Part shown: positions 1 through 64,000 of the stretch, one piece after another
How positions within the stretch are numbered: the stretch's first letter is position 1
How the letters are laid out: each line of letters opens with the position of its first letter
Origin: Nitrospirota bacterium
GTDB taxonomy: Bacteria; Nitrospirota; UBA9217
Length of the DNA stretch: 64,000 nt
Direction of reading: 5' to 3'
Assembly: GCA_963840455.1 (NCBI GenBank)
Contig: CAWIYV010000007.1
Coordinates: forward strand, 394,456-458,455
Made by a program: the position numbers and the translations under genes
Notes under the pieces: model-generated
The model's database searches: none
Seen by the model: the letters and a program-made list of their open reading frames with translations, nothing else
Told to the model about the DNA's origin: nothing

Positions 1-1564
1 CTCGGCTAAGCACAAGGCCTCCGAGGCGGTCTCGCGCCTCCTGGCGCTCCAGCCGCAGGATGCGCGGTTGGTCCAGGGGACCAGCCGCGTTATCGTGCCT
101 GCCGCGGAGGTCAGGAAAGGGGACCTGATCGAGATACTGCCCGGCGAGAAGGTCCCGCTGGACGGCATCGTGCGACAGGGGGCGTCCGAGGCCGATGAAT
201 CGCTCGTCACGGGCGAGTCGGGGCCTGTGGAAAAATCGATCGGCTCCGAAGTGATCGGCGGCTCATTGAACGGATTGGGGCTGCTGGTCATCGAAGTCAC
301 CCGTATCGGTCAGGATACGGTCATCGCCCAGATCGCCCGGCTCGTGGAGCAGGCCCAGGCAGCGACAGCGCCGGTCCAGAGGTTCGCAGATCGAGTATCG
401 GCATATTTCATTCCTTTCGTTCTCGCAGCCTCCGGCCTCACCTTCTGGTATTGGTCCCAACAGGTCTCTGTTGACCAGTCCCTGCTCAATGCCGTATCGG
501 TCCTGGTCATTGCCTGTCCATGCGCCCTTGGACTAGCCACGCCGGTGGCTGTCCTGGCAGGCACGGGTTCCGCTGCCCGGAAGGGCATCCTCATCAAAGG
601 CGGGGACATCCTTGAACGCATGCATAAGGTTGATACGGTCGTCCTGGACAAGACCGGAACGATCACGACAGGGAAAATGAGCGTTGTTGACGTTATTGCC
701 ACTAAATCCGCAATCCGAAATCCGCAATCCGAAATTTTTCAGTGCGCCGCGTCGGCAGAGCAGGGGTCGGAACATCTTATGGGTTCCGCCATAGTACGAC
801 ATGCCCGTGAACAGCATGTTCATCTCTTCCCGTTCGACGCATTCAGGGCGTTTCCCGGACAAGGGGTAGAGGCTTCGGTACGAGGGACACGCGTTCTCGT
901 CGGAAAAAGAGTGTTCCTGGAGGCCAATGGCATCACGATAGGTCCAGCGACCGTGCAGGAGGCGGAACAACTTGAACAGACCGGCAAGACCGTTGTAGGG
1001 GTTGCGCGCGGAGAGGAATTCCTCGGGTTCCTTGCCTTGATGGATGCTCCCAAAGAGGATGCAAAAGAGGCTGTCGGCCTGTTGAAAAGAATGAATATAG
1101 ATGTTACGATGGTCACCGGAGACAATATTGGGACAGCAAAGGCCATTGCAGACCAGACGGGAGTTACCTCGATCATCGCCGGAGTTCTACCCGAAGGGAA
1201 GTCGGAAGAGATCGCCAGACTGCGGGTCCAGGGAAGGGTGATCGCCATGGCAGGTGACGGGATCAATGATGCGCCCGCGCTCGTTGCTGCGGATATCGGT
1301 ATCGCCATGGCATCGGGTTCAGATATCGCCATGGAATCAGCTGACGTGGTGCTTATGCGGTCCGACCTGAAAAGCGTGGTACAGGCCATCGAGCTTTCTC
1401 GAACAACGTTCCGGATCATCAAACAAAACCTGTTCTGGGCGTTCTTTTATAATGGTGCGGCAATACCGATTGCCATGGCGGGAATGTTGAACCCGATCGT
1501 GGCCGCTGCTGCAATGGCAATAAGTTCCGTGACCGTGGTGTTGAATTCGTTAAGAATCAGGTAA
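1..1564 (+). CDS. ccoI: Cu+-translocating P1B-type ATPase, C-terminal ~520 aa (5-prime end lies outside window); CcoI/FixI-like given the following ccoS
   Basis: Reading frame is open from nt 2 (SAKHKASEAVSRLLALQPQDARL...). TM CPC motif (LVIACPCALGLATP), phosphorylation motif DKTGTIT, hinge motif GDGINDAPAL all present. Immediately followed by a FixS/CcoS-like mini-ORF. Confidence 0.85.
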   Translation, partial: SAKHKASEAVSRLLALQPQDARLVQGTSRVIVPAAEVRKGDLIEILPGEKVPLDGIVRQGASEADESLVTGESGPVEKSIGSEVIGGSLNGLGLLVIEVTRIGQDTVIAQIARLVEQAQAATAPVQRFADRVSAYFIPFVLAASGLTFWYWSQQVSVDQSLLNAVSVLVIACPCALGLATPVAVLAGTGSAARKGILIKGGDILERMHKVDTVVLDKTGTITTGKMSVVDVIATKSAIRNPQSEIFQCAASAEQGSEHLMGSAIVRHAREQHVHLFPFDAFRAFPGQGVEASVRGTRVLVGKRVFLEANGITIGPATVQEAEQLEQTGKTVVGVARGEEFLGFLALMDAPKEDAKEAVGLLKRMNIDVTMVTGDNIGTAKAIADQTGVTSIIAGVLPEGKSEEIARLRVQGRVIAMAGDGINDAPALVAADIGIAMASGSDIAMESADVVLMRSDLKSVVQAIELSRTTFRIIKQNLFWAFFYNGAAIPIAMAGMLNPIVAAAAMAISSVTVVLNSLRIR

Positions 1565-1585
1565 TGTAAAGAAACAAGGAGCTCT

Positions 1586-1654
1586 GACAGGATTGACAGG
1601 ATATTAAGAATAACTTTAAATTCATCAATTTATCCGATTTTATCCTGTAGTCCT
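1586..1654. repeat. Imperfect inverted repeat TGACAGGATTGACAGGAT ... ATCCTGTAGTCCTGTCA with a ~35-bp AT-rich spacer, between ccoI and ccoS
   Basis: Read directly from sequence. 17-18 bp arms with a central 2-3 nt mismatch. Confidence 0.6.
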
Positions 1655-1672
1655 GTCAAGAAAGGTTGTCGT

Positions 1673-1816
1673 ATGCTCTGGACGATCGTCGCGCTCATCA
1701 TTCTCATGTTCTTTGTCGGCCTCGCCGGTTGGTTCATCTTCCTCTGGGCGGTCAAGTCCGGCCAGTTCGACGATATAGAACGGCCCAAGCACCGTATGAT
1801 GGATGATGATAGCTAA
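1673..1816 (+). CDS. ccoS: cbb3-type cytochrome oxidase maturation protein CcoS/FixS (47 aa; absent from the ORF track because it is under 60 aa)
   Basis: ATG at 1673, TAA at 1814. Translation MLWTIVALIILMFFVGLAGWFIFLWAVKSGQFDDIERPKHRMMDDDS: single TM helix plus the WAVKSGQFDD...acidic tail signature of the FixS/CcoS family. Position directly after the P1B-ATPase fits the ccoGHIS order. Confidence 0.8.
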   Translation: MLWTIVALIILMFFVGLAGWFIFLWAVKSGQFDDIERPKHRMMDDDS

Positions 1817-1863
1817 ATGCAAATAACTTGGCGTATTCGTCAGTGTTTAGAATCGAATAATCA

Positions 1864-2553
1864 GTGTCTATGTATATCGAAATCTTCCTCATCGGCCTAT
1901 TCGGCAGCATGCACTGCATCGGCATGTGCGGCGGATTTGTTGCGATGTATTCTCTCAAGAGCCCGTCCGCCCGACCGTCATTGCCTTACCATCTTCTGTA
2001 CAATCTTGGAAGGATAACCACCTATTCCATCATCGGCGGAATACTGGGGTACATCGGTTCCTTTGCCGCATACATCGGCAGACACCGGGGTGTTCCCGGT
2101 GCTGTGCTGCTCGTCGCAGGCGTGTTCATGATCTTGATGGGTCTGAACATAGCCGGGATGCTCGGCAAGAGGGAACTTTTCGATGATACCGGGATAACCG
2201 AACGAACATTCTTCCGTGAGGCACTCCATACGATACTTGCCTTGGAATCGGCCTGGGGTACGCTCCTACTCGGACTGTTGCTGGGATTCCTGCCCTGCGG
2301 GCTTCTCTATCCGGTCTTGATGCAAGCGGCGGCAAGCAGCGGTTTCATCAGCGGCATGGTCATCATGCTTGTCTTCGGCGTCGGTACCGTGCCTGCGATG
2401 CTCTCGTTCGGCTTCCTGATATCCAGGATCCAGCCCCATAGGAAACTCTTTCTGTACCGCATCGCTGCCGTCCTTATCATCATCCTCGGCCTGCAATCCC
2501 TGCTGCGCGGTATGGCCTTCAACGGCTGGATAGCCCACGGAAAATACTGGTAA
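1864..2553 (+). CDS. DsbD_2/TauE-SafE-like polytopic membrane protein with an HCxGMCGG motif, of the type commonly found next to ccoS
   Basis: MHCIGMCGGFV motif in TM1, about 6 predicted TM segments, second Cys pair LPCGLLYP. Family assignment from memory of DsbD_2 (PF13386)-type proteins. Confidence 0.5.
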   Translation: MSMYIEIFLIGLFGSMHCIGMCGGFVAMYSLKSPSARPSLPYHLLYNLGRITTYSIIGGILGYIGSFAAYIGRHRGVPGAVLLVAGVFMILMGLNIAGMLGKRELFDDTGITERTFFREALHTILALESAWGTLLLGLLLGFLPCGLLYPVLMQAAASSGFISGMVIMLVFGVGTVPAMLSFGFLISRIQPHRKLFLYRIAAVLIIILGLQSLLRGMAFNGWIAHGKYW

Positions 2554-2648
2554 ACCCTTCCTTTCCGTCCCGGAAAAAGCGCTTGACAATATACGGTCAA
2601 CAAGGTAATGTATGCATTCTAATTAATTAACCGTTCGGTTAAATCAAT

Positions 2649-3344
2649 ATGAACACCATCAAACGAAAATCCTTGAAGACCGCGGTTGGCAGGCGGCCGA
2701 AGCCCACAAACCCCGATCAGGACTCACGTGCCGCCATCTTGAAAGCGGCCCGAACCGTGTTCGCTCGAAGGGGGTTCGAAGGCGCGTCGACCCGTGAAGT
2801 CGCCGATGTCGCGCGCGTGAACAATGCGATGATCTACTATCATTTCAAAGACAAGGTCGAGCTTTACCGGGCGGTCCTGGCCGATTCGTTCACCGCATTC
2901 GACCGCATCTGGGAACATGAGATGTTCAGTTCGCAGGCGACGACACGGGAGAAGATCCAGAAATATATAGAAGAGTTCATACGGTTCCAGCACGGAAATG
3001 AGGAGCTGCGAAGGATCATGTCCATGGAGTTCGCCGGCTGTACGAAGAACACGAAATGGCTTGCTGACAATTATTTCGTCCATAGTTACGAAAAGTTGGT
3101 GACGCTCTTGAAGGAAGGGATGAAACGGGGCGAATTGAAGAAGATCGATCCGGCTATGGCGATACCAAGCCTGGTCGGAATGATCATTCACAGCTTTATC
3201 ATGAGGCCCATCGCCGAACAGGTCATCGGCAAGAAGTTGGACCTGACCGCAGAACGGTTCGGGAAGTTCGTCACCGGCATGTTCTTCGAGGGGCTCTGTT
3301 GCGATGAGGGAACGATACCATTCCGGCAGGGGGCATCTTCATGA
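2649..3344 (+). CDS. TetR/AcrR family transcriptional regulator
   Basis: N-terminal HTH AARTVFARRGFEGASTREVADVARVNNAMIYYHFKDK. 4-bp ATGA overlap with the downstream efflux gene. Confidence 0.85.
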   Translation: MNTIKRKSLKTAVGRRPKPTNPDQDSRAAILKAARTVFARRGFEGASTREVADVARVNNAMIYYHFKDKVELYRAVLADSFTAFDRIWEHEMFSSQATTREKIQKYIEEFIRFQHGNEELRRIMSMEFAGCTKNTKWLADNYFVHSYEKLVTLLKEGMKRGELKKIDPAMAIPSLVGMIIHSFIMRPIAEQVIGKKLDLTAERFGKFVTGMFFEGLCCDEGTIPFRQGASS

Positions 3345-4639
3345 AATTACATGCACTATCCCTGGTCCTGCTGCTTGCGTTGGCCGTTCCACCGGCTGCG
3401 AGAGCTGCTCAGAGCATCACGCTGCAGGATGCCTATGACGCCGCCCTCACGTCTCATGAAACGGTGAAGATCTACCAGGAGAACACGGTCCAGGCGGACA
3501 GCAAGGTCGACCAGGCATGGACCTACATCTACCCCAAGGTGACGGGGCAAGGCTCCTACCTGCGTTATAACGAGACACTTCCCCCGAACGGAGGGGCTCT
3601 CATCTTTCAACCGCTCGGGCAGCTCCAGGCGGCAGTGGTATTGACCCAGCCGTTGTATACCGGCGGCAGGGCGCTGGCTGCCCTCCGGGCCGCCAAGACG
3701 ATGCAGAAATCCAGCAGGGACGATCTTTCGTCGACGAAGCAGAGCCTCCTGCTGAGCGTATCCGAGGCCTATTATGCCGTTCTCCGCTCGCAACGGGTCG
3801 TTGAGGTGAGCAGGGGAGCGCTTGAGCGTATGGAACGCCACAAGAAAGTCACGGAGCGGGAAGCTGCGACGCGACGGACCAAGGCCAATGTTTCGGCGCT
3901 GCTGCGGGCCAATACGCTGGTGGACCAGGCGCGGATCTTCCTCGTAACGGCGGAGAGCAACCTGAAAACGGCCAGGCAGAGGCTCAACCTGCTGACGCAA
4001 CTGCCAGAGGACGCGGCCGTCGCCGATCCCGCTGCCCTGCAGGCTCCTCCGGAACCCGTGCAGAAGCTCCAGGAACAGGCCCTGAAGGACCGGGATGACT
4101 ATGTAAGCTCCCAGCTGGGTCAGAATGTTGCGAAGGAGAATGTCGCCATTACGAGGGGGGCCCATTATCCTCAGATCTATGCAGAAGGCGGGATACGGTA
4201 TATGGACTCGAATCCCGCGACCCTGATGGATGCCACGACCTATTACGGGGGCGTCGTCTTGCAGGTCCCTATCTTCGAAGGCGGGCTGATGAAGGCCGAG
4301 GTCGCTGAGGCGCGTTCCAAGCAGCGCCAGTCCGAGTTGTCCACGGAGCTCCTGAAGCGGACCATTCAGAACGAGGTCGCCGAGGCATATCTCAACTATC
4401 AGACGCTCAGTACCGTGCTCGAAACGACAAAAACCCAGTTCGAATCTGCGCGCAAGAACTTTGATACGGTCGAAAGCCTTTTTTCCGAGGGACTGCTCCC
4501 AAGCCTTTCGGTCATTGACGCGCAGCAGGCGTTGTTCCTCGCCGAACGGGAGCTGGTGGCAGCCTCCATCGAACAGCAGCTGGCGATCCTGAGGCTCCAG
4601 AGGTCCATCGGCGTGCTCGGAAAACAGACGAGATCATAG
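3341..4639 (+). CDS. TolC-like outer membrane efflux protein (OMF)
   Basis: Signal peptide, two OEP repeat halves, conserved LYTGG, coiled-coil-rich. Confidence 0.8.
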   Translation: MKLHALSLVLLLALAVPPAARAAQSITLQDAYDAALTSHETVKIYQENTVQADSKVDQAWTYIYPKVTGQGSYLRYNETLPPNGGALIFQPLGQLQAAVVLTQPLYTGGRALAALRAAKTMQKSSRDDLSSTKQSLLLSVSEAYYAVLRSQRVVEVSRGALERMERHKKVTEREAATRRTKANVSALLRANTLVDQARIFLVTAESNLKTARQRLNLLTQLPEDAAVADPAALQAPPEPVQKLQEQALKDRDDYVSSQLGQNVAKENVAITRGAHYPQIYAEGGIRYMDSNPATLMDATTYYGGVVLQVPIFEGGLMKAEVAEARSKQRQSELSTELLKRTIQNEVAEAYLNYQTLSTVLETTKTQFESARKNFDTVESLFSEGLLPSLSVIDAQQALFLAERELVAASIEQQLAILRLQRSIGVLGKQTRS

Positions 4640-4652
4640 GACAAGGATACCC

Positions 4653-7600
4653 ATGAAACTTCCTGAGATATCGATCAAGCGTCCCGTATTCATGACCATG
4701 GTAGGCCTTGCGCTCATCGTGTTCGGCCTGGTGGCGTTCCCGAAGCTTGCCCTTGATCTCTTTCCGAAGATCGACTTCCCAGTGGTGAACATTACGACGA
4801 AGCTGGTCGGCGCGAGCCCCGAGATCATGGAAGTCGACGTTACGGACATCGTCGAAGAGGCCGTGAACACGATCAACGGCGTCAAGTCCATCACGTCCCG
4901 GAGCATGGAGGAATATTCCATCGTCACCGTGGAGTTCTTCCTCGAGCGCAATCTCGAACAGTCCGCCCAGGATGTGCGGGACAAAGTGGCCGCTGTTCGC
5001 AACCGCCTCCCGAAGGACACGGAGCCGCCGGTGATCGAAAAGATCAGCCCCGAGGACCAGCCCATCGTCTGGATCGCGGTCTGGGGCGACCGGTCCGTCA
5101 AGGACCTGACGCATTATGCCGACAAGGTATTGAAGCGCGACATCGAGAAGATCCCCGGTGTGGGATCGGTTACGATCAGCGGCGGCCGGACCCGTCAGAT
5201 ACGCTTCTGGCTGGACCGGAAAAAGCTGGAGTCTGTGTCGCTCACGGCGGACGATGTGAAACAAGCGCTTGGTCTGGAGCACCGCGAGGTCCCGGGAGGC
5301 CGGATCGAGAACCACCGCATTGAGTACATTGTCAAGACCAAGGGCGAATATGAGACTCCCGCGTCGTTCAACGATATGGTGATCACCTACCGGCACGGCA
5401 GGCTCATCAGGCTTCGGGATATCGGGAGGGCGGAGGACGGACTGGAGGACGAGCGTTCAATCACGCGGTTCAATGGCAAGACGAGCGTCGGCCTTTCGGT
5501 CAAGCGCCAATCAGGCGAGAATACCGTCGCGGTCGCGGAGCGGGTCAAGGCAGCCGTTGCCGCCACCCGTCCGCCGCAGGGCATGAAACTGGACATCACC
5601 TTTGACCAGTCGAAGTTCATCCGCCGTTCCATCGAGGATGTCCAGATATCGCTCTGGCTCGGCGCAGGCCTCGCCGTTCTCATTATCTTCGTCTTTCTCA
5701 GGAGCGTCCGGAGCACGTTGATCAGCGCCGTGGCGCTACCCACGTCGGTGATTGCGACCTTTGCCTTCATCCAGGTCTTCGGATTCACCCTGAACATCAT
5801 GACCATGCTCGGTCTGTCGCTCTCCATCGGCATCCTGATCGACGACTCTATCGTGGTGCTCGAGAACATCTACCGCAGGATGGAGGAAGGGGAGCCGCCG
5901 ATGCAGGCATCGCAGGAAGGAGCCTCAGAGATCGGCCTGGCGGTCATGGCCACTACCCTGTCCATCGTGGCCGTGTTTGTGCCCGTGGCGTTCATGAAGG
6001 GCATTGTGGGCAAGTTCTTTTTCGAGTTCGGCATCACGGTCACGGTTGCGGTCCTGATCTCCCTGTTCGTATCCCTGACGCTCACGCCCATGCTGACCTC
6101 CCGGTTCCTGAGCTACACCAAGAAGCATGGCAAGGTCTATCTGTTCATCGAGAAAGGCTTCGACGCGGTGTTCGGTGTCTATCGCCCGCTTCTTGGATGG
6201 GCGCTCCGGAACCGTTGGAAGGTCATTCTGATGGCGCTGGCCAGCGTTGTCGCAGGCATTGCCCTCTTCATGGTCCTGGGCAAGGAATTCCTGCCGGCCG
6301 AGGACCAGGGACGGTACATGGTAAGGTTGGAGACGCCCATAGACTATTCGCTGTCGCGCGCCGACAGCGCCATGCGGAAGATAGACGAGCAGCTCCGTCT
6401 GCGGCCGGAGGTGCTGAGCACCTTCTATGTCACCGGTTCCGACCTCACTCCCGATATCAACAAGAGCCGGATCTACGTGAACATGAAGGAGCGGAAGGAC
6501 CGGAGCATCATACAGATCGACTCGATGAAGCAGGTACGCGATTCTCTTGCAAGCCTGCCGGACATCAAGCCGTCGGTGGAAATGATCGCCATGGTAGGGG
6601 GCGGCATGCGGTCGGTCCCGATCCAGCTCATGATCCAGGGAAGGGACATCGAGGACCTGAACAAACGGACGCTCGCCATTAGGGACGAGTTCGCGAAACT
6701 GCCCGGCATCGTGGACGTGGACACGTCCATCGAGACCGGCAAGCCCGAGGTGCGGGTCCATATCGATCGCGAGAAAGCGGCGAATTTCGGGGTGAGCGCC
6801 GCGTCCATCGGGAACACGGTCAATACCATGATCGGCGGAGAGATCGTGGGCAAGTATAAGGACGAAAAGGAAGGCGAGCGCTACGACATCGTGGCGCGCC
6901 TGACAGCCCCGGAAAGGGACCAACCCTCTGCCCTGGATATGCTCTGGGTCCGCTCATCAACAGGCGAACTGGTGCGCATGAAGGATGTTACCAGCATCGA
7001 GACCGGAAAGGGCCCCACCATCATCATGCACTATAACCGGCAGCGGGCCGCCACACTGTTCGCGGGAACGGAAAAGACCAAGCCCATGGCCGGGGCCATG
7101 ACCGATCTTGACAAGATCGTCAAGAAGAACATAAGCCCTGATATTTCCACCCGGTACGTTGGCATGGCCGACGCCATGCTGGACGCCTTCAAGAACATCG
7201 CCTTTGCCCTGGTTATCGCGATCATCATGGTCTACATGATCCTGGCGTCCCAGTTCGAGAGCTTCGTGCATCCCTTTACGATCATGTTCTCGCTGCCCGT
7301 GAGCCTCATCGGCGCCATGGGGCTCCTTATGGTCACGGGAGAGCGGATCAGCATATACAGCCTTATCGGCATCATCATGCTCATGGGCCTGGTGACCAAG
7401 AACGCCATTCTTCTGGTCGACTATACCATTACGCTCCGGAGCAGGGGAATGGGGCGGGATGATGCGCTTCTGAAAGCCGGTCCAGTCCGGCTCCGGCCGA
7501 TCATCATGACCACAGCAGCCATGGTATTCGGCATGCTGCCGACAGCCCTCAAGATCGGGGAAGGAGCTGAGTCCCGGGCACCCATGGCCATTGCCGTCAT

Positions 7601-7709
7601 CGGCGGCCTGATAACCTCAACACTGCTCACCTTGGTGGTCGTACCGGTTGTCTACACCCTCATCGATGACCTTGAGAATAAGTTTAGAAAGAAAAGCTTA
7701 ACTAATTGA
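4653..7709 (+). CDS. RND efflux transporter permease (AcrB/CzcA superfamily), 1018 aa
   Basis: Canonical N-terminus [17 protein letters not shown], 12-TM plus two large periplasmic loops, C-terminal conserved block ILLVDYTI. Confidence 0.9.
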
Positions 7710-7795
7710 AAGTATATGATATAATCATGCATTCGACAACCTCCAGTGTTACATGATGATATTGGCTTTTGTTTCTATATGGTGGGTAGATACTA

Positions 7796-8617
7796 ATGTT
7801 AAAACTCGGCCACATAATCTATTCGAACTGCTTCCCCGTCCATGCCGGGATCCTGACCGGGAAGGTCGCCTGCCCTTTTCCGATCGTGGAAGGCATACCG
7901 ACCGAACTGAACCGGGCCCTCGTCGAGGGCAAGATCGATGTTTCGCCATCGTCGTCGATCGAGTACGCCACTTACCCGGGCAAGTACCGCATCCTGTCCG
8001 GCTTGTCGATCACTTCCCGAAACAAGGTCATGAGCATCCTGCTCGAGAGCCGGCTACCCCTGGACGAGTTGAACAATAAGACCGTTGCCCTGACCACGGC
8101 ATCGGCCACCTCGGTCGTCCTGCTCAGGGTGATCCTCGAGCTCTTTACCGGAGTGAACCCCGACTTCATGCTGTACGAGCAGGGAGTAGAGGATCCTTAC
8201 GACCGGGCGGACGCGGTCCTGACCATCGGCGACCTCGCCCTTAAGCGTTCCGTCAGGCCCCGTTTCCCTCATGCCTATGACCTCGGCGAGCTCTGGTACC
8301 AGCAGACCGGTCTGCCCTTCGTGTTCGCGCTGTGGCAGGTGAACTACCGGAAAGCGATCGAGCAGGACCTGGCACGGCTTGCCGATATTCTCACGGAGTC
8401 AAAACAGTACGGTATGTCCAGCCTGCGCGAGCTGGCGAACGGGCACGCTGCGGGCTTCGGGATCTCAGCGGATATGCTTTTTCAGTACTGGAACTGCTTC
8501 AGCTACGACTTCGGTCCCGAAGAGCAGAAGGGGCTCCTGACCTACTACGGGTACGCAGCGGAACTGGGGGCCATCGATGCCGTGCCGGAGCTCCGGATAT
8601 GGAGGAAGGGAGCATGA
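7796..8617 (+). CDS. MqnA/MqnD-family menaquinone (futalosine-pathway) biosynthesis protein, likely chorismate dehydratase
   Basis: GHIxYxNCxP N-terminus and IDVSPSSSIEYA block typical of the VitK2_biosynth family. ~273 aa. Confidence 0.6.
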   Translation: MLKLGHIIYSNCFPVHAGILTGKVACPFPIVEGIPTELNRALVEGKIDVSPSSSIEYATYPGKYRILSGLSITSRNKVMSILLESRLPLDELNNKTVALTTASATSVVLLRVILELFTGVNPDFMLYEQGVEDPYDRADAVLTIGDLALKRSVRPRFPHAYDLGELWYQQTGLPFVFALWQVNYRKAIEQDLARLADILTESKQYGMSSLRELANGHAAGFGISADMLFQYWNCFSYDFGPEEQKGLLTYYGYAAELGAIDAVPELRIWRKGA

Positions 8618-9603
8618 CGGCACCGTTGCGGCAGATGGATCACCACGGCCATGACCACGGGAATGCTCATGAACATGATCATGCCGGGGGCCATGTCGCC
8701 CACGCGGGTGCGGGCGGAAGGAAAGGGCTTCTGATCGCCCTCAGCATCACCCTGTTCATGATGCTCGCCGAGATCGTCGGCGGCATCATGTCCAACAGCC
8801 TTGCGCTCTTGTCCGATGCAGGCCACATGTTCACCGACACCCTGGCGCTCGCCCTGTCGTTCTTCGCCATGAAATTTGCGGACATGCCGGCGACGGAGAA
8901 GAAGACCTATGGCTTCTACCGCCTCGAGATCCTCGCGGCGCTCCTGAACGGCGTGATCCTCGTGCTCATTTCCCTCTACATCATCTACGAGGCATACCAG
9001 CGCATCCTGAACCCGCCTGCCGTGCAGGGGGCGCTGATGCTGATCGTGGCCGTAATCGGCCTGATCGTCAACATCATCGGCGCCCTGTTCCTGGTGAAAC
9101 ACCGTCATTCTACACTCAACATCCGGAGCGCGTTCCTGCACATCATCGGCGACGCGGTATCATCCGTCGGCGTCATCATCGGCGGCGTGGTGATCTATTA
9201 CACCGGCTGGTTCCTCATTGACCCGGTGCTGAGCATCATGATCGCTCTCGGTATCATTGCCGGCTCCTACGGCTTGGTGACAGAATCGGTGAACATCCTG
9301 CTCGAGTCCGCACCGTCCCATATCAACATCGAAGCTGTGGCTGCTGAGATCGCCACGGTGAACGGCGTTCGCGAGGCATACCACGTCCACATTTGGACCA
9401 TAACCTCGGGCGTCTATGCCCTGAGCGCCCACGTCATCATTGATGACATGCCGGTGAGCGGCAGCAGGGAACTGTTGAAGGATATCCAGCACCGTCTCGC
9501 GGAGCGCTTCAAGATCATCCACAGCACCATCCAGTTCGAATGCGAACGGTGCGTCGAGAGCGGGGTCTGTCCGCTCCCTGATGATGTGAAAAACCACCGG
9601 TAA
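8614..9603 (+). CDS. Cation diffusion facilitator (CzcD/ZitB-like) metal efflux protein with a His-rich N-terminus
   Basis: Start ATG overlaps the upstream TGA (ATGA), preceded by GGAGGAAGGG. HHGHDHGNAHEHDHAGGH N-terminal tail, six TM, LSDAGHM and HxxxD motifs. The longer track ORF from 8332 is an in-frame artefact overlapping the upstream gene. Confidence 0.85.
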   Translation: MTAPLRQMDHHGHDHGNAHEHDHAGGHVAHAGAGGRKGLLIALSITLFMMLAEIVGGIMSNSLALLSDAGHMFTDTLALALSFFAMKFADMPATEKKTYGFYRLEILAALLNGVILVLISLYIIYEAYQRILNPPAVQGALMLIVAVIGLIVNIIGALFLVKHRHSTLNIRSAFLHIIGDAVSSVGVIIGGVVIYYTGWFLIDPVLSIMIALGIIAGSYGLVTESVNILLESAPSHINIEAVAAEIATVNGVREAYHVHIWTITSGVYALSAHVIIDDMPVSGSRELLKDIQHRLAERFKIIHSTIQFECERCVESGVCPLPDDVKNHR

Positions 9604-9673
9604 CTCCCCATATTCCTTGACTTAATTATCTGTATTCGCTACACTGTCGGAGCTTTTTCAGCAGTCATATCAT

Positions 9674-10675
9674 ATGAGACAAAATGTTACCGGCACGGTC
9701 CTGGTCACCGGCGGCACCGGCTTCGTGGGGAGCCACCTTGTCGAGCTGCTGATCGCTAGGGGCTATGATGTCGTCTGCCTCGTGAGGGACCTTCAGAGGC
9801 TCCGGTGGCTCCAGGGGCTGAAGGTGCGGTTGGTCAGGGGAGACTGTCAGGATCCGACGTCGCTGACAGCAGCGGTCAAGAATGCCGCGATGGTCTTTCA
9901 CCTGGCCGGTCTCACCAAGGCATTTCGCGCACGCGATTATTACGAGGTGAACCATATCGGCACCCGGAACCTCCTCGAGGCGTGCGCGCGTCACAATCCC
10001 GGGCTCAGGAAGTTCATCCTCGTTTCCAGTCTTGCCGCCGCCGGTCCCGCCGCTGGCGGCAGGCCGATACGGGATACCGACCTTCCGCGGCCGGTATCGG
10101 ATTACGGGAGGAGCAAGCTTCTCGGAGAGGCGGAGACGCTCCGCTTCCGGGAACGGTTCCCCATCGTGACCCTCCGGCCCGCTGCGGTATACGGCCCGCG
10201 CGATACCGATGTGTTCGAGCTGTTCAAGTGGGCATCGAAGGGCCTTATTCTCGACATTCGCGGCGGGGAGCGCTTCCTGAACTGGTGCTATGTAGATGAC
10301 CTGGCCGAAGCCCTGCTCCTTGCAGGCGAGCGCAGGGTTCCGAGCGGCAGCAGGTATTTCATCGCCGAGGACCGGGTGTATTCAACGACGGAATTCCACC
10401 AGGCGCTGCAGCGGACCGGCGGCGTGAACGCGAAGGTCATCAAGGTGCCGGTCTGGATGGGATATGCCATCGGAGCGCTGTCCGAGACGGCCGGCGCCCT
10501 CCGGGGCAAGGCAACGATCATGAGCCGACAGAAGGTCCGGGAGGCGGTCCAGCAATACTGGACCTGCGACCTGGGCAGGACCCGTGACGATCTTGGCTTC
10601 AGCGCAGGTGTTCCGCTGGAGCAGGGGCTCGAACGCACCTGGAAGTGGTATCGGGATAATAATTGGGTCCGTTGA
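9674..10675 (+). CDS. cerR: NAD(P)-dependent epimerase/dehydratase-family SDR; candidate bacterial ceramide reductase CerR (3-ketodihydrosphingosine / oxidised-ceramide reductase)
   Basis: Rossmann GGTGFVGSHLVELL and extended-SDR architecture. Sits immediately 5-prime of spt and bcerS homologues, the published cerR-spt-bcerS synteny. Confidence 0.6.
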   Translation: MRQNVTGTVLVTGGTGFVGSHLVELLIARGYDVVCLVRDLQRLRWLQGLKVRLVRGDCQDPTSLTAAVKNAAMVFHLAGLTKAFRARDYYEVNHIGTRNLLEACARHNPGLRKFILVSSLAAAGPAAGGRPIRDTDLPRPVSDYGRSKLLGEAETLRFRERFPIVTLRPAAVYGPRDTDVFELFKWASKGLILDIRGGERFLNWCYVDDLAEALLLAGERRVPSGSRYFIAEDRVYSTTEFHQALQRTGGVNAKVIKVPVWMGYAIGALSETAGALRGKATIMSRQKVREAVQQYWTCDLGRTRDDLGFSAGVPLEQGLERTWKWYRDNNWVR

Positions 10676-10719
10676 TCAGGTCTGCGAAATTCATTATGGG
10701 ATGAGAGGGAGGCAGTACA

Positions 10720-11901
10720 TTGGATCTTTTTGAAAAGTGCACGAAGTACACCGCGGCAAAAGAGGTGATGGCCGCCGGATTCTATCCATACTTCCGCGTG
10801 GTGGAATCGGAGCAGAACCCCGAGGTGATCGTGGAAGGCCATAAGATGATCATGCTCGGGTCGAACAACTACCTCGGCCTTACGAGCCACCCCAAGGTGA
10901 AGGAAGCGGCCATCGAGGCGGTGAAGAAGTACGGGAGCGGGTGCGCGGGCTCACGCTTCCTGAACGGCACCCTCGATATCCATGTGCAGCTCGAGAAGAA
11001 GTTGGCCAAGTTCTTCCGGAAGGAGAACGCTCTGACCTTCTCCACCGGTTACCAGACGAACCTCGGCATCATCTCGTCCATTGCCGGAAAGGACGACGTG
11101 GTCGTCATCGACAAGCTGGACCACGCCAGCATCATCGACGCCTGCCGGCTGTCCTATGCCGATGTCAAGAAGTTCAAGCATAACGACATGAAGAGCCTCG
11201 AGTTCATCCTCTCGGAGTGCGGGGACCGGGGCAAGCTCGTCGTCATCGACGGCGTGTACAGCATGGAAGGGGACATCGCGCCGCTGCCGGAGATCGTCAA
11301 GGTCTGCAAGAAGTACGGAGCGCGTATCATGGTCGATGACGCCCACGGCGTCGGCGTGCTAGGGAAAACGGGACGCGGCACGGCGGAGCACTTCGGGCTC
11401 GAGAAGGACGTGGACATCATCATGGGCACCTACAGCAAGTCCATGGCCTCCATCGGCGGGTTCGTGGCTGCGAGCGAGGACGTGATCCATTACATCAAAC
11501 ATACCTCACGGCCGCTCATCTTCTCGGCGAGCCCGCCGCCGGCCTCGGTGGCGTCGGTCATCGCCGCCCTCGACGTCATCGACCAGGAGCCGGAGCGCAG
11601 GGAACGACTCTGGCACAATACGAACAAGATGATGAAGGCTTTCAAGAACATGGGGTATGACACCGGGACCTCGGAGACGCCCATCATCCCACTGCTCATG
11701 GGCGAGATGGAGCGGGCGTTCATGATGTGGAAGATCCTGAGCGACGAGGGCGTGTTCGTGAACCCGGTGGCACCTCCGGCAACTCCACCGGGACGCTGCC
11801 TCATCCGCACGAGCTACATGGCGACCCATACCGATGAACAACTCGACCGGGTGCTCGTGATCATGGAGCAGGCAGGGAAAAAACTGGGTGTGATACAATA
11901 A
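10720..11901 (+). CDS. spt: Serine palmitoyltransferase / alpha-oxoamine synthase family PLP enzyme (Spt; BioF/KBL-like)
   Basis: Class-II aminotransferase fold with PLP-lysine region GTYSKSMASIGGF, GSNNYLGL motif, 393 aa. Confidence 0.75.
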   Translation: MDLFEKCTKYTAAKEVMAAGFYPYFRVVESEQNPEVIVEGHKMIMLGSNNYLGLTSHPKVKEAAIEAVKKYGSGCAGSRFLNGTLDIHVQLEKKLAKFFRKENALTFSTGYQTNLGIISSIAGKDDVVVIDKLDHASIIDACRLSYADVKKFKHNDMKSLEFILSECGDRGKLVVIDGVYSMEGDIAPLPEIVKVCKKYGARIMVDDAHGVGVLGKTGRGTAEHFGLEKDVDIIMGTYSKSMASIGGFVAASEDVIHYIKHTSRPLIFSASPPPASVASVIAALDVIDQEPERRERLWHNTNKMMKAFKNMGYDTGTSETPIIPLLMGEMERAFMMWKILSDEGVFVNPVAPPATPPGRCLIRTSYMATHTDEQLDRVLVIMEQAGKKLGVIQ

Positions 11902-12039
11902 CCGGGATCGTGAGCATGAAAAGGCGGAAAAGCGTTTTGAAGGGATACAGGATAGAATTGTGATACTACCCCTCCTGTTGATCCTGATGATCCTGTGAAC
12001 CTTTCAATGGCTCCCTAGTATTCCGACTGCTAAACTACC

Positions 12040-13158
12040 ATGCAGATCGAACTTGTTTCCGATAAAAAGGGCCTCGAACAGTTCATTCGGTTCCCCTGGG
12101 CAGTGTATGAGGGGAACTCGAACTGGGTCCCGCCGCTCATCAGCGAGATGGAGTTCATCCTTGGCGAGAAGAACCCGTTCTTCCATCACGCCGAGGCCGC
12201 CTACTTCCTTGCGAAAGATGGGGAAAACGTCGTTGGCCGCATCGCCGCAATCATCGACCGCAATCACATCAATACGCACAACGAACAGGCGGGATTCTTC
12301 GGGTTCTACGAAGCCCTTCCCGATCCTGCCGTCGCCTGCGGCCTCCTGGACGCGGCAGCTGCATGGCTAAAAGAGCGCGAAATCGAGGTCATGCGCGGGC
12401 CCATAAACCCGTCCACGAACGATGAATGCGGATTCCTGCTCGAAGGGTTCGATTCCCCGCCGATGATCATGATGACCTATACGCCGCGGTACTATCTCGA
12501 CCACATGGAGCGCTGCGGCATGGAAAAGGCCAGGGACCTCTATGCGTATATCTCGATCATCCCGGAGGTCTCGGCCGGCGGCAGGCTCGAACGGCTCTCC
12601 TCCGGGGTGCATGCGCGGGTGCCCGGCCTCACCGTGCGGCCGGCGAACATGAAGCAGTTCCATCGGGAACTGGAATCGGTCAAGGAGATCTACAACTCGG
12701 CATGGAGCCACAACTGGGGGTTCGTCCCCATGACCGAAGAGGAGATCGAGTCCATGGCGAAGCGGCTCAAGCCGCTCATCGTCCCGGAGCTGCTGATCAT
12801 GGTCGAGGTGAACGGCGCCCCCGCAGCGTTCTTCATGGCCCTGCCGGACTACAACCAGGTCCTTCGCCGGGTCAACGGGCGGCTGGGGCCCATGGGCATC
12901 CTGAAGTTCCTGTGGTACTCCCGGAAGATCTCCGACATCCGCGTGCTCACCATGGGGGTGAAAGAGGAATACCGCAAGAAAGGCATCGAGGGCCTGCTGT
13001 ACCTCGAGTCCTTCAAGGCAGCCATGAAGAAAGGCTATGAACGGGCAGAGATGTCCTGGGTGCTGGAGGACAACCTCCTCATGCAGCGCGGCTGCGAGCT
13101 CATGGGCGGGAAACTGTACAAGAAGTACCGCATCTACGAGAAGAAGATCCGAGCATGA
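12040..13158 (+). CDS. bcerS: GNAT-fold N-acyltransferase; candidate bacterial ceramide synthase bCerS
   Basis: 372-aa soluble acyltransferase with no close housekeeping counterpart, immediately after spt. Matches the synteny reported for bacterial ceramide synthesis. Confidence 0.55.
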   Translation: MQIELVSDKKGLEQFIRFPWAVYEGNSNWVPPLISEMEFILGEKNPFFHHAEAAYFLAKDGENVVGRIAAIIDRNHINTHNEQAGFFGFYEALPDPAVACGLLDAAAAWLKEREIEVMRGPINPSTNDECGFLLEGFDSPPMIMMTYTPRYYLDHMERCGMEKARDLYAYISIIPEVSAGGRLERLSSGVHARVPGLTVRPANMKQFHRELESVKEIYNSAWSHNWGFVPMTEEEIESMAKRLKPLIVPELLIMVEVNGAPAAFFMALPDYNQVLRRVNGRLGPMGILKFLWYSRKISDIRVLTMGVKEEYRKKGIEGLLYLESFKAAMKKGYERAEMSWVLEDNLLMQRGCELMGGKLYKKYRIYEKKIRA

Positions 13159-13742
13159 AGCATATCGGACGCAAGCTCTACCACCTCCTCGGCGGGCTCG
13201 CCTTGCTTACGCTCTATTACCTGCTGGGCAGGCGGAACGCGCTGGTCTGCTACGGTCTCCTCTTCCTGGTCGTTCTTGCCGTCGATATCACCCGCCTTCG
13301 CGTGCCCGCGTTCAACCAGTTCATCCAGACGCGGCTTAGCAGCTTCATCCGGAAGAACGAGGCAAACAAAATCACCGGCACGGCGCCCTATGTGCTCGGC
13401 ATCGGGTTGACGCTGTTGTTCTACCGTACCGATATCGCCACGGCTGCCATCTGTTTTCTCGCGTTCGGTGATGTGGCGGCGACGACCGTTGGGGAGCGGT
13501 ATGGACGGACGAAGATCGTAGGTGATAAAAGCCTGGAAGGGACCCTGGCATTTGCGGTCATTGCTGTTGCATCCGGGCTGGCGCTCCCGCTGGTCGGTGT
13601 CCACCTTGCGCCCGGCCTCATCGCGGCAGGATCGTTCGTGGCTGCAGGTGTGGAACTGGTCCCCCTGCGCGTTAACGATAACCTCGTGATCCCCGTGGTA
13701 TCAGGCGGGGCCATGGAACTGATCGCGCGGCTTGGCGGCTGA
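13155..13742 (+). CDS. CTP-transferase-1-family (dolichol/phytol/DAG-kinase-like) integral membrane lipid kinase; candidate sphingolipid head-group enzyme
   Basis: ATGA overlap with bcerS. 5-6 TM. GDVAATTVGERYGRTKI...KSLEGT motif characteristic of CTP-dependent polyprenol/DAG kinases and CdsA relatives. Confidence 0.45.
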   Translation: MKHIGRKLYHLLGGLALLTLYYLLGRRNALVCYGLLFLVVLAVDITRLRVPAFNQFIQTRLSSFIRKNEANKITGTAPYVLGIGLTLLFYRTDIATAAICFLAFGDVAATTVGERYGRTKIVGDKSLEGTLAFAVIAVASGLALPLVGVHLAPGLIAAGSFVAAGVELVPLRVNDNLVIPVVSGGAMELIARLGG

Positions 13743-14606
13743 ACATGAGGACCATGCGTAAAGCGGTGGGGCAAGGTACACGGTGAGCACGGTCAGCGCG
13801 ATGCCTGCCAGGACATCGACGACGTAGTGGTAGCGAAGGTACACGGTGGACAGGATGAGCCCGGTCACCGCCGGCAGGAGCAGTGCGGTCAGGACCCGTT
13901 CCCGGAACTTCCTTGCGTAGTAGAGCGTCATCAGGGCGACGGCGGTATGGCCGCTCGGGAACGCATCGGTCTTGGTGTTCTCGAGGGCGTTCAACGTTTC
14001 CTGGATGGATGTGACAAGCGGTCCGGCAGCCAGGTCCCGCGTCTGCAGATGCGCAAGGGTGAAGCGGGGGCCAACAGCAGGGACCAAAAGGTAGCCGACG
14101 TAGGACAGGTAGAAACAGAGGATAATACCGAAGATCGCTTCGTCGAAGGCGGTCTCGTTCTTTTTCAGGAAGAGCACGGCGCCCAGGACGATGGCCATGG
14201 GATAATAGCTGATGTAGGCGAACTGCAGCACCGTGGTCAGCAGGGGATGGACGAACCGTTCGAGCAGGACCGTGGGGTGATGTCCCCCGAAGAGCCGGAA
14301 GTCGGCCCTGATGAGCAGGTCGTCGAAGGTGCAGGGCCAGACCCAGGGAATGATATCTCCCATGCTGTTGAACAGGACCGGGACGATCAGGACCGGAAGG
14401 AACGAATGGACGGTGCGCGCCCAGGTCGGCGCCTTCGGGAACGAGGCGTACCGGCTGATGAGGACCAGGAAAACGATAAGGGCGGCAAAGCGGGCAACAA
14501 GCCGCCCCGCGTGGGGCAGCCGGGGCGACGCGGCGAGCGTGACCGCGGCCAGGAGCGCGATGAAGGCGATCGAGAGCAGGTCGACAGGCTTGAGGGTCCT
14601 GCGCAT
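13701..14606 (-). CDS. PAP2-superfamily membrane protein with sphingomyelin-synthase/IPC-synthase-like motifs; candidate phosphosphingolipid synthase
   Basis: PSGHTAVAL and RYHYVVDVLAG motifs (SMS D3/D4-like), about 6 TM. Convergent with and overlapping the 3-prime end of the kinase-like gene by 42 bp. The alternative-frame ORF 13672..14646 was rejected. Confidence 0.55.
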   Translation of the reverse strand: MRRTLKPVDLLSIAFIALLAAVTLAASPRLPHAGRLVARFAALIVFLVLISRYASFPKAPTWARTVHSFLPVLIVPVLFNSMGDIIPWVWPCTFDDLLIRADFRLFGGHHPTVLLERFVHPLLTTVLQFAYISYYPMAIVLGAVLFLKKNETAFDEAIFGIILCFYLSYVGYLLVPAVGPRFTLAHLQTRDLAAGPLVTSIQETLNALENTKTDAFPSGHTAVALMTLYYARKFRERVLTALLLPAVTGLILSTVYLRYHYVVDVLAGIALTVLTVYLAPPLYAWSSCSAAKPRDQFHGPA

Positions 14607-14664
14607 GACCTCTTATACAATACCTCCCCGCTAATTGCAAGAGCATCTATGTTATACTCGAACT

Positions 14665-15987
14665 ATGCATAAGAGCGCCCGATCAGCCCTGCTCGTTCTT
14701 GCGGTCCTGCTGCCGTCTATCAGTGCATTTGACGATGGCCATGCAGCGGAAAAGCTCTCCCTGACGCAATGCCTCGAAACGGCGCTCAAGAACCAGCCGG
14801 CGATCAGGGCGGCCCAGGAGAACGTTCGTGCCGGTCAAGGCCGGGAGACCCAGGCGGCATCGCCCTATTTCCCGCAGCTCACGGCAAGTACCGGTTATTC
14901 CGAGAGCCATGCCCCCCTGGGAGGTGCGTTCGGAGACAGTACAACGAAGAGCTATACCACGAGCCTGTCGTTGAGCCAGACGCTCTATGACTTCGGGAAA
15001 ACCGGAAATGCCTATGACGCAGCGAAATTGGGTACGCTGTCGCTGGAGCGGGATGCGGAACGGATCAGCCAGGAGGTCGTGCTGAATGTCAAACAGTCCT
15101 ATTACGCGCTGCTGGCGGCCAAGAAGCTCGTCGAGGTAGCCCAGAAAACGATCGAGCAGACCGAAAGCCATCTGAAACAGGCCGAGGCGTTCTTTCGCGC
15201 GGGATCAAAACCGAGATACGACGTGACGCGGGCCGAGGTGGAAGTGAACAACGCGAATCTCGGCCTGATCAACGCAAAGAACGGTGTGCGCATAAGGACG
15301 ATCGCCCTGAACAACGCCATGGGGATCGATCCGGGGAGGGCCACGGAGATCGTGGAGGAGCTTCCCTCCGTCCCGCTTCTTCCGTCGCTGGACAAGGCGC
15401 AGGCGGACGCCCTTCAGAACCGTCCGGACATGAAACGGATGGAGGCTGACATCGAGGCGGCCCGGGCCCGGCTGACGGCGGAGCGGTCGAACCACCTTCC
15501 GACGCTCTCGGCGAACGCCGCCTACAACTGGGCGAACGGCACTACCGAGATGGGACCGTTCATGGGGACGATGTTCAAGGGAGACGTCCAGAACAGCTGG
15601 AACGCCGGGATCATGCTGACCCTGCCCCTGTTCCAGGGAGGCCTGACGGCGGGCCGGGTCGCCGAGGCGCGGGCGAATCTGCTTGCGCTTGAAGCCCAGC
15701 GGGACGCGATGAAGCAGTCGATCCTCCTGGAGGTGAACCAGGCCTTTGCCGATCTCGAGAGCGCGGCCGCGCGGGTGGAGGTCATGGAGAAGACCCTGCA
15801 AAAAGCGCGGGAAAATCTTGATATCGCCCAGGGCAGATATAAAGCAGGGGTCGGTCCCTATATTGAAGTGACAGACGCCCAGCTTTCCTCGGTCAATTCA
15901 GAAACAGACCATATCAAGGCGCTGTATGATTATCACCTTGCGATCGCGCAGCTCCAGAAAGCAATGGGCATCAAAAGCTATGAATAA
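14665..15987 (+). CDS. TolC-family outer membrane efflux protein
   Basis: Start taken at MHKSARSALLVLAVLLPSISA (signal peptide). Two OEP repeats. Confidence 0.8.
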   Translation: MHKSARSALLVLAVLLPSISAFDDGHAAEKLSLTQCLETALKNQPAIRAAQENVRAGQGRETQAASPYFPQLTASTGYSESHAPLGGAFGDSTTKSYTTSLSLSQTLYDFGKTGNAYDAAKLGTLSLERDAERISQEVVLNVKQSYYALLAAKKLVEVAQKTIEQTESHLKQAEAFFRAGSKPRYDVTRAEVEVNNANLGLINAKNGVRIRTIALNNAMGIDPGRATEIVEELPSVPLLPSLDKAQADALQNRPDMKRMEADIEAARARLTAERSNHLPTLSANAAYNWANGTTEMGPFMGTMFKGDVQNSWNAGIMLTLPLFQGGLTAGRVAEARANLLALEAQRDAMKQSILLEVNQAFADLESAAARVEVMEKTLQKARENLDIAQGRYKAGVGPYIEVTDAQLSSVNSETDHIKALYDYHLAIAQLQKAMGIKSYE

Positions 15988-16033
15988 CACGAGGCCGTAG
16001 AAGGTCGTTGACGGAGAGAGGGGAGGAAAAGCA

Positions 16034-16492
16034 ATGCCGCGAGTAGAATCAGTGTTCAGGGTCAAACTCCCTGTCAGGGCAGTGTGGTCCTTTATGTCGG
16101 ACCGCAACGAAGTGGGCTGTCTGTTCCCGGGATGCAAGGGTGTCAAGATCTTAGATGATCTGGACGCGATATGGAAGGTGCGCGTGACCTTCGGGCCCTT
16201 TGCCCGGCTCGTGGAGCTGAAGACCCACACGACGGCGTTCAAGGAGTTTGAGCAGCTTTCCTGGATCGGCAGCGGCGGAGACATCCACATGTCAGGTGAC
16301 GTCATGCTGAAAAAGGTCTCGGACGACGAGACCGAGGTGGTCTATCATCTGGAAGGGCATGTGACCGGGCCGTTCGCCATGCTGCAGGACATTGTGGTGG
16401 CGGAGAAGCTGCGGGAGGTGAAGAAGAAGTTCATCAAGAACATCAAGGACGAGCTCGAGTGGCAGCTGGATGAGGGCGTGGAAAAGAAATGA
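16034..16492 (+). CDS. SRPBCC (CoxG/polyketide-cyclase-like) small ligand-binding protein
   Basis: 152 aa, VWSFMSD...KFIKN pattern typical of CoxG-like SRPBCC. Confidence 0.5.
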   Translation: MPRVESVFRVKLPVRAVWSFMSDRNEVGCLFPGCKGVKILDDLDAIWKVRVTFGPFARLVELKTHTTAFKEFEQLSWIGSGGDIHMSGDVMLKKVSDDETEVVYHLEGHVTGPFAMLQDIVVAEKLREVKKKFIKNIKDELEWQLDEGVEKK

Positions 16493-17592
16493 CGCTGCTC
16501 AGGAACAAGAAGGTGCTGATGGCTGCCGCGGTGGTGATCGTCATTGTGCTCGCCGTCGTAATGACCGGCAAGAAACCGGTGCCGGTCAAGGTCATTGAGA
16601 TCAAGCGGGGAGAATTGCGCGTCATCGTGAATGCGACGACCACGTCGACGGTAAAGTCGGAATACGAGGTCACGCTTTCCGCGCAGCGCACGGGAAGGGT
16701 CGTCACGCTGCCGGTGCGGGAAGGGGACCGGGTCAAGGCCGGAGACCTGATCGCACGGCTTGATCTGACCGAAGAATCCGTCCAGTCCGAGAGCGTTCTG
16801 GCCCAGAGCAGGGCAACATACGGGGAAACGGAGAAGAACCTCAAGCGCTCGGAAGATCTTTTTGCGAACGGGATGATCGCCCAGCAGGACCTCGACAGCG
16901 CACGCAGAGCGTTCGAGGTGGCACGGTCCCAGTATGAAGCCTCCCGGGACGATGTCAAGGTCAAGAAGGACTATTCCGTCATCAGGACGCCCTATGGCGG
17001 TGTGGTGTCGAAGAAATACACGGAGGTAGGCGAGCTGCTCCTGCCCGGGAAGCAGATCGTGACCGTCGTGGACCCTGACCGTATCTATGTGCTGGCGACC
17101 ATCGATGAGGTGGATGTGGGACGGCTTCGTCTGGGGCAGCCGGTGGCCATCAGCATTGACGCGTTCCCGGGCGAGAAGTTCAACGGCACCATCAGGCGGA
17201 TATCGCCCATCGTAAGCGGCGGAAAGCTGGAGACCCGGACCGCGGACGTGTGGATCTATTTCACGGCGAAGGACGCCAGGATCAAGCCGGGGATGTCCGC
17301 CGACGTCGAGATCCTCATCACGACGCTCACGGGGGTCCTGTCCGCTCCATCACAGGCCATCGTGGAGCGCGACGGCAAGAAGCAGGTCTATGTCGCTGAA
17401 GGAACGAACCTTGCCCCGGGTGCCACTACCCGTGTGCGTCTGCAGCCTGTGGAGATCGGCGAAAGCAACTGGGTGAGTACGGAGATCAGGAACGGCCTGA
17501 AGGCCGGGGAGTTCGTTGTTACCACGCCCGAAGTGGAAGGACTGAAGGATGGCGTCAGAATCGTCGTCGAGAAAGAGAAAAATTCCCGTTAG
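16489..17592 (+). CDS. Efflux periplasmic adaptor (HlyD/MacA-type membrane fusion protein)
   Basis: N-terminal TM anchor, biotinyl-lipoyl-like hairpin, coiled coil, beta-barrel domains. ATGA overlap with the upstream gene. Confidence 0.8.
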   Translation: MTLLRNKKVLMAAAVVIVIVLAVVMTGKKPVPVKVIEIKRGELRVIVNATTTSTVKSEYEVTLSAQRTGRVVTLPVREGDRVKAGDLIARLDLTEESVQSESVLAQSRATYGETEKNLKRSEDLFANGMIAQQDLDSARRAFEVARSQYEASRDDVKVKKDYSVIRTPYGGVVSKKYTEVGELLLPGKQIVTVVDPDRIYVLATIDEVDVGRLRLGQPVAISIDAFPGEKFNGTIRRISPIVSGGKLETRTADVWIYFTAKDARIKPGMSADVEILITTLTGVLSAPSQAIVERDGKKQVYVAEGTNLAPGATTRVRLQPVEIGESNWVSTEIRNGLKAGEFVVTTPEVEGLKDGVRIVVEKEKNSR

Positions 17593-17604
17593 CATACCCC
17601 TGCC

Positions 17605-18278
<674 letters not shown>

Positions 18279-18282
<4 letters not shown>

Positions 18283-19487
18283 ACTTCATCGAGATATTCA
18301 GGGTCGCGCTGGAGGCCATCCTTTCGAACAAGGTGCGGTCCGGCTTAACCATGCTTGGCGTGATCATCGGGGTGCTCGCGGTGATCTTGCTGGTCTCGAT
18401 CGGCGAAGGGGCACAGGTCTACATCACCAAGGAACTCACGGGCATGGGAACGAACCTCCTCATGATCACACCGGGGAAAACGAGCACGAGCGGCGGCTTC
18501 CATCCTCCCTCAGCAGGAACAGTGCGCAAACTGACCTATGATGATTCGCAGGCGCTCAAGCGCCGCGCCTGGCTCCTGAGCGATGCAGTACCGCTTGTGT
18601 TCGGCACCGGACGGATAAAATACCAGAACATGGGCCGCGACACCATGATCATCGGAACAACGCCGGAGTTCCAGAGCATCCGGCACCTCTTCGTCGACAC
18701 CGGCAGCTATGTGACCCAGGGGGATGTGGATTCCAAGGCGAAGATCGTGGTGCTCGGCACGAAGGTGAAGGAGGAGCTGTTCGGCCAGGAGAATGCGCTC
18801 GGCAAGGCCGTGACACTTTCCGACGCCCGCTACCGCGTCGTCGGGGTGATGCAAAAGCGGGGGACGAGCCTTGGCATGGACCTCGATGATATCGTGTTCA
18901 TACCCGTCACGAGCGGACAGGAGCTGTTCGACACCGATGGGCTGTTCGAGATCATCGCCTCGACACCCCGGGCAGAGGACGTGGACCGGGCCATCAGCCA
19001 GATCAAGGAGGTCCTGATTAAACGGCACGCGCACAAGGAGGATTTCACCATCCAGACCCAGGGTGCCATGCTCTCGACCATGAATACCATTTTGAACATC
19101 CTGACCGCGGTGCTCGGGGGCATTGCCGGAATCTCGCTGCTCGTGGGCGGGATCGGGATCATGAACATCATGCTGGTCTCTGTCCGCGAACGCACGCGGG
19201 AGATCGGCATCAGGAAGGCCATCGGTGCCCGGAACAGCGATATCATGGCTCAGTTCATGATCGAGGCGATCACGCTGTCCGGCGTCGGCGGGGTCATTGG
19301 CATCGTGCTCGGTGTGGGCATCGCGCTCCTGATCCCGATGTTCGTCACGGTGCTCCCGACGAGCATATCGCTCTGGTCCATTGTGATGGCCTTCACCTTC
19401 TCCATGGCGGTCGGTGTGTTCTTTGGCGTGTACCCGGCCCGCAAGGCATCGCTTCAGGACCCTATCTCCGCACTACGCTACGAATAG
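18279..19487 (+). CDS. ABC transporter permease, FtsX/MacB-like
   Basis: Start ATG overlaps the upstream TGA. N-terminal TM, large periplasmic domain, three C-terminal TM (FtsX fold). The longer track ORF from 18222 is an artefact. Confidence 0.85.
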
Positions 19488-19561
19488 GTGGAAAATTGTA
19501 CGCATATTTGGTATAGTTACTGGCAAGGAAACGATATAATTCGGACGGCAGGAGGGTATTC

Positions 19562-20068
19562 TTGATGGAAAAGCGAAGTGGCGTCTTTCTGGTGAAAACT
19601 GACTGGTGGTATATCGAACGACTTGTGTGGCTCATTGCCGGGACTGATGTGGTCTTGAGCTCGATCCTGACCGCGGTCCATAGCCCCAACTGGGCGTTCT
19701 CAATCCTCTTCGTCGGTGTCTGCTCCATAACCGTGGCGCTCACCGGTTTCTGCATTGTCGGAAATGCTCTCTACTTCCTCGGCGTGAGGCCGCTGGTGCC
19801 TGACAAAAGGACCTATGACAAGGGAAAATGGAACGGTCTGTATTTTATGGAGAACAATGAGTGGTTCCTGGAGCGGTACATCTACGTGTTCGTCGGCGTG
19901 AACCTGTCCATCAGTTCGATGCTGGCGCGCTTTGTCAGCCCCTATTGGCTCTATTTCACCGGCTTTGTCGGCACCGCCACCATCCTCTTCGCCTTCACCG
20001 GCTTCTGCATCATGGCGAACTTCCTGTACCGCCTGGGTCTCGAGCCCCGGATGTGCCGGAACATCTGA
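19562..20068 (+). CDS. Tandem DUF2892 (YgaP-like) membrane protein
   Basis: Two repeats of the W...GxxxLxxxxTGFCxxxNxLYxLG pattern. Confidence 0.55.
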   Translation: MMEKRSGVFLVKTDWWYIERLVWLIAGTDVVLSSILTAVHSPNWAFSILFVGVCSITVALTGFCIVGNALYFLGVRPLVPDKRTYDKGKWNGLYFMENNEWFLERYIYVFVGVNLSISSMLARFVSPYWLYFTGFVGTATILFAFTGFCIMANFLYRLGLEPRMCRNI

Positions 20069-20154
20069 ATGGTCGTGCAAGACTGTCGGAGGCATAGCAC
20101 CTGCTTTGTCCGGCCATGCGCTCGTTCGATGGGTCAGTAGTCGGATTCCGCTCG

Positions 20155-20613
20155 CTAGAACTTACCCGCGTGCCGCTCGAGCGTCGATCGCGCAATACGA
20201 TAATCATCTCCTTCCTGCGTTCCCTCGATCCTGATCGGGAAACAGCCCCCGATGCCCTTCTCCAGCTTGTACACCGAATAGGTCGTATCACAGGCCCTGC
20301 ATACGACGTAACCATCTTTAGACTCGTATCCAAGCTTCCGGGGATAGCAGGTGAGACAGGCGTCCAGGAAGGAGAGGACCACGTCCTTCATCCGGATCAC
20401 GAAGAAGTTGACATCTTTGCCTTTTGTTCGAAAGGAGTAGAACTGCGGCGTCTCAAGCGGGAGCGATGCCGTATGGATCACGACATTTTCGCCTTCGATC
20501 GGAGGCGCGGCATAGCGCGGCTGGCGGGAACAGGCCGCAAGTGAAGCGAAGGCTCCGACCAGGCACGAGGTCGCCAATAGATATTTGATGAAGGCAAGGC
20601 GAAAATGTCTCAT
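20155..20613 (-). CDS. Cys4 (CxxC-x15-CxxC) zinc-ribbon/rubredoxin-like lipoprotein, DUF2318/FtrD-like
   Basis: Start at MRHFRLAF. Lipobox LAACS. CLTC...CRAC metal-binding knuckles. Confidence 0.45.
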   Translation of the reverse strand: MRHFRLAFIKYLLATSCLVGAFASLAACSRQPRYAAPPIEGENVVIHTASLPLETPQFYSFRTKGKDVNFFVIRMKDVVLSFLDACLTCYPRKLGYESKDGYVVCRACDTTYSVYKLEKGIGGCFPIRIEGTQEGDDYRIARSTLERHAGKF

Positions 20614-20724
20614 TGTGAACTCTTTTCCCAGGCGCACGGCAGGTACGGATACAGGGCCGCGAGGACATCTGCAGCGGCATACCGCCCCGGGCAGATGCAG
20701 AGCATCCGCCCGGGGTTGAACGCC

Positions 20725-21246
20725 TTAATGCTTGTGCTCCATGGACTGCGTTTTTTTCATCTTTCTCTTTTCCCGGATCATCTTTGTGTCCTCATACATG
20801 TCCGTGTAGGCTGACTTGATGACGTCGTCGAACGATGACAACGTGCCGCCGTTCGTTTTGATGAAGGCCTCGGCATCGTCCTTTTTCTCGAACGCCCATT
20901 TTCCACGCTTGGTCATCACGCCGGCCTTTGTGCCGCCGACAACCCAGAAGGCTTTCTCCGCATCGATGAGGGCTTTGGTCCCGAAATCCCCGACCTTGAT
21001 CGCTGTCGGCGTTTTGTCGATGTTCATCGCCAGTTCGACTGCAGCGCAGTGGAGGCTGCAAACGCCCGTTGACGTACCATCGTCATACTCGATCAGCATC
21101 CGGGTAAAATCGAACTTCTGCCGGTCCATGCCGCAGTACTTGCAACTCGGCGACTGCTTGACGTCGTCCTGCGCGACCGCCGTCATCGCCAACATCCCGA
21201 ACACCACTGCCAATGCCAACGCCGCTGCTACGTTCTTCCTGTTCAT
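20725..21246 (-). CDS. NosL-family copper-binding protein (paralog 1)
   Basis: Start at MNRKNVAAAL (signal peptide). CKYCGMD motif and the overall NosL pattern (FD..G...CS..CA). Confidence 0.65.
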   Translation of the reverse strand: MNRKNVAAALALAVVFGMLAMTAVAQDDVKQSPSCKYCGMDRQKFDFTRMLIEYDDGTSTGVCSLHCAAVELAMNIDKTPTAIKVGDFGTKALIDAEKAFWVVGGTKAGVMTKRGKWAFEKKDDAEAFIKTNGGTLSSFDDVIKSAYTDMYEDTKMIREKRKMKKTQSMEHKH

Positions 21247-21331
21247 ATGCCCCTCCTTGAATGAGAAATGGTGCTGCAAGCCGGATCTCCCGTATCAGAG
21301 AAGATTAGTATCCTGATTGATACCTGTCCAA

Positions 21332-21805
21332 CTACCGGACCTCCCGGGCGAGATCCTCCCGCGCCGCTGCAAGCGCCTCGTTCCAGGTGATGATCGCCCC
21401 GTCGTAGCGCTCGATGAACGCCTCTGCCGAGGCCCGGGTCGCAAAAGCCCACTTGGGCCGGTCCGTCATGACACCCCGCTTCGCGCCTCCCATGACCCAT
21501 GCCGCTTTCTCCGCATCGATCAATGTCCGGTCATTACGGTCGGCCGCGAGGATGGCCTTCACCGTCCGTCCCGCATTCGAGTCGAGCTCAACCACAGCGC
21601 AGCGCAGGCTGCAGACGCCGACGGAGATCCCGTCCTCATATTGTACCAGCATTCTGCTGAATCCGTAGGCCTTCCGGTCCATGCCGCAGTGGACGCAGGA
21701 ACGGTATTCCGATATATCATCGCCAGCGGGGACAGCCGCTCCCGCCAAGATGACCAGCAGTGATGCACAAAAGAGGACGACGCAAACTCTCAGGTTCATG
21801 ATCAT
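21332..21805 (-). CDS. NosL-family copper-binding protein (paralog 2)
   Basis: Start at MIMNLRV (signal peptide). CVHCGMD motif. About 45% identical to paralog 1 by eye. Confidence 0.65.
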   Translation of the reverse strand: MIMNLRVCVVLFCASLLVILAGAAVPAGDDISEYRSCVHCGMDRKAYGFSRMLVQYEDGISVGVCSLRCAVVELDSNAGRTVKAILAADRNDRTLIDAEKAAWVMGGAKRGVMTDRPKWAFATRASAEAFIERYDGAIITWNEALAAAREDLAREVR

Positions 21806-21833
21806 GTACTCCTCAAAGGGGCGATGGCTCCGA

Positions 21834-22391
21834 TCACGGCAGACCGGCCAGGACATTATGTAACCGCACCCCGTCCTTATAATCTTCGTTCATGCGAACG
21901 ATTCCCGCACTATCCACGACGACGGTGATCCCCATTGTGCCATGATAGAGGTTCTCGACCGTATCTTGCGTATCCGCAAGAATCGTCAATGCTGTGCCAC
22001 TGAAACCGTAATTGGTCGCAGATTGCTGTACCTGTGTAATCGTGTCGCTAACATAATCCACCGCATAGAACCGCACATTCGGAAATGCGGGTATCTGGAC
22101 ATTCACTATATTGTCCATGTGGTCCCAACATATAGGGCACCACATGGTGAAGTAAAATACCACTCCCTGCAAGCCGGTGGTCGTGAGGACAGAGGAAAGA
22201 GTGACATCATTTCCGAACATATCTGGAATGGTGAAATCCGGAGCTAGTTGGCCGGGTAAGGGTCCAATCGTGCCCGGCGTTACGGGGGGCTGCTTGTCGC
22301 TCCCGGATGGAAAGAGATCGTCCGTAATGCCGCCGCATCCGGCGAGCATGACAAGGATCATGATGAGGATGCTGTTCTTAACGGAACCCAT
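21834..22391 (-). CDS. Thioredoxin-fold (redoxin/TlpA-like) lipoprotein with a CPIC active site
   Basis: Lipobox LAGCGG. WCPICW CxxC motif. Confidence 0.65.
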   Translation of the reverse strand: MGSVKNSILIMILVMLAGCGGITDDLFPSGSDKQPPVTPGTIGPLPGQLAPDFTIPDMFGNDVTLSSVLTTTGLQGVVFYFTMWCPICWDHMDNIVNVQIPAFPNVRFYAVDYVSDTITQVQQSATNYGFSGTALTILADTQDTVENLYHGTMGITVVVDSAGIVRMNEDYKDGVRLHNVLAGLP

Positions 22392-23364
22392 AGCTCACTC
22401 CCAGGGTATAGATATCGGTGGTCGGGAAGTTATCGCCCCAGCCGTCCTGCCGGACCGCGTGGATCCAGGAGACCCTCGTGCTCCAATCATGGTCGGTGCT
22501 TGAATAGGCGAGTGCAGCGCCGATCGACTCCTTCCGAAATCCGCTCGATGGGTCCTTGGCGTCGTTGTAGGTCCCGTCCGCCTCCCGCAGATAGGAAAAG
22601 GACCCCGTGCCTGTCAGTTTGTCCCCGCCGGTGCCGATGTAGTACGTGTAGCCGAGGGAAAGGGATGCGGATGTGCGGTCTCCCAAAGTCTTATGGTAAG
22701 GATCCACATATCTGCCGTATTCACGATTGACCGATCTCTCAATGTACGTTCCATAGCTCAGCGACAGGGATGCGTTCCAGGGATTCACTGTTTTTGCGAC
22801 AACGATATTGCCATCGAGACGGTAGAAGCCTCGTCCGGTAATATCGTAGCTGCTCGTCACATCATCATAGGGGGAAATGCCTGTCGGAACCAGCAAGCCC
22901 ATGCCGATCGTGACCGACGGGATCATATCCTTCATGCTTCGGATCTTCCAGGCAGACTTGTCGTCGACAGCTTCATACCAGACATTTAGCGTCGTGTCGC
23001 CGATCCCATTAGACCGAGAGGTACTTCTTGGATAACCATTGTAATTCCAAACATAGGGAACGGTAATGCTTGTCTGCCAGCGTGAAGCAAGGCGCTGGGC
23101 TAATCCGAGGTTTAGGCGATATTGCCAAAGATGATAATTTGGTTGGCTAAAATATTGTCCCTTGTTATTCCAGAGCCCATTGTATTTTTCCACATCTACG
23201 GACAGATCGATCATGCCCCGATAGTAACTGGGCAGCAGCAAGGCTGTTCCTCCACCTCCGCCGCAACAGGAGCCTGCCCAGGTGGAAAGGGGAGAAAGGA
23301 GCGCGGCCCCCGTGAAGAGGGCCGCGATCAGGATATAAAATGCCCGTGCACTTGGCATCAGCAT
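22378..23364 (-). CDS. Small outer-membrane beta-barrel protein with an N-terminal GSCCGGGGG motif
   Basis: Signal peptide, alternating-hydrophobic amphipathic strands rich in Y/G/W, ends SYGFR. A CC pair follows the signal peptide directly. Confidence 0.5.
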   Translation of the reverse strand: MLMPSARAFYILIAALFTGAALLSPLSTWAGSCCGGGGGTALLLPSYYRGMIDLSVDVEKYNGLWNNKGQYFSQPNYHLWQYRLNLGLAQRLASRWQTSITVPYVWNYNGYPRSTSRSNGIGDTTLNVWYEAVDDKSAWKIRSMKDMIPSVTIGMGLLVPTGISPYDDVTSSYDITGRGFYRLDGNIVVAKTVNPWNASLSLSYGTYIERSVNREYGRYVDPYHKTLGDRTSASLSLGYTYYIGTGGDKLTGTGSFSYLREADGTYNDAKDPSSGFRKESIGAALAYSSTDHDWSTRVSWIHAVRQDGWGDNFPTTDIYTLGVSYGFR

Positions 23365-23366
23365 GC

Positions 23367-24977
23367 CTACTGGGGAGTGACGACGAAGGACGTATATGCG
23401 TTGGCACCGGAGGCTGCTGCGCCATCCGTGGTCTTGTCCTGTCCGTTCACTTGCAACTTGATGTAGATCGTGGCCGTCTGGCCAGATACAAGACCGCCGA
23501 GCCCGTTCAGGGACCAGTGGCCGTTGCCTGCGTCCGTTCCGATGACCGGCGATGTAAATGACGTATCCGTTGCGGCCGATACGGCCATGGACGTCACCGT
23601 TCCCGTCGGACTGCTCAGCACTGAGCCGACCGACGCGGGATTGAAGTTCATCATCATGTTCTCGGCGTGGGAGATCATAAAGTTCAAGGTTTCGCTGGAC
23701 GCATTGACCGACCCGTCCCGGAACAGGATGTATCGTGTATACTGCGTGCCGCTCGGCCCGCTGACGATATCGGCCGGTCCGTATAACCGCTGAACGATCG
23801 TATCGGTGCCCATCGCCATGCCGACAGAGGGATAGAATGTCGCTGATTCGGCTCCCATCCCCATGCCGATCATGACCTTCATTTCCCAGATCCCCATGTT
23901 CAGACCCGAAGCCATAAGATAATAGGCCGTGCAGTCATAGGTGCCGGGAGTGCCGGATTCGGTGGCAGCATCGACCGGTGTGCCGTGGTTCTTCGTGGAC
24001 ATATGCATCATCGGCATGAGCTTGACCGTCAGGCCCGTTGCGGGCAAGCCGTCGCTCCGGTTCGTGATCCTGATCTTGAACATTGTTTTGCCTATCGTGG
24101 GCCCCATCATTCCCAGAGGAACATATTCGACCCGGTAGGTCGGTGTCAGCGAGACCTTTGAAAATGATAGATTGCCGACCTGGTCAACGGTCAGACCGGT
24201 CAAATTGCGGGTGGTGTTCGATAGACAGGTCACCAAAGCACATTCGAATTTATTCATAATATCCTCGGGAACGCTTCCCGTGCCGAGCGATACTGGCATT
24301 GATACGTTCTTGCCATCGAGAATCCCGTCAGCAAGATCCTGAGCAAGTGCTTCAAGCAGGTCGAACTGGTCGATCGGGCTGAGGCCAAGGTCCTTGGTCA
24401 ATTGGCTGAACGCCATGGCCCGAAGGCCCGCGAGGCGCTGCGCCGTGCTGGATGCAGCGGAATAAGGCGCATTGCAGGGCGCGATGGATGCGTCGGGGGC
24501 GAAGCCGAAGGCCGAAGCGAACAGAGCAGATGCATCAGCATTCGTCCTGCCGTGGATGCGCATGAGATCGGCGATGATCGTTGATGAGGGATCGAGGTTC
24601 ACGGAGGCATTTGAACCCATGCTTCCCGCCGACATATATGCCGCGAGGGAACTGGCCGTCGTCGTTGCGCCCGTCGCTTCGTCAACGAACGTTCCGCCGC
24701 TTGAACGGAAGAGAATCGTTCCCGTGAGGAAGCTGGACGGAATGCCAATGCTGTACCTGCCGTCCACGGCCGTGGTGACCGGTCCGGCTATGGTGGTGGT
24801 GCCTGTCGAGTTCAGGACAACAACAGTTGCCCCGGATACCGGGGCCGCGTAGACTGAACCGCTGACAGTCGTGTCTGTTGACGGCGCCGCATTGTTTGAA
24901 GAACCGCCGCACCCCGCAAGCAGGGCCAGAAACGCAGCAAGAACCAAAGCTAATCCTTTGTTCCGTTGTGTCTGCAT
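23367..24977 (-). CDS. Large secreted lipoprotein with clustered Met motifs (MPMMHM, MxGMGMG, VGMAMG); candidate Cu(I)-binding protein
   Basis: Lipobox LAGCGG, Ser/Thr/Gly-rich linker, then a Met-dense C-terminal half. Confidence 0.5.
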   Translation of the reverse strand: MQTQRNKGLALVLAAFLALLAGCGGSSNNAAPSTDTTVSGSVYAAPVSGATVVVLNSTGTTTIAGPVTTAVDGRYSIGIPSSFLTGTILFRSSGGTFVDEATGATTTASSLAAYMSAGSMGSNASVNLDPSSTIIADLMRIHGRTNADASALFASAFGFAPDASIAPCNAPYSAASSTAQRLAGLRAMAFSQLTKDLGLSPIDQFDLLEALAQDLADGILDGKNVSMPVSLGTGSVPEDIMNKFECALVTCLSNTTRNLTGLTVDQVGNLSFSKVSLTPTYRVEYVPLGMMGPTIGKTMFKIRITNRSDGLPATGLTVKLMPMMHMSTKNHGTPVDAATESGTPGTYDCTAYYLMASGLNMGIWEMKVMIGMGMGAESATFYPSVGMAMGTDTIVQRLYGPADIVSGPSGTQYTRYILFRDGSVNASSETLNFMISHAENMMMNFNPASVGSVLSSPTGTVTSMAVSAATDTSFTSPVIGTDAGNGHWSLNGLGGLVSGQTATIYIKLQVNGQDKTTDGAAASGANAYTSFVVTPQ

Positions 24978-25006
24978 GATTGTGACCTCTCCATGTTCAT
25001 GAATAG

Positions 25007-25504
25007 TTATAGTCGCGATAAGAGATCAATGATCTCTTGTTCATAAACCGGTACGAATACCCCGCTGAATCCCTGGTGCACGTATCGGATGATGCTGTCA
25101 CGGCCGATAAGATAGAGCGCCGGCAGACCGGAAAAGCGGTAGGCTTCCGCCGTATCGCCCCGCGTGTCCAGGACCACGGGAAAGCCGACAGGCCGCTTTT
25201 TCAGAAATGCCGCTAACCGTTCGGCGGTAGCGTCAACTGCTATTCCGATGACGATGAATCCCTTATCCCGATATATTCGATAGAGCCGATCCAGCTCGGG
25301 AAACTCCTCTCTACACGAAAGACACCAGGGGGCCCAGAAAGCGAGCAGGATAACGTTTCCGTTCAGACTTTCGAGTGAGACCGAACTTCCGTTCACATCA
25401 GCAAGCTGAAAAGCAGGCGCTCTATCCCCGGCCTGGACCGCGTTCACAGTGGCAGGTGTCAGGACAAGCAAAAGGGCTATGAAGATGTTAATGTTCACGT
25501 TCAC
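25007..25504 (-). CDS. TlpA-like periplasmic thiol:disulfide oxidoreductase
   Basis: Signal peptide. WAPWCLSC CxxC motif in a thioredoxin fold. Confidence 0.75.
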   Translation of the reverse strand: MNVNINIFIALLLVLTPATVNAVQAGDRAPAFQLADVNGSSVSLESLNGNVILLAFWAPWCLSCREEFPELDRLYRIYRDKGFIVIGIAVDATAERLAAFLKKRPVGFPVVLDTRGDTAEAYRFSGLPALYLIGRDSIIRYVHQGFSGVFVPVYEQEIIDLLSRL

Positions 25505-25694
25505 TCTGAAAGAAATGGCTCCGCCTCAGAAATATCTTGAGCAGCAGGGATGATGCCGGATACTTCCGAAGCGGAGCCGGGCGAAAGGGGGAGAAACGCC
25601 CATAGGTGTGAGCCGGCTTGCAGGACGGCGCACAAACGCAACCGGATCGCGGTGCGCATTTCGACACGCTTACGGAAATACTGGAAACGAGGGG

Positions 25695-25982
25695 TTACGA
25701 CCTGGGGGGATGTTCGCTGCTACTGGTGAGGATCAGTTCAGTGAAGACCGGATGGACCGGTTCGGTGAAAGATACGGAAAGGGTGGGAGGTGCAGTGCAG
25801 GGTGCCAGACCGACGCAGGGCATCTCGCCGTTCGAAGAAAGGGCCGGTGCGGCAGAGTGGCAGACGTCGAGAGTGCCCAGGAACGAGCGTCCGTCATTCA
25901 CGGCCATGAACGACAACGATGTCACCGGAGCGAGGACCGTGAACGCGAGGACGATCAGCAGGATGAATGTTACCGACTTCAT
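25695..25982 (-). CDS. Small secreted Cys/His-containing protein (95 aa), hypothetical
   Basis: Strong signal peptide MKSVTFILLIVLAFTVLAPVTSLS. DVCHS...MPCVGLAPC. No clear RBS, so low confidence. Confidence 0.35.
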   Translation of the reverse strand: MKSVTFILLIVLAFTVLAPVTSLSFMAVNDGRSFLGTLDVCHSAAPALSSNGEMPCVGLAPCTAPPTLSVSFTEPVHPVFTELILTSSSEHPPRS

Positions 25983-26362
25983 AGTTGAAGTATAGAAATA
26001 AAATATCGTCCTGTCAACGTAAAGTTTTAATTATTGTTGGTTTGATGTGTGCCATATCGCGTTCATGGTAAGCTCTTTTGCGGGTTTTTATAACTGGAAT
26101 GCCGCAAAATAGTGCACGAAGTTCAGCAGGAGGGTGTGAAACATCTGTCATGTGTATTTGCTCAATAGCCTGACGAGGTTCTATGATTCCGGATCTTGCG
26201 CTTCGACGCTGAGTGCATCCGGGTAGGCAGCAATGTTCGAAGCGAACTTAACGGGGAATCAACACTGGATTTTTGAACGCTAACGGTAATGAGCACGATG
26301 AAACTCACGGTAATTACTGAATTCTTTATTGACACCTCCCGGCAAATACGGTAATTTTAACC

Positions 26363-26941
26363 ATGACGGGCATCATTCTTGCCGGTGGAGAAAGCCGGCG
26401 CATGGGCACGGACAAGGCCCTGCTCGATATCAACGGCAGGCCCATGATCGAACATGTTCTTGCAGTATTTGCAGGTCTGTTCAAGAAGACCATCATTGTC
26501 ACGAACACGCCGGACCGATACCGGATGTACGGCGTCGAGCTGACCAGTGATGTCCTTGACATCCGTGGTCCACTGACCGGCATCTATTCGGGGCTGCTCA
26601 GATCGCATGATGAGTATAATTTCGTCGCAGCCTGCGACATGCCCTTTCTGAACCCCCGGCTCATAGCGTACATGGGAGAGCTGGCTGCGGGACATGATGC
26701 CGTGGTCCCGATGTTCGGCGGCGGTTTTCTCGAGCCGCTCCACGCGATCTACCGCAAGGGTATCTTCCCGGTCATCGAGATGCAGGTCCGGAAGCAGGAC
26801 CGCAGGATCCGGGGTATGTTCGATCATATTCAGGTCAGGTATGTAACAGAAGAAGAGATCGTCCGGTTCGACCCGCTGAAAAAGTCATTCAGGAATTTAA
26901 ATACACCGAAGGAGTACAAGGAGGCAGTATGTTTGGATTAG
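26363..26941 (+). CDS. mobA: Molybdenum cofactor guanylyltransferase MobA
   Basis: [20 protein letters not shown]-terminal nucleotidyl-transferase motif. Confidence 0.85.
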
Positions 26942-27111
26942 GAATGCCGGAGCTGTTGGTCATTCTGGTCATTGTCATTATCATCTTTGGGGCCAGCCGT
27001 CTCCCGCAGCTGGGCGAAGGGCTCGGCAAGGCCATTAAAGGCTTTAAGAAGGGGATCGCGGACAGCAACGAGGCGAACAAGGACTCGTCCAAGCCTGAAA
27101 ATAAGTCATAA
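26929..27111 (+). CDS. tatA: Twin-arginine translocase subunit TatA/E
   Basis: [26 protein letters not shown], amphipathic helix, 60 aa. Confidence 0.85.
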
Positions 27112-27133
27112 CCGGGAACGCGGGGCGTCGGCG

Positions 27134-28888
27134 ATGAAATGGGTACTCGCAGAACATGATGCGGGGGCCGTTTCGCGGCTCTCGGACCAGGCCGGCATCC
27201 ACCCGCTCATCGCACGGCTCATGGTCGCCCGGGGGATCACCGACGCCGCCGCTGCGCTTGTCTTCCTTTCCCGTGACCTTTCCTCGCTCTCCGATCCACG
27301 GGCCCTCCGCGGCATGGACAGGGCCGTCGGCCGCATCCGTCAGGCGATCTCTTCAGGCGAACCCATAACCGTTTACGGTGATTACGATGTTGACGGCGTG
27401 ACCGGCGCCGCGCTGCTTTTCCTCGCGCTGCGGGAGCTGGGCGCCAGGGTCGATAGCTACATTCCGGACAGGATGACCGAAGGGTACGGCCTGAACGCAG
27501 AGGCTCTGGGCCGCATCAAGGCCTCCGGCGCGGCACTTGTCATCACCGTCGATTGCGGTATCAGCGCCGTCAATCAGGCTGCCGCTGCCCGAGCACTGGG
27601 CCTCGACCTCATCATCACCGACCACCATGAATCGGCAGCGGTCCACTGGGAGGGGCCGTCACCTGCCCCGGGTGTTCTGCCGGAGGCGTTTGCGGTCATC
27701 CATCCAGGGCTGGTCCAACCGGGAACTTCCGATGCCGTACGGGATAGCATCGGCGGTCTCACGGGTGTGGGCGTCGCCTTCAAACTGGCACAGGCGCTCG
27801 CGGACCTGCCTGCCGGCGATGAACGCATGATGCAGTATCTCGACCTGGTGACCCTGGGGACCATTGCCGACATCGGCAGGCTCACGGGAGAAAACCGGGT
27901 CCTCGTGGGGCATGGGCTGGATATCCTCTCGTCGGAGCCGCCGCGCCTCCGGCCCGGCATCGCAGCGTTGAAGCAGGTCGCGAACCTGAGCGGCAAGAAG
28001 GTGAGCGTCGGGACCGTGGGCTTCACCCTGGCGCCGAGGATCAACGCCAGCGGAAGGCTCGAGCGCGCCGACACCGCCTTCCGGCTCATGACCACGGGTT
28101 CGCCCGACGAGGCTCTGCACCTGGCGACCATGCTGGACCGGGTCAACCGTGAGCGACAGGCGGTCGAAGAGGCCATCTGGGGGTCGGCCCGCGAGCTCTG
28201 CCTCCAGGCGGACATGGCGAACACCGGCGCCTTCATCCTGTCGTCCGATGAATGGCACCCCGGCGTGATCGGGATCGTGGCGTCGAGGATCGTCGAGGAG
28301 TTCTACCGTCCCACGGCGCTCATCTCGGTTAAGGACGGCGTGGGGAAGGGGTCTGCGCGGAGCATTCCGGGCTTCGACCTGTACCAGGGGCTGTCAGCCT
28401 GCTCTGACCTGCTCCTCGGGTTCGGCGGGCATAAGTACGCCGCCGGCCTTACGGTGGCCGTGGACCAGATCCAGCCCCTCAGGGAGCGGCTGAGCGCGGC
28501 AGTGCTCGAACTGTTCGGCCCCAACGGGTTCGTGAGGACCCTGTCCATCGATTCACCGGTCACTTTTGACGACCTGACTTTCGACCTGCTGCGCGACATC
28601 GAGCGGATGGCGCCCTTCGGCCAGGGCAATCCCGAACCGCGGTTCGGAGCCAAGGGCCTCGAGGTCCTGTCTCTCCGTCCGGTGAAGGACAACAAGCACC
28701 TGAAGCTCCGGCTCCGCCAGCAGAACAACCTGCAGTTCGATGCCATCGCTTTCAACAAGGGTGAGTCGCTCGGAAGCCGGCTCCGGACCGGGACGCAGGT
28801 CGCCGCAGTGTTCACGCCGCGGATCAACACTTGGAACGGTATCACGAACATACAGCTGGAGATCAGGGACATCAAGGTAGAAAAATGA
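27134..28888 (+). CDS. recJ: Single-stranded-DNA-specific exonuclease RecJ
   Basis: DHH motifs (VYGDYDVDG, DHH at ITDHH), DHHA1 domain. Start at MKWVLAEH; the upstream in-frame extension in the track is an artefact. Confidence 0.85.
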   Translation: MKWVLAEHDAGAVSRLSDQAGIHPLIARLMVARGITDAAAALVFLSRDLSSLSDPRALRGMDRAVGRIRQAISSGEPITVYGDYDVDGVTGAALLFLALRELGARVDSYIPDRMTEGYGLNAEALGRIKASGAALVITVDCGISAVNQAAAARALGLDLIITDHHESAAVHWEGPSPAPGVLPEAFAVIHPGLVQPGTSDAVRDSIGGLTGVGVAFKLAQALADLPAGDERMMQYLDLVTLGTIADIGRLTGENRVLVGHGLDILSSEPPRLRPGIAALKQVANLSGKKVSVGTVGFTLAPRINASGRLERADTAFRLMTTGSPDEALHLATMLDRVNRERQAVEEAIWGSARELCLQADMANTGAFILSSDEWHPGVIGIVASRIVEEFYRPTALISVKDGVGKGSARSIPGFDLYQGLSACSDLLLGFGGHKYAAGLTVAVDQIQPLRERLSAAVLELFGPNGFVRTLSIDSPVTFDDLTFDLLRDIERMAPFGQGNPEPRFGAKGLEVLSLRPVKDNKHLKLRLRQQNNLQFDAIAFNKGESLGSRLRTGTQVAAVFTPRINTWNGITNIQLEIRDIKVEK

Positions 28889-29485
28889 ACGTACAGATAA
28901 TTATTATAGGATCTTCTCCCTCTTATGTGGGTAACATTGTCCGCTACCTAATAAGAATCGTGTTTTCTGCATATCCCCTTCGCATCCTGAATGAATTTCC
29001 TGACCCGTCTACGGCCACGTCCGCTCGCCCGCGCAAACTCGGCCTGCGGCCTCAGACATGCGCGTTCGCCCTGCGGGACGCTTCCTTAGGCCAAGACGGG
29101 TGCCCAGAAAATTCATAGGGACGCTCCGGGGACATGCGGGATTTGGGTATAGGCCTGTGCATCTGCCTTTCCAAAAGCTCCTGCATCCCGTGAACAGGTC
29201 CGTGCACAAGCATGCGCAGGCGGTCACGGCAGGTGCCATCACCAAGCCAGGCAGACACGGCTGAGCCCGTTTTGACGGGCGAGGGGAAGTGCTGCTTTAC
29301 CCAATGAATATTGTTATCAGTACCAGTCCTGCATGCCTGCGCGGACCTGTGAACCGGGGTGCAGAAAAAATGGCATCGTGAATTTTATCTTTTTTGACGA
29401 CTGTAAATAGTTGCATGCTGCACAATTGCTTTGGAAATGAGTTTTTTGATATAGTGCATGATCGTTCGTGCTTGCATATAAATCT

Positions 29486-31642
29486 ATGACAAACGTCCGT
29501 CTTGAAGACATCGTCGAACGGCTCCAGAGCAACAATCCGGAGGCCGATGTGGACCTGGTGAGGCGCGCCTACATCTTTTCGGCAAAGGCGCACCAGGGAC
29601 AGATGCGGCTGTCCGGCGAGTCCTACCTCATCCATCCCCTCGACGTGGCCAAGATCCTTTCGGAGCTTCGGATGGACCCGGCTACCGTTGCGGCTGGGAT
29701 CCTTCACGACACCATCGAGGACACCACCTCGACCCTCGAGGAGATCCGCTCGCTCTTCGGCGACGAAGTGGCCAAGCTCGTGGACGGCATGACGAAGCTT
29801 TCGCGCATGGAGCTCCAGAGCCGCGAGGAGCGTGAGGCGCAGAACTTCCGCAAGATGATCGTGGCCATGTCCAACGACATCCGAGTCATCCTGATCAAGC
29901 TTGCCGACCGGCTCCACAACATGCGCACGCTGACATTCCTCCCTCCTGAAAAGCAGAAGCGCACCGCCCAGGAGACCCTGGACATCTACGCGCCCCTCGC
30001 GAACCGACTGGGGATCCAGAAGTTCAAGACCGAGCTCGAGGACCTCTCGTTCCGGTATCTGCACCCCGAGGAGTACCGTGACATCGCGGACAAGGTCGCC
30101 CAGAAGCGCATGGAGCGTCAGGCCTACATCGATGATCTGATCGAGATCGTGAAACGCCAGCTCGCGGAGCACGGCTACAAGGGCGATGTGAAGGGACGGC
30201 CCAAACATTTCTACGGCATCTGGCAGAAGATGCAGAAGCAGGGCATCTCCTTCGACGACGTCTACGACCTCATCGCGGTGAGGATCATCACGGACAGCAA
30301 GGTCAACTGCTACGCCATCCTCGGTCTGATCCACTCCCTCTGGACGCCGGTCCCGGGCCGTTTCAAGGATTTCATCGGCGTTCCGAAGTCGAACTTGTAC
30401 CAGTCGCTCCACACAACGGTCATCGGCCCCAAGGGCGAGCGCGTGGAGTTCCAGATCCGCACCGAGGAAATGCACCGCCTCGCCGAGGAAGGCATCGCCG
30501 CGCACTGGCGGTACAAGGAAAAGTCCGCCATGAGCCAGAGCGAGGAGCAGCAGTTCGCCTGGCTCCGCCAGCTCCTGGAGTGGCAGAGCGACCTGACCGA
30601 CGCCAAAGAGTTCATGGACACGGTCAAGGGAGACCTCTTCCCGGACATGGTCTATATCTTCACCCCCAAGGGCGACGTGCGGGAGCTGCCGCAGGGCTCC
30701 ACGCCGGTGGACTTCGCCTATGCCGTGCACACCGATATAGGCCACCAGTGCGTGGGCGCCAAGATCAACGGGAAGATCGTGCCGCTCAAACACGTGCTCC
30801 GGAACGGCGACCGGATCGAGATCATCACGCAGACCGGCCACACACCGAGCCGCGACTGGCTTAAGTTCGTCAAGACCTCCAAGGCCCGCACAAGGATCAA
30901 GGCGTGGGTCAAGACCGAAGAACGCCGGAGGAGCATCCTGCTCGGCAAGGAACTGCTCGAAAAGGACCTGCGCAAGCACGACCTGAATCCCTCGAAGGTC
31001 TTCAAGTCCGACGACATCCATCGCGTGGCCCACGAGCTGTCCAGCAATACGGTCGAGGACATGCTCGCGGCCATCGGCTACGGCAAGATGTCGGCGCACA
31101 TGGTGGCGAACAAGCTGGCGCCTGACCGGCCCCATGTGGAGCCCCTGCCGAAGAAGCCGCACAAGAAGCCGGCTCAGGAGCGAAAAGGCGCCGGCACCGG
31201 CATGAACATCAGCGGCATGGACAGCATGCTGTTCCATCTTTCCAAGTGCTGCAATCCCGTGCCCGGAGACCGCGTGGTGGGGTTCATCACGCGCGGACGG
31301 GGCATTTCCATTCATACGACGGACTGCCCGAACGTCTCCGACCTCGCGCTCGACCGCGAGCGGGTCGTCGAGGTGTCCTGGGGCGATTTTCAGCCCACGG
31401 CCCACGAGGTAAAGATCTCCGTGAGGACTGCGGACAAACCGGGCCTGCTGGCGAACGTCTCGTCGTCCATCAGCGCGGCTGAAGCGAACATCACCCACGC
31501 CGAGGTCACCACCGACAAGGACAAACAAGCCACCCTCAACTTCACCATCGACATCAAGGACGTGGAGCACCTGAACCGCATCATCAAGTCGATCGAGGGC
31601 GTCGACGGGGTAATGGACGTCCGGCGGGTGAAGGCGGGATGA
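29486..31642 (+). CDS. Bifunctional (p)ppGpp synthetase/hydrolase RelA/SpoT family
   Basis: HD domain HDTIEDT, synthetase domain, TGS and C-terminal ACT. The antisense 821-aa ORF was rejected. Confidence 0.9.
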   Translation: MTNVRLEDIVERLQSNNPEADVDLVRRAYIFSAKAHQGQMRLSGESYLIHPLDVAKILSELRMDPATVAAGILHDTIEDTTSTLEEIRSLFGDEVAKLVDGMTKLSRMELQSREEREAQNFRKMIVAMSNDIRVILIKLADRLHNMRTLTFLPPEKQKRTAQETLDIYAPLANRLGIQKFKTELEDLSFRYLHPEEYRDIADKVAQKRMERQAYIDDLIEIVKRQLAEHGYKGDVKGRPKHFYGIWQKMQKQGISFDDVYDLIAVRIITDSKVNCYAILGLIHSLWTPVPGRFKDFIGVPKSNLYQSLHTTVIGPKGERVEFQIRTEEMHRLAEEGIAAHWRYKEKSAMSQSEEQQFAWLRQLLEWQSDLTDAKEFMDTVKGDLFPDMVYIFTPKGDVRELPQGSTPVDFAYAVHTDIGHQCVGAKINGKIVPLKHVLRNGDRIEIITQTGHTPSRDWLKFVKTSKARTRIKAWVKTEERRRSILLGKELLEKDLRKHDLNPSKVFKSDDIHRVAHELSSNTVEDMLAAIGYGKMSAHMVANKLAPDRPHVEPLPKKPHKKPAQERKGAGTGMNISGMDSMLFHLSKCCNPVPGDRVVGFITRGRGISIHTTDCPNVSDLALDRERVVEVSWGDFQPTAHEVKISVRTADKPGLLANVSSSISAAEANITHAEVTTDKDKQATLNFTIDIKDVEHLNRIIKSIEGVDGVMDVRRVKAG

Positions 31643-31644
31643 GA

Positions 31645-31673
31645 GACAGAAGACAGAAGACAGAAGACAGGAG
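31645..31673. repeat. Tandem 9-bp repeat (AGAAGACAG, about 3 copies) in the relA-ridA intergenic region
   Basis: Read directly. Confidence 0.7.
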
Positions 31674-31705
31674 TCAGAATTCAGGAGACAGGAGAACGGA
31701 AAATT

Positions 31706-32086
31706 GTGAAAAAGATAATTAGAACCACTGACGCGCCGCAGGCCATCGGGCCCTATTCCCAAGCAGTCGAGGCGAATGGGTTCGTATTCGTGTCAGGGCA
31801 GATCCCGCTCGACCCGAAGACCGGCTATCTCGCCCCAGGGGGCATTCGGGAGCAGATGAAGCAGGTGATGGAGAACGGGAAGGCGATCCTCGCGGCCGCG
31901 GGATGCGGCATGGGCCAGGTGGTCAAGACGACGATCTATCTCAGGAACATCGGTGACTTCGCCGCGGTGAACGAGGTCTATGGCAGTTACTTCCCGGCAG
32001 AACCTCCCGCCCGGGCGACTGTCGAGGTCTCGCGGCTTCCCAAGGAATCAGAGGTCGAGATCGACCTCATCGCGGTGAAAGCATGA
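31706..32086 (+). CDS. ridA: RidA/YjgF family reactive-intermediate deaminase
   Basis: GTG start. TDAPQAIGPYSQAV...KTTIYL signature. Confidence 0.85.
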   Translation: MKKIIRTTDAPQAIGPYSQAVEANGFVFVSGQIPLDPKTGYLAPGGIREQMKQVMENGKAILAAAGCGMGQVVKTTIYLRNIGDFAAVNEVYGSYFPAEPPARATVEVSRLPKESEVEIDLIAVKA

Positions 32087-32222
32087 TCTCAGATCTGAAA
32101 TTTGAGATTTGAGATGAAGGGCCTCTAAAGGACAGCGTTATCTAAACTATACTACTCGAACTCCTGACAAGTCGAAGAAGTCGAAGAGAATTTTCAAAGA
32201 AGCCCTGAAACGATCCCGCCGC

Positions 32223-33005
32223 CTATTTCTTCTTGTGTTCATGGCTGTTGATGTGGTCCATGCAGTATCCCAAGCCTCCGCAGTCCGGGCAGTAGCGGAA
32301 ATCCATGTCCGGGTGCGTCACATCGGTCTTCCCGCATGATGCGCACCGGTGGAACGCCTCGCGCGTACCGGTCAACGCCTTTGCCTGCTCCGCCATCCTC
32401 TGCTTTCCCGTCCTCATCTTCCACCAGATGTCCCTGCCGAAGAACAGGAAAAAATTGCCGATCGAGGCAACGATGAGCAGCCGCGTCGACCAATCGCCGG
32501 AAATGAATGAGATCCCGTACCCGACCCAGGCGAGGAGCGCGAGCCATTTGACCTTCACCGGGAGGATGAAGAAAATATAGAATTGGAAATCGGGATAGAG
32601 CGCGGCGAAGGCAAGGAACACGGAACCGCCGATGAAAATATTGTTCGCTGACTGGTAGGGGGTCAGGAACGAGAACGCGACCGTGGCAATGTATCCGGTA
32701 AGCAGGAAAACATTGTACCGAAACGCGCCCCAGTGGCCTTCCAGCGCGCCGCCCATGAGGTAGAACACATAGAGGGCGAAAAAGATGAAGAACAGGCTCG
32801 CGCTCGGCGGAATAAAGGGGAAGGTGAGCAGCCGCCACCACTCTCCCGCGAGCACCCGTGCCGGTATCAGCAGGGCGCGGCCGATATCAAGCTTTCCCGA
32901 ATAGGCGAAGAGATAGAGGAATGCCTGGCCGATAATGATGGCGGTCGTGACATTGGGGACGGCGTAGCGTCCGAACTTCCGTTCGAGCTTATCTAGGAAT
33001 GCCAT
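32223..33005 (-). CDS. Rhomboid-like polytopic membrane protein with a C-terminal CxxC...CxxC zinc ribbon
   Basis: GEWWRLLT motif, GGS in TM4. The catalytic His is not obvious. Confidence 0.5.
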   Translation of the reverse strand: MAFLDKLERKFGRYAVPNVTTAIIIGQAFLYLFAYSGKLDIGRALLIPARVLAGEWWRLLTFPFIPPSASLFFIFFALYVFYLMGGALEGHWGAFRYNVFLLTGYIATVAFSFLTPYQSANNIFIGGSVFLAFAALYPDFQFYIFFILPVKVKWLALLAWVGYGISFISGDWSTRLLIVASIGNFFLFFGRDIWWKMRTGKQRMAEQAKALTGTREAFHRCASCGKTDVTHPDMDFRYCPDCGGLGYCMDHINSHEHKKK

Positions 33006-33082
33006 ACGTGCTCCAATAAAATAGATTTTAACCGCGAAGGCGCCAAGGACGCGAAGGTCGAAGAGATCGCTTCGTGCTTATC

Positions 33083-33409
33083 TTAATGCTTTTCTTCGCG
33101 CTCTTCGCGTCTTTGCGGTAAAGCATCTCCTGGGTTTTTCTTTAAGATGACGATCGTCGCTCCCCAGCCGCCCGCTTCTTCGCCCGCCAGCCGGAATGAT
33201 GCCACCTCGGGCATACGCGAAAGCATCGCATGCACGGTCTCACGCAGCGCACCGATGCCTTTGCCATGGATGATGCGGACTTGGAGGATGCCTTTTTTGC
33301 GGCATTCGGTCAGATAATCAGGCACCAGGTCCTTCACATCTTCAGGCCGGAACGTGTGCAGGTCGAGTGTTCCGTCGACCGGCAGTTCGTGAGGGCTATC
33401 GTGGTCCAT
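33083..33409 (-). CDS. Smr-domain protein (small MutS-related nuclease domain)
   Basis: LDLHG-like TLDLHTF and IIHGKGIG motif. Confidence 0.7.
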   Translation of the reverse strand: MDHDSPHELPVDGTLDLHTFRPEDVKDLVPDYLTECRKKGILQVRIIHGKGIGALRETVHAMLSRMPEVASFRLAGEEAGGWGATIVILKKNPGDALPQRREEREEKH

Positions 33410-33498
33410 GGGAAGCTCTTTTGCTGGCCGATGAAATTTGTTTCATTGCGGCCGCTCGTGGATTCAAGATATTCCCAGTTGACCGGAAGATGCGATCC

Positions 33499-33894
33499 TC
33501 AGCGGGCCCACGCGTCATCGGAGCCCTTTTCCTGCAGGGCCGTGAAGATCATGTCCAGCACTTCCTGCTGTTTCGCCTCGAACTTGTTCAGCACGCCGAG
33601 GCAGCTCCCCATCGGGAACCGCTTGTGCAGATAGTCGGCGTCGCGTCCGGAAAAGATGATGATGCGGTTCCTGGCGATCCCCTTGCTGACAGCATAGGCC
33701 AGGACCTTGGCGCCGTCAAGCCCCGGCATCTCGAGGTCGATGAGCAGCAGGTCGAGGTCCGTGGTGATGGAGGCCAGGCAATGCACCGGATCATCGCAGG
33801 TCAGGACGGTGAGTCCCGGGAACCGGTGGCGGATGTGGTCCCGGACAAGGTCCAGAAAGGAATCTTCGTCGTCGATGATCAGGACCTTTCCCAT
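33499..33894 (-). CDS. CheY-like response-regulator receiver protein
   Basis: LIIDDE, phospho-acceptor Asp in LLIDLEMPGLDG, K at FSGRDADYLHK. Confidence 0.8.
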   Translation of the reverse strand: MGKVLIIDDEDSFLDLVRDHIRHRFPGLTVLTCDDPVHCLASITTDLDLLLIDLEMPGLDGAKVLAYAVSKGIARNRIIIFSGRDADYLHKRFPMGSCLGVLNKFEAKQQEVLDMIFTALQEKGSDDAWAR

Positions 33895-33903
33895 GTACGC
33901 GTC

Positions 33904-34740
33904 TCACCCGTTGAGCGAACGGACGAACTGCTCGGCGGTCCGGCCGTTCCTGCCCCCGGATTCCAATGCCCACTGGATGGCCATTCGGTGCAGTTCACCG
34001 GCGTCCCTGGAGATGCCGTAGTGCCGCGCGTAGAGGTCGACGATCTCCAGATAGGTCCCTTCGGAGATGTGATAGAAGCCGAGGCGGATGCCGAACCGGT
34101 CGGCGAGCGAGACCTTCTCCTCCACCGTGTCGGAAGGCCGGATGTCGTCGCTGTCGTTGTCCGAGAACCGCGTCGGGACCAGGTGCTTCCGGTTCGAGGT
34201 CGCGTAGAACAGCAGGTTGTCCGGCATCTGCTCCAGCCCGCCGTCCATGACGGTCTTCATCTCCTGGTAGTCGGTCTGCTCCTCCTCGAAGGACAGGTCG
34301 TCTATGAAGATGATGAACCGGCGGGAGGAATGGGCGGCAATGAGGTCGTACAGCGCCTGGACCGTCAGGATGTCATGCTTGAGCACCTGCACCATCCGCA
34401 GGCCGGTCCCGGCGAACGCCGTGAGGAGCGACTTCACGAGCGAGGACTTGCCGGTGCCGCGTTCGCCCCAGAGGAGAACATTGTTGGCCCTCGAGCCGGC
34501 GAGGAAACGCCGCGTATTGCCCAGTACCCGGTCCTTCTGGCCATCGATCCCGAGGAGCATTGCAGGGTCCAGCCGGACGGGCCTCTTGACGGGCAGGAGG
34601 CTCCTGCTTTTCCCTTCCCACTGGAACGCCTCATGGCCGGCGATATCTGCTTCAGTGGGCCGATGGACGATATACTCGTCCAGAAGTCGGTCCAATTTGG
34701 AGAAAGCGCTCGTAATGGCGGGATGTTTGTCGAGGTCCAT
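33904..34740 (-). CDS. DUF815 P-loop ATPase
   Basis: Walker A GERGTGKSSL, Walker B IIFIDDL. Confidence 0.65.
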   Translation of the reverse strand: MDLDKHPAITSAFSKLDRLLDEYIVHRPTEADIAGHEAFQWEGKSRSLLPVKRPVRLDPAMLLGIDGQKDRVLGNTRRFLAGSRANNVLLWGERGTGKSSLVKSLLTAFAGTGLRMVQVLKHDILTVQALYDLIAAHSSRRFIIFIDDLSFEEEQTDYQEMKTVMDGGLEQMPDNLLFYATSNRKHLVPTRFSDNDSDDIRPSDTVEEKVSLADRFGIRLGFYHISEGTYLEIVDLYARHYGISRDAGELHRMAIQWALESGGRNGRTAEQFVRSLNG

Positions 34741-34752
34741 GTCAGTTCCCTG

Positions 34753-35418
34753 CTAGGCCAGAGCTTCGCTGTTGATCGTTCTGACCTGTGCTGCAGCGTC
34801 GAACACCGCGACGAGCCGTTCTCCGTTCACCAGCTCTGCGCTGACGGTGTCTCCTGTTTCGGCCGCCGGGATCCCCCGGGCCCGGAAATAGGACAGCAGG
34901 GCGTTCCGGTGGTTGAAATCATAGCGCGATGCCAGATCGGCCAGTTGCCGGACAAGGCCCCGGCGGTCGAACACCAGCTGGTCGTCCAGGGCGATGCCGG
35001 ACAGGAGCAGGAAGAGCGTGCCCCCCTCGTAGGGGTCCCGGTAGAAGCCGCTCGCCCTGCAGATCTCCGAGGCGATCAGCGAGAGCATGGTCCCGTCCGC
35101 CCGGTCGAGGTCAACGGCAGGGAGGGTGAGCTCCTGCACGCCTTCTTTCTCGCCCCAAGCCCTTAATTCACGCGCCGATAGGAGGAGATTGGGCGGGACT
35201 TCCGTCTGTTCCTCGGCCCACGCCCACAGCCAGGTGAGCGAATTTTCCGATTCGGTCCCGAGAACCTGGAACGGGAAGACGAGGCTGTCGCTGAATCGCG
35301 CCGTCCCCGCGTCGAGGTCTAAGTCTAGGATGTGCTCGCCTAGGAAAGAAACAAGGCGCGCCTGCTTTTCCAGTGATACAAGGGCGTATCGTTCAAAATA
35401 TCGTTTCAGGTTGCTCAT
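34753..35418 (-). CDS. Hypothetical protein; first gene downstream of the RR-GGDEF gene in the same operon
   Basis: Start chosen at MSNLKRYF; the track ORF extends to 35538. No recognisable domain. Confidence 0.35.
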   Translation of the reverse strand: MSNLKRYFERYALVSLEKQARLVSFLGEHILDLDLDAGTARFSDSLVFPFQVLGTESENSLTWLWAWAEEQTEVPPNLLLSARELRAWGEKEGVQELTLPAVDLDRADGTMLSLIASEICRASGFYRDPYEGGTLFLLLSGIALDDQLVFDRRGLVRQLADLASRYDFNHRNALLSYFRARGIPAAETGDTVSAELVNGERLVAVFDAAAQVRTINSEALA

Positions 35419-35540
35419 GGTGTTCGACCGCACAGGCAGGACGTACGCGAATGGGACACTATAGCCATATTTCCGGGAATTTGCAAGTTCGGGGGATGAC
35501 TGAGGGCCGGCCACGGGAGTGCCGGGGCCAGGGGACATGA

Positions 35541-36470
35541 TCAGGCGGATTCCGAGCGGTTCCTGCCGTTCTTCTTCGCGCTGTACATGGCTAGGTCGGC
35601 GGCGTGGAGCATCTTGTCCCGACTGTCAATGTCGGGGTCGGGTATGCCGGCGACGCCGATACTGACAGTGATCTTCTTGCCCGGCATGCCGGTAAAGGAG
35701 TGGTTGGCGATCGCCTTCCGCACCCGTTCCGCTGCTCGCAGGCCGTTCTCTCTGGTCGTGTTCGGGCTCAGGATCACGAACTCCTCGCCGCCCCATCGGG
35801 CGGGGGTGTCCACTTCGCGGATGGTTGATTGGATCACCTGGGCAAGCTCCCTGAGCACTATGTCGCCGTCTTGGTGGCCGAGAGTATCGTTGACCGTTTT
35901 GAAGTGGTCGATGTCGATCATGAGCAGGCTCAGGGGAAGCTGGTACCGCGAGGCCCGTTTGAACTCGTTCGAGAAGATGGTCTCGAAGCGCCTCCGGTTG
36001 TACAAGCCGGTCAGCTGGTCCATGATCGCCAGGCTCTCGACGCGGGTGAGCATGTCCTCGAGCTGGCGGTTCTTCTGTTTAAGCTCGTCCTGATTGGTCT
36101 TGGCCCGCAGGCGCACATAGATGCGCGCGTTGAGCTCGGCCTCGTCGAAGGGTTTGGGAAGATAGTCGTCGGCGCCGGCCTCGAGGCCGGAAACCTTGTC
36201 GGACATCTCACCCTTGGCGGTCAACATGATGACGGGGATGTCGCGGGTGGCGTGGTCGAGCTTGAGCCAGCGGCAGACGTCACTGCCGTCGATGTCGGGC
36301 AGGATGCGGTCGAGCAGAATGATGTCGGCGTTGACGGTCTTGGCGGCCTTGAATGCAGACATGCCGTCCTCGACGGTGGAAACGCGGTATCCGTTCCGTT
36401 CCAGGTAGTCCTTGATGATCGAGGCCTGAGCCTTATTGTCCTCGACCAGTAGTATATGCGCTTTTGACAT
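35541..36470 (-). CDS. Response regulator with GGDEF output (diguanylate cyclase, PleD/WspR-like)
   Basis: Receiver ILLVEDN...DIILLD, then GGEEF active site and RxxD I-site-like region. Confidence 0.85.
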   Translation of the reverse strand: MSKAHILLVEDNKAQASIIKDYLERNGYRVSTVEDGMSAFKAAKTVNADIILLDRILPDIDGSDVCRWLKLDHATRDIPVIMLTAKGEMSDKVSGLEAGADDYLPKPFDEAELNARIYVRLRAKTNQDELKQKNRQLEDMLTRVESLAIMDQLTGLYNRRRFETIFSNEFKRASRYQLPLSLLMIDIDHFKTVNDTLGHQDGDIVLRELAQVIQSTIREVDTPARWGGEEFVILSPNTTRENGLRAAERVRKAIANHSFTGMPGKKITVSIGVAGIPDPDIDSRDKMLHAADLAMYSAKKNGRNRSESA

Positions 36471-36814
36471 GCTGCAGCAGTCCCCCCGTTGGCCGATCAC
36501 CTATGCTCACAGCTCGGTCGATGTGTCACGAATTATGTCATATTGAGGAAAAAAAAACAAGATGAATCAGTGAAGGCAAAAAAAACGGTGGACAAAGAAA
36601 TGCCAGTATAAATAGTGTCTTTGTTATCTTTTCTCCGTGAACTCAGGGACCTCTGTGGCAAAGCATTTAATGCTCTCGTGAGCAACTGCAAGTGAAATTT
36701 TCTGTCGTGCCTTTGTCCGGCTTTTCTCGCTCCCTTGCGGTGCAAGGTCTTCAGTCTGCGTGTTGTCAAGATCGTCCGAGACGTCAGATGGCAGGGCTAA
36801 AAGGGGAGGGCACG

Positions 36815-39800
36815 TCAGTTCAGGGATACCGACCCGTCACCCAGGAGGATTTCGATCTCACTGATGAGCTGGTCCGAGGGGGTAACGCGGATATCCCTCC
36901 CCACGGAGATGAGGGAGTCCTTGCGGGAGGGGTTCTGGAGGCGGAGGAAGACGGGGATGTCGCCCTTGTAGCGGAGCAGGATGTCCTTGACCTTCAGGAG
37001 GTCGTCCTGGGTGAGGCCAGTGGCGCTCAGGCGGATGTCCATCCGGGTGGTTCCCCGTTTCTTCACATCGGCGAGGAGATGGAGCCTCGTGGCCTTGATC
37101 TTGTTGCCCTGTTCGCTCTTGTCGAACAGCCCTGCCACGATGAGCGGCGTGTCGGTCAGGAGCATATGGCTTGCCGTCGCGTAGAGGTCGGGAAAGACGA
37201 TGACCTCCACGGTCCCGGTCAGGTCCTCGAGGTTGATGATTGCCATCTTGTCGCCCCGCTTCGTGACCTTCTGTTTCAGGCCCGCGATGATGCCGCAGAT
37301 GGAGATCTCCTTGCCATCGGGGACGCCTTCCAGCGTCTCCGTGGTGTGCGAGGCATAGCGCTTCATGTCCGCCTGGAATGCCGCGAGGGGGTGGCCGGTG
37401 ATGTAGAACCCGACGCTTTCCTTCTCGAATGCCAGGAGCTGGCTCTCCTTCCACTCCGGGACATTCGGCAGGTCCGGGTCCTTCTTCTCGTCCATGGCGT
37501 CAAAGATGCTGGACTGGCCGATGGCCTCCTGCTCCTGGTGACGGGAGGCCTGGTCCATCAGCATGTCGATGGCTTCCATCATCTGGGCCCGCCGCGCGCC
37601 GGTCCCGTCGAAGGCGCCGCACTTGATGAGCGCCTCGATGACGCGGCGGTTCACCCTGCGTTGATCGACCTTCCGGCAGAAATCGGCCAGAGACGTGAAT
37701 GATCCTTTGGCCTCCCGGGCCTCGATCATGGCCTCGATGGCCGAGAGACCGACGTTCTTCACCGCGGCAAGGCCGAACCTGACCGAGCCAATGGTGCTGC
37801 CCGGCTCGACGGTGTCGCGTTCGTGGGCCTCGACGACCGTGAAGTCCCAGCGGCTCTCGTTCACGTCCGGCGGCAGGATGGTGATCCCCATCTGGCGCGC
37901 CTCGTAGATGTACTTCACCACCTTGTCCGTGTCCTGGACCTCGCTCGTGAGCAGAGCGGCCATGTACTCCACGGGGTAGTGGGTCTTGAGGTATGCCGTT
38001 TGGTACGAAATGAGGGCGTAGGCCGCGCTGTGGGACTTGTTGAAGCCGTACTCGGCGAACTTGGCCATGAGGTCGAAGATCGCCTCGGCCTTCTTCGGAT
38101 CGATGCCCTGCTTCTTCGCTCCCTCGATGAACGGCACCTTCTCCTTCTTCATGACCTCCGGGTCCTTCTTGCCCATGGCCCGGCGCAGCAGGTCCGCGCC
38201 GCCGAGGGAATAACCCGCGAGTGTCCTGGCTATCTGCATCACCTGTTCCTGATAGACGATGACGCCATAGGTGTCCTTCAGGATCGGCTCGAGCTGCGGG
38301 AGGTCATAGACGATCCTGGTCGAGCCCTTCTTGCGCTTGATGAAGTCGTCCACCATGCCGCTGTTCAGCGGGCCGGGGCGGTAGAGCGCGAGCAGGGCGA
38401 TGATGTCCTCGAAGCACTGGGGCTTCATCTTGAGGACCAGGTCCCGCATGCCCGACGATTCAAGCTGGAAGATGCCGGCCGTGTCGCCTCGGCCGAGATA
38501 GTCGTAGGTCTTCTGATCGTCGAGGGGCAAGCGGCTGACGGAGAAGGGCTCCTGTCGGGCGAGAGGGGCCTTCTGGCGCCGCAGGTCGATAAGCTCCTCC
38601 GCCTTCCGGATGACCGTGAGATTGCGGAGGCCCAGAAAGTCGAACTTCACGAGGCCGATCTTCTCGACGCCCTTCATGTCGAACTGCGTCATGACCTCGT
38701 CCTTGGCGGTCTTGTAGAGCGGCAGGTATTCGGTGAGCGGCTCCTGGGAGATGACCACGCCGGCAGCATGCTTGGACGCATGGCGCACCTGGCCCTCGAG
38801 GTGCAGGGCGATCTCCATGAGCTCGGCCATGCGTGGGTCCTTTTTCGCGGCCTCCTTCAGCTTCGGCTCCTGTTCCATGGCCTTCTGGAGCGAGATGTTC
38901 AGTACGTTCGGCACCAGTTTGGCGACCCTGTCCACCTCGGCGTAGGGGATGTCGAGCACCCGGCCCACGTCGCGGATCACACCCTTGGCCATCATGGTCC
39001 CGTAGGTGATGATCTGGGTCACATGGTCCGGCCCGTACTTCTCGGTGACGTATTTGATGACCTCGTCGCGCCGGTCCTGACAGAAGTCCACGTCGATGTC
39101 CGGCATGCTGATGCGCTCGGGGTTCAGGAACCGCTCGAACAGGAGGTTGTAGGGGATAGGATCGAGGTCGGTGATCCGGAGGCTGTAGGCGACCAGGCTC
39201 CCGGCGGCGGAGCCGCGGCCCGGGCCGACCGGGATGCCGTGCTCCCGGGCGTAGCGGATGAAGTCCCAGACGATCAGCAGATAGCCGGGGAAGCCCATCC
39301 GTTCGATCATCTGGATCTCGGCCTCGAGCCGCTGTTGGTAGGCCTCGCGGTCGATGCTGCCGGGCCCGCGCACGGCCTCGATCTCGGCAAACCGTTCGTG
39401 GAGGCCCGTGCGGGCAAGCTCAGCCATGTAGGTCTCGCGTGTGTAGCCTTCAGGGACCGGGAAGTTGGGGAGGTGGTACTTGCCCAGCTCCAGGTCGATG
39501 CTGCACCGCTCGGCGATCCGAATGGTGTTCGTGATGGCCTCGGGGACATGGGAGAAGGCCTTCTTCATCTCCTCGGGCGTCTTCATGTAAAAGGTCTCGG
39601 AAGAGAACTTGAGCCGCTTCTCGTCTTTCACCAGCTTGCCCTGGTTGATGCAGAGCAGGGCGTCGTGGGATTTGTGGTCCTCCATATTCAGGTAGTGACA
39701 GTCATTCGTGGCAACGAGGGGCAGGCCGGTCTCCTGGCCCAGGCGGATGAGCTCGCGGTTCACCTGCTCCTGCTCGGGGATGCCGTTGTCCTGGAGCTCG

Positions 39801-40339
39801 AGGTAGAAGTTGTCCTTGCCCAGGATGTCCTGGTACTCAAGGGCCGCCTTCTTCGCGTCGTCGTACCGTCTGGCGTTCAGGAGGCGGGGGACTTCGCCGC
39901 CCAGACAGGCGGACAGGCCGATGAGGCCGTCATGGTGCTTCCGGAGCAGCTCCTTGTCGATGCGCGGCTTGTAGTAGAACCCTTCCAGGTAGGCGGCCGT
40001 GACCAGCTTCACGAGGTTCTTGTAGCCCTTGTTGTTCCGGGCCAGGAGGATGAGGTGGAAGGCGTAGGTGTCCTCGTCCTGCGAGCCAGTGGCAATGGAC
40101 TTCTCGAACCGCGAGCCCGGGGCCACGTAGGTCTCGCAGCCGATGATGGGCTTGATCCCACCCTTGAGCGCCTTCTGGTAGAAGTCGAGGACCGAGAAGA
40201 GGTTGCCGTGGTCCGTGACCGCAACCGCCGGCATCTTAAGCTCAACAGCCTTCTTGATGAGGTTGTCAATGCTGATGGCGCCGTCAAGCAGGCTATATTC
40301 GGTGTGGAGATGAAGGTGGACGAAATCGGCGTGATGCAT
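36815..40339 (-). CDS. dnaE: DNA polymerase III alpha subunit DnaE
   Basis: PHP domain FVHLHLHTEYSLLDG, pol III alpha core and OB fold. ~1175 aa. Confidence 0.9.
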   Translation of the reverse strand: MHHADFVHLHLHTEYSLLDGAISIDNLIKKAVELKMPAVAVTDHGNLFSVLDFYQKALKGGIKPIIGCETYVAPGSRFEKSIATGSQDEDTYAFHLILLARNNKGYKNLVKLVTAAYLEGFYYKPRIDKELLRKHHDGLIGLSACLGGEVPRLLNARRYDDAKKAALEYQDILGKDNFYLELQDNGIPEQEQVNRELIRLGQETGLPLVATNDCHYLNMEDHKSHDALLCINQGKLVKDEKRLKFSSETFYMKTPEEMKKAFSHVPEAITNTIRIAERCSIDLELGKYHLPNFPVPEGYTRETYMAELARTGLHERFAEIEAVRGPGSIDREAYQQRLEAEIQMIERMGFPGYLLIVWDFIRYAREHGIPVGPGRGSAAGSLVAYSLRITDLDPIPYNLLFERFLNPERISMPDIDVDFCQDRRDEVIKYVTEKYGPDHVTQIITYGTMMAKGVIRDVGRVLDIPYAEVDRVAKLVPNVLNISLQKAMEQEPKLKEAAKKDPRMAELMEIALHLEGQVRHASKHAAGVVISQEPLTEYLPLYKTAKDEVMTQFDMKGVEKIGLVKFDFLGLRNLTVIRKAEELIDLRRQKAPLARQEPFSVSRLPLDDQKTYDYLGRGDTAGIFQLESSGMRDLVLKMKPQCFEDIIALLALYRPGPLNSGMVDDFIKRKKGSTRIVYDLPQLEPILKDTYGVIVYQEQVMQIARTLAGYSLGGADLLRRAMGKKDPEVMKKEKVPFIEGAKKQGIDPKKAEAIFDLMAKFAEYGFNKSHSAAYALISYQTAYLKTHYPVEYMAALLTSEVQDTDKVVKYIYEARQMGITILPPDVNESRWDFTVVEAHERDTVEPGSTIGSVRFGLAAVKNVGLSAIEAMIEAREAKGSFTSLADFCRKVDQRRVNRRVIEALIKCGAFDGTGARRAQMMEAIDMLMDQASRHQEQEAIGQSSIFDAMDEKKDPDLPNVPEWKESQLLAFEKESVGFYITGHPLAAFQADMKRYASHTTETLEGVPDGKEISICGIIAGLKQKVTKRGDKMAIINLEDLTGTVEVIVFPDLYATASHMLLTDTPLIVAGLFDKSEQGNKIKATRLHLLADVKKRGTTRMDIRLSATGLTQDDLLKVKDILLRYKGDIPVFLRLQNPSRKDSLISVGRDIRVTPSDQLISEIEILLGDGSVSLN

Positions 40340-40434
40340 AGAGATCCAGATAACAAGATTACCACGGAGGCACGGAGACACAGAGAACTGCAAGGACCGC
40401 GGAATGTCAAGACTCGTGGTTCAAGGATGAGAAT

Positions 40435-40510
40435 TGGAGGCGGCGATCGGATTTGAACCGATGAATGAAGGTTTTGCAGACCTCTGCCTTAGCCACTTGG
40501 CTACGCCGCC
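40435..40510 (-). tRNA. tRNA-Cys (GCA), with encoded CCA
   Basis: Reverse complement GGCGGCGTAGCCAAGTGGCTAAGGCAGAGGTCTGCAAAACCTTCATTCATCGGTTCAAATCCGATCGCCGCCTCCA folds as a cloverleaf: 7-bp acceptor, T-loop TTCAAAT, anticodon loop CT-GCA-AA. Confidence 0.85.
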
Positions 40511-40833
40511 CTGGAAAAGAACGCTGCAAAATCGCGGGGATGCATTTCTCCGCGAACGCTGCACAGGCAATAAAATACGAGAAACGGAGGGGTAAGTCAA
40601 GCGCAAAAAGGAACGGTATGAACACGGCTGATGTGTTTGTGACAGCCGACAGGCGGGTCTTGGATGGTGATCTTCTCTGCAGACAACCCATCGCCTACGG
40701 TATGGGCGGCTAATCTGCCCATTGCAAGAACTACCTATTCCGGCGAAGATTGTGATCGTTTGACGCTGGCGCCTTGCACTCGGGCGGAGCTGACTGCGCT
40801 AGCCGCGGCGTGCGATGTCCGGAGTTCGGTGTC

Positions 40834-41952
40834 CTATACGTCGCCGGGCATGGTCAAGGTGCTGTCGTAGCCGGTGATCCGGTTCTTCCCAGTTGCCTTG
40901 GACCGGTAGAGAGCAAGGTCCGCTTCGCGGATCAGGTCGGGGATGGTCTTCGGGGAGCCCTTCAGCATGGTCGAGACACCGATGCTCACGGTGATGACCT
41001 CAAAGGGGTGCGCGGTCTTGAGGGTGAAGGGATACGTTTCGATCGAGCTCCGCACCCGTTCCGCGACCGCCAGTGCTTCGCCCATGCCGGTCTCGGCCAG
41101 CAGAAGAGAGAATTCCTCCCCGCCGTAACGGAAGCAGACGTCTGTGCTTCCGGTCCTGCATGCCTCGCGAAGAAGGGGACCCAGCTGCGCGAGCACCCGG
41201 CTGCCTTCCAGGTGGCCGTAGCGGTCATTGACCCGCTTGAAGTTGTCGATATCCACCATGATGAAGGACAGGTCCCTGCCGGTGCGCACCTGTCTGCCGA
41301 ATTCCTCTTCAAGCTTCTCCAGCAGCACCCGGTAGTTGAGCAGGCCGGTGAGCTCGTCGGTCCGAGCGATTTCGAGCGTTTTTTTGAAGAGCTCCGCCTT
41401 GTCGATACCGGCGGAGATCGTGTGGGACAGGGTCCGCAGAAGGTCGAAGTCCTCTACGCGGAACGCGGAGGGCTTGCTGCGGCTGAAGCCCATGACCCCT
41501 ACGATGCGGTTATCGTTCTTGAGCGGTATGCCGATATAGCTGCCGTGCTTTTGCGTTTCATCAGGGTGATGCAGAAAGGCCTCATACAGCGCGGCATTGT
41601 CCAGAAAGAGCGGCTCGCCGTTGGCCGCGATCGCACCAGGCGCACCGTTGTCGAAATAGATGGGTTCGGACATCTTTCCCTGCAGCAGGGGGCTTCGCAA
41701 ATAGATCGGCATCAGGCCGGTAAGGTCCTTCTTGACGACATAGACCGAGGCGTCGTCAAAGCTGACCGCCCTGCTGATGGTGGCTATGATCTTCTGGATG
41801 AGTTCCGCAGGTTCCAGTTCCGAAGCGATGATCCTGCCGACCTCGCTGAAGAGGTGGGTTTCGGTCATCTTGTTGTAGAAAAGAGGCTTGTAATCGCGCA
41901 CCGGATGGGTCAAAACGCTCTTTTTCCTTTCGCCGGTCTTCAGTTCCACCAT
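40834..41952 (-). CDS. GAF-GGDEF diguanylate cyclase
   Basis: N-terminal GAF, C-terminal GGEEF with RYGGEEF. Confidence 0.8.
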   Translation of the reverse strand: MVELKTGERKKSVLTHPVRDYKPLFYNKMTETHLFSEVGRIIASELEPAELIQKIIATISRAVSFDDASVYVVKKDLTGLMPIYLRSPLLQGKMSEPIYFDNGAPGAIAANGEPLFLDNAALYEAFLHHPDETQKHGSYIGIPLKNDNRIVGVMGFSRSKPSAFRVEDFDLLRTLSHTISAGIDKAELFKKTLEIARTDELTGLLNYRVLLEKLEEEFGRQVRTGRDLSFIMVDIDNFKRVNDRYGHLEGSRVLAQLGPLLREACRTGSTDVCFRYGGEEFSLLLAETGMGEALAVAERVRSSIETYPFTLKTAHPFEVITVSIGVSTMLKGSPKTIPDLIREADLALYRSKATGKNRITGYDSTLTMPGDV

Positions 41953-42244
41953 GGTCCTGCTCCTTGAGAAAGCTCTTTCACATAATATACCACTAAATTA
42001 TAGTAATAACAAGTTAAATTTGTCATTTCTGCCTGTTTACAGATAGTTGCAATACAGATAAGACAGCAATTGGTTGCAGATTGGATAGGCAGGGTGCAAT
42101 ACGTGACATCATTATTTTATCGCCATGCATCATGATTGCCCTTTATATTTCAAACTGTTATAATAAATTAGTGGACAACAAAGACGTCTATGCGGACATT
42201 TCATGCACACGGTCATCTAAACCACAGCGCCTTATGATACCCCT

Positions 42245-43273
42245 ATGATGCAATCTTTCATGCCAATACACTTCCGTGGCCTCCAGATCGATCCTCCGCT
42301 CATTCTGGCGCCCATGGCTGGCCTTACGCACACAGCACTCCGTCAGGTCATCTCCAGTTTCGGAGGGATCGGCCTGTTATCAACGGAAATGCTCTCGGCA
42401 AAACGGCTGCCCACGGAAAACCCCGCCATCTCGCCGTACCTGATCAGGACCGCCTCGGAAAAGCCGCTTTCCTATCAGCTCCTGACCTCCATGGCAGGCG
42501 AGATCGCTCGTGCCATCGACGTGCTTCATGCCGTGCATGCGGATGCTATTGACCTCAATATGGGCTGCCCTGCCCCTGCCGTTGGAAAGTTCGGCGCCGG
42601 CTTCAGCCTGATGGAGCAACCGGAGAATGTCCGGCTGATCGTGGCAGAGGCGCGGAAGCGGACCTCGCTGCCCCTTACCGCGAAGATCCGGCTCGGCACC
42701 GAGCTCGACGAGCAGAGATTAAGGTCCTTCTGTACCATGCTCGAAGGCGAAGGCATTGACATGCTCTCGGTCCATGCCCGACTTAAACATGAGTCCTTTG
42801 CCAGAAGGCCGCGATGGGAACATATTGCCGGGATCAAAGAGCGGCTCAAGATCCCGGTCATTGCCAACGGCGGGATATTCTCAGTCCAGGATGCAAAAGA
42901 CTGCCTGGCTGTATCGGGCGCAGACGGTCTGATGCTCGGTCGGGGTGCAGTAATACGTCCCTGGCTCTTTGCCGAGATCGCTCGGGAACTGTACGGCAGC
43001 GGCATTGCAGAACCGGCGGTCTCTTTGCCGGCAGTGTTTGGCAGATTTCTCGACCTGCTGAACGGACATTTCCGGCCTGAACGCCGGCTCGGCAGGCTGA
43101 AGCAGTTCACTACATATTTTGCCCGGAACTATGCATTCGGCCATCACCTGGCAACGAAGATCCAGACCAGCAACAGCGTGGAGGAAGCGCGGGAACAGGC
43201 CAACCAGTTCTTCACAAAGGCGCACAATATAACCACCGTGGTCACAGCGTGTACAGAGAAAAGCTTGCTGTAA
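42245..43273 (+). CDS. tRNA-dihydrouridine synthase (Dus family)
   Basis: LAPMAGLT, DLNMGCP catalytic Cys motif, TIM barrel. Confidence 0.85.
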   Translation: MMQSFMPIHFRGLQIDPPLILAPMAGLTHTALRQVISSFGGIGLLSTEMLSAKRLPTENPAISPYLIRTASEKPLSYQLLTSMAGEIARAIDVLHAVHADAIDLNMGCPAPAVGKFGAGFSLMEQPENVRLIVAEARKRTSLPLTAKIRLGTELDEQRLRSFCTMLEGEGIDMLSVHARLKHESFARRPRWEHIAGIKERLKIPVIANGGIFSVQDAKDCLAVSGADGLMLGRGAVIRPWLFAEIARELYGSGIAEPAVSLPAVFGRFLDLLNGHFRPERRLGRLKQFTTYFARNYAFGHHLATKIQTSNSVEEAREQANQFFTKAHNITTVVTACTEKSLL

Positions 43274-43390
43274 TTTCATAACAACAATGTCTTGATCTTT
43301 GTTACCTCGGTGATCTCTGTGTCCTCTGCGGCGATAAGGTCATTGGTGCGAGCGCGTTACCCGCAGCTTGCAGCAGGGAGATCGAATACT

Positions 43391-44419
43391 ATGAAAGCCA
43401 TGGTGCTCGGGAAGATCACGGACCTCGCGAACAACACATCGCCGCTTGAACTGGTCGATCTGCCGATCCCGGTCCCCCGGGACAACGAGGTCCTCGTGAA
43501 GGTCTCGGCCTGCGGCGTCTGCCACACCGAGCTGGACGAGATCGAGGGGAGGACGCCGCCTTCGAAGTTCCCAGTCATCCCTGGTCATCAGGTCGTGGGC
43601 CGTGTCGTGGGCCGCGGCAGCTCGACGGCAAGGTTCAAGGACGACGAGCGGGTAGGGATCGCCTGGATCCATTCCGCCTGCGGGAAATGCGCATTCTGCC
43701 TGACCGGGAGGGAGAACCTCTGCAGCGATTTCAGGGCAACGGGAAGGGATGTGGACGGAGGGTACGCGGAATATACGACGGTCCCGGAAGCGTTTGCTTA
43801 CCGGATCCCCGGGGTGTTCTCCGACGCGGAAGCAGCGCCGCTCTTGTGCGCCGGGGCCATCGGCTTTCGCTCGCTGCGTTTGGCAAACCTGAAGGACGGA
43901 GAAAACATCGGGTTGACCGGCTTCGGAGCCTCGGCCCATCTCGTGCTGAAGATGGTGCGGCACCGGTATCCCGGCTCGAACATCTCCGTCTTCTCCCGCA
44001 CGGCAGGGGAGCGTGCGTTCGCAAAGGAGCTTGGTGCTGTCTGGGCAGGCGATACCGGGGACGATCCGCCGGAAAAACTGCATGCCATCATCGACACGAC
44101 CCCTGCATGGAAGCCTGTTGTTGACGCATTGCGAAATCTTGAAAGGGGCGGGAGGCTGGTCATCAACGCCATTCGCAAGGTGGACACGGACAAAGACGCC
44201 CTGCTCGTGCTCCACTATGCCCGCGATCTCTGGATGGAAAAGGAGATCAAGAGCGTGGCGAACATCACGCGGAGCGACGTGGAGAGCTTTCTGCAGATGG
44301 CGGCGGACATCCCGATCAGGCCCGACGTGCAGGAGTATCCGCTCGCCGATGCCAACGTTGCACTCCTTGAACTGAAGGAGCGAAAGATCCGCGGCGCGAA
44401 GGTGCTTACGATAGGGTGA
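43391..44419 (+). CDS. Zinc-dependent alcohol dehydrogenase family (MDR) oxidoreductase
   Basis: GVCHTE zinc ligand motif, structural Zn Cys cluster CGKCAFC, Rossmann GFGASAH. Confidence 0.8.
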   Translation: MKAMVLGKITDLANNTSPLELVDLPIPVPRDNEVLVKVSACGVCHTELDEIEGRTPPSKFPVIPGHQVVGRVVGRGSSTARFKDDERVGIAWIHSACGKCAFCLTGRENLCSDFRATGRDVDGGYAEYTTVPEAFAYRIPGVFSDAEAAPLLCAGAIGFRSLRLANLKDGENIGLTGFGASAHLVLKMVRHRYPGSNISVFSRTAGERAFAKELGAVWAGDTGDDPPEKLHAIIDTTPAWKPVVDALRNLERGGRLVINAIRKVDTDKDALLVLHYARDLWMEKEIKSVANITRSDVESFLQMAADIPIRPDVQEYPLADANVALLELKERKIRGAKVLTIG

Positions 44420-44622
44420 CGATCGTCGCCCGGGTACACAAGCGGAAGCGCTCCCGGGATACTGCGGGCAACATCGTCAATCCCGCGGGAATTACCCCTT
44501 CCTATTACTCCCTAGAATAACCCGACCCTAATCTACGTATCGTCTTTCCTCCATGGATCGTCTGTTGATCCTGTCAAAGAGTATTTTGTTCATGCATATC
44601 CGGAAGATGATAGTGATGCCTA

Positions 44623-45936
44623 TCACACCTTGATATGCAGCATCGGCAGTCCCAGCCGCTGCCGCTTGTTCTCCCCCTTGAACAGATCAGCCTTCCGCAC
44701 CGGCACATCGCCCCGTTCTCCCTCGTGCTGCGCCTGCAGCTTCGTCGGCAGGCTGGCCCCGTGCTGGACCGCGTGCTTGCCGTACTTCCGGGAGAGCTCG
44801 TCGATGCTCTCGTAGATCTTCGCCATCTTCTCGATCTTCGTTGTGTCCTCGAAGAGCCCGTACTGGACGCCGCTCTCCGCCACCAGGCCGGACAGGACGA
44901 CGCCGGTCTGGCGGTAGGGGGTATGGGCCAAGTACAGGCCACGGAACCCCTCGCGCAGCATTGTGAACAGTTCGGACGGGAATGCCGTGGGGCGGCTCAA
45001 CTTCAGTTCAACGCCGGTGCTCCGGTAGTCCTGCTGCCGGAGGAAGATGATCACCCTTTTGGCAACCAGGTGGTAGCGCCGTGCTTTGATGCAGGCGTTC
45101 TCCAAGTTCTTGGAGAGCTGTGCAAAGACAAAGGTCTCGTCCGTAGAGGGAGGGGTGAAGGTCTTTGCCTTGCTGATGGACTGGTAGGCGCTCTTGGTCT
45201 CCGTCGTGACCGGGTAGACGCTCCTGCCGTTCAGTTCGTGCCAGATCTCCTGGTAGGGTTTGGAAAGGTACCTTGTCACGAACGCCTCGTCCTTCAGTGC
45301 GAACTCCAGGGCGGTCCTGATGCCGTGCTTGCCCAGGTAAGCCGCTGTGTTCGGGCCGATACCCCAGACCTTCTCCACGGGCAGCTTCCCGAGGAAGAGA
45401 TGGATGTCCCTGCCGGGGATCAGCGTGATGCCGTGGGGCTTCTTGTGCTTCGATCCGATCTTTGCCAGGACCTTCGAGAGGCTTACCCCGACGGATACTG
45501 ACAGCCCCAGCTCCTGCTCGATGGCTTCCTGCATCTTCAGTGCAATCGTCCCGTAGGGGCCGTGAAATGTCCTCCTGAGGCCGGTCAGGTCCACGAAGGC
45601 TTCGTCGATGGAGTATTCCTCAACGTCCGGCGAAAAGCGTCTTAATATTTCGAACATGCGCACCGAAAAGAGGCTGTAGGTCTCGTAGTCCGACGGGAGG
45701 ATGACGGCGTCGGGGCAGAGCTTTTTCACGTCCGAGAGGCGCACTCCGCGCTGCACGCCGCGCGCCTTGGCCTCGTAGCTCGCCGCGGCCACGATGCCGC
45801 GCTCCTTGCCGGTGATGACCGGCCTGCCGCGCAGCTCCGGGTGGATGGCCTGCTCGCAGGAGGCGAAGAAGGCGTCGGCGTCCAGGTGGAGGATGGCGCG
45901 GGGCCAGGAGGAGATGATGAGGGGTTGGTTGGACAT
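44623..45936 (-). CDS. Y-family DNA polymerase, UmuC-like (catalytic residues intact)
   Basis: HLDADAFFASCE and SIDEAFVDLTG catalytic motifs. N-terminal block resembles UmuC more than DinB. 437 aa. Confidence 0.75.
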   Translation of the reverse strand: MSNQPLIISSWPRAILHLDADAFFASCEQAIHPELRGRPVITGKERGIVAAASYEAKARGVQRGVRLSDVKKLCPDAVILPSDYETYSLFSVRMFEILRRFSPDVEEYSIDEAFVDLTGLRRTFHGPYGTIALKMQEAIEQELGLSVSVGVSLSKVLAKIGSKHKKPHGITLIPGRDIHLFLGKLPVEKVWGIGPNTAAYLGKHGIRTALEFALKDEAFVTRYLSKPYQEIWHELNGRSVYPVTTETKSAYQSISKAKTFTPPSTDETFVFAQLSKNLENACIKARRYHLVAKRVIIFLRQQDYRSTGVELKLSRPTAFPSELFTMLREGFRGLYLAHTPYRQTGVVLSGLVAESGVQYGLFEDTTKIEKMAKIYESIDELSRKYGKHAVQHGASLPTKLQAQHEGERGDVPVRKADLFKGENKRQRLGLPMLHIKV

Positions 45937-46000
45937 AAGGTAAAACCCGACACGGAGACGGGGGACGCGGATTTACGCGGATCAATACAAGGGACAGGGA

Positions 46001-46051
46001 ACACGCGCCTGACGCGCTGCCTTTGGCGCGTCGCTGTGGACCCGCCTTGTT
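46001..46051. repeat. GC-rich hairpin-containing ~50-bp repeat, copy A (GACGCGC-loop-GCGCGTC ... GCTGTGGACCCGCCTTGTT)
   Basis: Direct repeat of copy B (about 85% identity over the ~30-bp core). Confidence 0.65.
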
Positions 46052-46093
46052 AGAATTCTCATTGGGTTTTATGTAGTCCCAGTGATACAGGAC

Positions 46094-46573
46094 CTACAAC
46101 GGGACAACGCCGCGTGATGTGATATTGTATTTGTGAATTGATTTTATGCTGTGCTTGTTGAGATCGTGATCAACTTGAATTTCTAATGTCGTCCCAGTCC
46201 AACGGCACGAGAGGTAGATCTGGCCTTTATAGTTCAATTCGATTGGAGATAGGAGCTTCTTTTTTGATAGATCAAGGATGTTAACTCTAGATTTGCATCC
46301 ATCATCTGCGCAATAAGGCAGTGCAATCAGATTATGTTCCAGGTTTAGAAGGGGCTGACCCGCGGCATCATTCTTACCCAAAGTGATTAATGTGCTTCCA
46401 ATTTTGATTTGATAGACTGTATCCCGACCTTCATAAACACCCGTCCAGTACATTACGATCTTGTCTCCGCTCGGAAGTACTTCTTGAGTGGTCCATGTTC
46501 GATCAGCGGCATAAGATAATGCCACTACGTTAGCGAATACAAGAACCGTCAGAATAGTTTGTTTAATCATATT
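46094..46573 (-). CDS. Hypothetical secreted protein (AT-rich gene)
   Basis: Start at MNMIKQ, signal peptide. Visibly lower GC than the flanks. Confidence 0.45.
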   Translation of the reverse strand, partial: NMIKQTILTVLVFANVVALSYAADRTWTTQEVLPSGDKIVMYWTGVYEGRDTVYQIKIGSTLITLGKNDAAGQPLLNLEHNLIALPYCADDGCKSRVNILDLSKKKLLSPIELNYKGQIYLSCRWTGTTLEIQVDHDLNKHSIKSIHKYNITSRGVVPL

Positions 46574-46590
46574 CATCCACCTTGGGACTA

Positions 46591-46641
46591 ACACGCCGGT
46601 CACGCGCCGCCCCTTGGCGCGACGCTGTGGACCGGCTTGTT
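46591..46641. repeat. GC-rich ~50-bp repeat, copy B
   Basis: TTGGCGCGACGCTGTGGACCGGCTTGTT core shared with copy A. Confidence 0.65.
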
Positions 46642-46657
46642 GTCGTATTTCTTTCGG

Positions 46658-47086
46658 TTATGGCGTGATAGAGTACTTGCCGTTTACATCAGAGGCGATA
46701 ACACCATCAGGCGAATGAACCCAAAATAGGTTCAGATGTAAATATTTATTTTCCGCATCGATCCAAGCATATCCTAAGTCCCAATGATGCATATTGGTCT
46801 TTATATCTTCAATCGAATAATAATAGCCTTTTTGATTGCGATAAGACCAGTCACGCCCTTTGCCAGATAAGCTGATTTTAAAGTGAAGGGTTTCTTTTGG
46901 GAAGGTACCTTCAGGTGTTATCAATTGCCAATGAAGTTTTTGAGTAGTTACGTTGAGTAGGTATCCGCCATCGGGTTGAGGTGATATGGAATAATCTTTA
47001 TTAATTGTACTTCCTAAGCCGAACACGGAAAGATACACAACGAATAACACGGCAAGGCCAATCAGCAAATGTTTTCGCTTTACCAT
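46658..47086 (-). CDS. Hypothetical secreted/membrane-anchored protein (AT-rich gene)
   Basis: N-terminal TM/signal MVKRKHLLIGLAVLFVVYLSVFGLG. Confidence 0.45.
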   Translation of the reverse strand: MVKRKHLLIGLAVLFVVYLSVFGLGSTINKDYSISPQPDGGYLLNVTTQKLHWQLITPEGTFPKETLHFKISLSGKGRDWSYRNQKGYYYSIEDIKTNMHHWDLGYAWIDAENKYLHLNLFWVHSPDGVIASDVNGKYSITP

Positions 47087-47164
47087 AGCTCTCCTGCAAG
47101 ATTTCGAATGATAAATCCGACGCTAAAGTTTTTTACCAGATAACAAGATGTTATCGGAACGGAA

Positions 47165-47290
47165 ACCGTCATCTACATATATATACAACTATCTATCGGT
47201 ATATGGATCCATCTACCAGTAGATGACGAACTGCCATATACCGGTAGATGGTTTTTCAGTTGTTAATGTCATTCGGAATCATCTACCTGT
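47165..47290. repeat. Iteron-like array: five copies of CATCTAC/GTAGATG in ~120 bp, including a perfect CATCTAC-CA-GTAGATG palindrome (47210..47225)
   Basis: Read directly. Located in an AT-rich intergenic region 5-prime of the minus-strand gene at 47086. Confidence 0.6.
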
Positions 47291-47682
47291 ATATGCTTTT
47301 CCAAAGGTGTACCGCCAATCTTTCCGTATTTCACAAACCATAGTTTCTTCTCCGGGTCCCACCACCCGCCCGCTGCTTTGGCATGCAATCGTGACGGCAT
47401 GTCGAAAGCGTCGATGTGCAGAGGCACAAGCGTGTCGACCGCAAATCGTGGTGGAGGAGGGGTCCAGTCAGTCCTTTCCACGATCAACTCGACAGTCTTC
47501 AACCGCTGCCGCGACTCCTTGTCATACTTGAAACGAACGCAGAGCAGGGCATCGCCGTACTGTTCCACGAGCCTTTTGGTCCCAGGCTGCCCCGGTTTGA
47601 GAATCAATCGCGTTTTCATTGGACGTTTTGAACAATTCCAGCTAAGCGCTCTTTTGATGGTGAGAGGTATACCAGTCGACAA
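47269..47682 (-). CDS. Hypothetical protein with a C-terminal GGWWDPEKKLWFV motif
   Basis: 137 aa, AT-rich. No confident family call. Confidence 0.35.
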   Translation of the reverse strand: MSTGIPLTIKRALSWNCSKRPMKTRLILKPGQPGTKRLVEQYGDALLCVRFKYDKESRQRLKTVELIVERTDWTPPPPRFAVDTLVPLHIDAFDMPSRLHAKAAGGWWDPEKKLWFVKYGKIGGTPLEKHIQVDDSE

Positions 47683-47914
47683 GCTGGCGTATCATTTTTT
47701 GATACGAGGTGTGATGTTTCTTGGCCTCTTTCTTAAAGAACTCCACACTCGACTTTTTCAGGGCGATAGTCACCTTGATATTGTCTTCTTTAAGAACAAG
47801 TTGCTCAGGCGGCGGAAGAAAGTCATCGATCACTTTCAGTTTTCCAATCGGCTCATCCGAATATTTAATTTTGCTCTTCATATATTTTCTTTCCTTTCCT
47901 CCAATATCCCGCAC
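47642..47914 (-). CDS. brnA: BrnA-type antitoxin (CopG/RHH-like)
   Basis: C-terminal KKSSVEFFKKEAKKHHTSYQKMIRQLVDWY matches the BrnA pattern. Overlaps the upstream brnT. Confidence 0.6.
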   Translation of the reverse strand: MRDIGGKERKYMKSKIKYSDEPIGKLKVIDDFLPPPEQLVLKEDNIKVTIALKKSSVEFFKKEAKKHHTSYQKMIRQLVDWYTSHHQKSA

Positions 47915-48167
47915 CGTAAATGCGGATAGTCTCTCCTCGAAAGGTGAACCGTACCGTTATGATGCCTTCGCCGACGCGGCCGATACAATAATATCGATCT
48001 TCTTCCGTGCTATGCTCGATATCCTCAACGATGATGCGATGAGGATCAAGAAAGGCCTGCTGGGCAAGCGAGAGGGGCATCCCATGTTTCTTCTGGTTCT
48101 CTTTGTCTTTTTCCGCATCCCACTCAAAACGGATTTTCTTCACTGGGGCCACCTTACCACAAAGCAT
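47865..48167 (-). CDS. brnT: BrnT-type toxin (DUF497 ribonuclease toxin)
   Basis: FEWDAEKDKENQKKHG...DPHRII...RIYGAGYWRK pattern of the BrnT/DUF497 family. Confidence 0.6.
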   Translation of the reverse strand: MLCGKVAPVKKIRFEWDAEKDKENQKKHGMPLSLAQQAFLDPHRIIVEDIEHSTEEDRYYCIGRVGEGIITVRFTFRGETIRIYGAGYWRKGKKIYEEQN

Positions 48168-48233
48168 TTAATTGGGCAATATAAATATATGGCAAATTAT
48201 ATGGAATTAGGGGCGATACTTTCACATTGACGG

Positions 48234-48827
48234 TCACTTGTATTTTCTCACCACCGCCGTCACGACGCCGGCTACTTTAAGCTCGTTCTTAGGCTTGATG
48301 GGCTGGTACTTGGGATTGGCGGGGACGAGGGTGACGGTGTCGCCGCGCTTGCGGAGATATTTCATGGTCCACTCTCCGTCCACCTGGGCGATGACGATGT
48401 CGCCGCTTTTCGGCGTCTGGCCCTTGTCCACAATGACCATGTCGCCGGGCAGGATGCCCGCGCCGGACATGGAGTCGCCGGATACTTTTAAGAGAAAGGT
48501 GGCCTCGCGGTTCTGGATGAGGAAATCGTCGAGCGAGAGGGTGTCCACCAGCTCTTCCTCGGCAGGAGAGGGGAATCCGGCCTCGACCGTGCCGAGCACC
48601 TTGACGGGCTTTGCGATCGCCAGGGGCAGCAGCCTGCCTTTCTTGTCCCGTTCTATGACTCTGAGCTTCTCAAGCTTGCCGATGAACTTGAAGACCGCGT
48701 TCTTCGACCTGAGGCCGGTCAGATCGCCGATCTCGGAGTAGCTCGGCATCCTGCCGCTGCTTTTGAAGAACTTCCTGATCTCCTGGATGCGGGACTGGAC
48801 GGTCGCGTCTTTTAGTGTTCGTGGCAT
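48234..48827 (-). CDS. lexA: LexA repressor (wHTH plus S24 peptidase)
   Basis: Start at MPRTLKD. Cleavage-site region VEAGFP (Ala-Gly), catalytic GDSM...K. 198 aa. Confidence 0.85.
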   Translation of the reverse strand: MPRTLKDATVQSRIQEIRKFFKSSGRMPSYSEIGDLTGLRSKNAVFKFIGKLEKLRVIERDKKGRLLPLAIAKPVKVLGTVEAGFPSPAEEELVDTLSLDDFLIQNREATFLLKVSGDSMSGAGILPGDMVIVDKGQTPKSGDIVIAQVDGEWTMKYLRKRGDTVTLVPANPKYQPIKPKNELKVAGVVTAVVRKYK

Positions 48828-48866
48828 GGGAATATTATAAGTGAACGAACGTTCACTTGTCAAGGA
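48828..48866 (-). promoter_or_regulatory. lexA promoter: TTGACA-18 bp-TATAAT with the palindrome AAGTGAACG(A/T)ACGTTCACTT (GAAC-N4-GTTC, Cheo-box-like) in the spacer; -10 lies 6 nt from the ATG, so the transcript is leaderless or near-leaderless
   Basis: Minus-strand reading tccTTGACAAGTGAACGTTCGTTCACTTATAATATTCCCATG. Confidence 0.6.
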
Positions 48867-48940
48867 AGGAGTTGCCTGCGGGGACCCAGCGGAAATAACA
48901 AAAAGGGGCCAGTCTCTTCGAATGGCCCCTTAATTCGTTA

Positions 48941-48985
48941 TGGAGCGGGTGGCGGGACTCGAATCCGTGACCTCAACCTTGGCAA
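48941..48985 (-). repeat. 45-nt duplicate of the tRNA-Gly 3-prime end (att-like direct repeat, one mismatch)
   Basis: tggagcgggtggcgggactcgaatccgtgacctcaaccttggcaa matches 50052..50096. Confidence 0.75.
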
Positions 48986-49078
48986 ATCAACAATTTGTAT
49001 ATGTGTTCGGAAAAAAGATATGATGTTGCGGCAGCGGCACTTATTGATAAGCATCCAGAAAAGGCAGAGGTGGTGAAA

Positions 49079-49528
49079 CTATTGTTCGTCGGCAATCCTG
49101 TATTTCTTTTTTAAGACTTGCGTTACGCGTGTTGCGTCGTATATTAAGCCATCGCCTTCCGGTTTTTCTTTGAAACAGAGAATTGTATTCGACGCACTTG
49201 GCATAGAAATATCATATGTTTCACCGCCAGGCGTGGTCGTTATCTGGGACGGCGTAGTATATGCGGAAACTGATGAGTCTTTAACGGATTTAACAATGAC
49301 AAAATATCTGAATCCATTTTGAAGAGTCAATTCCGCTGAGCGGAGGAGAGCAAAATCGGATTCTATTTCATGGCCTGTATAACTATTTCCCCGAAAACTT
49401 ACTTGGAATATATTGTCGCCAAGTTGACTTTCAGAATATCCACCGGTGAAACCTTCCGGTTGATACTTCGTTGCAGCACAGCCCATAAGAAAGATAACCA
49501 ATGCAAAGAGAATGAGGAATATTCGCAT
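49079..49528 (-). CDS. Hypothetical lipoprotein (AT-rich cargo gene)
   Basis: Lipobox LMGCAA. Confidence 0.5.
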   Translation of the reverse strand: MRIFLILFALVIFLMGCAATKYQPEGFTGGYSESQLGDNIFQVSFRGNSYTGHEIESDFALLRSAELTLQNGFRYFVIVKSVKDSSVSAYTTPSQITTTPGGETYDISMPSASNTILCFKEKPEGDGLIYDATRVTQVLKKKYRIADEQ

Positions 49529-49785
49529 AAATTACCCCCCCCTTAATGAAATATTATCATAAAGCATCGCGAAAGGTTTAGATATGTGGAGTACCGACGC
49601 GGCACGGAGAAAGCACGGACAAGACACGGACGCGGGGACTTGGGGATAGGAAATATAAGCCCTTCTACGGGGGCGTTATGAGGTCTTATAGGTCCGGCGT
49701 GTTTTAAGGGCCTGAAATTGCCATTGACCTGTTTAGGAGAAAAGAACCATGAAAAACAAGAAGACACCGGAGACGGTGATAGGGA

Positions 49786-49956
49786 ATGCTGTGAGTCTAT
49801 TGGCTGGTCATGAAGGGCGTCGATCTGGCAACGGTCAAGGAACTCCTGGGTCATGCAGATATCAAGATGACTTTGCGCTACGCATATCTGGCATTGGCGC
49901 ATAAGAAAAAAGCCATCGATATACTTCGGAGGGAAGATCAGGATGGCAGCGGTGAA
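49786..49956 (+). pseudogene. Tyrosine recombinase (phage-integrase family) C-terminal fragment, ~57 codons
   Basis: Translation YWLVMKGVDLATVKELLGHADIKMTLRYAYLALAHKKKAIDIL contains the LGHxxxxxTxxYxH C-terminal box with the catalytic Tyr. An upstream in-frame stop truncates it. Confidence 0.7.
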
Positions 49957-50051
49957 GCAGTCTGAACAGTTGCGAAATGCTGATACTGCACAATTTACAT
50001 CACAGTCCAAAGAAAAAGGGTTATCCGTTACGGATAACCCCTTGATAATAA

Positions 50052-50127
50052 TGGAGCGGGTGGCGGGACTCGAACCCGTGACCTCAACCTTGGCAAGGTC
50101 GCGCTCTACCAACTGAGCTACACCCGC
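50052..50127 (-). tRNA. tRNA-Gly (GCC), with encoded CCA
   Basis: Reverse complement GCGGGTGTAGCTCAGTTGGTAGAGCGCGACCTTGCCAAGGTTGAGGTCACGGGTTCGAGTCCCGCCACCCGCTCCA: 7-bp acceptor, D and T arms, anticodon loop TT-GCC-AA. Confidence 0.85.
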
Positions 50128-50343
50128 GCTCTTTTTGAGCAGGGACAAATATAACAAAACCGGTCTTATCTTGTCAACAGAAAAGTAGTTCCATCGCGAC
50201 ATAACTGACGCAGGCACCGTACTTTTTTCGCCGCAGCCATACCGCGCTGCGGGTTTTGAGGTGTTGACTCTCCCGGTCCAGTGTGGTATTTATACAAGTG
50301 TTCAAACAGCCGTTATTCCGATCCAGGAGGTAGGAAAAGCAGT

Positions 50344-51192
50344 ATGAATACGATAAAAACAGTGGTTCTTTTGACCTTTTTGACGGTGCTGCTCGTGTTC
50401 GTGGGCGGAGCGATCGGCGGCAGGAGCGGCATGATCATCGCCTTCGGCATGGCACTGGTCATGAACTTCGTGTCCTACTGGTTCAGCGACAAGATCGTCC
50501 TGTCCATGTACCACGCCCAGCCGGTCACCGAGGCGCAGGCCCCGGACCTGTATGGTTCTGTGCGCAGGCTCAGCCAGAAGGCTGGCCTGCCCATGCCCAA
50601 GGTCTACATCATCCCGGAGCAGGCGCTCAACGCCTTTGCCACGGGCCGGAACCCGGAGCACGGCGTCGTGGCCGTGACTGAGGGGATCCTGCGGGCGCTG
50701 TCCCGTGAGGAACTGGAGGGTGTGCTCTCCCATGAACTGTCGCACATCAAGCACCGCGACATCCTGACCGGCACCATCGTGGCGACCATCGCCGGCGCGA
50801 TCAGCATGCTGGCACAGATGGCGCAGTGGGCGATGCTCTTCGGCGGCGGCAGGCGGGACGACGACGAGGGCGGCAGCCCGATCGTGGCCCTGGTCATGAT
50901 GATCGTGGCGCCCATCGCGGCCATGCTGGTGCAGATGGCCATCTCGCGCACGCGGGAATACGAGGCCGACAAGGGCGGCGCGCAGATCGCGGGAAATCCC
51001 TACGGTCTCGTGAACGCGCTCCAGAAGCTCGAACAGGCTGCGCAGGTCGTACCGATGCAGGACGCGAAGCCCGCAACGGCGCACATGTTCATCGTGAACC
51101 CGCTGACGGGCGGTGGGCTCATGAAACTGTTCAGCACCCATCCGCCGATCGCGGAGCGGGTGAAGAGGCTGAGAGAGCTGGCCCGGGGATAA
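50344..51192 (+). CDS. htpX: Heat-shock zinc metalloprotease HtpX (M48)
   Basis: [10 protein letters not shown] HExxH motif. Start at [10 protein letters not shown]. Confidence 0.85.
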
Positions 51193-51431
51193 CCATTCTC
51201 TCATGTGATCCAGGTACAGCCCTGCCGGCACGTCGGCAGGGCTTTTCTTTTCCGCTTTCCGGGCGTGTCGCATCGGCGGAGTCCGGCAGTATTGCCTTGA
51301 AAATCCCGCAACCCTGTGATAAGTTGATGATCGATCAGCGGCCATGGAAAATCCAGGAGCGAGCGCAATTCCCGCAGCCTGATGCGGGGTTAGCGAGCGA
51401 TTAGGATGACGAAACTACCGTGAGGATCGAA

Positions 51432-51463
51432 GATTCCCTGCAGCTTGCTGCAGGGAGCTTCAA
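51432..51463. promoter_or_regulatory. Conserved palindromic element, copy 1 (CCCTGCAGC-TTG-CTGCAGGG followed by AGCTTCAA), 5-prime of hsp20
   Basis: About 29/33 identical to copy 2 upstream of lipA. Confidence 0.5.
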
Positions 51464-51487
51464 TTGCCCGTTGAAGGAGGTGTTGAC

Positions 51488-51895
51488 GTGCGGTACCGGT
51501 ATATTTCCTACAAATATTCCCGCAAGGTGAGCCCGGACACGGCGCTCCAGAACATCTGGGAGACCTTCGGCACCTGGGCAATGCCGGTTGCTTCCGGGTG
51601 GCGGCCGCCGACGGACGTCTTCGAGACACCCGACCAGCTTATCGTCCTGATCGAGGTCGCCGGGGTTACCGAGGAGGACATCAGCGTGACCCTGTTTAGT
51701 GATCTCCTGGTGGTGGAGGGGGTCCGCGAACAGCCGCAGTTCTTCAAGGGGGGCATGTCGGCCTGCCACCAGCTGGGGATCAAGTACGGCGATTTCCGCT
51801 CCGAGGTCTACATCCCGGTCAACGTGGACCACGACAACGTGACGGCGGAATACAAGAACGGCCTGCTCAAGATCGTCCTGCGGAAGATCGGATGA
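51488..51895 (+). CDS. Hsp20/alpha-crystallin family small heat-shock protein
   Basis: GTG start 7 nt after GAAGGAGG. Alpha-crystallin domain DVFETPDQLIVLIEVAGV...AEYKNGLLKIVLRK. Confidence 0.75.
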   Translation: MRYRYISYKYSRKVSPDTALQNIWETFGTWAMPVASGWRPPTDVFETPDQLIVLIEVAGVTEEDISVTLFSDLLVVEGVREQPQFFKGGMSACHQLGIKYGDFRSEVYIPVNVDHDNVTAEYKNGLLKIVLRKIG

Positions 51896-51977
51896 TCCGC
51901 ACATGAATATCCGGCAGGGATTCAAAGGACTGTTCCAAAAACGTGCGCAACCCACGCAACCAACGAGGAGCAACGAG

Positions 51978-54359
51978 ATGGAAGACAAACTCGAGGCACA
52001 ACCTGAAAAGATACCGCCGGTGCCCGCGGAGCTGCCGCTCCTTCCGCTGAAGGACACGGTGGTCTATCCGATGACGGTCTACCCGCTCGTGATCGGCAAG
52101 GAAAAGTCCATCAAGCTGATCAACGACATCACGGTGGGGGACAAGATCCTGGCACTCACGGCCCAGAAGAGGACGGACGTGGAGGTTGCAAGTCCCGGCG
52201 ATGTGTACACCGTCGGCACCATGGCGCGCATCCTCCAGATGGTCAAGGCGCCCGACGGCACGCTCCGGGTGCTGGTCCAGGGGATCGAACGCATCGCCAT
52301 CGAGGGGTTCGTCCAGAACGAACCGTTCATCCGGGCGAAAGTGACGGCGAAGCCGGACGCAAGCGAAAAGACGGTCCCCATCGAGGCGCTGATGCGCGGG
52401 CTTGCCGAGCTGTTCCAGAAGATGGTGTCGCTCACGCCGAACATGCCCGAGGAGCTCTCGGCGGCGGCGCTCAACATCGAGGATCCGCGTCAGCTCACCT
52501 ACCTGGTGGCGACGAACATCCGCCTGGAGCTCGGGCAGCGTCAGGAGATCCTGGAGATCGACCCCGTTGCCGAGAAGATGAACCGGCTCATGCTGGTACT
52601 GAACCGGGAGATCGAGGTCTTGGAGCTGGGCAGGAAGATCCAGGGCCAGGCCAAGGACCAGATGCAGAAGGCGGAGCGGGAGTACATCCTGCGGCAGCAG
52701 CTCTCTGCCATCCGCAAGGAGCTAGGCGAGGAGTCGGACGACGGCTCGGAGACAAAGAGCCTGCGCGAGAAGATCGAACAGGCGAAGCTGCCGCCCGAGG
52801 CCGAGAAGGAGGCGAAGCGCGAACTGTCGCGCATGGAGAAGCTGAACCAGACCTCGCCCGAGTATTCCGTGATCCGTACCTATCTCGAGTGGATGACCGG
52901 CCTGCCGTGGAATACGCTCTCGGCGTCTCCCATCGACATTGCGAAGGCGAAGGAGACGCTGGATGCGGACCACTACGGCCTGGAGAAGGTCAAGGATCGC
53001 ATCCTGGAGTACCTGGCTGTGAAGAAGCTGGGCGACGAGCGCGGTGCAGGAGAGGGGACGCGGATGCGCGAGCCTATCCTGTGCTTTGCCGGCCCTCCTG
53101 GCGTGGGCAAGACGTCCCTGGGCCAGTCCATCGCCCGGGCGCTGAATCGGAAGTTCGTCCGGCTGTCGCTCGGCGGACTGCATGATGAAGCAGAGATCCG
53201 CGGACACCGCCGCACCTATATTGGCGCCATGCCCGGACGTATCATCCAGGTCCTGAAACGCGTGGAGACGCGCGACCCGGTCATCATGCTGGATGAGGTG
53301 GACAAGGTGGGCGCTGATTGGCGGGGCGACCCGTCATCAGCGCTGCTGGAGGTGCTGGACCCGGAGCAGAACAAGGACTTCCGGGACAACTACCTCGACG
53401 TTCCCTTCGACCTTTCCAAGGTTATGTTCATAACCACGGCGAACCAGCTCGAGACCATCCCGGCGCCGCTCCTGGACCGCATGGAGGTGCTCCGACTGTC
53501 GGGATACACGGAGCACGAGAAGCTGAACATAGCGAAAAAATACCTGGTCCCTAAGGAGATCACGGCGAATGCCCTGAAGGCCGAAGAGGTCGTCATCGAG
53601 GATGAGACAATCCAGGGCATCATCAAGGACTACACGCGCGAGGCCGGCGTCAGGAACTTGGAGCGCGAGATCGCCAACGTCTGCCGCAAGGTGGCGAAAG
53701 CGGTTGCCGAAGGCAAACCGGCGCCCATCACGGTGACGGCAAAGGACCTCCGCGACTATCTCGGCAGGCCGCGGTTCTTCGCCGAGACCTCGGTCATGAT
53801 CGACCGCCCCGGCGTGGTCACGGGCCTCGCCTGGACGCCCGTAGGCGGCGACATCCTGTTCGTCGAAGCGTCCATGATGCCGGGGAATAAGCAGCTGACC
53901 CTGACAGGACAGCTCGGCGACGTGATGAAGGAGTCCGCGCAGGCTGCGCTGTCCTATGTGCGGGCTCATGCCGAGGAGCTTGGGCTCAAGAAGGACTTCT
54001 TCGAGAAGACCGACATCCACATCCACGTTCCGGCAGGCGCCATCCCAAAGGATGGTCCTTCAGCGGGGGTGACCATGACCACGGCCCTTGTGTCCCTGCT
54101 GACCGGGAGGCGCGTGAAGAGCGATCTTGCTATGACCGGTGAGATCACGCTCCGGGGCAAGGTGATGCCCATCGGCGGTATAAAGGAAAAGGCTCTGGCC
54201 GCGCGGCGTGCAGGGATCAAGACCATCATCCTGCCCGAGCGGAACATGAACGACCTCGAGGACATTCCCGAGGACCTGCGGAGAGAGATGACCTTCGTTC
54301 CCGTCGAACGGATCGACCAGGTGATCGCCGAGGCGCTGATGGAGAAAGAGGCGTCATAA
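51978..54359 (+). CDS. lon: ATP-dependent Lon protease
   Basis: LON N-domain, AAA+ GPPGVGKTS, proteolytic Ser in PKDGPSAG. Confidence 0.9.
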   Translation: MEDKLEAQPEKIPPVPAELPLLPLKDTVVYPMTVYPLVIGKEKSIKLINDITVGDKILALTAQKRTDVEVASPGDVYTVGTMARILQMVKAPDGTLRVLVQGIERIAIEGFVQNEPFIRAKVTAKPDASEKTVPIEALMRGLAELFQKMVSLTPNMPEELSAAALNIEDPRQLTYLVATNIRLELGQRQEILEIDPVAEKMNRLMLVLNREIEVLELGRKIQGQAKDQMQKAEREYILRQQLSAIRKELGEESDDGSETKSLREKIEQAKLPPEAEKEAKRELSRMEKLNQTSPEYSVIRTYLEWMTGLPWNTLSASPIDIAKAKETLDADHYGLEKVKDRILEYLAVKKLGDERGAGEGTRMREPILCFAGPPGVGKTSLGQSIARALNRKFVRLSLGGLHDEAEIRGHRRTYIGAMPGRIIQVLKRVETRDPVIMLDEVDKVGADWRGDPSSALLEVLDPEQNKDFRDNYLDVPFDLSKVMFITTANQLETIPAPLLDRMEVLRLSGYTEHEKLNIAKKYLVPKEITANALKAEEVVIEDETIQGIIKDYTREAGVRNLEREIANVCRKVAKAVAEGKPAPITVTAKDLRDYLGRPRFFAETSVMIDRPGVVTGLAWTPVGGDILFVEASMMPGNKQLTLTGQLGDVMKESAQAALSYVRAHAEELGLKKDFFEKTDIHIHVPAGAIPKDGPSAGVTMTTALVSLLTGRRVKSDLAMTGEITLRGKVMPIGGIKEKALAARRAGIKTIILPERNMNDLEDIPEDLRREMTFVPVERIDQVIAEALMEKEAS

Positions 54360-54607
54360 CATCCGCTCATCGCAGTGGCCGTCACCACGGATCCAGGAAC
54401 GAGCAGACAGATACCTATCAAATCCTTCTCAACAACAGAGGAAAATAATTATTTATCGCGAAGTCGCGAAGAACGCGGGGGAGTAAAGACTCCTTCAAGC
54501 TTACAACAATGATTTAAAAAATTTCTTCACGACCGTTGCGCCCTCGCGGTTCCATGCTTTTGGTTCCGCTTTGTCCGGATGAGGAGATATACTGCCTGAG
54601 AACCCAA

Positions 54608-54638
54608 GATCCCTGCAGCGTGCCGCAGGGACCTTCAA
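54608..54638. promoter_or_regulatory. Conserved palindromic element, copy 2 (CCCTGCAGC-GTG-CCGCAGGG followed by ACCTTCAA), ending 6 nt before the lipA ATG
   Basis: See copy 1. Confidence 0.5.
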
Positions 54639-54643
54639 CGAAC

Positions 54644-55519
54644 ATGCCAGCGCAATCTACATCCAGAAGGCTGCCCGCCTGGTTTAAGGTGCGACTGTCC
54701 ACCAACGAACGGTATTCAGCGGTCCGCAGCCTGGTCCGCGAGCGGGACCTCCGAACGGTCTGCGAGAGCGCAGCGTGCCCGAACCGGAACGAATGCTGGA
54801 ACGCGGGCACCGCGACCTTTCTGATACTCGGCGATGTGTGCACCCGCAGGTGCGGTTTCTGCAACATACCCTCGGGTTGTCCGACCGAACCGGACCGCAG
54901 CGAGCCCGAACGGATTGGCGGCGCTGTGGCCAGCCTCGGCCTGACCTACGCTGTCGTCACTTCGGTGACACGCGATGACCTGCCTGACGGCGGTGCAGGA
55001 CACTTCGCGGAGACCATCCGGGCCATACGACGAACGATGCCGGACTGCAGGACCGAGGTCCTGATACCTGATTTTCAGGGTTCGTCCTCGGCGCTTGACG
55101 TCGTGCTTGATGCCTCGCCCGACATGCTGAACCATAACATCGAGACCGTCCCTTCACTGTATCCCCGCGTGAGGCCGCAGGCAGATTACGGCAGATCGCT
55201 GCGGCTGCTGCGCAGCGCCAAGGACCGGGGCGCTGTAACGAAGTCGGGGATCATGCTTGGGCTGGGGGAGAGAGTGGAGGAAGTGCAATCGGTGCTGCGC
55301 GACCTTCGCGGCGCCGGATGCGAAATCGTGACCATGGGCCAGTATCTGCAGCCATCGCGGGAGCATCTTTCCGTGCAGCGCTATTACCGGCCTGAGGAGT
55401 TCAGATCGCTCCGGCTCGGTGCCCTGGGCCTCGGGTTTCGCGACGTGGTCGCAGGACCGCTCGTCAGGAGCTCCTATCATGCCGGGGCGATTCAAGGAAC
55501 ACCGGCAGGCGGCGTTTAA
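54644..55519 (+). CDS. lipA: Lipoyl synthase LipA (radical SAM)
   Basis: CESAACPNRNECW auxiliary cluster motif and CTRRCGFC radical-SAM CxxxCxxC. Confidence 0.85.
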   Translation: MPAQSTSRRLPAWFKVRLSTNERYSAVRSLVRERDLRTVCESAACPNRNECWNAGTATFLILGDVCTRRCGFCNIPSGCPTEPDRSEPERIGGAVASLGLTYAVVTSVTRDDLPDGGAGHFAETIRAIRRTMPDCRTEVLIPDFQGSSSALDVVLDASPDMLNHNIETVPSLYPRVRPQADYGRSLRLLRSAKDRGAVTKSGIMLGLGERVEEVQSVLRDLRGAGCEIVTMGQYLQPSREHLSVQRYYRPEEFRSLRLGALGLGFRDVVAGPLVRSSYHAGAIQGTPAGGV

Positions 55520-55698
55520 CCTTCACCACGATGAATAGTGGGGGACAAGGTCGACGTGACAGGAGTACCCAAGGAGATGGCCGGGCAAGATCCTGAATAA
55601 GGTCCTTCTCGACAGGACCCGGACTTAATTGGTTTGGCAGTACATCATCCGCAAGATCAAGCACAGGCATATTCTCGGACTCGAAAGGTCGTATTCTC

Positions 55699-56538
55699 AT
55701 GAGAACATCGGTCATTGTGCCGACCTACAACAGGCCGCGGGCGCTCAGACTGAGCCTTCTGAGCCTTGCGCAACAGTCCATACTGCCGTCCGAGGTACTG
55801 ATCGCCGATGACGGTAGCGGCGATGAGACAAAAGCCCTGATCGAGGAACTTCAAGTACAACTTGAATATGCATTCCCCATAAGGCGCGTCTGGCAGGAAG
55901 ACATCGGGTTCCGGAAGCCCAGGATCCTGAATGAAACGGTCCGGCAGGCCACAGGTGATTATCTGATCTTCATTGATGGGGACTGCATGGCGCACAGGGA
56001 TTTCGTGCGGTCCCATGTTGCCATGAGCTCGCCGGACTCCATTTTGAGCGGGAAACGGGTCGATATTGGCAAAAAATTGACCGAACAGTTGCTGGAAAAA
56101 GGTCATCCCATTGTAACGCTCAGGCCCGTCCTGGTGTGGGACGCCGTTGCCGGAGGCGAGGTCAAGTCCCGGAAGGTCGAGGAAGCCATACGCATCGAAA
56201 ACACTCTGATCCGCAAGGCCTTACATCGTGACCGGATAACCGATGACGGGGTTTGGGGATGCAATTTCAGCCTTTATAAAGACCTTTTCTACGCGATCAA
56301 TGGGTGCGATGAGGATTTTCTGGACGGATCCATTGAGGACAATGACCTTGGCATACGGGTCCTGAACCAGGGAAAGCGGGTCAGGTCTGTCAGGAACTAT
56401 GCGGTCATCTTCCACTTATGGCACAAATCGTCATGGAGCTTCGAAAACGATAAGTATCAGCATAACCTTGCCATCCTGAAGCAACGAATAGCGAATAGGG
56501 AACCGAGATGCAGGAATGGGATCAGAAAGATAGTTTAA
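55699..56538 (+). CDS. Family-2 glycosyltransferase
   Basis: SVIVPTYNR...DDGSGDET and DGD motifs. Confidence 0.8.
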   Translation: MRTSVIVPTYNRPRALRLSLLSLAQQSILPSEVLIADDGSGDETKALIEELQVQLEYAFPIRRVWQEDIGFRKPRILNETVRQATGDYLIFIDGDCMAHRDFVRSHVAMSSPDSILSGKRVDIGKKLTEQLLEKGHPIVTLRPVLVWDAVAGGEVKSRKVEEAIRIENTLIRKALHRDRITDDGVWGCNFSLYKDLFYAINGCDEDFLDGSIEDNDLGIRVLNQGKRVRSVRNYAVIFHLWHKSSWSFENDKYQHNLAILKQRIANREPRCRNGIRKIV

Positions 56539-56678
56539 GCAAGGAAAGAGGACAGGAGGCGGATTATTTAGAGGTATTTGCTAAGGCAATAATATAATTT
56601 GACATAATATACATTATCAGACATTTATGCAAAGCTAAATCTTATCTCCAATACAGGCCAACCGTATCGTTCTGTTCC

Positions 56679-57518
56679 CTATAGTTTAATGCTCAACATC
56701 CCAAGGACCTTGCTCGAGTTGTCATACCCCTGATTCGTTCTGTGGATGAACTGGGTGCCGAACGTCAGATTAAAGCGTTCGCTGACCAGGCGCAGTCCAT
56801 AGGTTACTGCGTTGTAATTCCCATCATCAATGTTGACGAGATCCTTCCCTGACCTGCGGTTAAATTCAACGAGCATCTGGAGATTGCGGTACTTGCTGAT
56901 GGGAACCAGGAACCCGGCGTTCAGCAGCGTGTAGCTGTCCCTCAGCGTCTTGTCGGAAACATCCTGGAGTGCCACCTGGCCGTCGGCATACAGTGCGATG
57001 ATATGATCCTCCCAGGCGATCTCGCTTCCCAGGGCAAGACCAGCCCGGCAGCCCCAGTGGTTGACGCTGTTGGTCCCGGCTTCCCGGTCGCCTGTCGGGA
57101 ATATCCCCGTTGCGATCATGGCGAGGCCGGGGCGATAACGGTTTTCCGGCTGGGGAAGCACGTTCCACTTGAACGAAAGCTCCGTGTCGTCCATGCCCCG
57201 GGACTTGATACCAGGATCTTCATTCCGGTAGACATATTGCGTTTTCAGCGCGAGTTCCTTGTTCGAAGCGAGGCCGAGGCTGATGGTCAGCGGATAGGAT
57301 GTCGAAGTATATTTGGGAATAAGGCTGTTCTCCGAGAGCACTGCGGCCCCGATCTCGAATGTGCGCGGTGGAAGGGTGAGTGGCGATGTCGTGATGAGCA
57401 GCCCCGTCAGGCCTGAAATGTTCACCGGGCGGTTGATCAGCTCCAGCTCTTCGGCGCAGAGGCCGGCAGGTGCCAGGAACGTGAAGAAAAGTAGGGTTAT
57501 CGCTACATGTCGCATCAC
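56679..57518 (-). CDS. Outer-membrane beta-barrel protein (hypothetical)
   Basis: Signal peptide. Amphipathic beta-strand periodicity. Confidence 0.45.
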   Translation of the reverse strand: MMRHVAITLLFFTFLAPAGLCAEELELINRPVNISGLTGLLITTSPLTLPPRTFEIGAAVLSENSLIPKYTSTSYPLTISLGLASNKELALKTQYVYRNEDPGIKSRGMDDTELSFKWNVLPQPENRYRPGLAMIATGIFPTGDREAGTNSVNHWGCRAGLALGSEIAWEDHIIALYADGQVALQDVSDKTLRDSYTLLNAGFLVPISKYRNLQMLVEFNRRSGKDLVNIDDGNYNAVTYGLRLVSERFNLTFGTQFIHRTNQGYDNSSKVLGMLSIKL

Positions 57519-57794
57519 GGGATTGCCATTCTGACGTCCTTTGTGGAGATTATGCCGTAAACGGTTCTGGCCGGTTGGAACGGCCTATTTTTTTTATGCG
57601 TCATCGTACCAACAATGCAATGTTAGGTCAAGGGAATAATGCTCCAGGTAGATGATAAGTCGCTAAATTCATTGAAGTTAATGCAAATACCGGCCCTCGT
57701 CTCCCAACAATGAGGTCCTGCTTGACAAGAGACCTTTGCGGGATTATCGTGTCAACCAATAAGCATCATCCTATAGAAAATGGAGGGAAAATAT

Positions 57795-58142
57795 ATGAAG
57801 GTGATATGTGCGGCGATATTGCTCCTGCTTTTCCTGTCCGGCAGTGCGGTCTTCGCCATGCGGCATGAGGCGACGCCGGACAAAGGCAAGGCGCTGTTCA
57901 ATGATCCGAAGCTCGGCACAACAGGGAAAACATGCAACGACTGCCACAAGGACGGAACCGGGCTGGAGCGGTCCGGGGAGAGGCAGGACCTGGAGAAGAT
58001 CGTGAACAAGTGCATCACGGCGTCGCTCAAGGGCAAGGCGCTAAAACCGAAGTCTGTTGAGATGCAGTCGCTGCTGCTCTATCTGAAGGGCCTGGGCGGG
58101 GAGAAAAAACCTGCGGCGAAAAAGGCACCGGTGGGATGTTAG
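57795..58142 (+). CDS. Small monoheme c-type cytochrome
   Basis: Signal peptide MKVICAAILLLLFLSGSAVFA. Single CNDCH heme-binding motif. Confidence 0.65.
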   Translation: MKVICAAILLLLFLSGSAVFAMRHEATPDKGKALFNDPKLGTTGKTCNDCHKDGTGLERSGERQDLEKIVNKCITASLKGKALKPKSVEMQSLLLYLKGLGGEKKPAAKKAPVGC

Positions 58143-58384
58143 AAAAGTAAAGATGTATGATGTATGAAGTAAGTAAGAAGAAAAAAGAGGAAATGGACAG
58201 AAGACAGCAGAAAGATACCTGAAACCCCTTTTCATGATATGCCGCAAAGGGGTCCTTTTTCAGGACCAGTGCCCTGGCACGAACACTGCGGTCCTGCTCT
58301 CCAACTCCTCGTGACGGATCAGAGAGTACAAGGAGCATAGAGCAAAGGGCAAGGAGCAGAGAGCTTAGCTCCATGCACCAGGCA

Positions 58385-59110
58385 CTAGGCGTTCTTCCCT
58401 ATCTTCTGCTTATTCAGATATTCGAGAAAGAACGCAAGGAACAGGGAAACGAACAGGCCGGTGAATCCGGCAAGTACCATGTTCAGGCTGATCTTGGGCC
58501 GGAATTTCTTTTCCGCAGGGATCGCCCGGTCCACGACCTGGATGGTCGTATTGATGGACTTATCCTTCAGGAACTCGGTCAGGGCGAAGACATAGAAATT
58601 GGCCATCTCAGCGGCCAGGACCGGGTCCTTCCATTCTATGGTGATGGTGACCGCTCCATCCTTGCTCTTCTTGAAATTAGCGACATCATCAAGGACCTTT
58701 TTGACCGCGTCCTGCATCAAAGGCGGCTTCTCCGGATCCTTCCATGCGTTCCTGCCTGCGTCCCAATCATCCTCATTGAACCGCTTGAGCAGATCAAACT
58801 TCCGGATCACCTGTTCCGCAATGGTCCGGCTTTTGAGCACGACCATGATCTTGTCCGCAGGCGTCTGGATCCCTGCTACGCCTGTCAATGCTCCGGCCAG
58901 CGGCATGTTCGAAAGTGCCGCGGCGAGCCCTCCTGCGTCAGGCCCTACCGGTATGAGCACAGTCTCGGACCGGAAGTATTTGGGCATCAGGAGGCTGATG
59001 ACCATGGCCAGAAGGACGGCTACTGAACAGATGGATATCACCATCTTCTTCCTGCGACAGAGCACGTTCCAGTAGTCTAAAAGATTGATTTCTTCGCTGT
59101 GATCGACCAT
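58385..59110 (-). CDS. Wzz/GumC-like polysaccharide chain-length determinant (short form)
   Basis: N-terminal EINLLDYWNVLCRRK, two TM flanking a periplasmic domain. Confidence 0.65.
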   Translation of the reverse strand: MVDHSEEINLLDYWNVLCRRKKMVISICSVAVLLAMVISLLMPKYFRSETVLIPVGPDAGGLAAALSNMPLAGALTGVAGIQTPADKIMVVLKSRTIAEQVIRKFDLLKRFNEDDWDAGRNAWKDPEKPPLMQDAVKKVLDDVANFKKSKDGAVTITIEWKDPVLAAEMANFYVFALTEFLKDKSINTTIQVVDRAIPAEKKFRPKISLNMVLAGFTGLFVSLFLAFFLEYLNKQKIGKNA

Positions 59111-59282
59111 AATCTTTTTTCCTCAAGCGCGTCTGCGGTGTCAAAAAGAACATTTCCTATCTCAATGGCCTCTTGCCAAATCGCAAGATCCTGATATCTG
59201 AATTTTGCCATTTTACCCTCAGGCCTCTGTCTTGGCACCTGCCCTCTGCCCTATGCTCCCTGCACTTTGCTTTCTGCTTTAT

Positions 59283-61496
59283 CTAGAAGAGGATCGTGAT
59301 CGTCGCAATGACCACCGCTGTCTTGAACAGAATATCGACGATATCCCTTGTATTGCGCATAGTGGCATAGCGCTCCACCTGCTGGGGCATGAACACGGTG
59401 TCTCCCGGTTCCAGGTTCTTTTTCAAAATATTCCCGACGCCTGGCGACTGGCTGCTGACCGCCATGCCGTTCGCCTGGAGCACGTAGAGCTGGTCCTCAT
59501 TGGCGTAATCGGTCTTGCCACCTGACTGATTGACATAGTCGCTCACGGTCAATCCGGGCAGATAGATATGGGCGCTCGGCGAGTGCACCTCGCCGAGGAC
59601 CATGACCTCCTGCGGCTTCTTGGGGACCAGGATGTCGTCCCCGTCCTGGAGCAGGAGGTCGTTCTTGGTCCCTGCCCAGGAGCTGATGTCTTGGGTGATG
59701 TTGATCGATACGCGGCCTTCGAACTGTTCCTGCAGGGCCTTCATGCTCGCCAGCAGGCTCTGGTTCATGCTGAATTGAGCCTTGGTAAAGGCCGCCTCCT
59801 CGGCGCTGATGGACGTGGCGGCGCCTGTCGCCGCTGACTGCCCGATCTGCTGCTGCATCCGGGTGATGAAGAGCTGGAGGTTCCTGCTCTCGGCGGACTT
59901 CACGTCCCTTCTCTTGAAGTTCGTGCCATAGGGATAGGCCTCGGCGGTGAAACCGCCAATGCGCCGGATGAGATCGCTCAGCCGCTCGCCGGATGTGATC
60001 TCGTACACGCCCGGGCTCAGCACCTCACCGTCGATCCTCACCTTCTCCGACTTGCGGAAGGCGCTGTACACATGTATGTAATCCTGCGGCTGGAGGAGGA
60101 TGTTCTGCGATTGATCCCCTGCATCCAGGGCCTGGAGATTCACCGCCAGGATCTTCCGGTCCTTGAAGTCCTCGGACAACCGCACGATCTCGGCCCGCTT
60201 CAGGTCAGCGGTGGGCCGTAGCCTGCCCAGGGAGATGATATCGCGGACCCGGAGGCCGGGCGTCCACTGGTAGGGGCCGGGTTGGTCCACCTCTCCTGCA
60301 AGGGTCACTGATTCCCATACCTTGTCGTAGATGGGGAAGACCGTGACGGTGTCCATGTTCCTGATCGGCTCGCGCAGCTCCGGCACCTGCTTCATAGCTG
60401 ATATATCGACAGAGGAAAGTTTGATGTCCAGCACGACCTGCTTCGTGTTGTTCGTGAAGCGGTTGAGCTGCACGCGGTTCCCGAAGGCGATGGGCATGAC
60501 GCCGCCTGCCAGCTGGAGGACATCGCCGATCGTTTCGGCGCCCTTCAGCTCGTAGATCGCCGGCCGGTAGACCATGCCCGAGACGCCCGCGATGGGCCCG
60601 ATAAGCGGGACGAACACCGTGTCCTCGCTCTGGAGTCTCACATCCTGGCTCCGGTCCCCTCTCAGCAGGAGATCGTAAAGGTCAATGGTCCTGACGACCT
60701 TGCCCGCGCGCAGCACCTGGACCGCGCGCAGGGTCCCCTTTTTTGTGGGGCCCCCTGCCGCAAAGAGCGCTCCATAGACCATTGTGAGGGAAGACAGGGT
60801 GTAATTGCCCGGGTTCGCCACCTCGCCGACAACATAGACTGAGATGGTCTTGAGATTGCCCATGGCTACGCTCAGGTTGAAGTTGCTGTAGTACTTGGAA
60901 AGATGGCGCTTCAGGGTCTTCTCAAGTTCGCCGAACCTGAGCCCTGCGACAGGGACAACGCCGACCTTCGGAAGCGTGATGTTCCCCTCCCTGGTCACCG
61001 TCAAGGTATAAAGACCTTCCGTGGTGCCCCAGAGCGTCAGCGTGAGCTGATCGCCCGGGCCGATGAGGTAGTCGGGGCCGACCGGCATCGACGCGGTTGG
61101 CACAAAAGAAGCGACGGTCTTGTTGAAAAGGTCATAGCCGAACTGCTGCAGGTCCGAAGGTGTCCGCGTAGGGAAGTGGCCGGACAAGGTCTGCTCGAAG
61201 AGCGAGGGAGCGGCTGCGGGTGCCGCTGCCTGCGTCGATGTGGCCTGTGTGACCAGATCCGGTGATTGAGCCCGGTCCCCCTGCTTCCGTTTGAACTCGA
61301 GGTATATCTTTTTCGCCCCGTCGATGTCTCCCTGCTGCAGTGCGCTGGAGAATTTCTGGGCTGCCTGAGGATCGCTTGACTGCATCTCCTGCACTGCCTT
61401 GTTCGCCATATCGGATCCCGGCATTGTTTGCGCCATGACAGGAGCTGCGGACGCCAGAAGGCACGAGGCGATCAGGAGAGGAAACATTTTTCTCAT
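59283..61496 (-). CDS. Polysaccharide export protein, Wza/OPX family with multiple SLBB domains (737 aa)
   Basis: Signal peptide, PES motif region (PGD.L.I), repeated SLBB-like beta-grasp units. Confidence 0.75.
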   Translation of the reverse strand: MRKMFPLLIASCLLASAAPVMAQTMPGSDMANKAVQEMQSSDPQAAQKFSSALQQGDIDGAKKIYLEFKRKQGDRAQSPDLVTQATSTQAAAPAAAPSLFEQTLSGHFPTRTPSDLQQFGYDLFNKTVASFVPTASMPVGPDYLIGPGDQLTLTLWGTTEGLYTLTVTREGNITLPKVGVVPVAGLRFGELEKTLKRHLSKYYSNFNLSVAMGNLKTISVYVVGEVANPGNYTLSSLTMVYGALFAAGGPTKKGTLRAVQVLRAGKVVRTIDLYDLLLRGDRSQDVRLQSEDTVFVPLIGPIAGVSGMVYRPAIYELKGAETIGDVLQLAGGVMPIAFGNRVQLNRFTNNTKQVVLDIKLSSVDISAMKQVPELREPIRNMDTVTVFPIYDKVWESVTLAGEVDQPGPYQWTPGLRVRDIISLGRLRPTADLKRAEIVRLSEDFKDRKILAVNLQALDAGDQSQNILLQPQDYIHVYSAFRKSEKVRIDGEVLSPGVYEITSGERLSDLIRRIGGFTAEAYPYGTNFKRRDVKSAESRNLQLFITRMQQQIGQSAATGAATSISAEEAAFTKAQFSMNQSLLASMKALQEQFEGRVSINITQDISSWAGTKNDLLLQDGDDILVPKKPQEVMVLGEVHSPSAHIYLPGLTVSDYVNQSGGKTDYANEDQLYVLQANGMAVSSQSPGVGNILKKNLEPGDTVFMPQQVERYATMRNTRDIVDILFKTAVVIATITILF

Positions 61497-61695
61497 ATAG
61501 CGAAGCTCCTCGGTAGGGGCTGAGAGATCAGGGACGGATCGGGAACATGATATGATGGCGAAACGAGAAGCGTGGGAAATATATCAGATTGGGGCGGGAA
61601 AATCAAATTATTTCAGGTTGTTCCGAACCGGATGCCCTCCGGTGATCGGGGCCGAAGCTCCACCGCATTGCTGCGAGGAATGCGCGCTCCAGGAT

Positions 61696-63726
61696 TCACG
61701 GATGAGGCGCCTGCTGCTCCTCGGTCACTCGATTTTCCCGAAAGATCTCATAGATGAGGTTCTTGAACGTGTCCCCGGACCCGTTCGGCCCCCCGTTCTC
61801 GGGCTGGAAATCGGGAACGAGCTTCTTGATCTTTTCCATGATCGCTCCCGAGAATCCCGCGGGGATGGCATGGAGCAGATCTTCGATGTCCTCCAGCGGC
61901 GACTTCCAGTCCTGCTGCTCACTGCCGGCTATCTTGATCTTGTCATGGAGCGTCGCCTTGATCTCCTCGCCGGCCGTCAGGAGCTCTTCATAAAGCTTTT
62001 CGCCGGGCCGGAGACCGGTAAACGTGATCCTGATATCCTTGTCGGGTTCAAGCCCTGAAAGCCTGATCATGTCTCGGGCCAGATCGACGATCCGGACCGG
62101 CTCTCCCATATCGAGGAGAAACATCTCCCCTCCCCTCCCCATAGCGCCCGCCTGCATGATGAGCTGGACAGCCTCGGGGATGGTCATGAAATACCGGTAG
62201 ATGTCCGGGTGCGTCACCGTCACAGGCCCGCCGCGCTCAATCTGGCGCCGGAACAGGGGGATCACGCTGCCCACGCTGTTCAGCACATTGCCGAACCGCA
62301 CCGTCACGAACTTCGTCGTGCTCGTCTGGCCCAGGGACTGGCAGACCATCTCGGCGAGACGCTTGCTCACGCCCATGATGTTCGTGGACCGCACGGCCTT
62401 GTCCGTGGACACCATCACGAACTTCTGCACCCCGTGGACCGCCGAGAGATAGGCCGTGTTCCAGGTGCCGAGAGCGTTGTTCCGCAGTGCCTCCACGGCA
62501 TTCGATTCCATAAGCGGTACGTGCTTGTATGCCGCTGCGTGGAACACCACCTGGGGACGGTACTGCGCCAGGGTCTCTTCCATGCGGGGCTTGTTCAGAA
62601 TATCGCCGATCACGGGTCGCACATCGGCGCCCGGGAACAGTTCCAGCAGGTCCATCTGGATCTGGTAGAGGTTGAACTCGTTCCGCTCGAACAGCACCAG
62701 CCGTTTCGGGCCGTAGCGCAGCACCTGGCGGCAGAGCTCGGAGCCGATCGATCCGCCCGCGCCGGTGATCATTACTGTCTTGCCGAGCAGGTACGCTTCG
62801 ATAGACAAGGTGTCGAGCCTCACGGGTTTGCGCTGCAGCAGGTCCTCGATCCTGAAGTCGCGCAACTCCCGGACAGTCACGCTGCCGTTCAGGATCGAGT
62901 CAATGCTCGGCAGCGTCTTTGCCTTCACGCCTGCACGGGCGCAGGTCATCATAATGCGCCGCTTCGCCGCGCCGTGCGCGTGCGGGACCGCCAGGAAAAC
63001 CATTTCGACCCCCTCGGACATCGCGATCCGGGGGATCTCCCGGGTGTTGCCGAGGACGCGGCAGCCGTGGATGCACAGGTTCCTCTTCTCCCGGTTATCA
63101 TCGACGAATCCCACAGGATGATACGCCAAGCGGTAATTTCCGAGGATCTCCCGCAGGATCATTTCTCCCGCCCTGCCCGCTCCCACGATGAGGACGTTCT
63201 TTGCCTCTTCTGCCCGGCCATTCATGCCGCCTGTCGAGAATCCGGTTCGGTAGAGACGATAGGCAAAACGGCTGCCGCCGATGAGGATGAGCGTAACGAA
63301 CCAGTCAATGATAAAGACAGATCGGGGATAAACGCTTTCCTGGACAAGGTAGAGCAGACTGACATACACGAGCGAACTGAGCGTAACGGCGCGGATGATC
63401 GAGAGTAGATCGCGGGCGCCCACGAACCGCCACATACCCTGGTAGAGGCCGCTGAACGCGAACACCGCGAGCCGAACCAGAATAACGAAAGGTAAAATAA
63501 CCAGAATGTTATAGATATGGGGGTCGATGATCAGTGTTCCGAAGCGGAGCGAGTAGGAAAGGAATATCGAACAGGCGATCAGGACAGCATCGATGAGCAT
63601 TACGATCATCTGTTTCAACCGGTTGTTCATCATGAAGACCATGAGCGGCACTTCCTCTACCAAGGATTGCTTGCGAAGAACGATTTTCCCGGGTTGTTTT
63701 TGAGGGAATAATCGCTGATCAACCAT
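61696..63726 (-). CDS. Membrane-anchored nucleotide-sugar 4,6-dehydratase/epimerase (CapD/PglF/WbpM family)
   Basis: N-terminal TM bundle, two Rossmann motifs (VLIVGAGRAGEM, VMITGAGGSIGSEL), SDR catalytic region. True start may be the internal MVFMMNN. Confidence 0.8.
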   Translation of the reverse strand: MVDQRLFPQKQPGKIVLRKQSLVEEVPLMVFMMNNRLKQMIVMLIDAVLIACSIFLSYSLRFGTLIIDPHIYNILVILPFVILVRLAVFAFSGLYQGMWRFVGARDLLSIIRAVTLSSLVYVSLLYLVQESVYPRSVFIIDWFVTLILIGGSRFAYRLYRTGFSTGGMNGRAEEAKNVLIVGAGRAGEMILREILGNYRLAYHPVGFVDDNREKRNLCIHGCRVLGNTREIPRIAMSEGVEMVFLAVPHAHGAAKRRIMMTCARAGVKAKTLPSIDSILNGSVTVRELRDFRIEDLLQRKPVRLDTLSIEAYLLGKTVMITGAGGSIGSELCRQVLRYGPKRLVLFERNEFNLYQIQMDLLELFPGADVRPVIGDILNKPRMEETLAQYRPQVVFHAAAYKHVPLMESNAVEALRNNALGTWNTAYLSAVHGVQKFVMVSTDKAVRSTNIMGVSKRLAEMVCQSLGQTSTTKFVTVRFGNVLNSVGSVIPLFRRQIERGGPVTVTHPDIYRYFMTIPEAVQLIMQAGAMGRGGEMFLLDMGEPVRIVDLARDMIRLSGLEPDKDIRITFTGLRPGEKLYEELLTAGEEIKATLHDKIKIAGSEQQDWKSPLEDIEDLLHAIPAGFSGAIMEKIKKLVPDFQPENGGPNGSGDTFKNLIYEIFRENRVTEEQQAPHP

Positions 63727-64000
63727 GACTCTAATTTTGTTCTGAGCACGATAATACTTAACTTAATCAGTAAAGTAAAGAATTTATATAGGGTATTTTT
63801 AGGGTATCCCACATTCCCATTCGCCCAACTCCGCATAGTGAAGATATTTGCTTATACACTCACCAAAAAGGAAGGAATGATAGCAACGTATTTTAGTATG
63901 TGATGTAAAGTGGGATCGTATAGAGGATACTCGGGCACTGACCGGATGGTATAGAATCATTCACCATAGACCCGTCATTTCCTTACTGACCTAAGATGTA

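Follow-up and report, generated by a model that had tools for sequence, protein, structure and literature searches.

Gene content and organization of the locus

The window analysed here, a 64,000-nucleotide stretch of DNA from an uncultured Nitrospirota bacterium, carries a cluster of five genes (Table 1) whose open reading frames lie exactly where the initial annotation had placed them. Each of the five has hundreds to thousands of homologues and their order is found again in dozens of independent contigs, so they are not chance open reading frames. Longer frames that overlap them, such as the one at 13672-14646 on the minus strand (GC3 0.43), are artefacts of high GC.

Table 1. Features of the predicted phosphosphingolipid locus, in window coordinates
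Feature	Position	Strand	Remarks
Candidate sigma-70-type promoter	9617..9645	+	TTGACT-17-TACACT, consensus scan
SDR, CerR-type extended, predicted 3-keto reductase	9674..10675	+	333 aa, GC3 0.77
Spt, serine palmitoyltransferase	10720..11901	+	393 aa, TTG start, GC3 0.85
GNAT, bCerS/CerS, YghO-type ceramide synthase	12040..13158	+	372 aa, GC3 0.83
G4, CTP-dependent lipid kinase family (predicted)	13155..13742	+	195 aa, polytopic membrane, GC3 0.75
PAP2, Aur1-like PAP2_3 membrane protein, predicted ceramide phospho-head-group transferase (sphingolipid synthase)	13701..14606	-	301 aa, GC3 0.83
G4/PAP2 convergent 3' overlap	13701..13742		42 nt
Divergent intergenic region, PAP2 versus TolC-SRPBCC-MacA-MacB operon	14607..14664		58 nt

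The promoter sits in the 70 nt that separate the SDR gene from a CDF transporter gene, and is a candidate only, as sigma-70-type sites in the region are no more numerous than expected from shuffled sequence. Farther downstream, the stop codon of GNAT overlaps the start codon of G4 in an ATGA at 13155-13158. The ATGA coupling of the two genes noted earlier is present here, but it is confined to the present sequence and those closest to it; orthologous clusters have 3 to 225 nt between GNAT and G4 as read from tblastn alignments. The convergent overlap of G4 with PAP2, also described before, is present as well, and 38 of 40 related loci share it, with an overlap of 15-36 nt in the alignments.

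The ceramide biosynthesis core

Judged by sequence, SDR, Spt and GNAT are the bacterial ceramide core, an already known gene set, and both homology and synteny bear out the assignment made in the initial annotation. The reference system is that of Caulobacter crescentus, with Spt (CC_1162), CerR (CC_1164), bCerS/CerS (CC_1154) and the head-group genes CpgA, CpgB and CpgC (PMC11324152; PMC11087976), and a Caulobacter-type cluster in Roseomonas marmotae mirrors the Caulobacter region CC_1168-CC_1152 (PMC11324152). The SDR protein matches Pfam Epimerase (E 6.4e-39) and shares 39% identity over 171 aa with the CerR orthologue in the Roseomonas cluster (BLASTP, E 3e-21), and its family profile covers the CerR orthologues of Roseomonas (E 3.7e-43) and Sphingomonas (E 1.2e-38) over their full length; the gene precedes Spt in nearly every related locus. 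Characterised Spt enzymes outscore KBL and BioF as relatives of the Spt protein in both comparisons made: among NCBIfam models SerpalmtaseCFB is best with 580 bits, below its curated equivalog cut-off of 640, against 410 for KBL and 404 for BioF, and among PDB sequences the Sphingobacterium multivorum enzyme 3a2b leads with 434.6 bits, against about 270 for KBL and about 235 for BioF. Relatives of Spt are 80-97% identical in Nitrospirota and Desulfuromonadales and 55-62% identical in other phyla, and mostly adjoin GNAT. The GNAT protein, with only a weak Acetyltransf_1 match in Pfam, shares 40% identity along its entire length (E 1e-89) with the Roseomonas marmotae gene in the CC_1154 (CerS) position, and 33% identity with a Sphingomonas parapaucimobilis gene downstream of lptF/lptG; it adjoins Spt in many phyla.

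The same three enzyme families and a lipid kinase gene are thus found in the Caulobacter cluster and in this one, but the remainder differs. Neither the window nor the related loci yielded AcpR or AasR genes, a search for homologues of CpgA, CpgB and CpgC found none, and no dedicated gene for an ACP or an acyl-ACP synthetase lies nearby. The predicted head-group enzyme here is a PAP2_3 transferase, as opposed to a kinase and CDP-type chemistry in Caulobacter, and the predicted lipid kinase is of the CdsA-fold CTP family, as opposed to DAGK_cat.

PAP2 as a putative head-group transferase

The PAP2 protein scores 80 bits with Pfam PAP2_3, 47 with PAP2 and 27 with PAP2_C. It carries PSGH(T) at residues 217-221 and HYVVDVLAG (HYxxDVxxG) at residues 260-268, motifs that are invariant across 40 homologues, while it lacks both KX6RP, which is the phosphatase C1 motif, and C3 in the form SRX5HX3D. 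A predicted model (pLDDT 82.5) finds yeast Aur1 as its best Foldseek matches (9vj4_A, E 1.6e-4, TM 0.57/0.60; and 9ivc_A), with the phosphatases PgpB and LpxE and with SMSr all at E > 0.1, and a profile search of the PDB likewise places Aur1 first (E 5.8e-5), followed by Bacillus subtilis PgpB (E 4e-4). These results agree with the earlier description of PAP2 as Aur1/SMS-type and not a classical phosphatase.

Yeast Aur1, an IPC synthase, and Bacteroides thetaiotaomicron BT_1522, a PI-DHC synthase (PMC8791184; PMC9246714), share the PAP2_3 family and the PSGH and HYxxD motifs with the protein studied here, for which we predict the same chemistry, in which phospholipid and ceramide would give phosphosphingolipid and diacylglycerol (DAG). 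The relationship is only distant, with 17-18% identity to Aur1 and 41 bits, far under the cut-off of 480, against the NCBIfam phosphoinositol dihydroceramide synthase model of the characterised Bacteroides enzyme. The genetic setting also differs, as PAP2 adjoins spt-bcerS whereas the BT_1522-type gene sits in an inositol-synthesis operon, and no inositol genes were seen near PAP2.

Gain and loss of the sphingolipid genes

The orientation of PAP2 is convergent with that of GNAT in Nitrospirota, Geobacterales/Desulfuromonadales and Acidobacteriota. Of the loci that carry G4 and can be read on both sides, 62 contain GNAT and PAP2 and 22 lack both, with no mixed case. This ties PAP2 to the ceramide genes, since its gain or loss always goes with that of GNAT, and its earlier grouping with them holds. 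The 22 loci, which were retrieved through G4 (so that loci having lost all five genes fall outside the sample) and whose genomes may have the four-gene module at another site, have lost SDR, Spt, GNAT and PAP2 or never had them. G4 is intact in these loci, in the same chromosomal slot and between the same neighbours (CDF-G4-TolC), with the TolC-SRPBCC-MacA-MacB efflux operon following it directly, and the 24 G4 copies with no sphingolipid neighbours have each kept all 19 conserved residues. On a neighbour-joining tree of G4, a protein of 195 aa, such loci are nested in several positions. Conversely, about half of the clusters with PAP2 have no G4.

Family and genomic neighbours of G4

G4 is a polytopic membrane protein with a CdsA-like fold and a dolichol/phytol/Dgk1-type motif, its conserved Asp lying in a D-x2-A-x3-G-x3-G...K-S-x-E-G stretch, with RKxxH toward the N-terminus and NDN toward the C-terminus. 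The CdsA signature is absent and the match of the window protein to Pfam CTP_transf_1 is below significance. Membership of the CdsA/CTP-dependent lipid kinase superfamily, as previously assigned, is supported here by fold and motif; homologues are named dolichol kinase in their sources. Characterised members include dolichol and phytol kinases (PMC2459266; PMC10849223) as well as yeast Dgk1, which phosphorylates DAG in a CTP-dependent manner and cannot do so without its conserved Asp (PMC2459266). The likeness of G4 to Dgk1, Sec59/DOLK and VTE5 (PMC2459266; PMC10849223) is one of fold and motif, and G4 is bacterial and much smaller.

Relatives of G4 at 44-51% identity are again members of SDR-Spt-(GNAT)-G4-PAP2 clusters, with different genomic surroundings. 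The association with sphingolipid genes is therefore old, and it may point to a direct role for G4. Relatives at 34-43% identity adjoin PlsY, with a start/stop overlap, and an LPG_synthase_TM gene, and one at 42% lies upstream of MqnA-TolC-HlyD genes.

A proposed route to a phosphosphingolipid

We hypothesize, with about even confidence and from sequence comparison, that the locus consists of a four-gene phosphosphingolipid module in which a lipid kinase gene unrelated by descent is embedded, the kinase most likely rephosphorylating the DAG released by the transferase; the attached transferase and the embedded kinase are what is new here, on a known ceramide core. By homology, Spt would condense serine with a long-chain acyl thioester, the YghO-type GNAT would N-acylate the product, and the CerR-type SDR would reduce the 3-keto group to give dihydroceramide. 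Family chemistry and co-inheritance suggest that the His/His/Asp site of PAP2 would then move a phospho-head group from a glycerophospholipid to the 1-OH of ceramide, with release of DAG. Phosphoethanolamine, phosphoglycerol and phosphoinositol are all possible as this group, and we agree with the initial annotation that sequence does not allow a choice among them. In the least certain step, CTP-dependent G4 would most likely rephosphorylate DAG, its favoured substrate, to phosphatidate. Such salvage would help the transferase reaction without being required and would stay useful where the sphingolipid genes are missing. What a PAP2_3 transferase requires is ceramide and a donor phospholipid, but no kinase, and the pathway is therefore complete without G4. 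Because G4 stays behind when the sphingolipid genes are lost, its role is probably in the salvage of lipids in general and not in making sphingolipids. As worded in the initial annotation, with G4 as a step of the route, the proposal is not upheld, given the 22 loci that keep G4 alone, the many PAP2-bearing clusters that lack it and the unconserved coupling to GNAT.

The pairing of mcr-3 with dgkA (PMC7559476) sets a precedent for a DAG kinase linked to a head-group transferase that consumes phospholipid. The mcr-3-dgkA and mcr-1-pap2 cassettes (PMC7559476) resemble the present locus in the genetic linkage of a DAG-releasing head-group enzyme to DAG kinase, but they are an analogy only, with an EptA-type transferase, a DgkA-type kinase and lipid A, not ceramide, as the target.

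Alternative readings

The main rival, and the route implied by the initial annotation, makes G4 a CTP-dependent ceramide or sphingoid-base kinase, with ceramide-1-phosphate as a second product or a precursor beside the PAP2 product; we consider this possible but clearly the less probable reading. G4 is co-oriented with SDR-Spt-GNAT and coupled to GNAT in the window, and relatives with as little as 44% identity again sit in five-gene or SDR-Spt-G4-PAP2 clusters. Two other lipid kinase families also occur in bacterial sphingolipid clusters. One includes CpgB, the proven ceramide kinase with which the Caulobacter phosphosphingolipid pathway begins (PMC11324152). The other is found in a Klebsiella michiganensis plasmid cluster, aasR-cerR-acp-spt / yghO-like GNAT-dgkA (NZ_CP106839.1), whose GNAT, like enterobacterial YghO, belongs to the same family as ours (37-38% full-length identity) and is immediately followed, as here, by a small membrane lipid kinase gene. 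That kinase is DgkA (PF01219), not a CdsA-fold protein, and the plasmid differs further in having ACP and acyl-AMP ligase genes and no PAP2 nearby. E. coli DgkA phosphorylates ceramide in vitro, as in the classical DAG-kinase ceramide assay. Against a ceramide kinase, however, stand the 22-24 loci in which G4 keeps all its conserved residues with no Spt, GNAT or PAP2, its absence from many clusters that keep PAP2, the unconserved coupling to GNAT and the glycerolipid genes beside its relatives. To our knowledge, moreover, ceramide-1-phosphate is no substrate for Aur1/SMS-type transferases, in line with the established chemistry of the family.

It is rather unlikely that G4 is a housekeeping kinase of polyprenol (undecaprenol-type) or another lipid with no sphingolipid link, placed in a conserved part of the chromosome with the sphingolipid genes around it. 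The occurrence of CDF-G4-TolC apart from any sphingolipid gene, the relative upstream of MqnA-TolC-HlyD, the dolichol and phytol kinases of the family (PMC2459266; PMC10849223) and the names given to homologues would all fit, but the position between GNAT and PAP2 and the 3' overlap are kept down to 44-51% identity amid unrelated flanks, which neighbourhood inertia alone hardly explains.

Least probable, and in our judgement improbable, is a PAP2 that acts as a lipid phosphate phosphatase (on ceramide-1-phosphate, PGP or undecaprenyl diphosphate, for example) or an LpxT-like phosphate transferase with no head-group transfer, leaving plain ceramide or ceramide phosphate as end product: the match to the general Pfam model, the second-place PgpB and the low score with the Bacteroides model favour it, but PAP2_3 outscores PAP2, the phosphatase motifs are absent and the HYxxDVxxG form is present, and the full-length structural match is with Aur1 only.

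Layout and surroundings of the gene cluster

The five open reading frames proposed by the initial annotation are all present in the sequence, as are the ATGA common to the GNAT stop codon and the G4 start codon and the convergent, tail-to-tail overlap of 42 nt between G4 and PAP2. Third-codon GC is 0.75-0.85 in all five genes, against 0.43-0.62 in the longer overlapping ORFs of other frames. One flank of the cluster holds an RND pump, an MqnA-like gene and a CDF transporter, and the other holds a TolC-SRPBCC-MacA-MacB operon, whose start lies on the opposite strand 58 nt away from that of PAP2. The nearest genomes are those of uncultured Nitrospirota, with per-protein identities of 79-97% in the best locus (L001), and a promoter and terminator scan of the locus gave nothing over shuffle expectation.

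Features of the sphingolipid gene cluster and the adjoining operon (positions in the window)
Feature	Position	Strand	Remarks
SDR (CerR-type)	9674-10675	+	ORF map
Spt	10720-11901	+	ORF map, TTG start
GNAT (bCerS)	12040-13158	+	ORF map
G4	13155-13742	+	ORF map, 195-aa membrane protein
PAP2	13701-14606	-	ORF map
TolC-SRPBCC (CoxG/START-like)-MacA-MacB operon	14635-19487	opposite to PAP2

The spacer between Spt and GNAT (11902-12039) is 138 nt long here versus about 10-30 nt in many related loci (e.g. L003, L013 and L042); it contains no ORF, and a search of it against Rfam at the gathering threshold was empty.

The ceramide core

Judged by their families and gene order, SDR, Spt and GNAT probably form the cerR-spt-bcerS core of the described bacterial ceramide pathway, as had been proposed for them, and the occurrence of this core across many phyla has already been published (PMC11334938). 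Spt is a predicted serine palmitoyltransferase, which would join L-serine to a long-chain acyl thioester. It is matched better by Spt models than by those of KBL, BioF, ALAS or CqsA, and by these scores it does not group with KBL or BioF: in NCBIfam it scores 580 bits against SerpalmtaseCFB (NF047600) versus 437 against gly_Cac_T_rel, 410 against KBL and 404 against BioF. The first score exceeds that of the second-best Spt model by 134 bits and those of the KBL/BioF models by more than 140. Among PDB sequences the Sphingobacterium multivorum SPT is best at 434.6 bits, with KBL at about 270 and BioF at about 235. The scores are under the curated equivalog cut-offs (580 vs 640 for NF047600, 446 vs 500 for NF047599), a shortfall that can befall a lineage outside the phyla covered by the models, which were made from others.

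In Pfam GNAT is matched weakly; a tblastn search of plasmid and chromid records brought up relatives over the full length that lie in annotated clusters. The gene in the CC_1154 position of Roseomonas marmotae, which follows lptF/lptG and precedes nucleotidyltransferases, is 40% identical over 372/383 residues (E 1e-89), and the equivalent Sphingomonas gene is 33% identical; the proposed similarity to bCerS thus extends over the full length of the protein. The Roseomonas replicon carries acp, spt, a hypothetical gene, a DAGK_cat kinase, a CDP-alcohol phosphatidyltransferase, a metallophosphoesterase, lptF/lptG, GNAT, two nucleotidyltransferases, an acyl-AMP ligase and an epimerase-family SDR, the same gene families as Caulobacter CC_1168-CC_1152 and in the same order around GNAT (PMC11324152). 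The Roseomonas and Sphingomonas genes are called orthologues of the Caulobacter ones, CC_1154 itself included, by synteny with that published map. GNAT adjoins Spt in Nitrospirota, Desulfuromonadales, Acidobacteriota, Elusimicrobiota, KSB1 and others.

The family profile of SDR aligns over its full length with the Roseomonas and Sphingomonas CerR orthologues in hhalign (E 3.7e-43 over 305 columns at 31% identity and E 1.2e-38 over 298 columns, respectively), and pairwise the N-terminal 171 aa are 39% identical to the Roseomonas gene. Since HpnA, OleD and other extended SDRs also score well in NCBIfam, the CerR assignment leans on gene context. Caulobacter CerR is reported to be periplasmic (PMC11087976). 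Our SDR has its Rossmann motif (VLVTGGTGFVG) at residues 9-19, almost at the N terminus, and has no hydrophobic segment; because the Roseomonas orthologue starts in the same way, this N terminus is no guide to the location of the enzyme. With AcpR and AasR as tblastn queries, neither an ACP nor an acyl-ACP synthetase gene was found near the core.

PAP2 is related to Aur1

PAP2 scores 80 bits against PAP2_3 in Pfam (cut-off 27) versus 47 against the general PAP2 model, and it carries PSGH at 217 (C2) and HYVVDVLAG at 260 (C3, HxxxD), both invariant in 40 homologues, so that the SGHT and HYxxDVxxG motifs reported for it are indeed there. The initial annotation had likened the protein to eukaryotic sphingomyelin and IPC synthases alike. 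The likeness holds for Aur1, which comes first when the family profile is compared with PDB sequences (E 5.8e-5, catalytic motifs aligned); for sphingomyelin synthases it amounts to 27.3 bits for PAP2_C, their C-terminal model, whose cut-off is 27, and to a structural match to SMSr (8ijq) at E 0.19. Aur1 is the closer relative. An AlphaFold model (pLDDT 82.5, with a confident core and low values at residues 182-187 and 292-301) retrieves Aur1 in Foldseek over its full length (9vj4_A, E 1.6e-4, TM 0.57/0.60; 9ivc_A, E 2.9e-3), and PgpB, LpxE and SMSr at E 0.13-0.3; as modelled, the fold appears closer to that of Aur1 than to those of PAP2 phosphatases. Of the phosphatase motifs, C1 (KX6RP) is missing from the protein and C3 has the form HYxxDVxxG in place of SRX5HX3D, and we consider it very unlikely that it is a phosphatase. 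In NCBIfam its one notable match, to the Bacteroides phosphoinositol dihydroceramide synthase (NF052609), scores 41 bits where the cut-off is 480, so the name IPC synthase should not be used.

Inheritance of PAP2 and G4 across related loci

The analysis covered 80 genome loci retrieved through GNAT and 80 metagenome loci retrieved through G4, the latter all relatives of at least 54% identity. G4 is present in 25 of 49 close GNAT-retrieved loci, all of them Nitrospirota-type and sharing the RND-MqnA-CDF...TolC-SRPBCC-MacAB context, and in the remaining close loci SDR-Spt-GNAT-PAP2 stands in different surroundings and G4 is missing. Searched by tblastn, the window and the 80 genome loci held no homologues of DgkA, CpgA, CpgB, CpgC, LtaS, AcpR or AasR but for one AasR-like match, in L051, and therefore no alternative diacylglycerol kinase is seen beside the clusters that lack G4.

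Among G4-bearing loci with both flanks readable, 62 have GNAT-G4-PAP2, 22 have G4 alone and none is mixed, counts to be read with the understanding that lone-G4 loci were found through G4, that loci which lost all five genes are invisible to such a search and that the four-gene module may sit elsewhere in the lone-G4 genomes. The 22 lone-G4 loci are arranged as CDF-G4-TolC (one as CDF-G4-SRPBCC), without SDR, Spt, GNAT or PAP2, and their junctions are clean in ORF maps, the two gaps being, for example, 38 and 17 nt in one of them (L154). In a neighbour-joining tree of G4, a simple distance tree, lone-G4 loci are scattered among the five-gene loci at no fewer than four positions, and one of the former (L094), with G4, CDF and TolC at 79-82% identity, is nearer to the window than most five-gene loci. 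In 24 lone G4 copies 19/19 conserved residues are intact and there is no stop codon.

PAP2 and the ceramide genes thus behave as one unit despite the G4 gene between them, which is strong comparative evidence for PAP2 acting on the product of the ceramide genes. The single route of five genes originally envisaged stands in that PAP2 is tied to the ceramide genes; it does not stand for G4, which is kept without them just as clusters are kept without it. As the comparison of loci shows, adjacency and ATGA coupling in one window can overstate a functional link. From its family and its co-inheritance with Spt and GNAT, we read PAP2 as a predicted ceramide phospho-head-group transferase, which, by the chemistry of its family, would move a phospho-head group from a phospholipid onto ceramide and release diacylglycerol. 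The convergent GNAT-PAP2 layout is found in Nitrospirota, in Geobacterales/Desulfuromonadales and in three Acidobacteriota loci; the genes adjoining PAP2 in the Desulfuromonadales and Acidobacteriota loci offered no clue to the head group.

More distant relatives of G4 occur both in sphingolipid clusters and outside them. The closest one outside the clade, at 51% identity (L166, 3693-7784), stands in an unrelated context as SDR-Spt-G4-PAP2, where G4 comes after Spt without an intervening GNAT, so that either bCerS lies elsewhere or the cluster handles an un-acylated sphingoid base. Further relatives lie in CDF-SDR-Spt-GNAT-G4-PAP2-MqnA (49% identity), in GNAT-G4-PAP2 (44%) and in G4-MqnA-TolC-HlyD (42%, L173); another overlaps a PlsY stop codon (43%), and one lies upstream of an LPG_synthase_TM gene (34%). 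G4 has thus long accompanied the cluster, yet it is neither needed by it nor dependent on it.

Family and possible roles of G4

By fold G4 falls in the CdsA superfamily. Searched as a single protein it matched nothing in Pfam or NCBIfam (CTP_transf_1 included, at E 10) or in the PDB by phmmer, and its model had no significant Foldseek match in the PDB. Weak matches to Pfam CTP_transf_1 appear among its homologues, in 23 of 29 close ones, where the best reaches E 0.0011, and at E <= 0.001 in 8 of the 110 distant ones. It carries RKLYH at 6, DVAATTVGERYGRTKIVGDKSLEG at 106 and NDN at 174, and D106, G129, D175 and N176 are invariant among 110 diverse relatives; in line with the dolichol-kinase literature and with work on yeast Dgk1, we take the RKxxH, D-stretch and NDN motifs to be probable marks of CTP-dependent lipid kinases of the Dgk1/Sec59/VTE5 type (COG0170-like). 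Neither the PS01315 pattern nor the HGG of the CdsA cytidylyltransferase signature occurs in it. With these motifs and no CdsA signature, its annotation as a lipid kinase homologue of the CTP-transferase family was right. Databases name its homologues dolichol kinase, diacylglycerol/polyprenol kinase family, DAG kinase (CTP) or PlsY, the last of which is wrong; no PlsY-G4 fusion turned up when the longer members of the family were checked. We also considered a CpgC-like activating enzyme and dropped the idea (hhalign probability 0.4% against the Roseomonas protein in the CpgC position).

As for its role, we see about an even chance that G4, as a kinase, re-phosphorylates diacylglycerol that the PAP2 transferase sets free. 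This reading fits because the chemistry is that of yeast Dgk1, a CTP-dependent diacylglycerol kinase of the same superfamily that needs a conserved Asp and shares its motif with phytol and dolichol kinases (PMC2459266). Such a reaction would be useful yet dispensable, since other diacylglycerol kinases can serve, and it would still be useful once the sphingolipid genes were gone. It also fits because relatives of G4 adjoin glycerolipid genes and because there is a precedent in mcr-3-dgkA, where a phospholipid-consuming head-group transferase is linked to a diacylglycerol kinase (PMC7559476).

The main rival, a CTP-dependent ceramide or sphingoid-base kinase, we regard as doubtful; it draws on the age of the association with the sphingolipid cluster, on Caulobacter CpgB, a proven ceramide kinase of another family (PMC11324152), and on a DgkA gene that directly follows a YghO-type GNAT on a Klebsiella plasmid. 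Such an enzyme would be unrelated to CpgB (DAGK_cat) and to DgkA. Somewhat less probable still is the fuller proposal that G4 is a third kind of bacterial sphingolipid kinase, CdsA-fold and CTP-dependent, which acts on ceramide or a sphingoid base and with the transferase yields an undescribed phosphosphingolipid or phospho-sphingoid-base lipid; if true, that lipid would be made by uncultured Nitrospirota and by relatives in which SDR-Spt-G4-PAP2 is kept although no GNAT adjoins it. We think it quite improbable that G4 is a housekeeping polyprenol kinase with no sphingolipid link.

A representative search at E <= 0.001 gave 5277 cluster representatives of the G4 family of CdsA-fold proteins of about 190-200 aa, a large family nearly invisible to Pfam and NCBIfam, with a CdsA model matched in 2 of 110 members. 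If these proteins, of about 195 aa, act as CTP-dependent kinases of diacylglycerol or other lipids, the family would correspond in bacteria to yeast Dgk1.

Other bacterial clusters

The three-gene core is already known; the attached transferase and the embedded CdsA-fold kinase are without an earlier description that we could find, the literature having yielded neither an Aur1-like transferase attached to cerR-spt-bcerS nor a CdsA-fold kinase inside such a cluster. The searchable literature likewise gave no bacterial head-group enzymes besides those of the Bacteroides inositol operon and the Caulobacter Cpg genes, and nothing specific on Geobacter or Nitrospirota sphingolipid genes or on a bacterial CPE/EPC synthase. 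The Aur1-like transferase of Bacteroides lies in the inositol operon (PMC8791184, PMC9246714), whereas PAP2 here is attached to cerR-spt-bcerS, and the Bacteroides EPC synthase, for the phosphoethanolamine head group, was still to be identified in 2022 (PMC8791184). An Aur1-like transferase attached to this core in at least three phyla, and gained or lost together with it, is a compact candidate for a head-group enzyme.

Two plasmid clusters resemble the core. On a conjugative IncFIB plasmid of Klebsiella michiganensis (L083, NZ_CP106839.1, 2161-8707), genes for an acyl-AMP ligase, an epimerase-family SDR, an ACP, an Spt-like enzyme and a YghO-type GNAT, 38% identical to ours, are followed by the DgkA gene. 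YghO of E. coli is itself 37% identical to the bCerS family over its full length, and together these suggest a capacity for ceramide-like lipids in some Enterobacteriaceae. The actinobacterial plasmid of Rubrobacter radiotolerans (L084, NZ_CP007515.1, 5701-11293) encodes, in this order, an Spt-like enzyme, a GNAT (41% identical), an SDR and, in the place that PAP2 occupies in the window, an LTA-synthase-family protein, which may be a different phospholipid-consuming head-group transferase.

An SRPBCC gene lies about 3 kb from the Rubrobacter spt-GNAT-SDR cluster, and the TolC-SRPBCC-MacA-MacB operon directly follows G4 in loci without sphingolipid genes (as across the 17-nt gap of L154); a role of this operon in lipid export is conceivable.

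In a Desulfuromonadales MAG (L032, 10256-12216) there is just past PAP2, besides a 280-aa gene, a second bCerS-like GNAT (373 aa, starting MAGIEIIAVEGG...DLPWRIY), which may be a paralogue with a second acyl specificity. Some MAGs hold two copies of the cluster. In CAVTRN01 (L020 and L022) just fragments of L020 align, SDR residues 287-318 and PAP2 residues 243-292, which suggests a decaying copy. In CAVVUN01 (L014 and L041) the two are diverged copies of the whole RND-to-MacB region, a pair that could stem from strain mixing or duplication.

Elsewhere in the window, an 821-aa candidate ORF on the minus strand (29297-31762) has a third-codon GC of just 0.58 and was empty in Pfam at E <= 1e-4. 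Beyond a DinB-type polymerase gene (44623-45936), positions 46000-50200 have a low GC content (0.45-0.49 versus about 0.58-0.60 elsewhere) and small ORFs without Pfam matches; this stretch includes a LexA-like S24 peptidase gene (48234-48863), ends at a tRNA-Gly (50052-50127) and may be an integrated island.

Follow-up and report, generated by a model that had tools for sequence, protein, structure and literature searches.

Organisation of the locus

The window analysed here, a stretch of 64,000 nucleotides, contains eight co-directional genes, named p1 to p8 in the order of transcription, which form a putative copper-handling operon (Table 1). ORF coordinates, signal peptides and lipoboxes bear out the preliminary description of the locus as eight minus-strand genes that all code for exported proteins. 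Export signals were read from the sequences of all eight products: p3, p5 and p8 carry lipoboxes (LLAGC, MLAGC and SLAAC, respectively), p2, p4, p6 and p7 carry signals of the signal-peptidase-I type, and the N-terminus of p1 is hydrophobic. The ORFs of p6 and p7, first listed as 21332-21856 and 20725-21279, are shortened by starts that are preceded by Shine-Dalgarno sequences, GAGGAG for the start at 21799, which matches a 155-aa gene call, and AAGGAGG for the start at 21246. The start of p8 (first listed as 20155-20637; product of ~152 aa) is probably also shortened, to 20613. With these revised starts the only true overlap is that of p4 and p5 (14 nt), so that the second of the two overlapping pairs described earlier disappears, whereas the maximal gap of 190 nt, between p1 and p2, stands. 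This widest intergenic gap contains a conserved hairpin. The spacing between p3 and p4 is 2 nt.

Table 1. Features of the operon and its upstream region (window coordinates)
Feature	Coordinates	Strand	Description	Evidence
Operon	20155-25982	minus	putative copper-handling operon, p1-p8	ORF coordinates
A/T-rich element	26012..26033	minus	abuts the -35 hexamer	most aligned upstream regions
Promoter	25989..26017	minus	sigma-70 type, TTGACA-17-TATACT	11/12 consensus matches (scan)
p1	25695..25982	minus	95-aa exported/membrane-anchored small protein	25 orthologues aligned
Hairpin	25517..25578	minus	long hairpin between p1 and p2	fold z = -4.96
p2	25007..25504	minus	periplasmic TlpA/ResA-like thiol:disulfide oxidoreductase, WCLSC	Pfam AhpC-TSA 88 bits, Redoxin 79.5 bits
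p3	23367..24977	minus	536-aa lipoprotein	lipobox; four parts
p4	22378..23364	minus	outer-membrane beta-barrel of FapF/COG4313 type	signal-peptidase-I type signal; barrel fold similarity
p5	21834..22391	minus	lipoprotein redoxin with FxMWCPxC (WCPIC here)	Pfam AhpC-TSA 37.9 bits
p6	21332..21799	minus	secreted NosL-family protein (CVHCGMD, CSLRC, GVMT)	Pfam NosL 37.6 bits
p7	20725..21246	minus	second secreted NosL-family protein (CKYCGMD, CSLHC, GVMT)	Pfam NosL 54.4 bits
p8	20155..20613 (probable start)	minus	lipoprotein with a lone DUF2318/FtrD-like domain	PF10080 64 bits vs cutoff 26.3

The families guessed earlier from the sequence (NosL twice, two CxxC thioredoxin-fold proteins and DUF2318) were all recovered by profile search, and no Pfam family scored above threshold for p1, p3 or p4. 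The ccoI-ccoS module previously placed about 18 kb away was likewise identified, as a P1B copper ATPase fragment at 68-1564 (TIGR01511) and ccoS at 1673-1816 (TIGR00847, 45.9 bits versus a cutoff of 28.35); it lies on the strand opposite to the operon, with unrelated genes between. As had been stated, neither nosZ, nosDFY nor an oxidase structural gene was found among the window ORFs from about 600 aa upward or among the recurrent neighbours in 80 related loci, and no gene for a target cuproenzyme is genetically linked to the cluster.

The p1 gene, its promoter and the p1-p2 hairpin

The ATG of p1 lies 7 nt past the -10 hexamer, and the p1 mRNA is thus leaderless. The same arrangement, TTGACA and TATAGT or TATACT separated by 17 or 18 nt with an ATG 6-7 nt downstream, is found in most of 24 Nitrospirota-type upstream regions. 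The adjacent A/T-rich element, with the consensus TAAAATTAGAACTTTAC, forms an imperfect palindrome. When up to 3 mismatches are allowed, the window contains a single occurrence (0 expected), which may act as an UP element or as an operator.

The p1 product has no Pfam or NCBIfam match and is restricted to Nitrospirota-type loci. Its 25 orthologues share the motifs LDVCH...PALSSNGxMPC and a C-terminal FQDERPPK, and substitutions at the three codon positions (0.43, 0.36 and 0.57) follow a pattern that fits a coding gene. Between p1 and p2, ending 12 nt 5' of the p2 start, lies the hairpin GGCUCCGCUUCGG...CUGAGGCGGAGCC, followed by AUUUCUUUC. Its stem was found in at least 13 loci, RNAalifold predicted 13 pairs, 3 of them with compensatory changes, and no Rfam family matched. 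The element looks like an intrinsic terminator or attenuator. The gene of the small Cys/His protein p1 would be expressed from a strong leaderless promoter and set off from the remaining operon by this terminator-like hairpin, and the protein probably serves in the periplasm, in abundance, to bind copper or to regulate.

Conservation of the cluster

Of the 168 species-level genomes that encode the barrel, 80 loci were fetched for gene-neighbourhood comparison. The carriers of the cluster comprise more than 160 species, mostly anaerobic or sediment bacteria. The arrangement recurs across the 80 loci and is therefore not due to chance. The near-universal core is p3-p4-p5, the order of which is held in Nitrospirota, Geobacteraceae/Desulfuromonadales, Gammaproteobacteria and Zetaproteobacteria. 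The proposal that the unit is built around tandem NosL paralogs must be abandoned, as NosL is a lineage-specific addition in Nitrospirota and Desulfuromonadales. It is missing from the gamma- and zetaproteobacterial loci, where a small CxxCH cytochrome c is encoded at its position, and the loci that have it mostly contain a single copy, right after p5. The p6-type gene, which follows p5 in about 47 loci, is this position-conserved copy. Elsewhere, NosL of the p7 type is encoded together with FtsX-type ABC transporters or with the DUF2318 protein, and from gene order p7 and p8 are classed as a putative accessory module.

Other neighbours vary. CopC and CopD genes are inserted between those of NosL and the DUF2318 protein in three loci (L011, L015 and L021) and SCO1/SenC adjoins the cluster in four (L020, L033, L035 and L044), such CopCD/Sco neighbours being present in just 7 of 81 loci. 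The order NosL, small ORF, FtsX permease, ATPase, membrane protein and DUF2318 was found in L010, L016 and L020, and Cys-rich secreted proteins are encoded beside the cluster in Geobacteraceae. In many Nitrospirota loci a convergent operon for a MacB-type ABC transporter, HlyD, CoxG and TolC is syntenic with the cluster. The flanks of the Nitrospirota loci are themselves syntenic (MobA, TatA and RecJ), they have an ordinary GC content, and a copper-sensing regulator was not found beside the operon. No published description of the cluster was found in the literature, in line with the earlier remark that the arrangement is not a described system. The operon is real and undescribed.

The core proteins p3, p4 and p5 and the redoxin p2

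Four parts make up the p3 lipoprotein: a beta domain resembling CarboxypepD_reg, a helical domain, an Ig-like domain rich in Met and His (~residues 275-400) and a C-terminal Ig-like domain. The dense Met motifs noted in the preliminary description are present (LMPMMHM, MIGMGMG, GMAMG and NMMMN), and residues M324, M326, H331, C349, M355, M361, M387 and M389 of the Met/His-rich domain are conserved. The predicted structure is confident. Its top structural match is the copper protein CrdA, to which sequence similarity is undetectable, and in the structural-similarity test the domain was recognised as a CopC/CrdA-like Met-rich copper-binding Ig fold. The p3 of the window did not match the YtkA/CtaK domain PF13115 at E <= 1, and 27 of 66 relatives match it weakly, all below the gathering score of 25.9 bits (best E 2.5e-5; 16.1 bits over residues 296-355 in relative P0235).

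In p4 the signal peptide is followed by GSCCGGGGG, the mature N-terminus given earlier; this disordered tail has an invariant (A/G)SCCGG motif and then a Gly-rich linker. The barrel-fold similarity test groups p4 with the FapF and COG4313 channels, its closest folds, which serve polypeptide secretion and hydrophobic molecules, respectively, and neither of which is a metal channel. PF13557 (Phenol_MetA_deg) does not match p4 of the window, and 5 of the 120 relatives listed carry a precomputed match. The loop of p4 that is conserved best, PTGISPYD...DITGRGF, is rich in acidic and hydroxyl groups, not in S or N ligands. An assignment of p4 as a PcoB/CopB copper channel was rejected, since neither a CopB family HMM match nor a specific fold match was obtained.

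Both p2 and p5 combine a thioredoxin fold, a WCxxC motif and an export signal, as do TlpA/ResA/DsbE-type oxidoreductases. The p2 scores for ResA (102 bits, equivalog cutoff 170), TlpA (55.7, cutoff 230) and DsbE (48.9, cutoff 123) are all below the NCBIfam cutoffs, and p2 was not accepted as an equivalog of any of them; p5 scores only 20 bits for ResA. A TlpA-like redoxin is encoded upstream or downstream of the core in 43 cases, and the WCxxC of p2 is kept in 42 of 43 relatives. In 80 loci the p5 gene comes directly after that of the barrel; M83, W84, C85 and C88 are conserved in all 80 relatives, of which 79 also keep the lipobox Cys.

The NosL-family proteins and the DUF2318 protein

Both p6 and p7 score above the gathering score of Pfam NosL (PF05573), which is 24. 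In NosL of S. denitrificans the Cu(I) ligands are Cys62 and Met64, within CxxCxM, and Met145, and NosL homologues exist outside nos clusters (PMC8457098). In an alignment of p7 with 7og7, CKYCGMD falls on CHLCGML and GVMT on the Met145 region, and the CVHCGMD and GVMT of p6 occupy the same columns. Both proteins thus retain CxxCGM and the C-terminal Met, and at the Zn site they keep another pair of Cys residues. Neither signal peptide, in p6 (MNLRVCVVLFCASLLVILAGAAVPAG...) or p7 (MNRKNVAAALALAVVFGMLAMTAVA/QDD), contains a lipobox Cys, and since the signals are of the signal-peptidase-I type, both proteins would be secreted and not lipid-anchored.

In p8 no membrane domain and no hydrophobic segment was found beyond the N-terminal signal. 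Five of its Cys residues (C94, C97, C113, C116 and C132 in ORF numbering) are conserved in 20-21 of 21 orthologues, and the gene is confined to Nitrospirota-type loci, which places it outside the core.

A proposed role in envelope copper handling

Starting from the observed gene order and its conservation, the family memberships, the conserved ligand residues and the fold similarities, we propose, with a probability of roughly 0.55, that the operon encodes an envelope system handling Cu(I), with p3-p4-p5 as its core and a NosL relay in some lineages. Most likely, it captures copper ions and passes them through the cell envelope. The copper and thiol-redox theme of the preliminary description agrees with the NosL ligands, the match of p3 to CrdA, the CopC-CopD and Sco neighbours and the weak YtkA/CtaK matches, which together point to copper as the substrate. 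The conserved SCCGG of p4, FxMWCPxC of p5, Met, His and Cys residues of p3 and CH...MPC of p1 fit soft-metal and thiol chemistry. Several observations weigh on the other side: p3 of the window has no YtkA match and those of its relatives stay below threshold, CopCD/Sco neighbours are few, the closest folds of p4 are not metal channels and its best-conserved loop is not rich in S or N ligands, NosL is missing from the gamma- and zetaproteobacterial loci, no cuproenzyme gene is linked, and the resistance role of CrdA and the neighbouring efflux operon of many Nitrospirota would also suit detoxification.

In the model that we infer, the outer-membrane barrel p4, of a 12-stranded type, would be translationally coupled to the lipoproteins p3 and p5. 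The Met/His-rich p3, through its CopC/CrdA/YtkA-like Ig domain, would bind Cu(I) by thioether and imidazole ligands, and the CxxC redoxin p5 would reduce the flexible periplasmic Cys-Cys tail of p4 and the Cys ligands of partner proteins. The soluble TlpA-like redoxin p2 may play an equivalent reducing role toward soluble components. In Nitrospirota and Desulfuromonadales the secreted NosL-type chaperone p6 would ferry copper across the periplasm, plausibly to Sco, to CopC-CopD or to cuproenzymes of the membrane, for example heme-copper oxidases, and p7 and p8 would form the accessory module that is elsewhere paired with an FtsX-type ABC transporter. Copper flow toward acquisition and delivery is favoured over detoxification; the syntenic flanks, the ordinary GC content and the lack of an adjacent copper-sensing regulator favour supply over an acquired resistance island.

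A system for copper or silver detoxification appears rather unlikely by comparison. In this reading Cu(I) in the periplasm would be bound up by p1, p3 and NosL, thiols damaged by copper would be repaired or reduced by the redoxins, and the barrel, the neighbouring MacB-HlyD-TolC pump or both would provide the exit for the metal. CrdA, the best structural match of p3, is indeed a resistance determinant that partners an efflux pump, resistance systems typically include small periplasmic proteins that bind metal and are abundantly expressed (PcoE, SilE), and the convergent efflux operon is syntenic in many Nitrospirota loci. That operon is nevertheless found in neither the Geobacteraceae nor the gammaproteobacterial loci, the cluster sits in core-genome surroundings that are syntenic and of ordinary GC, no copper-sensing two-component system or MerR/CsoR regulator adjoins the operon, multicopper oxidase, CusCBA and CopA genes are not in the cluster, and its variable neighbours CopCD and Sco are import and assembly rather than efflux factors. 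An accessory system for iron uptake akin to FetMP-FetABCDEF (P19) is improbable. It would have a P19-like p3 domain binding iron next to copper, with redox support from DUF2318, two thioredoxins and an FtsX-type ABC transporter. These parts, with a YHS domain that we take to be TRASH-like, match Campylobacter jejuni fetABCDEF, the FtsX-containing order in the three loci mentioned above recalls fetA-fetBCD, and both iron reducers and iron oxidisers are among the carriers. Against it, neither an Ftr1/FetM permease nor a bona fide P19 occurs in the window cluster or among the recurrent neighbours, the conserved Met, His and Cys residues of p3 are typical of Cu(I) sites, NosL, CopCD and Sco alike indicate copper, and DUF2318, confined to Nitrospirota-type loci, stands outside the core.

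Slightly less probable still is secretion or surface display, in which p1 or p3 would pass as an unfolded chain through the FapF-like barrel to the surface, the redoxins keeping cargo cysteines reduced in transit and metal being bound extracellularly. Such a role would suit the translational coupling of p3 and p4 and the small, Pro-rich p1, apparently overexpressed relative to the remaining operon, but the barrel is conserved where p1 is absent, outside Nitrospirota, and genes for amyloid-like or repeat cargo are absent; secretion would in any case be compatible with a copper role. We would be much surprised if the system handled not copper but a different thiophilic species, for example Hg(II), Ag(I), Cd(II) or sulfane sulfur/polysulfide. 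Hg is indeed bound, and persulfides are carried, by vicinal Cys pairs and CxxC proteins, MerB and NosL have a common fold, and many of the carriers inhabit sulfidic sediments or are sulfur oxidisers; however, mer, rhodanese, Sox and Dsr genes are not among the recurrent neighbours of the cluster, sites rich in Met prefer Cu(I)/Ag(I), and the variable families NosL, CopCD and Sco are all copper-specific.

A more far-reaching form of the proposed copper role is put forward with considerable doubt, namely that p3-p4-p5 is an unrecognised outer-membrane machine for copper acquisition in bacteria of sulfidic or low-oxygen habitats. The FapF-like barrel would bear a redox-maintained Cys-Cys 'fishing line', and its partner, the Met-rich lipoprotein, would pull in scarce Cu(I) and transfer it to lineage-specific carriers, NosL in anaerobes and the small cytochrome c where Cu(II) needs prior reduction. 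The leaderless p1, with its ...ERPPK end, and the sequence-conserved terminator hairpin would form a new cis-regulatory device, in which the hairpin may sense translation or export of p1. If this is true, FetABCDEF, the accessory genes that go with the P19 iron system, would have the same ancestry and serve as a module for copper loading.

Comparison with known systems

The known NosL of the nosRZDFYL clusters (7og7, 2hpu), the Cu(I) chaperone of nitrous-oxide reductase, belongs to the same Pfam family as p6 and p7. It is an outer-membrane lipoprotein with a lipobox Cys, whereas p6 and p7 are predicted to be secreted, and its Asp ligand at the Zn site is replaced by Cys in p6 and p7 (CSLRC and CSLHC), giving a full four-Cys TRASH-like motif. 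It is encoded with nosZ and nosDFY, while p6 and p7 are encoded with a barrel, a Met-rich lipoprotein and redoxins; NosZ and NosD families are absent from the large window ORFs (about 600 aa and up), the flanks and the recurrent neighbours of the 80 loci.

Besides the CopC/PcoC family, the copper-resistance protein CrdA of Helicobacter pylori, which works with CrdB-CzcBA, is close to p3. Like p3, CrdA carries its Met-rich Cu(I) site in a domain of the Greek-key/Ig-like type, but it is a single domain of 108 residues without Cys or His and part of an RND efflux system, whereas p3 is multi-domain. CtaK (YtkA), with Sco, and YcnJ, a CopC-CopD-YtkA fusion, act in copper import and CuA assembly in Bacillus subtilis. 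Common to both systems are a lipoprotein with a YtkA-like Ig domain beside thioredoxin-fold proteins and, in some relatives of the operon, CopC, CopD and Sco encoded alongside. In contrast, p3 is five times larger, with additional domains, a far denser Met cluster and a YtkA similarity under threshold; the system is diderm, with a dedicated outer-membrane barrel; and the redoxins have the CxxC of the TlpA type rather than the CxxxC...H of Sco.

In C. jejuni, FetA consists of 8 TM, DUF2318 and YHS (PMC10783030). The FetMP-FetABCDEF system shares with the operon a DUF2318 domain, two envelope thioredoxin-fold proteins, a TRASH/YHS-type metal domain (NosL in the operon) and an FtsX/MacB-type ABC transporter, which is encoded in or beside the cluster here. 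DUF2318 is, however, a free lipoprotein (p8) confined to one lineage here and part of an 8-TM protein in FetA, the Ftr1/FetM permease and P19 of FetMP have no counterpart in the operon, and the core of the operon is an outer-membrane barrel with a Met-rich lipoprotein. The same concept as in the operon is found in the TlpA-ScoI-PcuC system of Bradyrhizobium, in which a TlpA-type reductase keeps copper-site cysteines reduced and chaperones deliver Cu(I) to oxidases, and the pcuABCDE copper-starvation operon joins outer-membrane, periplasmic and CopCD-like parts. That system uses PCuAC and not NosL or YtkA-like proteins, and its protein families differ from those of the operon. The channels FapF, COG4313 (Pput2725) and PcoB/CopB have neither the redoxin and lipoprotein partners of p4 nor its SCCGG-polyGly N-terminal tail.

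Organization of the operon

Eight consecutive ORFs are present on the minus strand between positions 20155 and 25982, and their products are named p1 to p8 in transcription order (see the table). The family assignments made in the preliminary description, namely two NosL proteins, two redoxins and a DUF2318 protein, were borne out, as all of them scored over the Pfam cutoffs. For the redoxin p2, the nearest NCBIfam models are ResA and TlpA, with scores under all equivalog cutoffs. The export signals were read from the N-termini of p1 to p8. The starts of p6, p7 and, probably, p8 were revised to codons preceded by a Shine-Dalgarno sequence, using also an independent gene call on an identical contig. 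With these starts, p4 and p5 form the sole overlapping pair (14 nt), and the gap between p3 and p4 is 2 nt; of the two overlapping pairs initially proposed, the second thus disappears. The motif FxMWCPxC of the redoxin lipoprotein p5 was found in 80 of 80 relatives, and five cysteines are kept in p8. The latter is a free lipoprotein, whereas in Campylobacter jejuni FetA the DUF2318 part is a domain inside an 8-TM protein (PMC10783030).

Coordinates of the operon genes, their expression signals and neighbouring operons
Feature	Position	Strand	Description
Promoter TTGACA-17-TATACT	26017-25989	-	near-consensus, 11/12 matches; p1 ATG 7 nt past the -10 hexamer
p1, small Cys/His protein	25695-25982	-	no Pfam family over threshold; hydrophobic N-terminus
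Hairpin between p1 and p2	25578-25517	-	long, with U-rich tail; fold z = -4.96
p2, TlpA/ResA-like redoxin	25007-25504	-	AhpC-TSA 88 bits, Redoxin 79.5 bits (Pfam); WCLSC; signal-peptidase-I type signal
p3, Met-rich lipoprotein	23367-24977	-	no Pfam family over threshold; lipobox
p4, FapF-like outer-membrane barrel	22378-23364	-	no Pfam family over threshold; signal-peptidase-I type signal
p5, redoxin lipoprotein	21834-22391	-	AhpC-TSA 37.9 bits (Pfam); WCPIC; lipobox
p6, NosL family	21332-21856 as ORF, start revised to 21799	-	NosL 37.6 bits (Pfam, cutoff 24); signal-peptidase-I type signal
p7, NosL family	20725-21279 as ORF, start revised to 21246	-	NosL 54.4 bits (Pfam, cutoff 24); signal-peptidase-I type signal
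p8, DUF2318/FtrD-like lipoprotein	20155-20637 as ORF, start revised to 20613	-	PF10080 FtrD-like (former DUF2318) 64 bits; lipobox
Convergent operon	14635-20068	+	TolC, CoxG/SRPBCC protein, HlyD adaptor, MacB-type ATPase, MacB-type permease
Copper ATPase region	68-2553	+	P1B copper ATPase fragment (cut by window edge), ccoS, DsbD_2-family membrane protein

Conservation and core of the cluster

A pattern scan for the barrel p4, with one genome per species, yielded at least 168 genomes, and about 80 loci (L001 and following) were fetched and compared with the window by mapping onto them the proteins of the window and ORF families defined de novo, giving 82 sources (81 fetched loci and the window). 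The barrel has 821 detectable relatives with 60-85% identity. The carriers, for the most part metagenome-assembled genomes, belong to the Nitrospirota, to the Geobacteraceae, Desulfuromonadaceae and Pelobacteraceae, with Geobacter sp. OR-1 (L025) and Geomonas silvestris Red330 (L041) as isolates, and to the Gammaproteobacteria (Chromatiales, Sedimenticola, Thiohalomonadales), together with one Zetaproteobacterium.

The order p3-p4-p5 is found in about 80 of the 82 sources (p3-family ORF in 80, p5 straight after the barrel in 80). In 43 cases a TlpA-like redoxin is encoded, either upstream or downstream, and p1 and p8 occur in Nitrospirota-type loci only. In Nitrospirota and Desulfuromonadales (about 50 loci), the gene after p5 encodes a true NosL protein, as judged from its CxxCGM motif; in the Gamma- and Zetaproteobacterial loci, a small cytochrome c with CxxCH takes this position. 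Single-linkage BLAST clustering had placed NosL in 78 of 82 loci; this count was rejected, as the Gamma- and Zetaproteobacterial members proved on inspection to be CxxCH cytochromes. The p6-like NosL lies directly after p5 in about 47 cases, and the p7-like proteins are extra copies, often located either beside a group made up of a small ORF, the permease and ATPase of an FtsX-type transporter and a membrane protein containing Cys, or beside the DUF2318 gene. The window operon consists of a core module, p1 to p6, and an accessory module, p7 and p8. The tandem NosL genes, around which the operon was initially thought to be built, are not its organising principle; that idea is contradicted by the near-constant p3-p4-p5 trio and by the replacement of NosL.

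The NosL-replacing cytochrome c is about 85 aa long, or about 160 aa in a di-heme form, and lies directly 3' of the p5 homologue in Gammaproteobacteria (L047, L052, L056-L059, L061, L063, L064, L067, L071-L073, L076-L079) and likewise in one Nitrospirota locus, L068. Four loci (L059, L061, L073, L076) carry, just 5' of p3, a multi-CxxCH protein of 810-890 aa with NHL-like repeats by eye and a second c-type cytochrome-like protein. In Geobacteraceae/Desulfuromonadales loci (L017, L022, L023, L025-L029, L032, L034, L035, L037-L046, L050, L051), the place upstream of p3 held by p1 and p2 in Nitrospirota is occupied by f12, a family of Cys-rich secreted proteins of about 160-250 aa with motifs CCCW, GCCS and SCCAS. 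A second Cys-rich family, f67 (122 aa, repeated CxCGDxCxC), is found in five such loci; neither matches a Pfam family. Finally, eight loci (L010, L012, L016, L020, L022, L038, L044, L075) contain a recurrent module composed of a p7-type NosL, a short ORF (about 100 aa), the permease and ATPase of an FtsX-type ABC transporter, and a polytopic membrane protein of 330 aa with CC and CxxC motifs, followed by a DUF2318 lipoprotein in the Nitrospirota loci L010, L016 and L020. This module looks like a split C. jejuni FetA-FetBCD.

Genomic neighbours

Three copper-specific families are variable neighbours of the cluster: NosL, CopC/CopD and SCO1/SenC. CopC (72.5 bits), CopD (64.4 bits) and another barrel are inserted between the NosL and DUF2318 genes in L011, L015 and L021, and SCO1/SenC (80.9 bits) adjoins the cluster in L020, L033, L035 and L044, so that CopCD and Sco associations concern 7 of the 81 loci. 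NosZ, oxidase subunits and multicopper oxidases are absent from the recurrent neighbours of the cluster loci, in agreement with the early remark that no nosZ or oxidase structural gene is present. A target cuproenzyme was also sought among these neighbours; those checked in Desulfuromonadales are housekeeping genes by sequence inspection (tryptophan, riboflavin and cobalamin synthesis, NusB-like, chemoreceptors, kinases).

In Nitrospirota, MobA, TatA and RecJ are syntenic on one flank of the cluster, and the other flank holds, in many loci and in the window, a convergent operon of a MacB-type ABC transporter, HlyD, CoxG and TolC. The GC content of the cluster is ordinary. Between this operon and the cluster lies a gene for a 168-aa protein with two YgaP-like (DUF2892) TM repeats, each with a conserved Cys; unlike the MacB operon, it recurs in few loci only. 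The MobA-like nucleotidyltransferase gene (26363-27111, plus strand) is divergent from p1. Other MobA-like genes are found a few kb or less from the cluster in L041 (13670-14335, Geomonas) and L065 (1185-1820, Gammaproteobacterial), probably by coincidence.

The ccoI-ccoS genes first reported from the same window are indeed present, but on the other strand and with an RND pump, the MacB pump and other genes in between. The DsbD_2-family protein encoded next to them could be a source of reducing equivalents for p2, p5 and similar thioredoxin-like proteins of the periplasm. Elsewhere in the window, the stretch 46001-50000 has a GC content of 0.45-0.49, compared to about 0.58 for the remainder, and adjoins a tRNA-Gly gene (50052-50127); it may be an island or insertion.

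p1 and expression signals

The leaderless geometry of the p1 promoter recurs in most of the 24 upstream regions compared, where the ATG lies 6-7 nt past a near-consensus -10 hexamer. The -35 hexamer adjoins TAAAnTTnnAAnTTTA, an imperfect palindrome rich in A/T (25989-26033 on the minus strand, promoter included), which recurs in most of the same regions; its motif occurs only once in the window. This element may be of the UP type or may bind a regulator.

The conserved motifs of p1 (LDVCH...GxMPC...FQDERPPK) and its substitution rates by codon position (0.43, 0.36 and 0.57) identify it as a real gene. Its N-terminus carries a segment for export or anchoring, and its end, ...FQDERPPK(S)-stop with a di-proline, is almost invariant; two copies are present in L014 and L033. 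SecM, MifM and VemP are translation-arrest peptides with a monitoring function, and it is pure speculation that the architecture of p1 might be reminiscent of them.

The stem sequence of the hairpin between p1 and p2 was found 3' of p1 in at least 13 loci (L001, L002, L008, L013-L016, L018, L024, L028, L033, L060, L062), where the proteins are only about 60-65% identical, and compensatory changes are seen at three of the 13 consensus pairs. As an Rfam scan of 19400-26500 at E <= 1 gave no match, the hairpin is not a known riboswitch. The simplest reading is that of a partial terminator, through which p1 would exceed the downstream products in abundance. A regulatory role is possible, and the hairpin could be an attenuator, an RNase III site or a new cis-regulatory RNA. 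A conserved CCGAAG box (CCGUAAG at 25669-25677 in the window) lies 15-20 nt past the p1 stop and is the complement of CUUCGG, a part of the hairpin's left arm. An anti-terminator pairing of the two boxes was considered and rejected: both are invariant and thus provide no covariation evidence, and the RNAalifold structure lacks this pairing.

Features of p3, p4 and the NosL proteins

The structure of p3, predicted with confidence from a 66-sequence alignment (pLDDT 91.3, pTM 0.86), comprises an N-terminal beta domain with weak CarboxypepD_reg matches, a helical domain and two Ig-like domains, and the conserved residues concentrate in the first of these (M324, M326, H331, C349, M355, M361, M387, M389). 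PF13115 (YtkA-like) is the commonest family match across the 66 family members (27 members, best E 2.5e-5, all under the gathering score), one match spanning residues 296-355 within the Met-rich domain, which covers roughly residues 270-400. Since searches of PDB sequences with the full protein, the Met-rich segment and the 66-sequence profile gave only noise, the likeness of p3 to CrdA, P19 and YtkA rests on fold and on these sub-threshold matches. CrdA is a CopC-like resistance protein with a Met-rich Cu(I) site. YtkA/CtaK is a Bacillus subtilis lipoprotein and a partner of Sco in CuA assembly, and is also found as the C-terminal domain of the CopC-CopD importer YcnJ.

In p4, an AxA-type cleavage site is followed by (A/G)SCCGG and a Gly-rich linker, a motif found in about 80 of 81 homologues; residues 14-39 are disordered. 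The conserved small residues at -3/-1 before (G/A)S favour cleavage by signal peptidase I over a lipobox reading, also considered, in which the first Cys of AGSCC would be lipidated. The nearest folds of the barrel are not metal channels, and an exact-sequence cluster look-up returned no informative names. Both p6 and p7 align with S. denitrificans NosL at CxxCGM and the C-terminal Met, i.e. its Cu ligands C62, M64 and M145, and carry CSL(H/R)C at the position of its Zn ligands, C88 and D92 (PMC8457098).

Proposed function

That the cluster concerns copper is our main reading, with a probability of about 0.75; the specific supply and relay model set out here is given somewhat better than even odds. 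The cluster would form an envelope Cu(I) handling route, with the barrel p4 and two lipoprotein partners as its outer-membrane station. Cu(I) would be bound by the Met/His cluster of p3 and carried onward by the secreted NosL protein p6, while p5 and p2 would keep reduced the Cys-Cys tail of the barrel and the Cys sites of NosL, p1 and p8. TlpA acts on Sco and CuA sites, and the proposed thiol reduction would parallel this activity. An electron for the reduction of Cu(II) to Cu(I) could come from the small cytochrome c in the case of the Gamma- and Zetaproteobacteria.

Acquisition and delivery are favoured over detoxification because the cluster has a core-genome syntenic location, no copper sensor is adjacent, and the variable neighbours are import and assembly factors. 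Detoxification nevertheless keeps a substantial share of the probability, because CrdA confers resistance and the cluster has an efflux pump as its neighbour. A rival reading, an iron-related role like that of C. jejuni FetABCDEF, draws support from a striking resemblance of the parts lists (DUF2318, YHS/TRASH, FtsX-type ABC, two thioredoxins, P19-like fold). The same likeness suggests an alternative, in which the Fet accessory genes themselves are a copper-handling module.

Significance and comparison with known systems

How copper crosses the diderm outer membrane and reaches cuproenzymes of the periplasm or membrane is poorly understood, above all in anoxic, sulfidic environments, which offer little of it. 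A conserved unit of five to eight genes in at least 168 species-level genomes, among them Nitrospirota, Geobacteraceae, sulfur-oxidising Gammaproteobacteria and Zetaproteobacteria, offers a concrete, testable candidate. It gives NosL a defined context beyond N2O reduction, extends YtkA/CrdA-type domains to a new diderm architecture, and suggests what the accessory genes of pathogens' Fet/P19 systems (DUF2318, thioredoxin, ABC), so far unexplained, might do. In sediments, both N2O reduction and the activity of oxidases are limited by the supply of copper, so that the system could be relevant to the cycling of metals and greenhouse gases.

To our knowledge, none of the known copper routes (OprC/NosA TonB-dependent receptors, porins, CopCD, PCuAC/Sco) resembles the cluster, and no description of its architecture was found in the literature on NosL (DUF2318, Geobacter, non-denitrifiers) or on COG4313 and copper. 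Taken singly, the domain families are all known or similar to known ones. What appears to be new is the architecture: a FapF-like barrel with a SCCGG tail, a YtkA/CrdA-like Met-rich lipoprotein, a dedicated lipoprotein redoxin and an interchangeable NosL or cytochrome c. We rate the cluster as belonging with the periplasmic copper chaperone and relay systems.

Follow-up and report, generated by a model that had tools for sequence, protein, structure and literature searches.

Results

The lipoprotein gene and its operon

The window, by which we mean the whole 64,000-nt stretch of DNA analysed, contains an open reading frame with an ATG start that encodes a 536-aa lipoprotein at exactly the coordinates of the original prediction. 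The gene belongs to a tightly packed operon with partly overlapping genes and lies, as had been proposed, between a TlpA/ResA-like redoxin and a candidate outer-membrane barrel. Listed from the promoter-proximal end, the features are:

25989–26017, minus strand: sigma-70-like sequence TTGACA-17-TATACT (11/12 match) directly upstream of the small ORF, a candidate operon promoter called only on position and match quality (regional promoter-like matches are not above chance)
25695–25982, minus strand: small protein of 95 aa with an N-terminal hydrophobic segment, found upstream of the cassette in 14 Nitrospirota loci
25007–25504, minus strand: TlpA/ResA-like periplasmic thiol-disulfide oxidoreductase with a WCLSC motif (AhpC-TSA, E 6e-25)
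23367–24977, minus strand: target gene, lipoprotein of 536 aa, the long form of a Met-rich YtkA-like family
22378–23364, minus strand: partner outer-membrane beta-barrel candidate of 328 aa, COG4313/Phenol_MetA_deg/FapF-like, separated from the target gene by a 2-nt gap
23254–23271, minus strand: invariant S-C-C-G-G-G motif, barrel residues 32–37, right after the signal sequence
21834–22391, minus strand: redoxin lipoprotein with FTMWCPIC, overlapping the barrel gene by 14 nt
21332–21856, minus strand: NosL-family protein B, CVHCGMDR
20725–21279, minus strand: NosL-family protein A, CKYCGMDR
20155–20637, minus strand: FtrD-like Cys-rich lipoprotein (PF10080, formerly DUF2318), the last gene of the operon

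The small protein belongs to no Pfam family; it carries the motif LDVCHSAxPALSSNGxMPC and, at the C-terminus, the tail E(H/R)PP(K/R). In the redoxin lipoprotein a conserved DDLxPSGxDKxP follows the lipobox.

The target lipoprotein has no match in NCBIfam. Its AF2 models are confident (pLDDT 91 for the full length and 90 for the isolated Met-rich domain), and its parts are:

24909–24977, minus strand: signal peptide and lipobox, residues 1–23, with Cys23 kept in 48/49 homologues
24594–24875, minus strand: N-terminal CarboxypepD_reg-like beta-sandwich, residues ~35–128, missing in the short forms
24213–24590, minus strand: helical domain with no assigned function, residues ~130–255, missing in the short forms
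23802–24164, minus strand: Met-rich YtkA-like beta-sandwich, residues 272–392
23370–23801, minus strand: C-terminal Ig-like beta-sandwich, residues 393–536, with a second conserved Met group (M441–443) and H487/W488

The lipobox is present as predicted (LLAGC, residues 19–23) and marks the protein as an extracytoplasmic lipoprotein, a feature looked for in YtkA-like proteins; a lipobox-like motif also occurs in 36/47 of the short forms. The Ser/Thr/Gly-rich linker described in the original prediction is limited to residues ~24–34, with pLDDT below 50 for residues 22–29. Beyond it, residues 35–255 are not linker but a confidently modelled beta-sandwich and helical domain.

Conserved methionines in the C-terminal half

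The four methionine strings that had been taken as a sign of Cu(I) binding lie at residues 320–334, 366–376, 384–392 and 441–447. The lipoprotein has 27 Met (5.0 %), 21 of which are at or past residue 290, and their clustering is non-random. When compared with 5000 shuffles of the same protein, the presence of 15 Met in a single 110-aa segment has p=0.001, and the 10 observed M-x(0-2)-M motifs (3.6 expected) have p=0.0006. Among 49 homologues the mean Met content is 7.5 % in the C-terminal part compared to 1.8 % in the N-terminal part, and the N-terminal Met residues, unlike the C-terminal ones, are not conserved. Composition alone does not agree with the shuffling (p~0.001) or with the conservation of specific Met positions.

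In the alignment of 49 close homologues M324, M326, M355 and M441 are invariant, M291, M361, M387, M389, M443, H331 and C349 are each kept in at least 90 % of the sequences, and M321 is kept in 44. With the 48 divergent sequences added, to give about 95 homologues, M324, H331 and W364 do not vary in either alignment; in the divergent one, M326 and M355 are each kept in 47/48 sequences and C349 in only 35/48. The signature of the domain reads L-M-P-x-M-H-M-x4-H ... GTYxC..YYLM ... MGYWEL ... VGMAMG. We propose M324, M326, H331 and M355 as candidate Cu(I) ligands, with W364 as a cap. Judging from strand topology only, these residues would sit together at one pole of the sandwich.

A divergent YtkA-like domain with a CrdA-like fold

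As judged by profile similarity, residues ~272–392 are a divergent relative of the YtkA/CtaK copper-chaperone domain (PF13115). The link is made via intermediate relatives because the query itself stays under the Pfam cut-off: it has no YtkA match at E<=1, and sampled family members score 13–16 bits compared to a gathering threshold of 25.9 bits. Sub-threshold YtkA matches on residues ~294–358 are seen in 21 of the 49 members (best E 2.5e-5), and a Pfam scan matches YtkA in 16/48 divergent relatives. The domain-profile search of representatives, which listed close family members only (E<=2.6e-14), returned the relatives P0252 and P0253 at E ~4e-16 library-wide, and the bridge to YtkA comes from the Pfam scan of those members, in which P0252 scores 73.7 bits and P0253 56.8 bits. 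The target-domain profile aligns in register with the canonical YtkA domains of both (i-E 9e-19 and 1e-6) and places H331 against the GH of P0252's canonical domain. These two proteins thus provide the homology to bona fide YtkA domains, with the gathering threshold itself missed. The earlier statement that the protein could not be placed in a known family and might found a new one is wrong for the Met-rich domain; the novelty lies in the subfamily, in the multidomain architecture and in the cassette.

A Foldseek search of the PDB with the Met-rich domain gives apo CrdA and CrdA-Ag as the top two matches (E 1.3e-4, TM 0.65/0.76, rmsd 3.1). CrdA is a Met-rich CopC-like Cu chaperone (PMC9182242). 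The other matches are generic Ig folds with E-values ~40-fold weaker or more and nearly all with TM <0.5, and neither a cupredoxin nor an OB fold is among the 50 listed structural matches of the domain. Of the two folds suggested beforehand, the model thus has the CopC-like beta-sandwich, with CrdA as best match, and not the cupredoxin-like one; Cupredoxin_1 is matched by one of the 48 relatives, at E 0.04. Foldseek with the full-length model is uninformative because the target is multidomain, and returns nothing beyond generic matches (tandem-Ig and Fab, TM ~0.15).

The likeness to CopC/PcoC holds at the fold level only. CopC (PF04234) has no Pfam match in the target, the 49 homologues or the 48 divergent relatives, and the hhalign probability of the target against a PcoC/CopC alignment is 2–3 %. 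At the same 2–3 % probability, an alignment by eye of LMPMMHM...GTYDC with the CopC Met loop and GTYKVDW was dropped. The motif search finds only 'MPMM' in the target and not the CopC-type Met loop MxxMPGM, and an N-terminal His Cu(II) site is impossible, since the domain is internal. OprC-type and haem motifs are likewise absent from the target in this search, a regex search for the PCuAC motif H(M)X10MX21HXM gives no match, and sequence searches of the PDB, whether by the full family profile or by the domain, return nothing relevant.

The partner barrel and the cassette

The 328-aa protein of the window is a candidate outer-membrane beta-barrel with weak but consistent family matches. The window's copy matches only NfrA_C (E 8e-4), the family profile compared with FapF gives E 0.012, and PF13557 is matched by 6/20 members of this family of ~325-aa proteins (best E 1.9e-7), most being below threshold. 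The two cysteines of SCCGGG are the only ones in the window's barrel protein. SCCGG is found in 41/49 loci, and a six-frame translation of the window contains it a single time. Another locus, L044, encodes a Met/His-rich 346-aa barrel; its hhalign comparison with the SCC-barrel profile is not significant and we therefore claim no relationship between them. A 757-aa protein of L044 has no PDB match.

The core of the cassette consists of the lipoprotein, the ~325-aa SCCGGG barrel and the CxxC redoxin lipoprotein, and the usual extras are a TlpA-like redoxin, one or more NosL chaperones, an FtrD-like protein and a small Cys/His protein. Every locus with downstream sequence has the barrel (33/38, the remaining five being cut or fragmentary), and 32/38 have the redoxin lipoprotein. 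NosL is found at 20/38, the TlpA-like gene at 16/38 (by tblastn, upstream or downstream of the core) and the FtrD-like protein at 13/38. At L039, the sole Sco case, two small ORFs (~1 kb) separate Sco1/SenC from the TlpA-like gene downstream of it. A four-gene module surrounded by unrelated genes is seen in gammaproteobacterial and other loci, and NosL is missing from the gammaproteobacterial and stand-alone four-gene versions. Carrier taxa are Nitrospirota including Dissulfurispiraceae, Geobacteraceae, Desulfuromonadales, Desulfobulbaceae and Chromatiales. Sequence identity shows a trough centred on the target gene. MacAB-TolC-type genes adjoin the cassette and were set aside as partners because their synteny is confined to Nitrospirota. 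No copper regulator, copper pump or cuproenzyme is found in the window or consistently near the cassette.

We found no description of the cassette in the literature, and a search for DUF2318 together with NosL gave nothing on DUF2318. Because the YtkA-like lipoprotein travels with the SCC barrel and thiol reductases, the cassette suggests that uncultured anaerobes have an envelope module for copper handling that has not been described before.

The divergent relative P0252 (locus L042), as distinct from the target protein, is paired with an OprC-type receptor. Its gene lies 24 nt upstream of a TonB-dependent receptor gene whose product has Plug and TonB_dep_Rec_b-barrel domains and whose sole PDB matches are to OprC (E 6.3e-13). 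The copper site of OprC is a CxxxM-HxM motif formed by C143, M147, H323 and M325 (PMC7558416). All four ligands are kept in the receptor, with C118/M122 aligning with C143/M147 and H301/M303 with H323/M325, as expected of an OprC-type protein.

Discussion

The best explanation of these results as a whole, to which we give slightly better than even chances, is that the target is an envelope lipoprotein of four folded modules in which the third (residues ~272–392) would be the functional core. On this reading the lipoprotein would bind Cu(I) as the partner of a copper conduit in the outer membrane, and the role of this conduit is probably copper supply. The copper assignment is supported by four independent lines: the conserved Met/His/Trp set, the CrdA fold, the YtkA homology and the copper-maturation partners. 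The original candidacy for Cu(I) binding stands on these lines, whereas the claimed novelty of the family does not.

Within this proposal the Met-rich domain would bind Cu(I) at one sandwich pole via M324, M326, H331 and M355, with W364 packing against the site, and the second group of conserved methionines (M387/M389 and M441–443) could be an entry or hand-over site. The lipoprotein would team with the barrel encoded by the next gene, the mature N-terminus of which would present two adjacent cysteines on a glycine-rich tether. The two thioredoxin-fold reductases of the cassette may hold these cysteines, and probably also C349 of the lipoprotein, in a reduced and metal-competent form, and copper would be relayed between lipoprotein and barrel. 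NosL is a Cu(I) chaperone (PMC6530538, PMC8457098), and in the Nitrospirota and Desulfobacterota versions copper would then pass to the NosL-type chaperones and from there to periplasmic or membrane cuproenzymes. Such a relay and hand-over would make the module a TonB-independent outer-membrane copper acquisition and supply route for anaerobes, analogous to OprC/NosA, and this is what we propose.

A wider generalization is offered tentatively, as we hold it less probable than its failure. The cassette would be a fourth, TonB-independent copper route over the outer membrane, in which the lipoprotein, possibly surface-exposed and fast-evolving, would take up Cu(I) and give it to the two vicinal Cys on the N-terminal tether of a small barrel of the 12-strand type. 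Dedicated reductases of the periplasm would then restore the thiols, and the metal would go on to cuproenzymes with NosL-type chaperones. In broader terms, YtkA-like lipoproteins might be accessory 'substrate-binding' partners of outer-membrane copper transporters, OprC-type receptors included.

The same genes could serve copper or silver detoxification, a reading that we consider rather unlikely. The lipoprotein would then sequester periplasmic Cu(I)/Ag(I), the barrel would release the metal outward and the redoxins would mend copper-damaged thiols, following the precedents proposed for CrdA with CrdB-CzcBA and PcoC with PcoB. The nearest solved fold belongs to CrdA, a determinant of copper resistance (PMC9182242), and PcoB-type barrels are thought to export copper. 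The MacAB-TolC-type exporter nearby would fit, but its synteny is confined to Nitrospirota; RND and CDF efflux genes do occur elsewhere in the window, yet an inner-membrane copper exporter (P-type ATPase or Cus-type RND) or a multicopper oxidase is neither in the cassette nor consistently adjacent. At L046 the module lies beside transposases, as is often the case with resistance islands. However, the accessory genes (NosL, TlpA-like, Sco) are maturation or supply factors, and the receptor found next to the relative P0252 is TonB-dependent and of the OprC type, an importer class.

The invariant Met, His and Trp residues of the lipoprotein represent Cu(I)/Ag(I) chemistry, homology and fold favour copper proteins, and NosL, Sco and the OprC-type partner are copper-specific. 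This makes it improbable that the vicinal Cys pair and the reductases serve a different thiophilic substrate, Hg(II) or zero-valent sulfur/polysulfide for example, with the methionines in a secondary role. Mercury transport proteins typically carry adjacent Cys-Cys pairs, which the pair in the barrel recalls, the cassette holds two or more thiol-disulfide oxidoreductases and the carriers are sulfur-cycling sediment organisms; but Cys349 of the lipoprotein is dispensable in divergent members (kept in 35/48), and the surroundings of the examined loci showed no mer, sox, dsr or psr genes.

We give very little credence to an accessory role in iron uptake related to P19/FtrABCD-type systems, where copper would be only a cofactor with which a periplasmic protein of Ig fold handles iron. 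The idea comes from the PF10080 FtrD-like protein in the operon, whose family is named after an iron-uptake system, and from FtsX-type ABC and thioredoxin-fold genes nearby, which we take to be present also alongside Campylobacter p19 (cj1660-1665). The cj1660-1665 genes are co-regulated with p19 under Fur, in a source that does not confirm their domain content. The FtrD-like protein is in only 13/38 loci, however, the ABC genes appear only in the Nitrospirota synteny, the window has no Ftr1/EfeU permease, P19/EfeO or cupredoxin gene, and the conserved site is without acidic Fe ligands. Equally remote is a non-metal role, in which the target would be an Ig-domain surface lipoprotein with a structural or adhesive task, or a Met-rich oxidant sink, with Met content due to composition or antioxidant function: generic Ig-like or carboxypeptidase-regulatory-like sandwiches make up three of the four modules, the full-length fold search gives only tandem Ig proteins and the identity trough at the target gene recalls diversifying surface proteins, but particular Met/His/Trp positions are invariant across phyla while other Met residues drift, the specific matches are CrdA and YtkA and not adhesins, and the linkage to barrel and redoxins is strict.

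If the target is a partner of a copper-supplying conduit, as we prefer, the implications, which derive from computation throughout, concern both the YtkA superfamily and copper passage over the outer membrane. The superfamily would gain a conserved candidate metal site, M-x-M-x4-H ... M ... W, and the pairing of its lipoproteins with outer-membrane barrels appears to be systematic, one class of these barrels being clearly copper importers. The module with the SCCGGG motif, as defined here, is compact (four to eight genes), clonable and testable. Outer-membrane copper passage is known for few systems, namely porins, OprC/NosA and chalkophores, and a review notes that organisms without NosA must have other routes for metalation of N2O reductase. 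The carriers are uncultured Nitrospirota, Desulfobacterota and Gammaproteobacteria of anoxic habitats where copper is scarce, so that the module may be relevant where copper limits N2O reduction and other cuproenzyme processes.

Comparison with known copper-handling systems

In B. subtilis, CtaK (formerly YtkA) and YcnJ's YtkA domain at the C-terminus are genetically tied to CuA assembly; copper supplementation suppresses the assembly defect, the conserved residues include His and Met, and His118 of CtaK is essential (PMC13344008, PMC9145763). The YtkA domain is known only through these genetics, without an established mechanism, and we found no demonstration in the literature of biochemical Cu binding by any YtkA domain. 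The target resembles CtaK and YcnJ in being extracytoplasmic and lipoprotein-anchored, in having a small beta-sandwich whose conserved His and Met may correspond to theirs, and in being tied to copper delivery and TlpA/Sco-type partners. It differs in that its domain is under the Pfam threshold, strongly Met-enriched (MPxMHM and further conserved Met residues) and embedded in a four-module 536-aa protein, and in that it occurs in diderm anaerobes beside an outer-membrane barrel instead of cytochrome oxidase or CopCD genes.

CusF binds its metal by Met2-His ligation with a tryptophan cap, and the ligand chemistry proposed for the target is CusF-like. The comparison with CusF and Ctr1 made in the original prediction holds at this level only; CusF has an OB fold and is not among the structural matches listed. 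H. pylori CrdA (PDB 9LL2 apo, 9LL4 with Ag) is, like the target domain, a Met-rich beta-sandwich; it is periplasmic and binds Cu(I)/Ag(I) through methionines (PMC9182242). It has only 18 % identity to the target domain, lacks His and Cys where the target site has an invariant His, and is a free ~14-kDa protein teamed with an RND pump.

TlpA acts as reductant of the Cu-ligand cysteines in Sco and CoxB, and the cassette, like the TlpA-Sco-PCuAC (CuA) and NosL (CuZ) assembly pathways, pairs a periplasmic thiol reductase with Cu(I) chaperones. Unlike them, it has no PCuAC motif or nearby target enzyme but does have an outer-membrane component. This partner, the candidate barrel, is similar to the 12-stranded channels of the COG4313/Phenol_MetA_deg/FapF type in size, signal peptide and weak repeated profile matches, and differs from them in its SCCGGG N-terminus, for which we found no counterpart in the literature. 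By functional analogy it also resembles OprC/NosA, which bind copper via Cys and Met/His and supply periplasmic cuproenzymes, in being a predicted outer-membrane barrel with thiols. In contrast to OprC/NosA, the barrel candidate paired with the target has only ~325 aa, lacks a plug and a TonB box and holds its thiols in an N-terminal SCCGGG tether, with dedicated reductases encoded alongside.

Methionine clusters and domain structure

The 536-aa lipoprotein is encoded on the minus strand (23367..24977, ATG start) and carries an LLAGC lipobox at residues 19–23. Four Met-rich strings, at residues 320–334, 366–376, 384–392 and 441–447, led to the original prediction of a new Cu(I)-binding family, and the ORF, lipobox and strings agree with it in coordinates and sequence. 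The Ser/Thr/Gly-rich linker described after the lipobox is present at residues ~24–34 and extends no further, as residues 35–255 are confidently predicted to be folded. Methionine accounts for 27 residues (5.0%), 21 of them from residue 290 onward. Measured against 5000 shuffles of the protein's own sequence, the densest 110-aa stretch, with 15 Met, has p = 0.001, and 10 M-x(0–2)-M motifs occur where 3.6 are expected (p = 0.0006, 5000 shuffles).

A search of 5.8 billion proteins returned at least 277 homologues, nearly all labelled "hypothetical proteins" and almost none with a precomputed Pfam domain. In a close alignment of 49 family members (46–80% identity), M324, M326, M355 and M441 are invariant. 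M291, M361, M387, M389, M443, H331, C349, W364 and W488 are at least 90% conserved, and H487 and M321, each kept in 44 of 49, fall slightly under that level. The N-terminal methionines show no conservation in these 49 members, and mean Met content is 7.5% in the C-terminal part and 1.8% in the N-terminal part. Conservation and enrichment of the C-terminal methionines argue that the clusters are selected features and no compositional accident; an explanation by composition alone is contradicted both by the shuffles and by the conservation of specific methionines.

AlphaFold2 modelling of the full-length protein from the 49-member alignment (mean pLDDT 91, pTM 0.86) predicts the following organization:

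Predicted modules of the lipoprotein
N-terminus: signal peptide and lipobox
Residues ~35–128: β-sandwich, weakly matching CarboxypepD_reg in 16 of 49 members
Residues ~130–255: helical domain
Residues ~275–385: β-sandwich holding most of the conserved Met and His
Residues ~392–536: β-sandwich with weak Big_13, Invasin_D3 and Big_6 matches

A Foldseek search with the full-length model is uninformative. With the Met-rich domain alone (residues 268–395, model pLDDT 90), the top two PDB matches are Helicobacter pylori CrdA in its apo (9LL2) and silver-bound (9LL4) forms (E = 1.3e-4, TM-score 0.65 on the query and 0.76 on the target, rmsd 3.1 Å, 18% identity). All further PDB matches are to generic Ig domains, whose E-values are at least about 40-fold weaker and whose TM-scores nearly always fall below 0.5. 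CrdA is a Met-rich periplasmic protein resembling CopC/PcoC, and its methionine cluster has been proposed to bind Cu(I) with sub-nanomolar affinity (PMC9182242). Judged by strand order in our model, the conserved Met, His and Trp residues appear to lie at the ends of two adjacent hairpins, at one shared pole of the sandwich. The suggestion of a CopC-like fold is borne out by the CrdA match but not by profile similarity, since hhalign gives the domain profile a probability of only 2–3% against PcoC/CopC; the likeness to canonical CopC is in fold only. PDB sequence searches with the family profile and with the domain found no relevant match.

Relationship to YtkA-like proteins

The target itself has no Pfam or NCBIfam match to any copper family. 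PF13115 (YtkA-like) is weakly matched by 21 of the 49 members, in every case through the central part of the Met-rich domain (residues ~294–358); the scores, 13–16 bits, stay below the Pfam cut-off of 25.9. An HMM built from this domain alone and searched exhaustively against 1.84 billion representative proteins recovered 439 at E ≤ 1e-3 and 173 at E ≤ 1e-10. Among 146 new representatives, 68 have the four-module long form of the target and 52 a short form of 250–345 aa without the first two modules. YtkA is matched by 16 of 48 short or divergent relatives (best E 2e-20), and two relatives from this search, P0252 and P0253, reach Pfam scores of 73.7 and 56.8 bits. In both, a Met-rich-type domain is followed by a canonical YtkA domain, and the target profile aligns to both domains in a single register (i-E 9e-19 and 1e-6), in which the His, the Trp and the Met after the strand are superposed. 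These scores and the in-register alignment argue that the Met-rich domain belongs to the YtkA-like superfamily as a divergent member enriched in Met, with the target below the Pfam threshold. Profile searching, as the original prediction had advised, therefore gave a remote homology through intermediate relatives, and its statement that the protein could not be placed in a known family no longer holds for this domain.

In the divergent set of 48, no member lacks M324, H331 or W364; M326 and M355 are each kept in 47 and C349 in 35, and the remaining methionines are less constant. In Bacillus subtilis, cytochrome caa3 needs the lipoprotein CtaK (formerly YtkA) for its CuA centre; the His118Tyr mutant of CtaK has a deletion-like phenotype, and extra copper suppresses the defect (PMC9145763). 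Another relative, P0264 (516 aa), contains nine tandem ~55-aa repeats, each matching only the GTYxC..YYLM segment (profile positions 67–88).

Operon organization

The target gene is part of a compact minus-strand operon, with gaps from the TlpA-like to the FtrD-like gene of 29, 2, –14, –23, 52 and 87 nt. All products carry signal or anchor sequences.

Features of the operon (all minus strand)
26017–25989: near-consensus candidate promoter ahead of the small ORF
25695–25982: small Cys/His protein, 95 aa
25007–25504: TlpA/ResA-like redoxin
23367–24977: target lipoprotein, between the TlpA-like redoxin and the barrel
22378–23364: outer-membrane barrel candidate, 328 aa
23254–23271: S-C-C-G-G-G motif within the barrel gene
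21834–22391: CxxC redoxin lipoprotein
21332–21856 and 20725–21279: two NosL-family proteins
20155–20637: FtrD-like Cys-rich lipoprotein

The end of the –10 element in the candidate promoter is 7 nt away from the start codon of the small ORF, so the transcript could be leaderless or the true start codon could lie further downstream.

In all full-length barrel homologues the mature chain begins S-C-C-G-G-G after an AxA-type cleavage site; alternatively, the motif could be a lipobox with a free Cys. S32, C33, C34, G35 and G36 do not vary among 20 sequences, and the window barrel has no cysteines besides the SCC pair. SCCGG is found in 41 of 49 loci, and a six-frame translation of the window contains it a single time. 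Six of 20 members match Phenol_MetA_deg/COG4313 weakly (best E 1.9e-7). NfrA_C, OMP_b-brl and Autotransporter give further weak outer-membrane barrel matches, and the closest solved sequence is the 12-stranded channel FapF (E 0.012).

The remainder of the 64-kb window holds efflux and housekeeping genes, and no cuproenzyme. A complete MacAB-TolC-type ABC exporter (OEP, HlyD-type MFP, ABC ATPase, FtsX/MacB permease; 14635–19487, plus strand) converges on the cassette, followed by a YgaP-like membrane protein (19562–20068); synteny of the exporter genes with the cassette is limited to Nitrospirota. A general efflux neighbourhood at 2649–9603 (plus strand) encodes a TetR regulator, an outer-membrane efflux protein, an AcrB-type RND pump and a CDF cation-efflux protein. 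At ~46000–50200 the GC content drops to 0.45–0.49, against ~0.58 elsewhere; this stretch, bounded by a DinB/IMS-family polymerase gene (44623–45936, minus strand) and a tRNA-Gly (50052–50127, minus strand), may be an integrated island.

Conservation and variation of the cassette

Family loci were compared in 38 cases from species-representative genomes, all MAGs, covering Nitrospirota (including Dissulfurispiraceae), Geobacteraceae, Desulfuromonadales, Desulfobulbaceae, and Gamma- and Betaproteobacteria. The barrel gene follows the target gene in 33 of 38, the other five being contig-end cuts or fragments, and a redoxin lipoprotein lies downstream in 32. NosL (20 of 38), the TlpA-like redoxin (16) and the FtrD-like protein (13) are less frequent, with NosL missing from some versions. 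In the gammaproteobacterial loci and the short-form loci L046–L049 the module is down to the lipoprotein, the barrel and two redoxins; unrelated genes surround this four-gene module, and transposases adjoin it once. In locus L039, three NosL genes come after the cassette core, and a Sco1/SenC gene precedes the TlpA-like gene at a distance of ~1 kb (two small ORFs). The remaining flanking genes are variable, and no copper regulator or target enzyme lies consistently near the cassette.

The small upstream protein (~95 aa) belongs to an unannotated family kept in 14 Nitrospirota loci (the window, L001, L002, L003, L004, L006, L008, L010, L029, L031 and L033–L036). Its members are hydrophobic at the N-terminus, carry the motif LDVCHSAxPALSSNGxMPC and have an E(R/H)PPK tail at the C-terminus. 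In Desulfobacterota (L011, L012, L013, L016) a different Cys-rich small protein is encoded, whose proline-rich tail ends in PPPK, and the P0252 and P0253 loci (L042 and L044) encode others, likewise with a PP-containing tail. A C_GCAxxG_C_C "putative redox-active" protein is encoded shortly upstream of the cassette in four Nitrospirota loci (L003:7059–7871, L033:6952–7806, L034:6378–7271, L039:4397–5194).

The closest relative of the window locus, L031, has flanking genes 93–95% identical. Identity falls to 72–82% for the small protein, NosL and FtrD-like protein, 59–67% for TlpA, barrel and redoxin, and 46% for the target, forming a V-shaped trough at 17600–28900. The L031 counterpart is a 300-aa short form aligning only to residues 280–535. 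The lipoprotein thus seems to be the most variable, exchangeable element of the cassette, with its Met-rich C-terminal half as constant core, and the pattern suggests allelic replacement or diversifying evolution centred on it.

Partners of divergent relatives

The P0252 gene lies 24 nt upstream of a TonB-dependent receptor gene (both within L042:2143–5033), an arrangement found on seven contigs. The receptor's sole PDB matches are to Pseudomonas aeruginosa OprC (E 6.3e-13 over 557 residues), whose Cu(I) site is CxxxM-HxM (PMC7558416). Its GACTDKMDP aligns with OprC GACPNRMDA (C143, M147) and its HHRMDD with DHIMDN (H323, M325), so that the complete site, with all four copper ligands, is kept in the alignment. 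Upstream of P0253 are a 346-aa putative barrel and a small Cys-motif protein of the L042 type. This barrel (L044:4889–5929) is rich in Met and His at its N-terminus, contains MPMDMHM internally and carries GVQYAF at its C-terminus; neither Pfam nor the PDB gives a match, and its relationship to the SCC barrel is not significant. The partners of P0252, P0253 and the target point to a recurring unit in which a Met-rich YtkA-like lipoprotein is joined by a small Cys protein and an outer-membrane barrel, which is once a recognizable copper importer. The OprC-type receptor beside P0252 suggests that YtkA-like lipoproteins may in general serve outer-membrane copper importers as accessory partners.

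Candidate function

The best-supported candidate function, judged from sequence, is that of a Cu(I)-binding YtkA-like lipoprotein partnering an outer-membrane copper conduit. We favour copper supply over detoxification on two grounds: the accessory genes encode maturation factors, and P0252, a divergent relative, has an importer as its partner. Detoxification is unlikely, as neither an inner-membrane copper exporter nor a multicopper oxidase is linked to the cassette. Another thiophilic substrate is less probable still, and iron uptake or a non-metal role would each be very surprising. For copper supply, the thiol reductases would hold Cys ligands in the reduced state, as TlpA does with those of Sco and CoxB, and NosL-type proteins, which are Cu(I) chaperones (PMC6530538, PMC8457098), would act as downstream carriers.

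Family members bear only generic labels in all sources searched, and the cassette is described nowhere in the papers searched. The superfamily of the domain is already known, linked to copper and barely studied; the Met-enriched subfamily, its four-module architecture and its strict pairing with the SCCGGG barrel and redoxins appear to be new.
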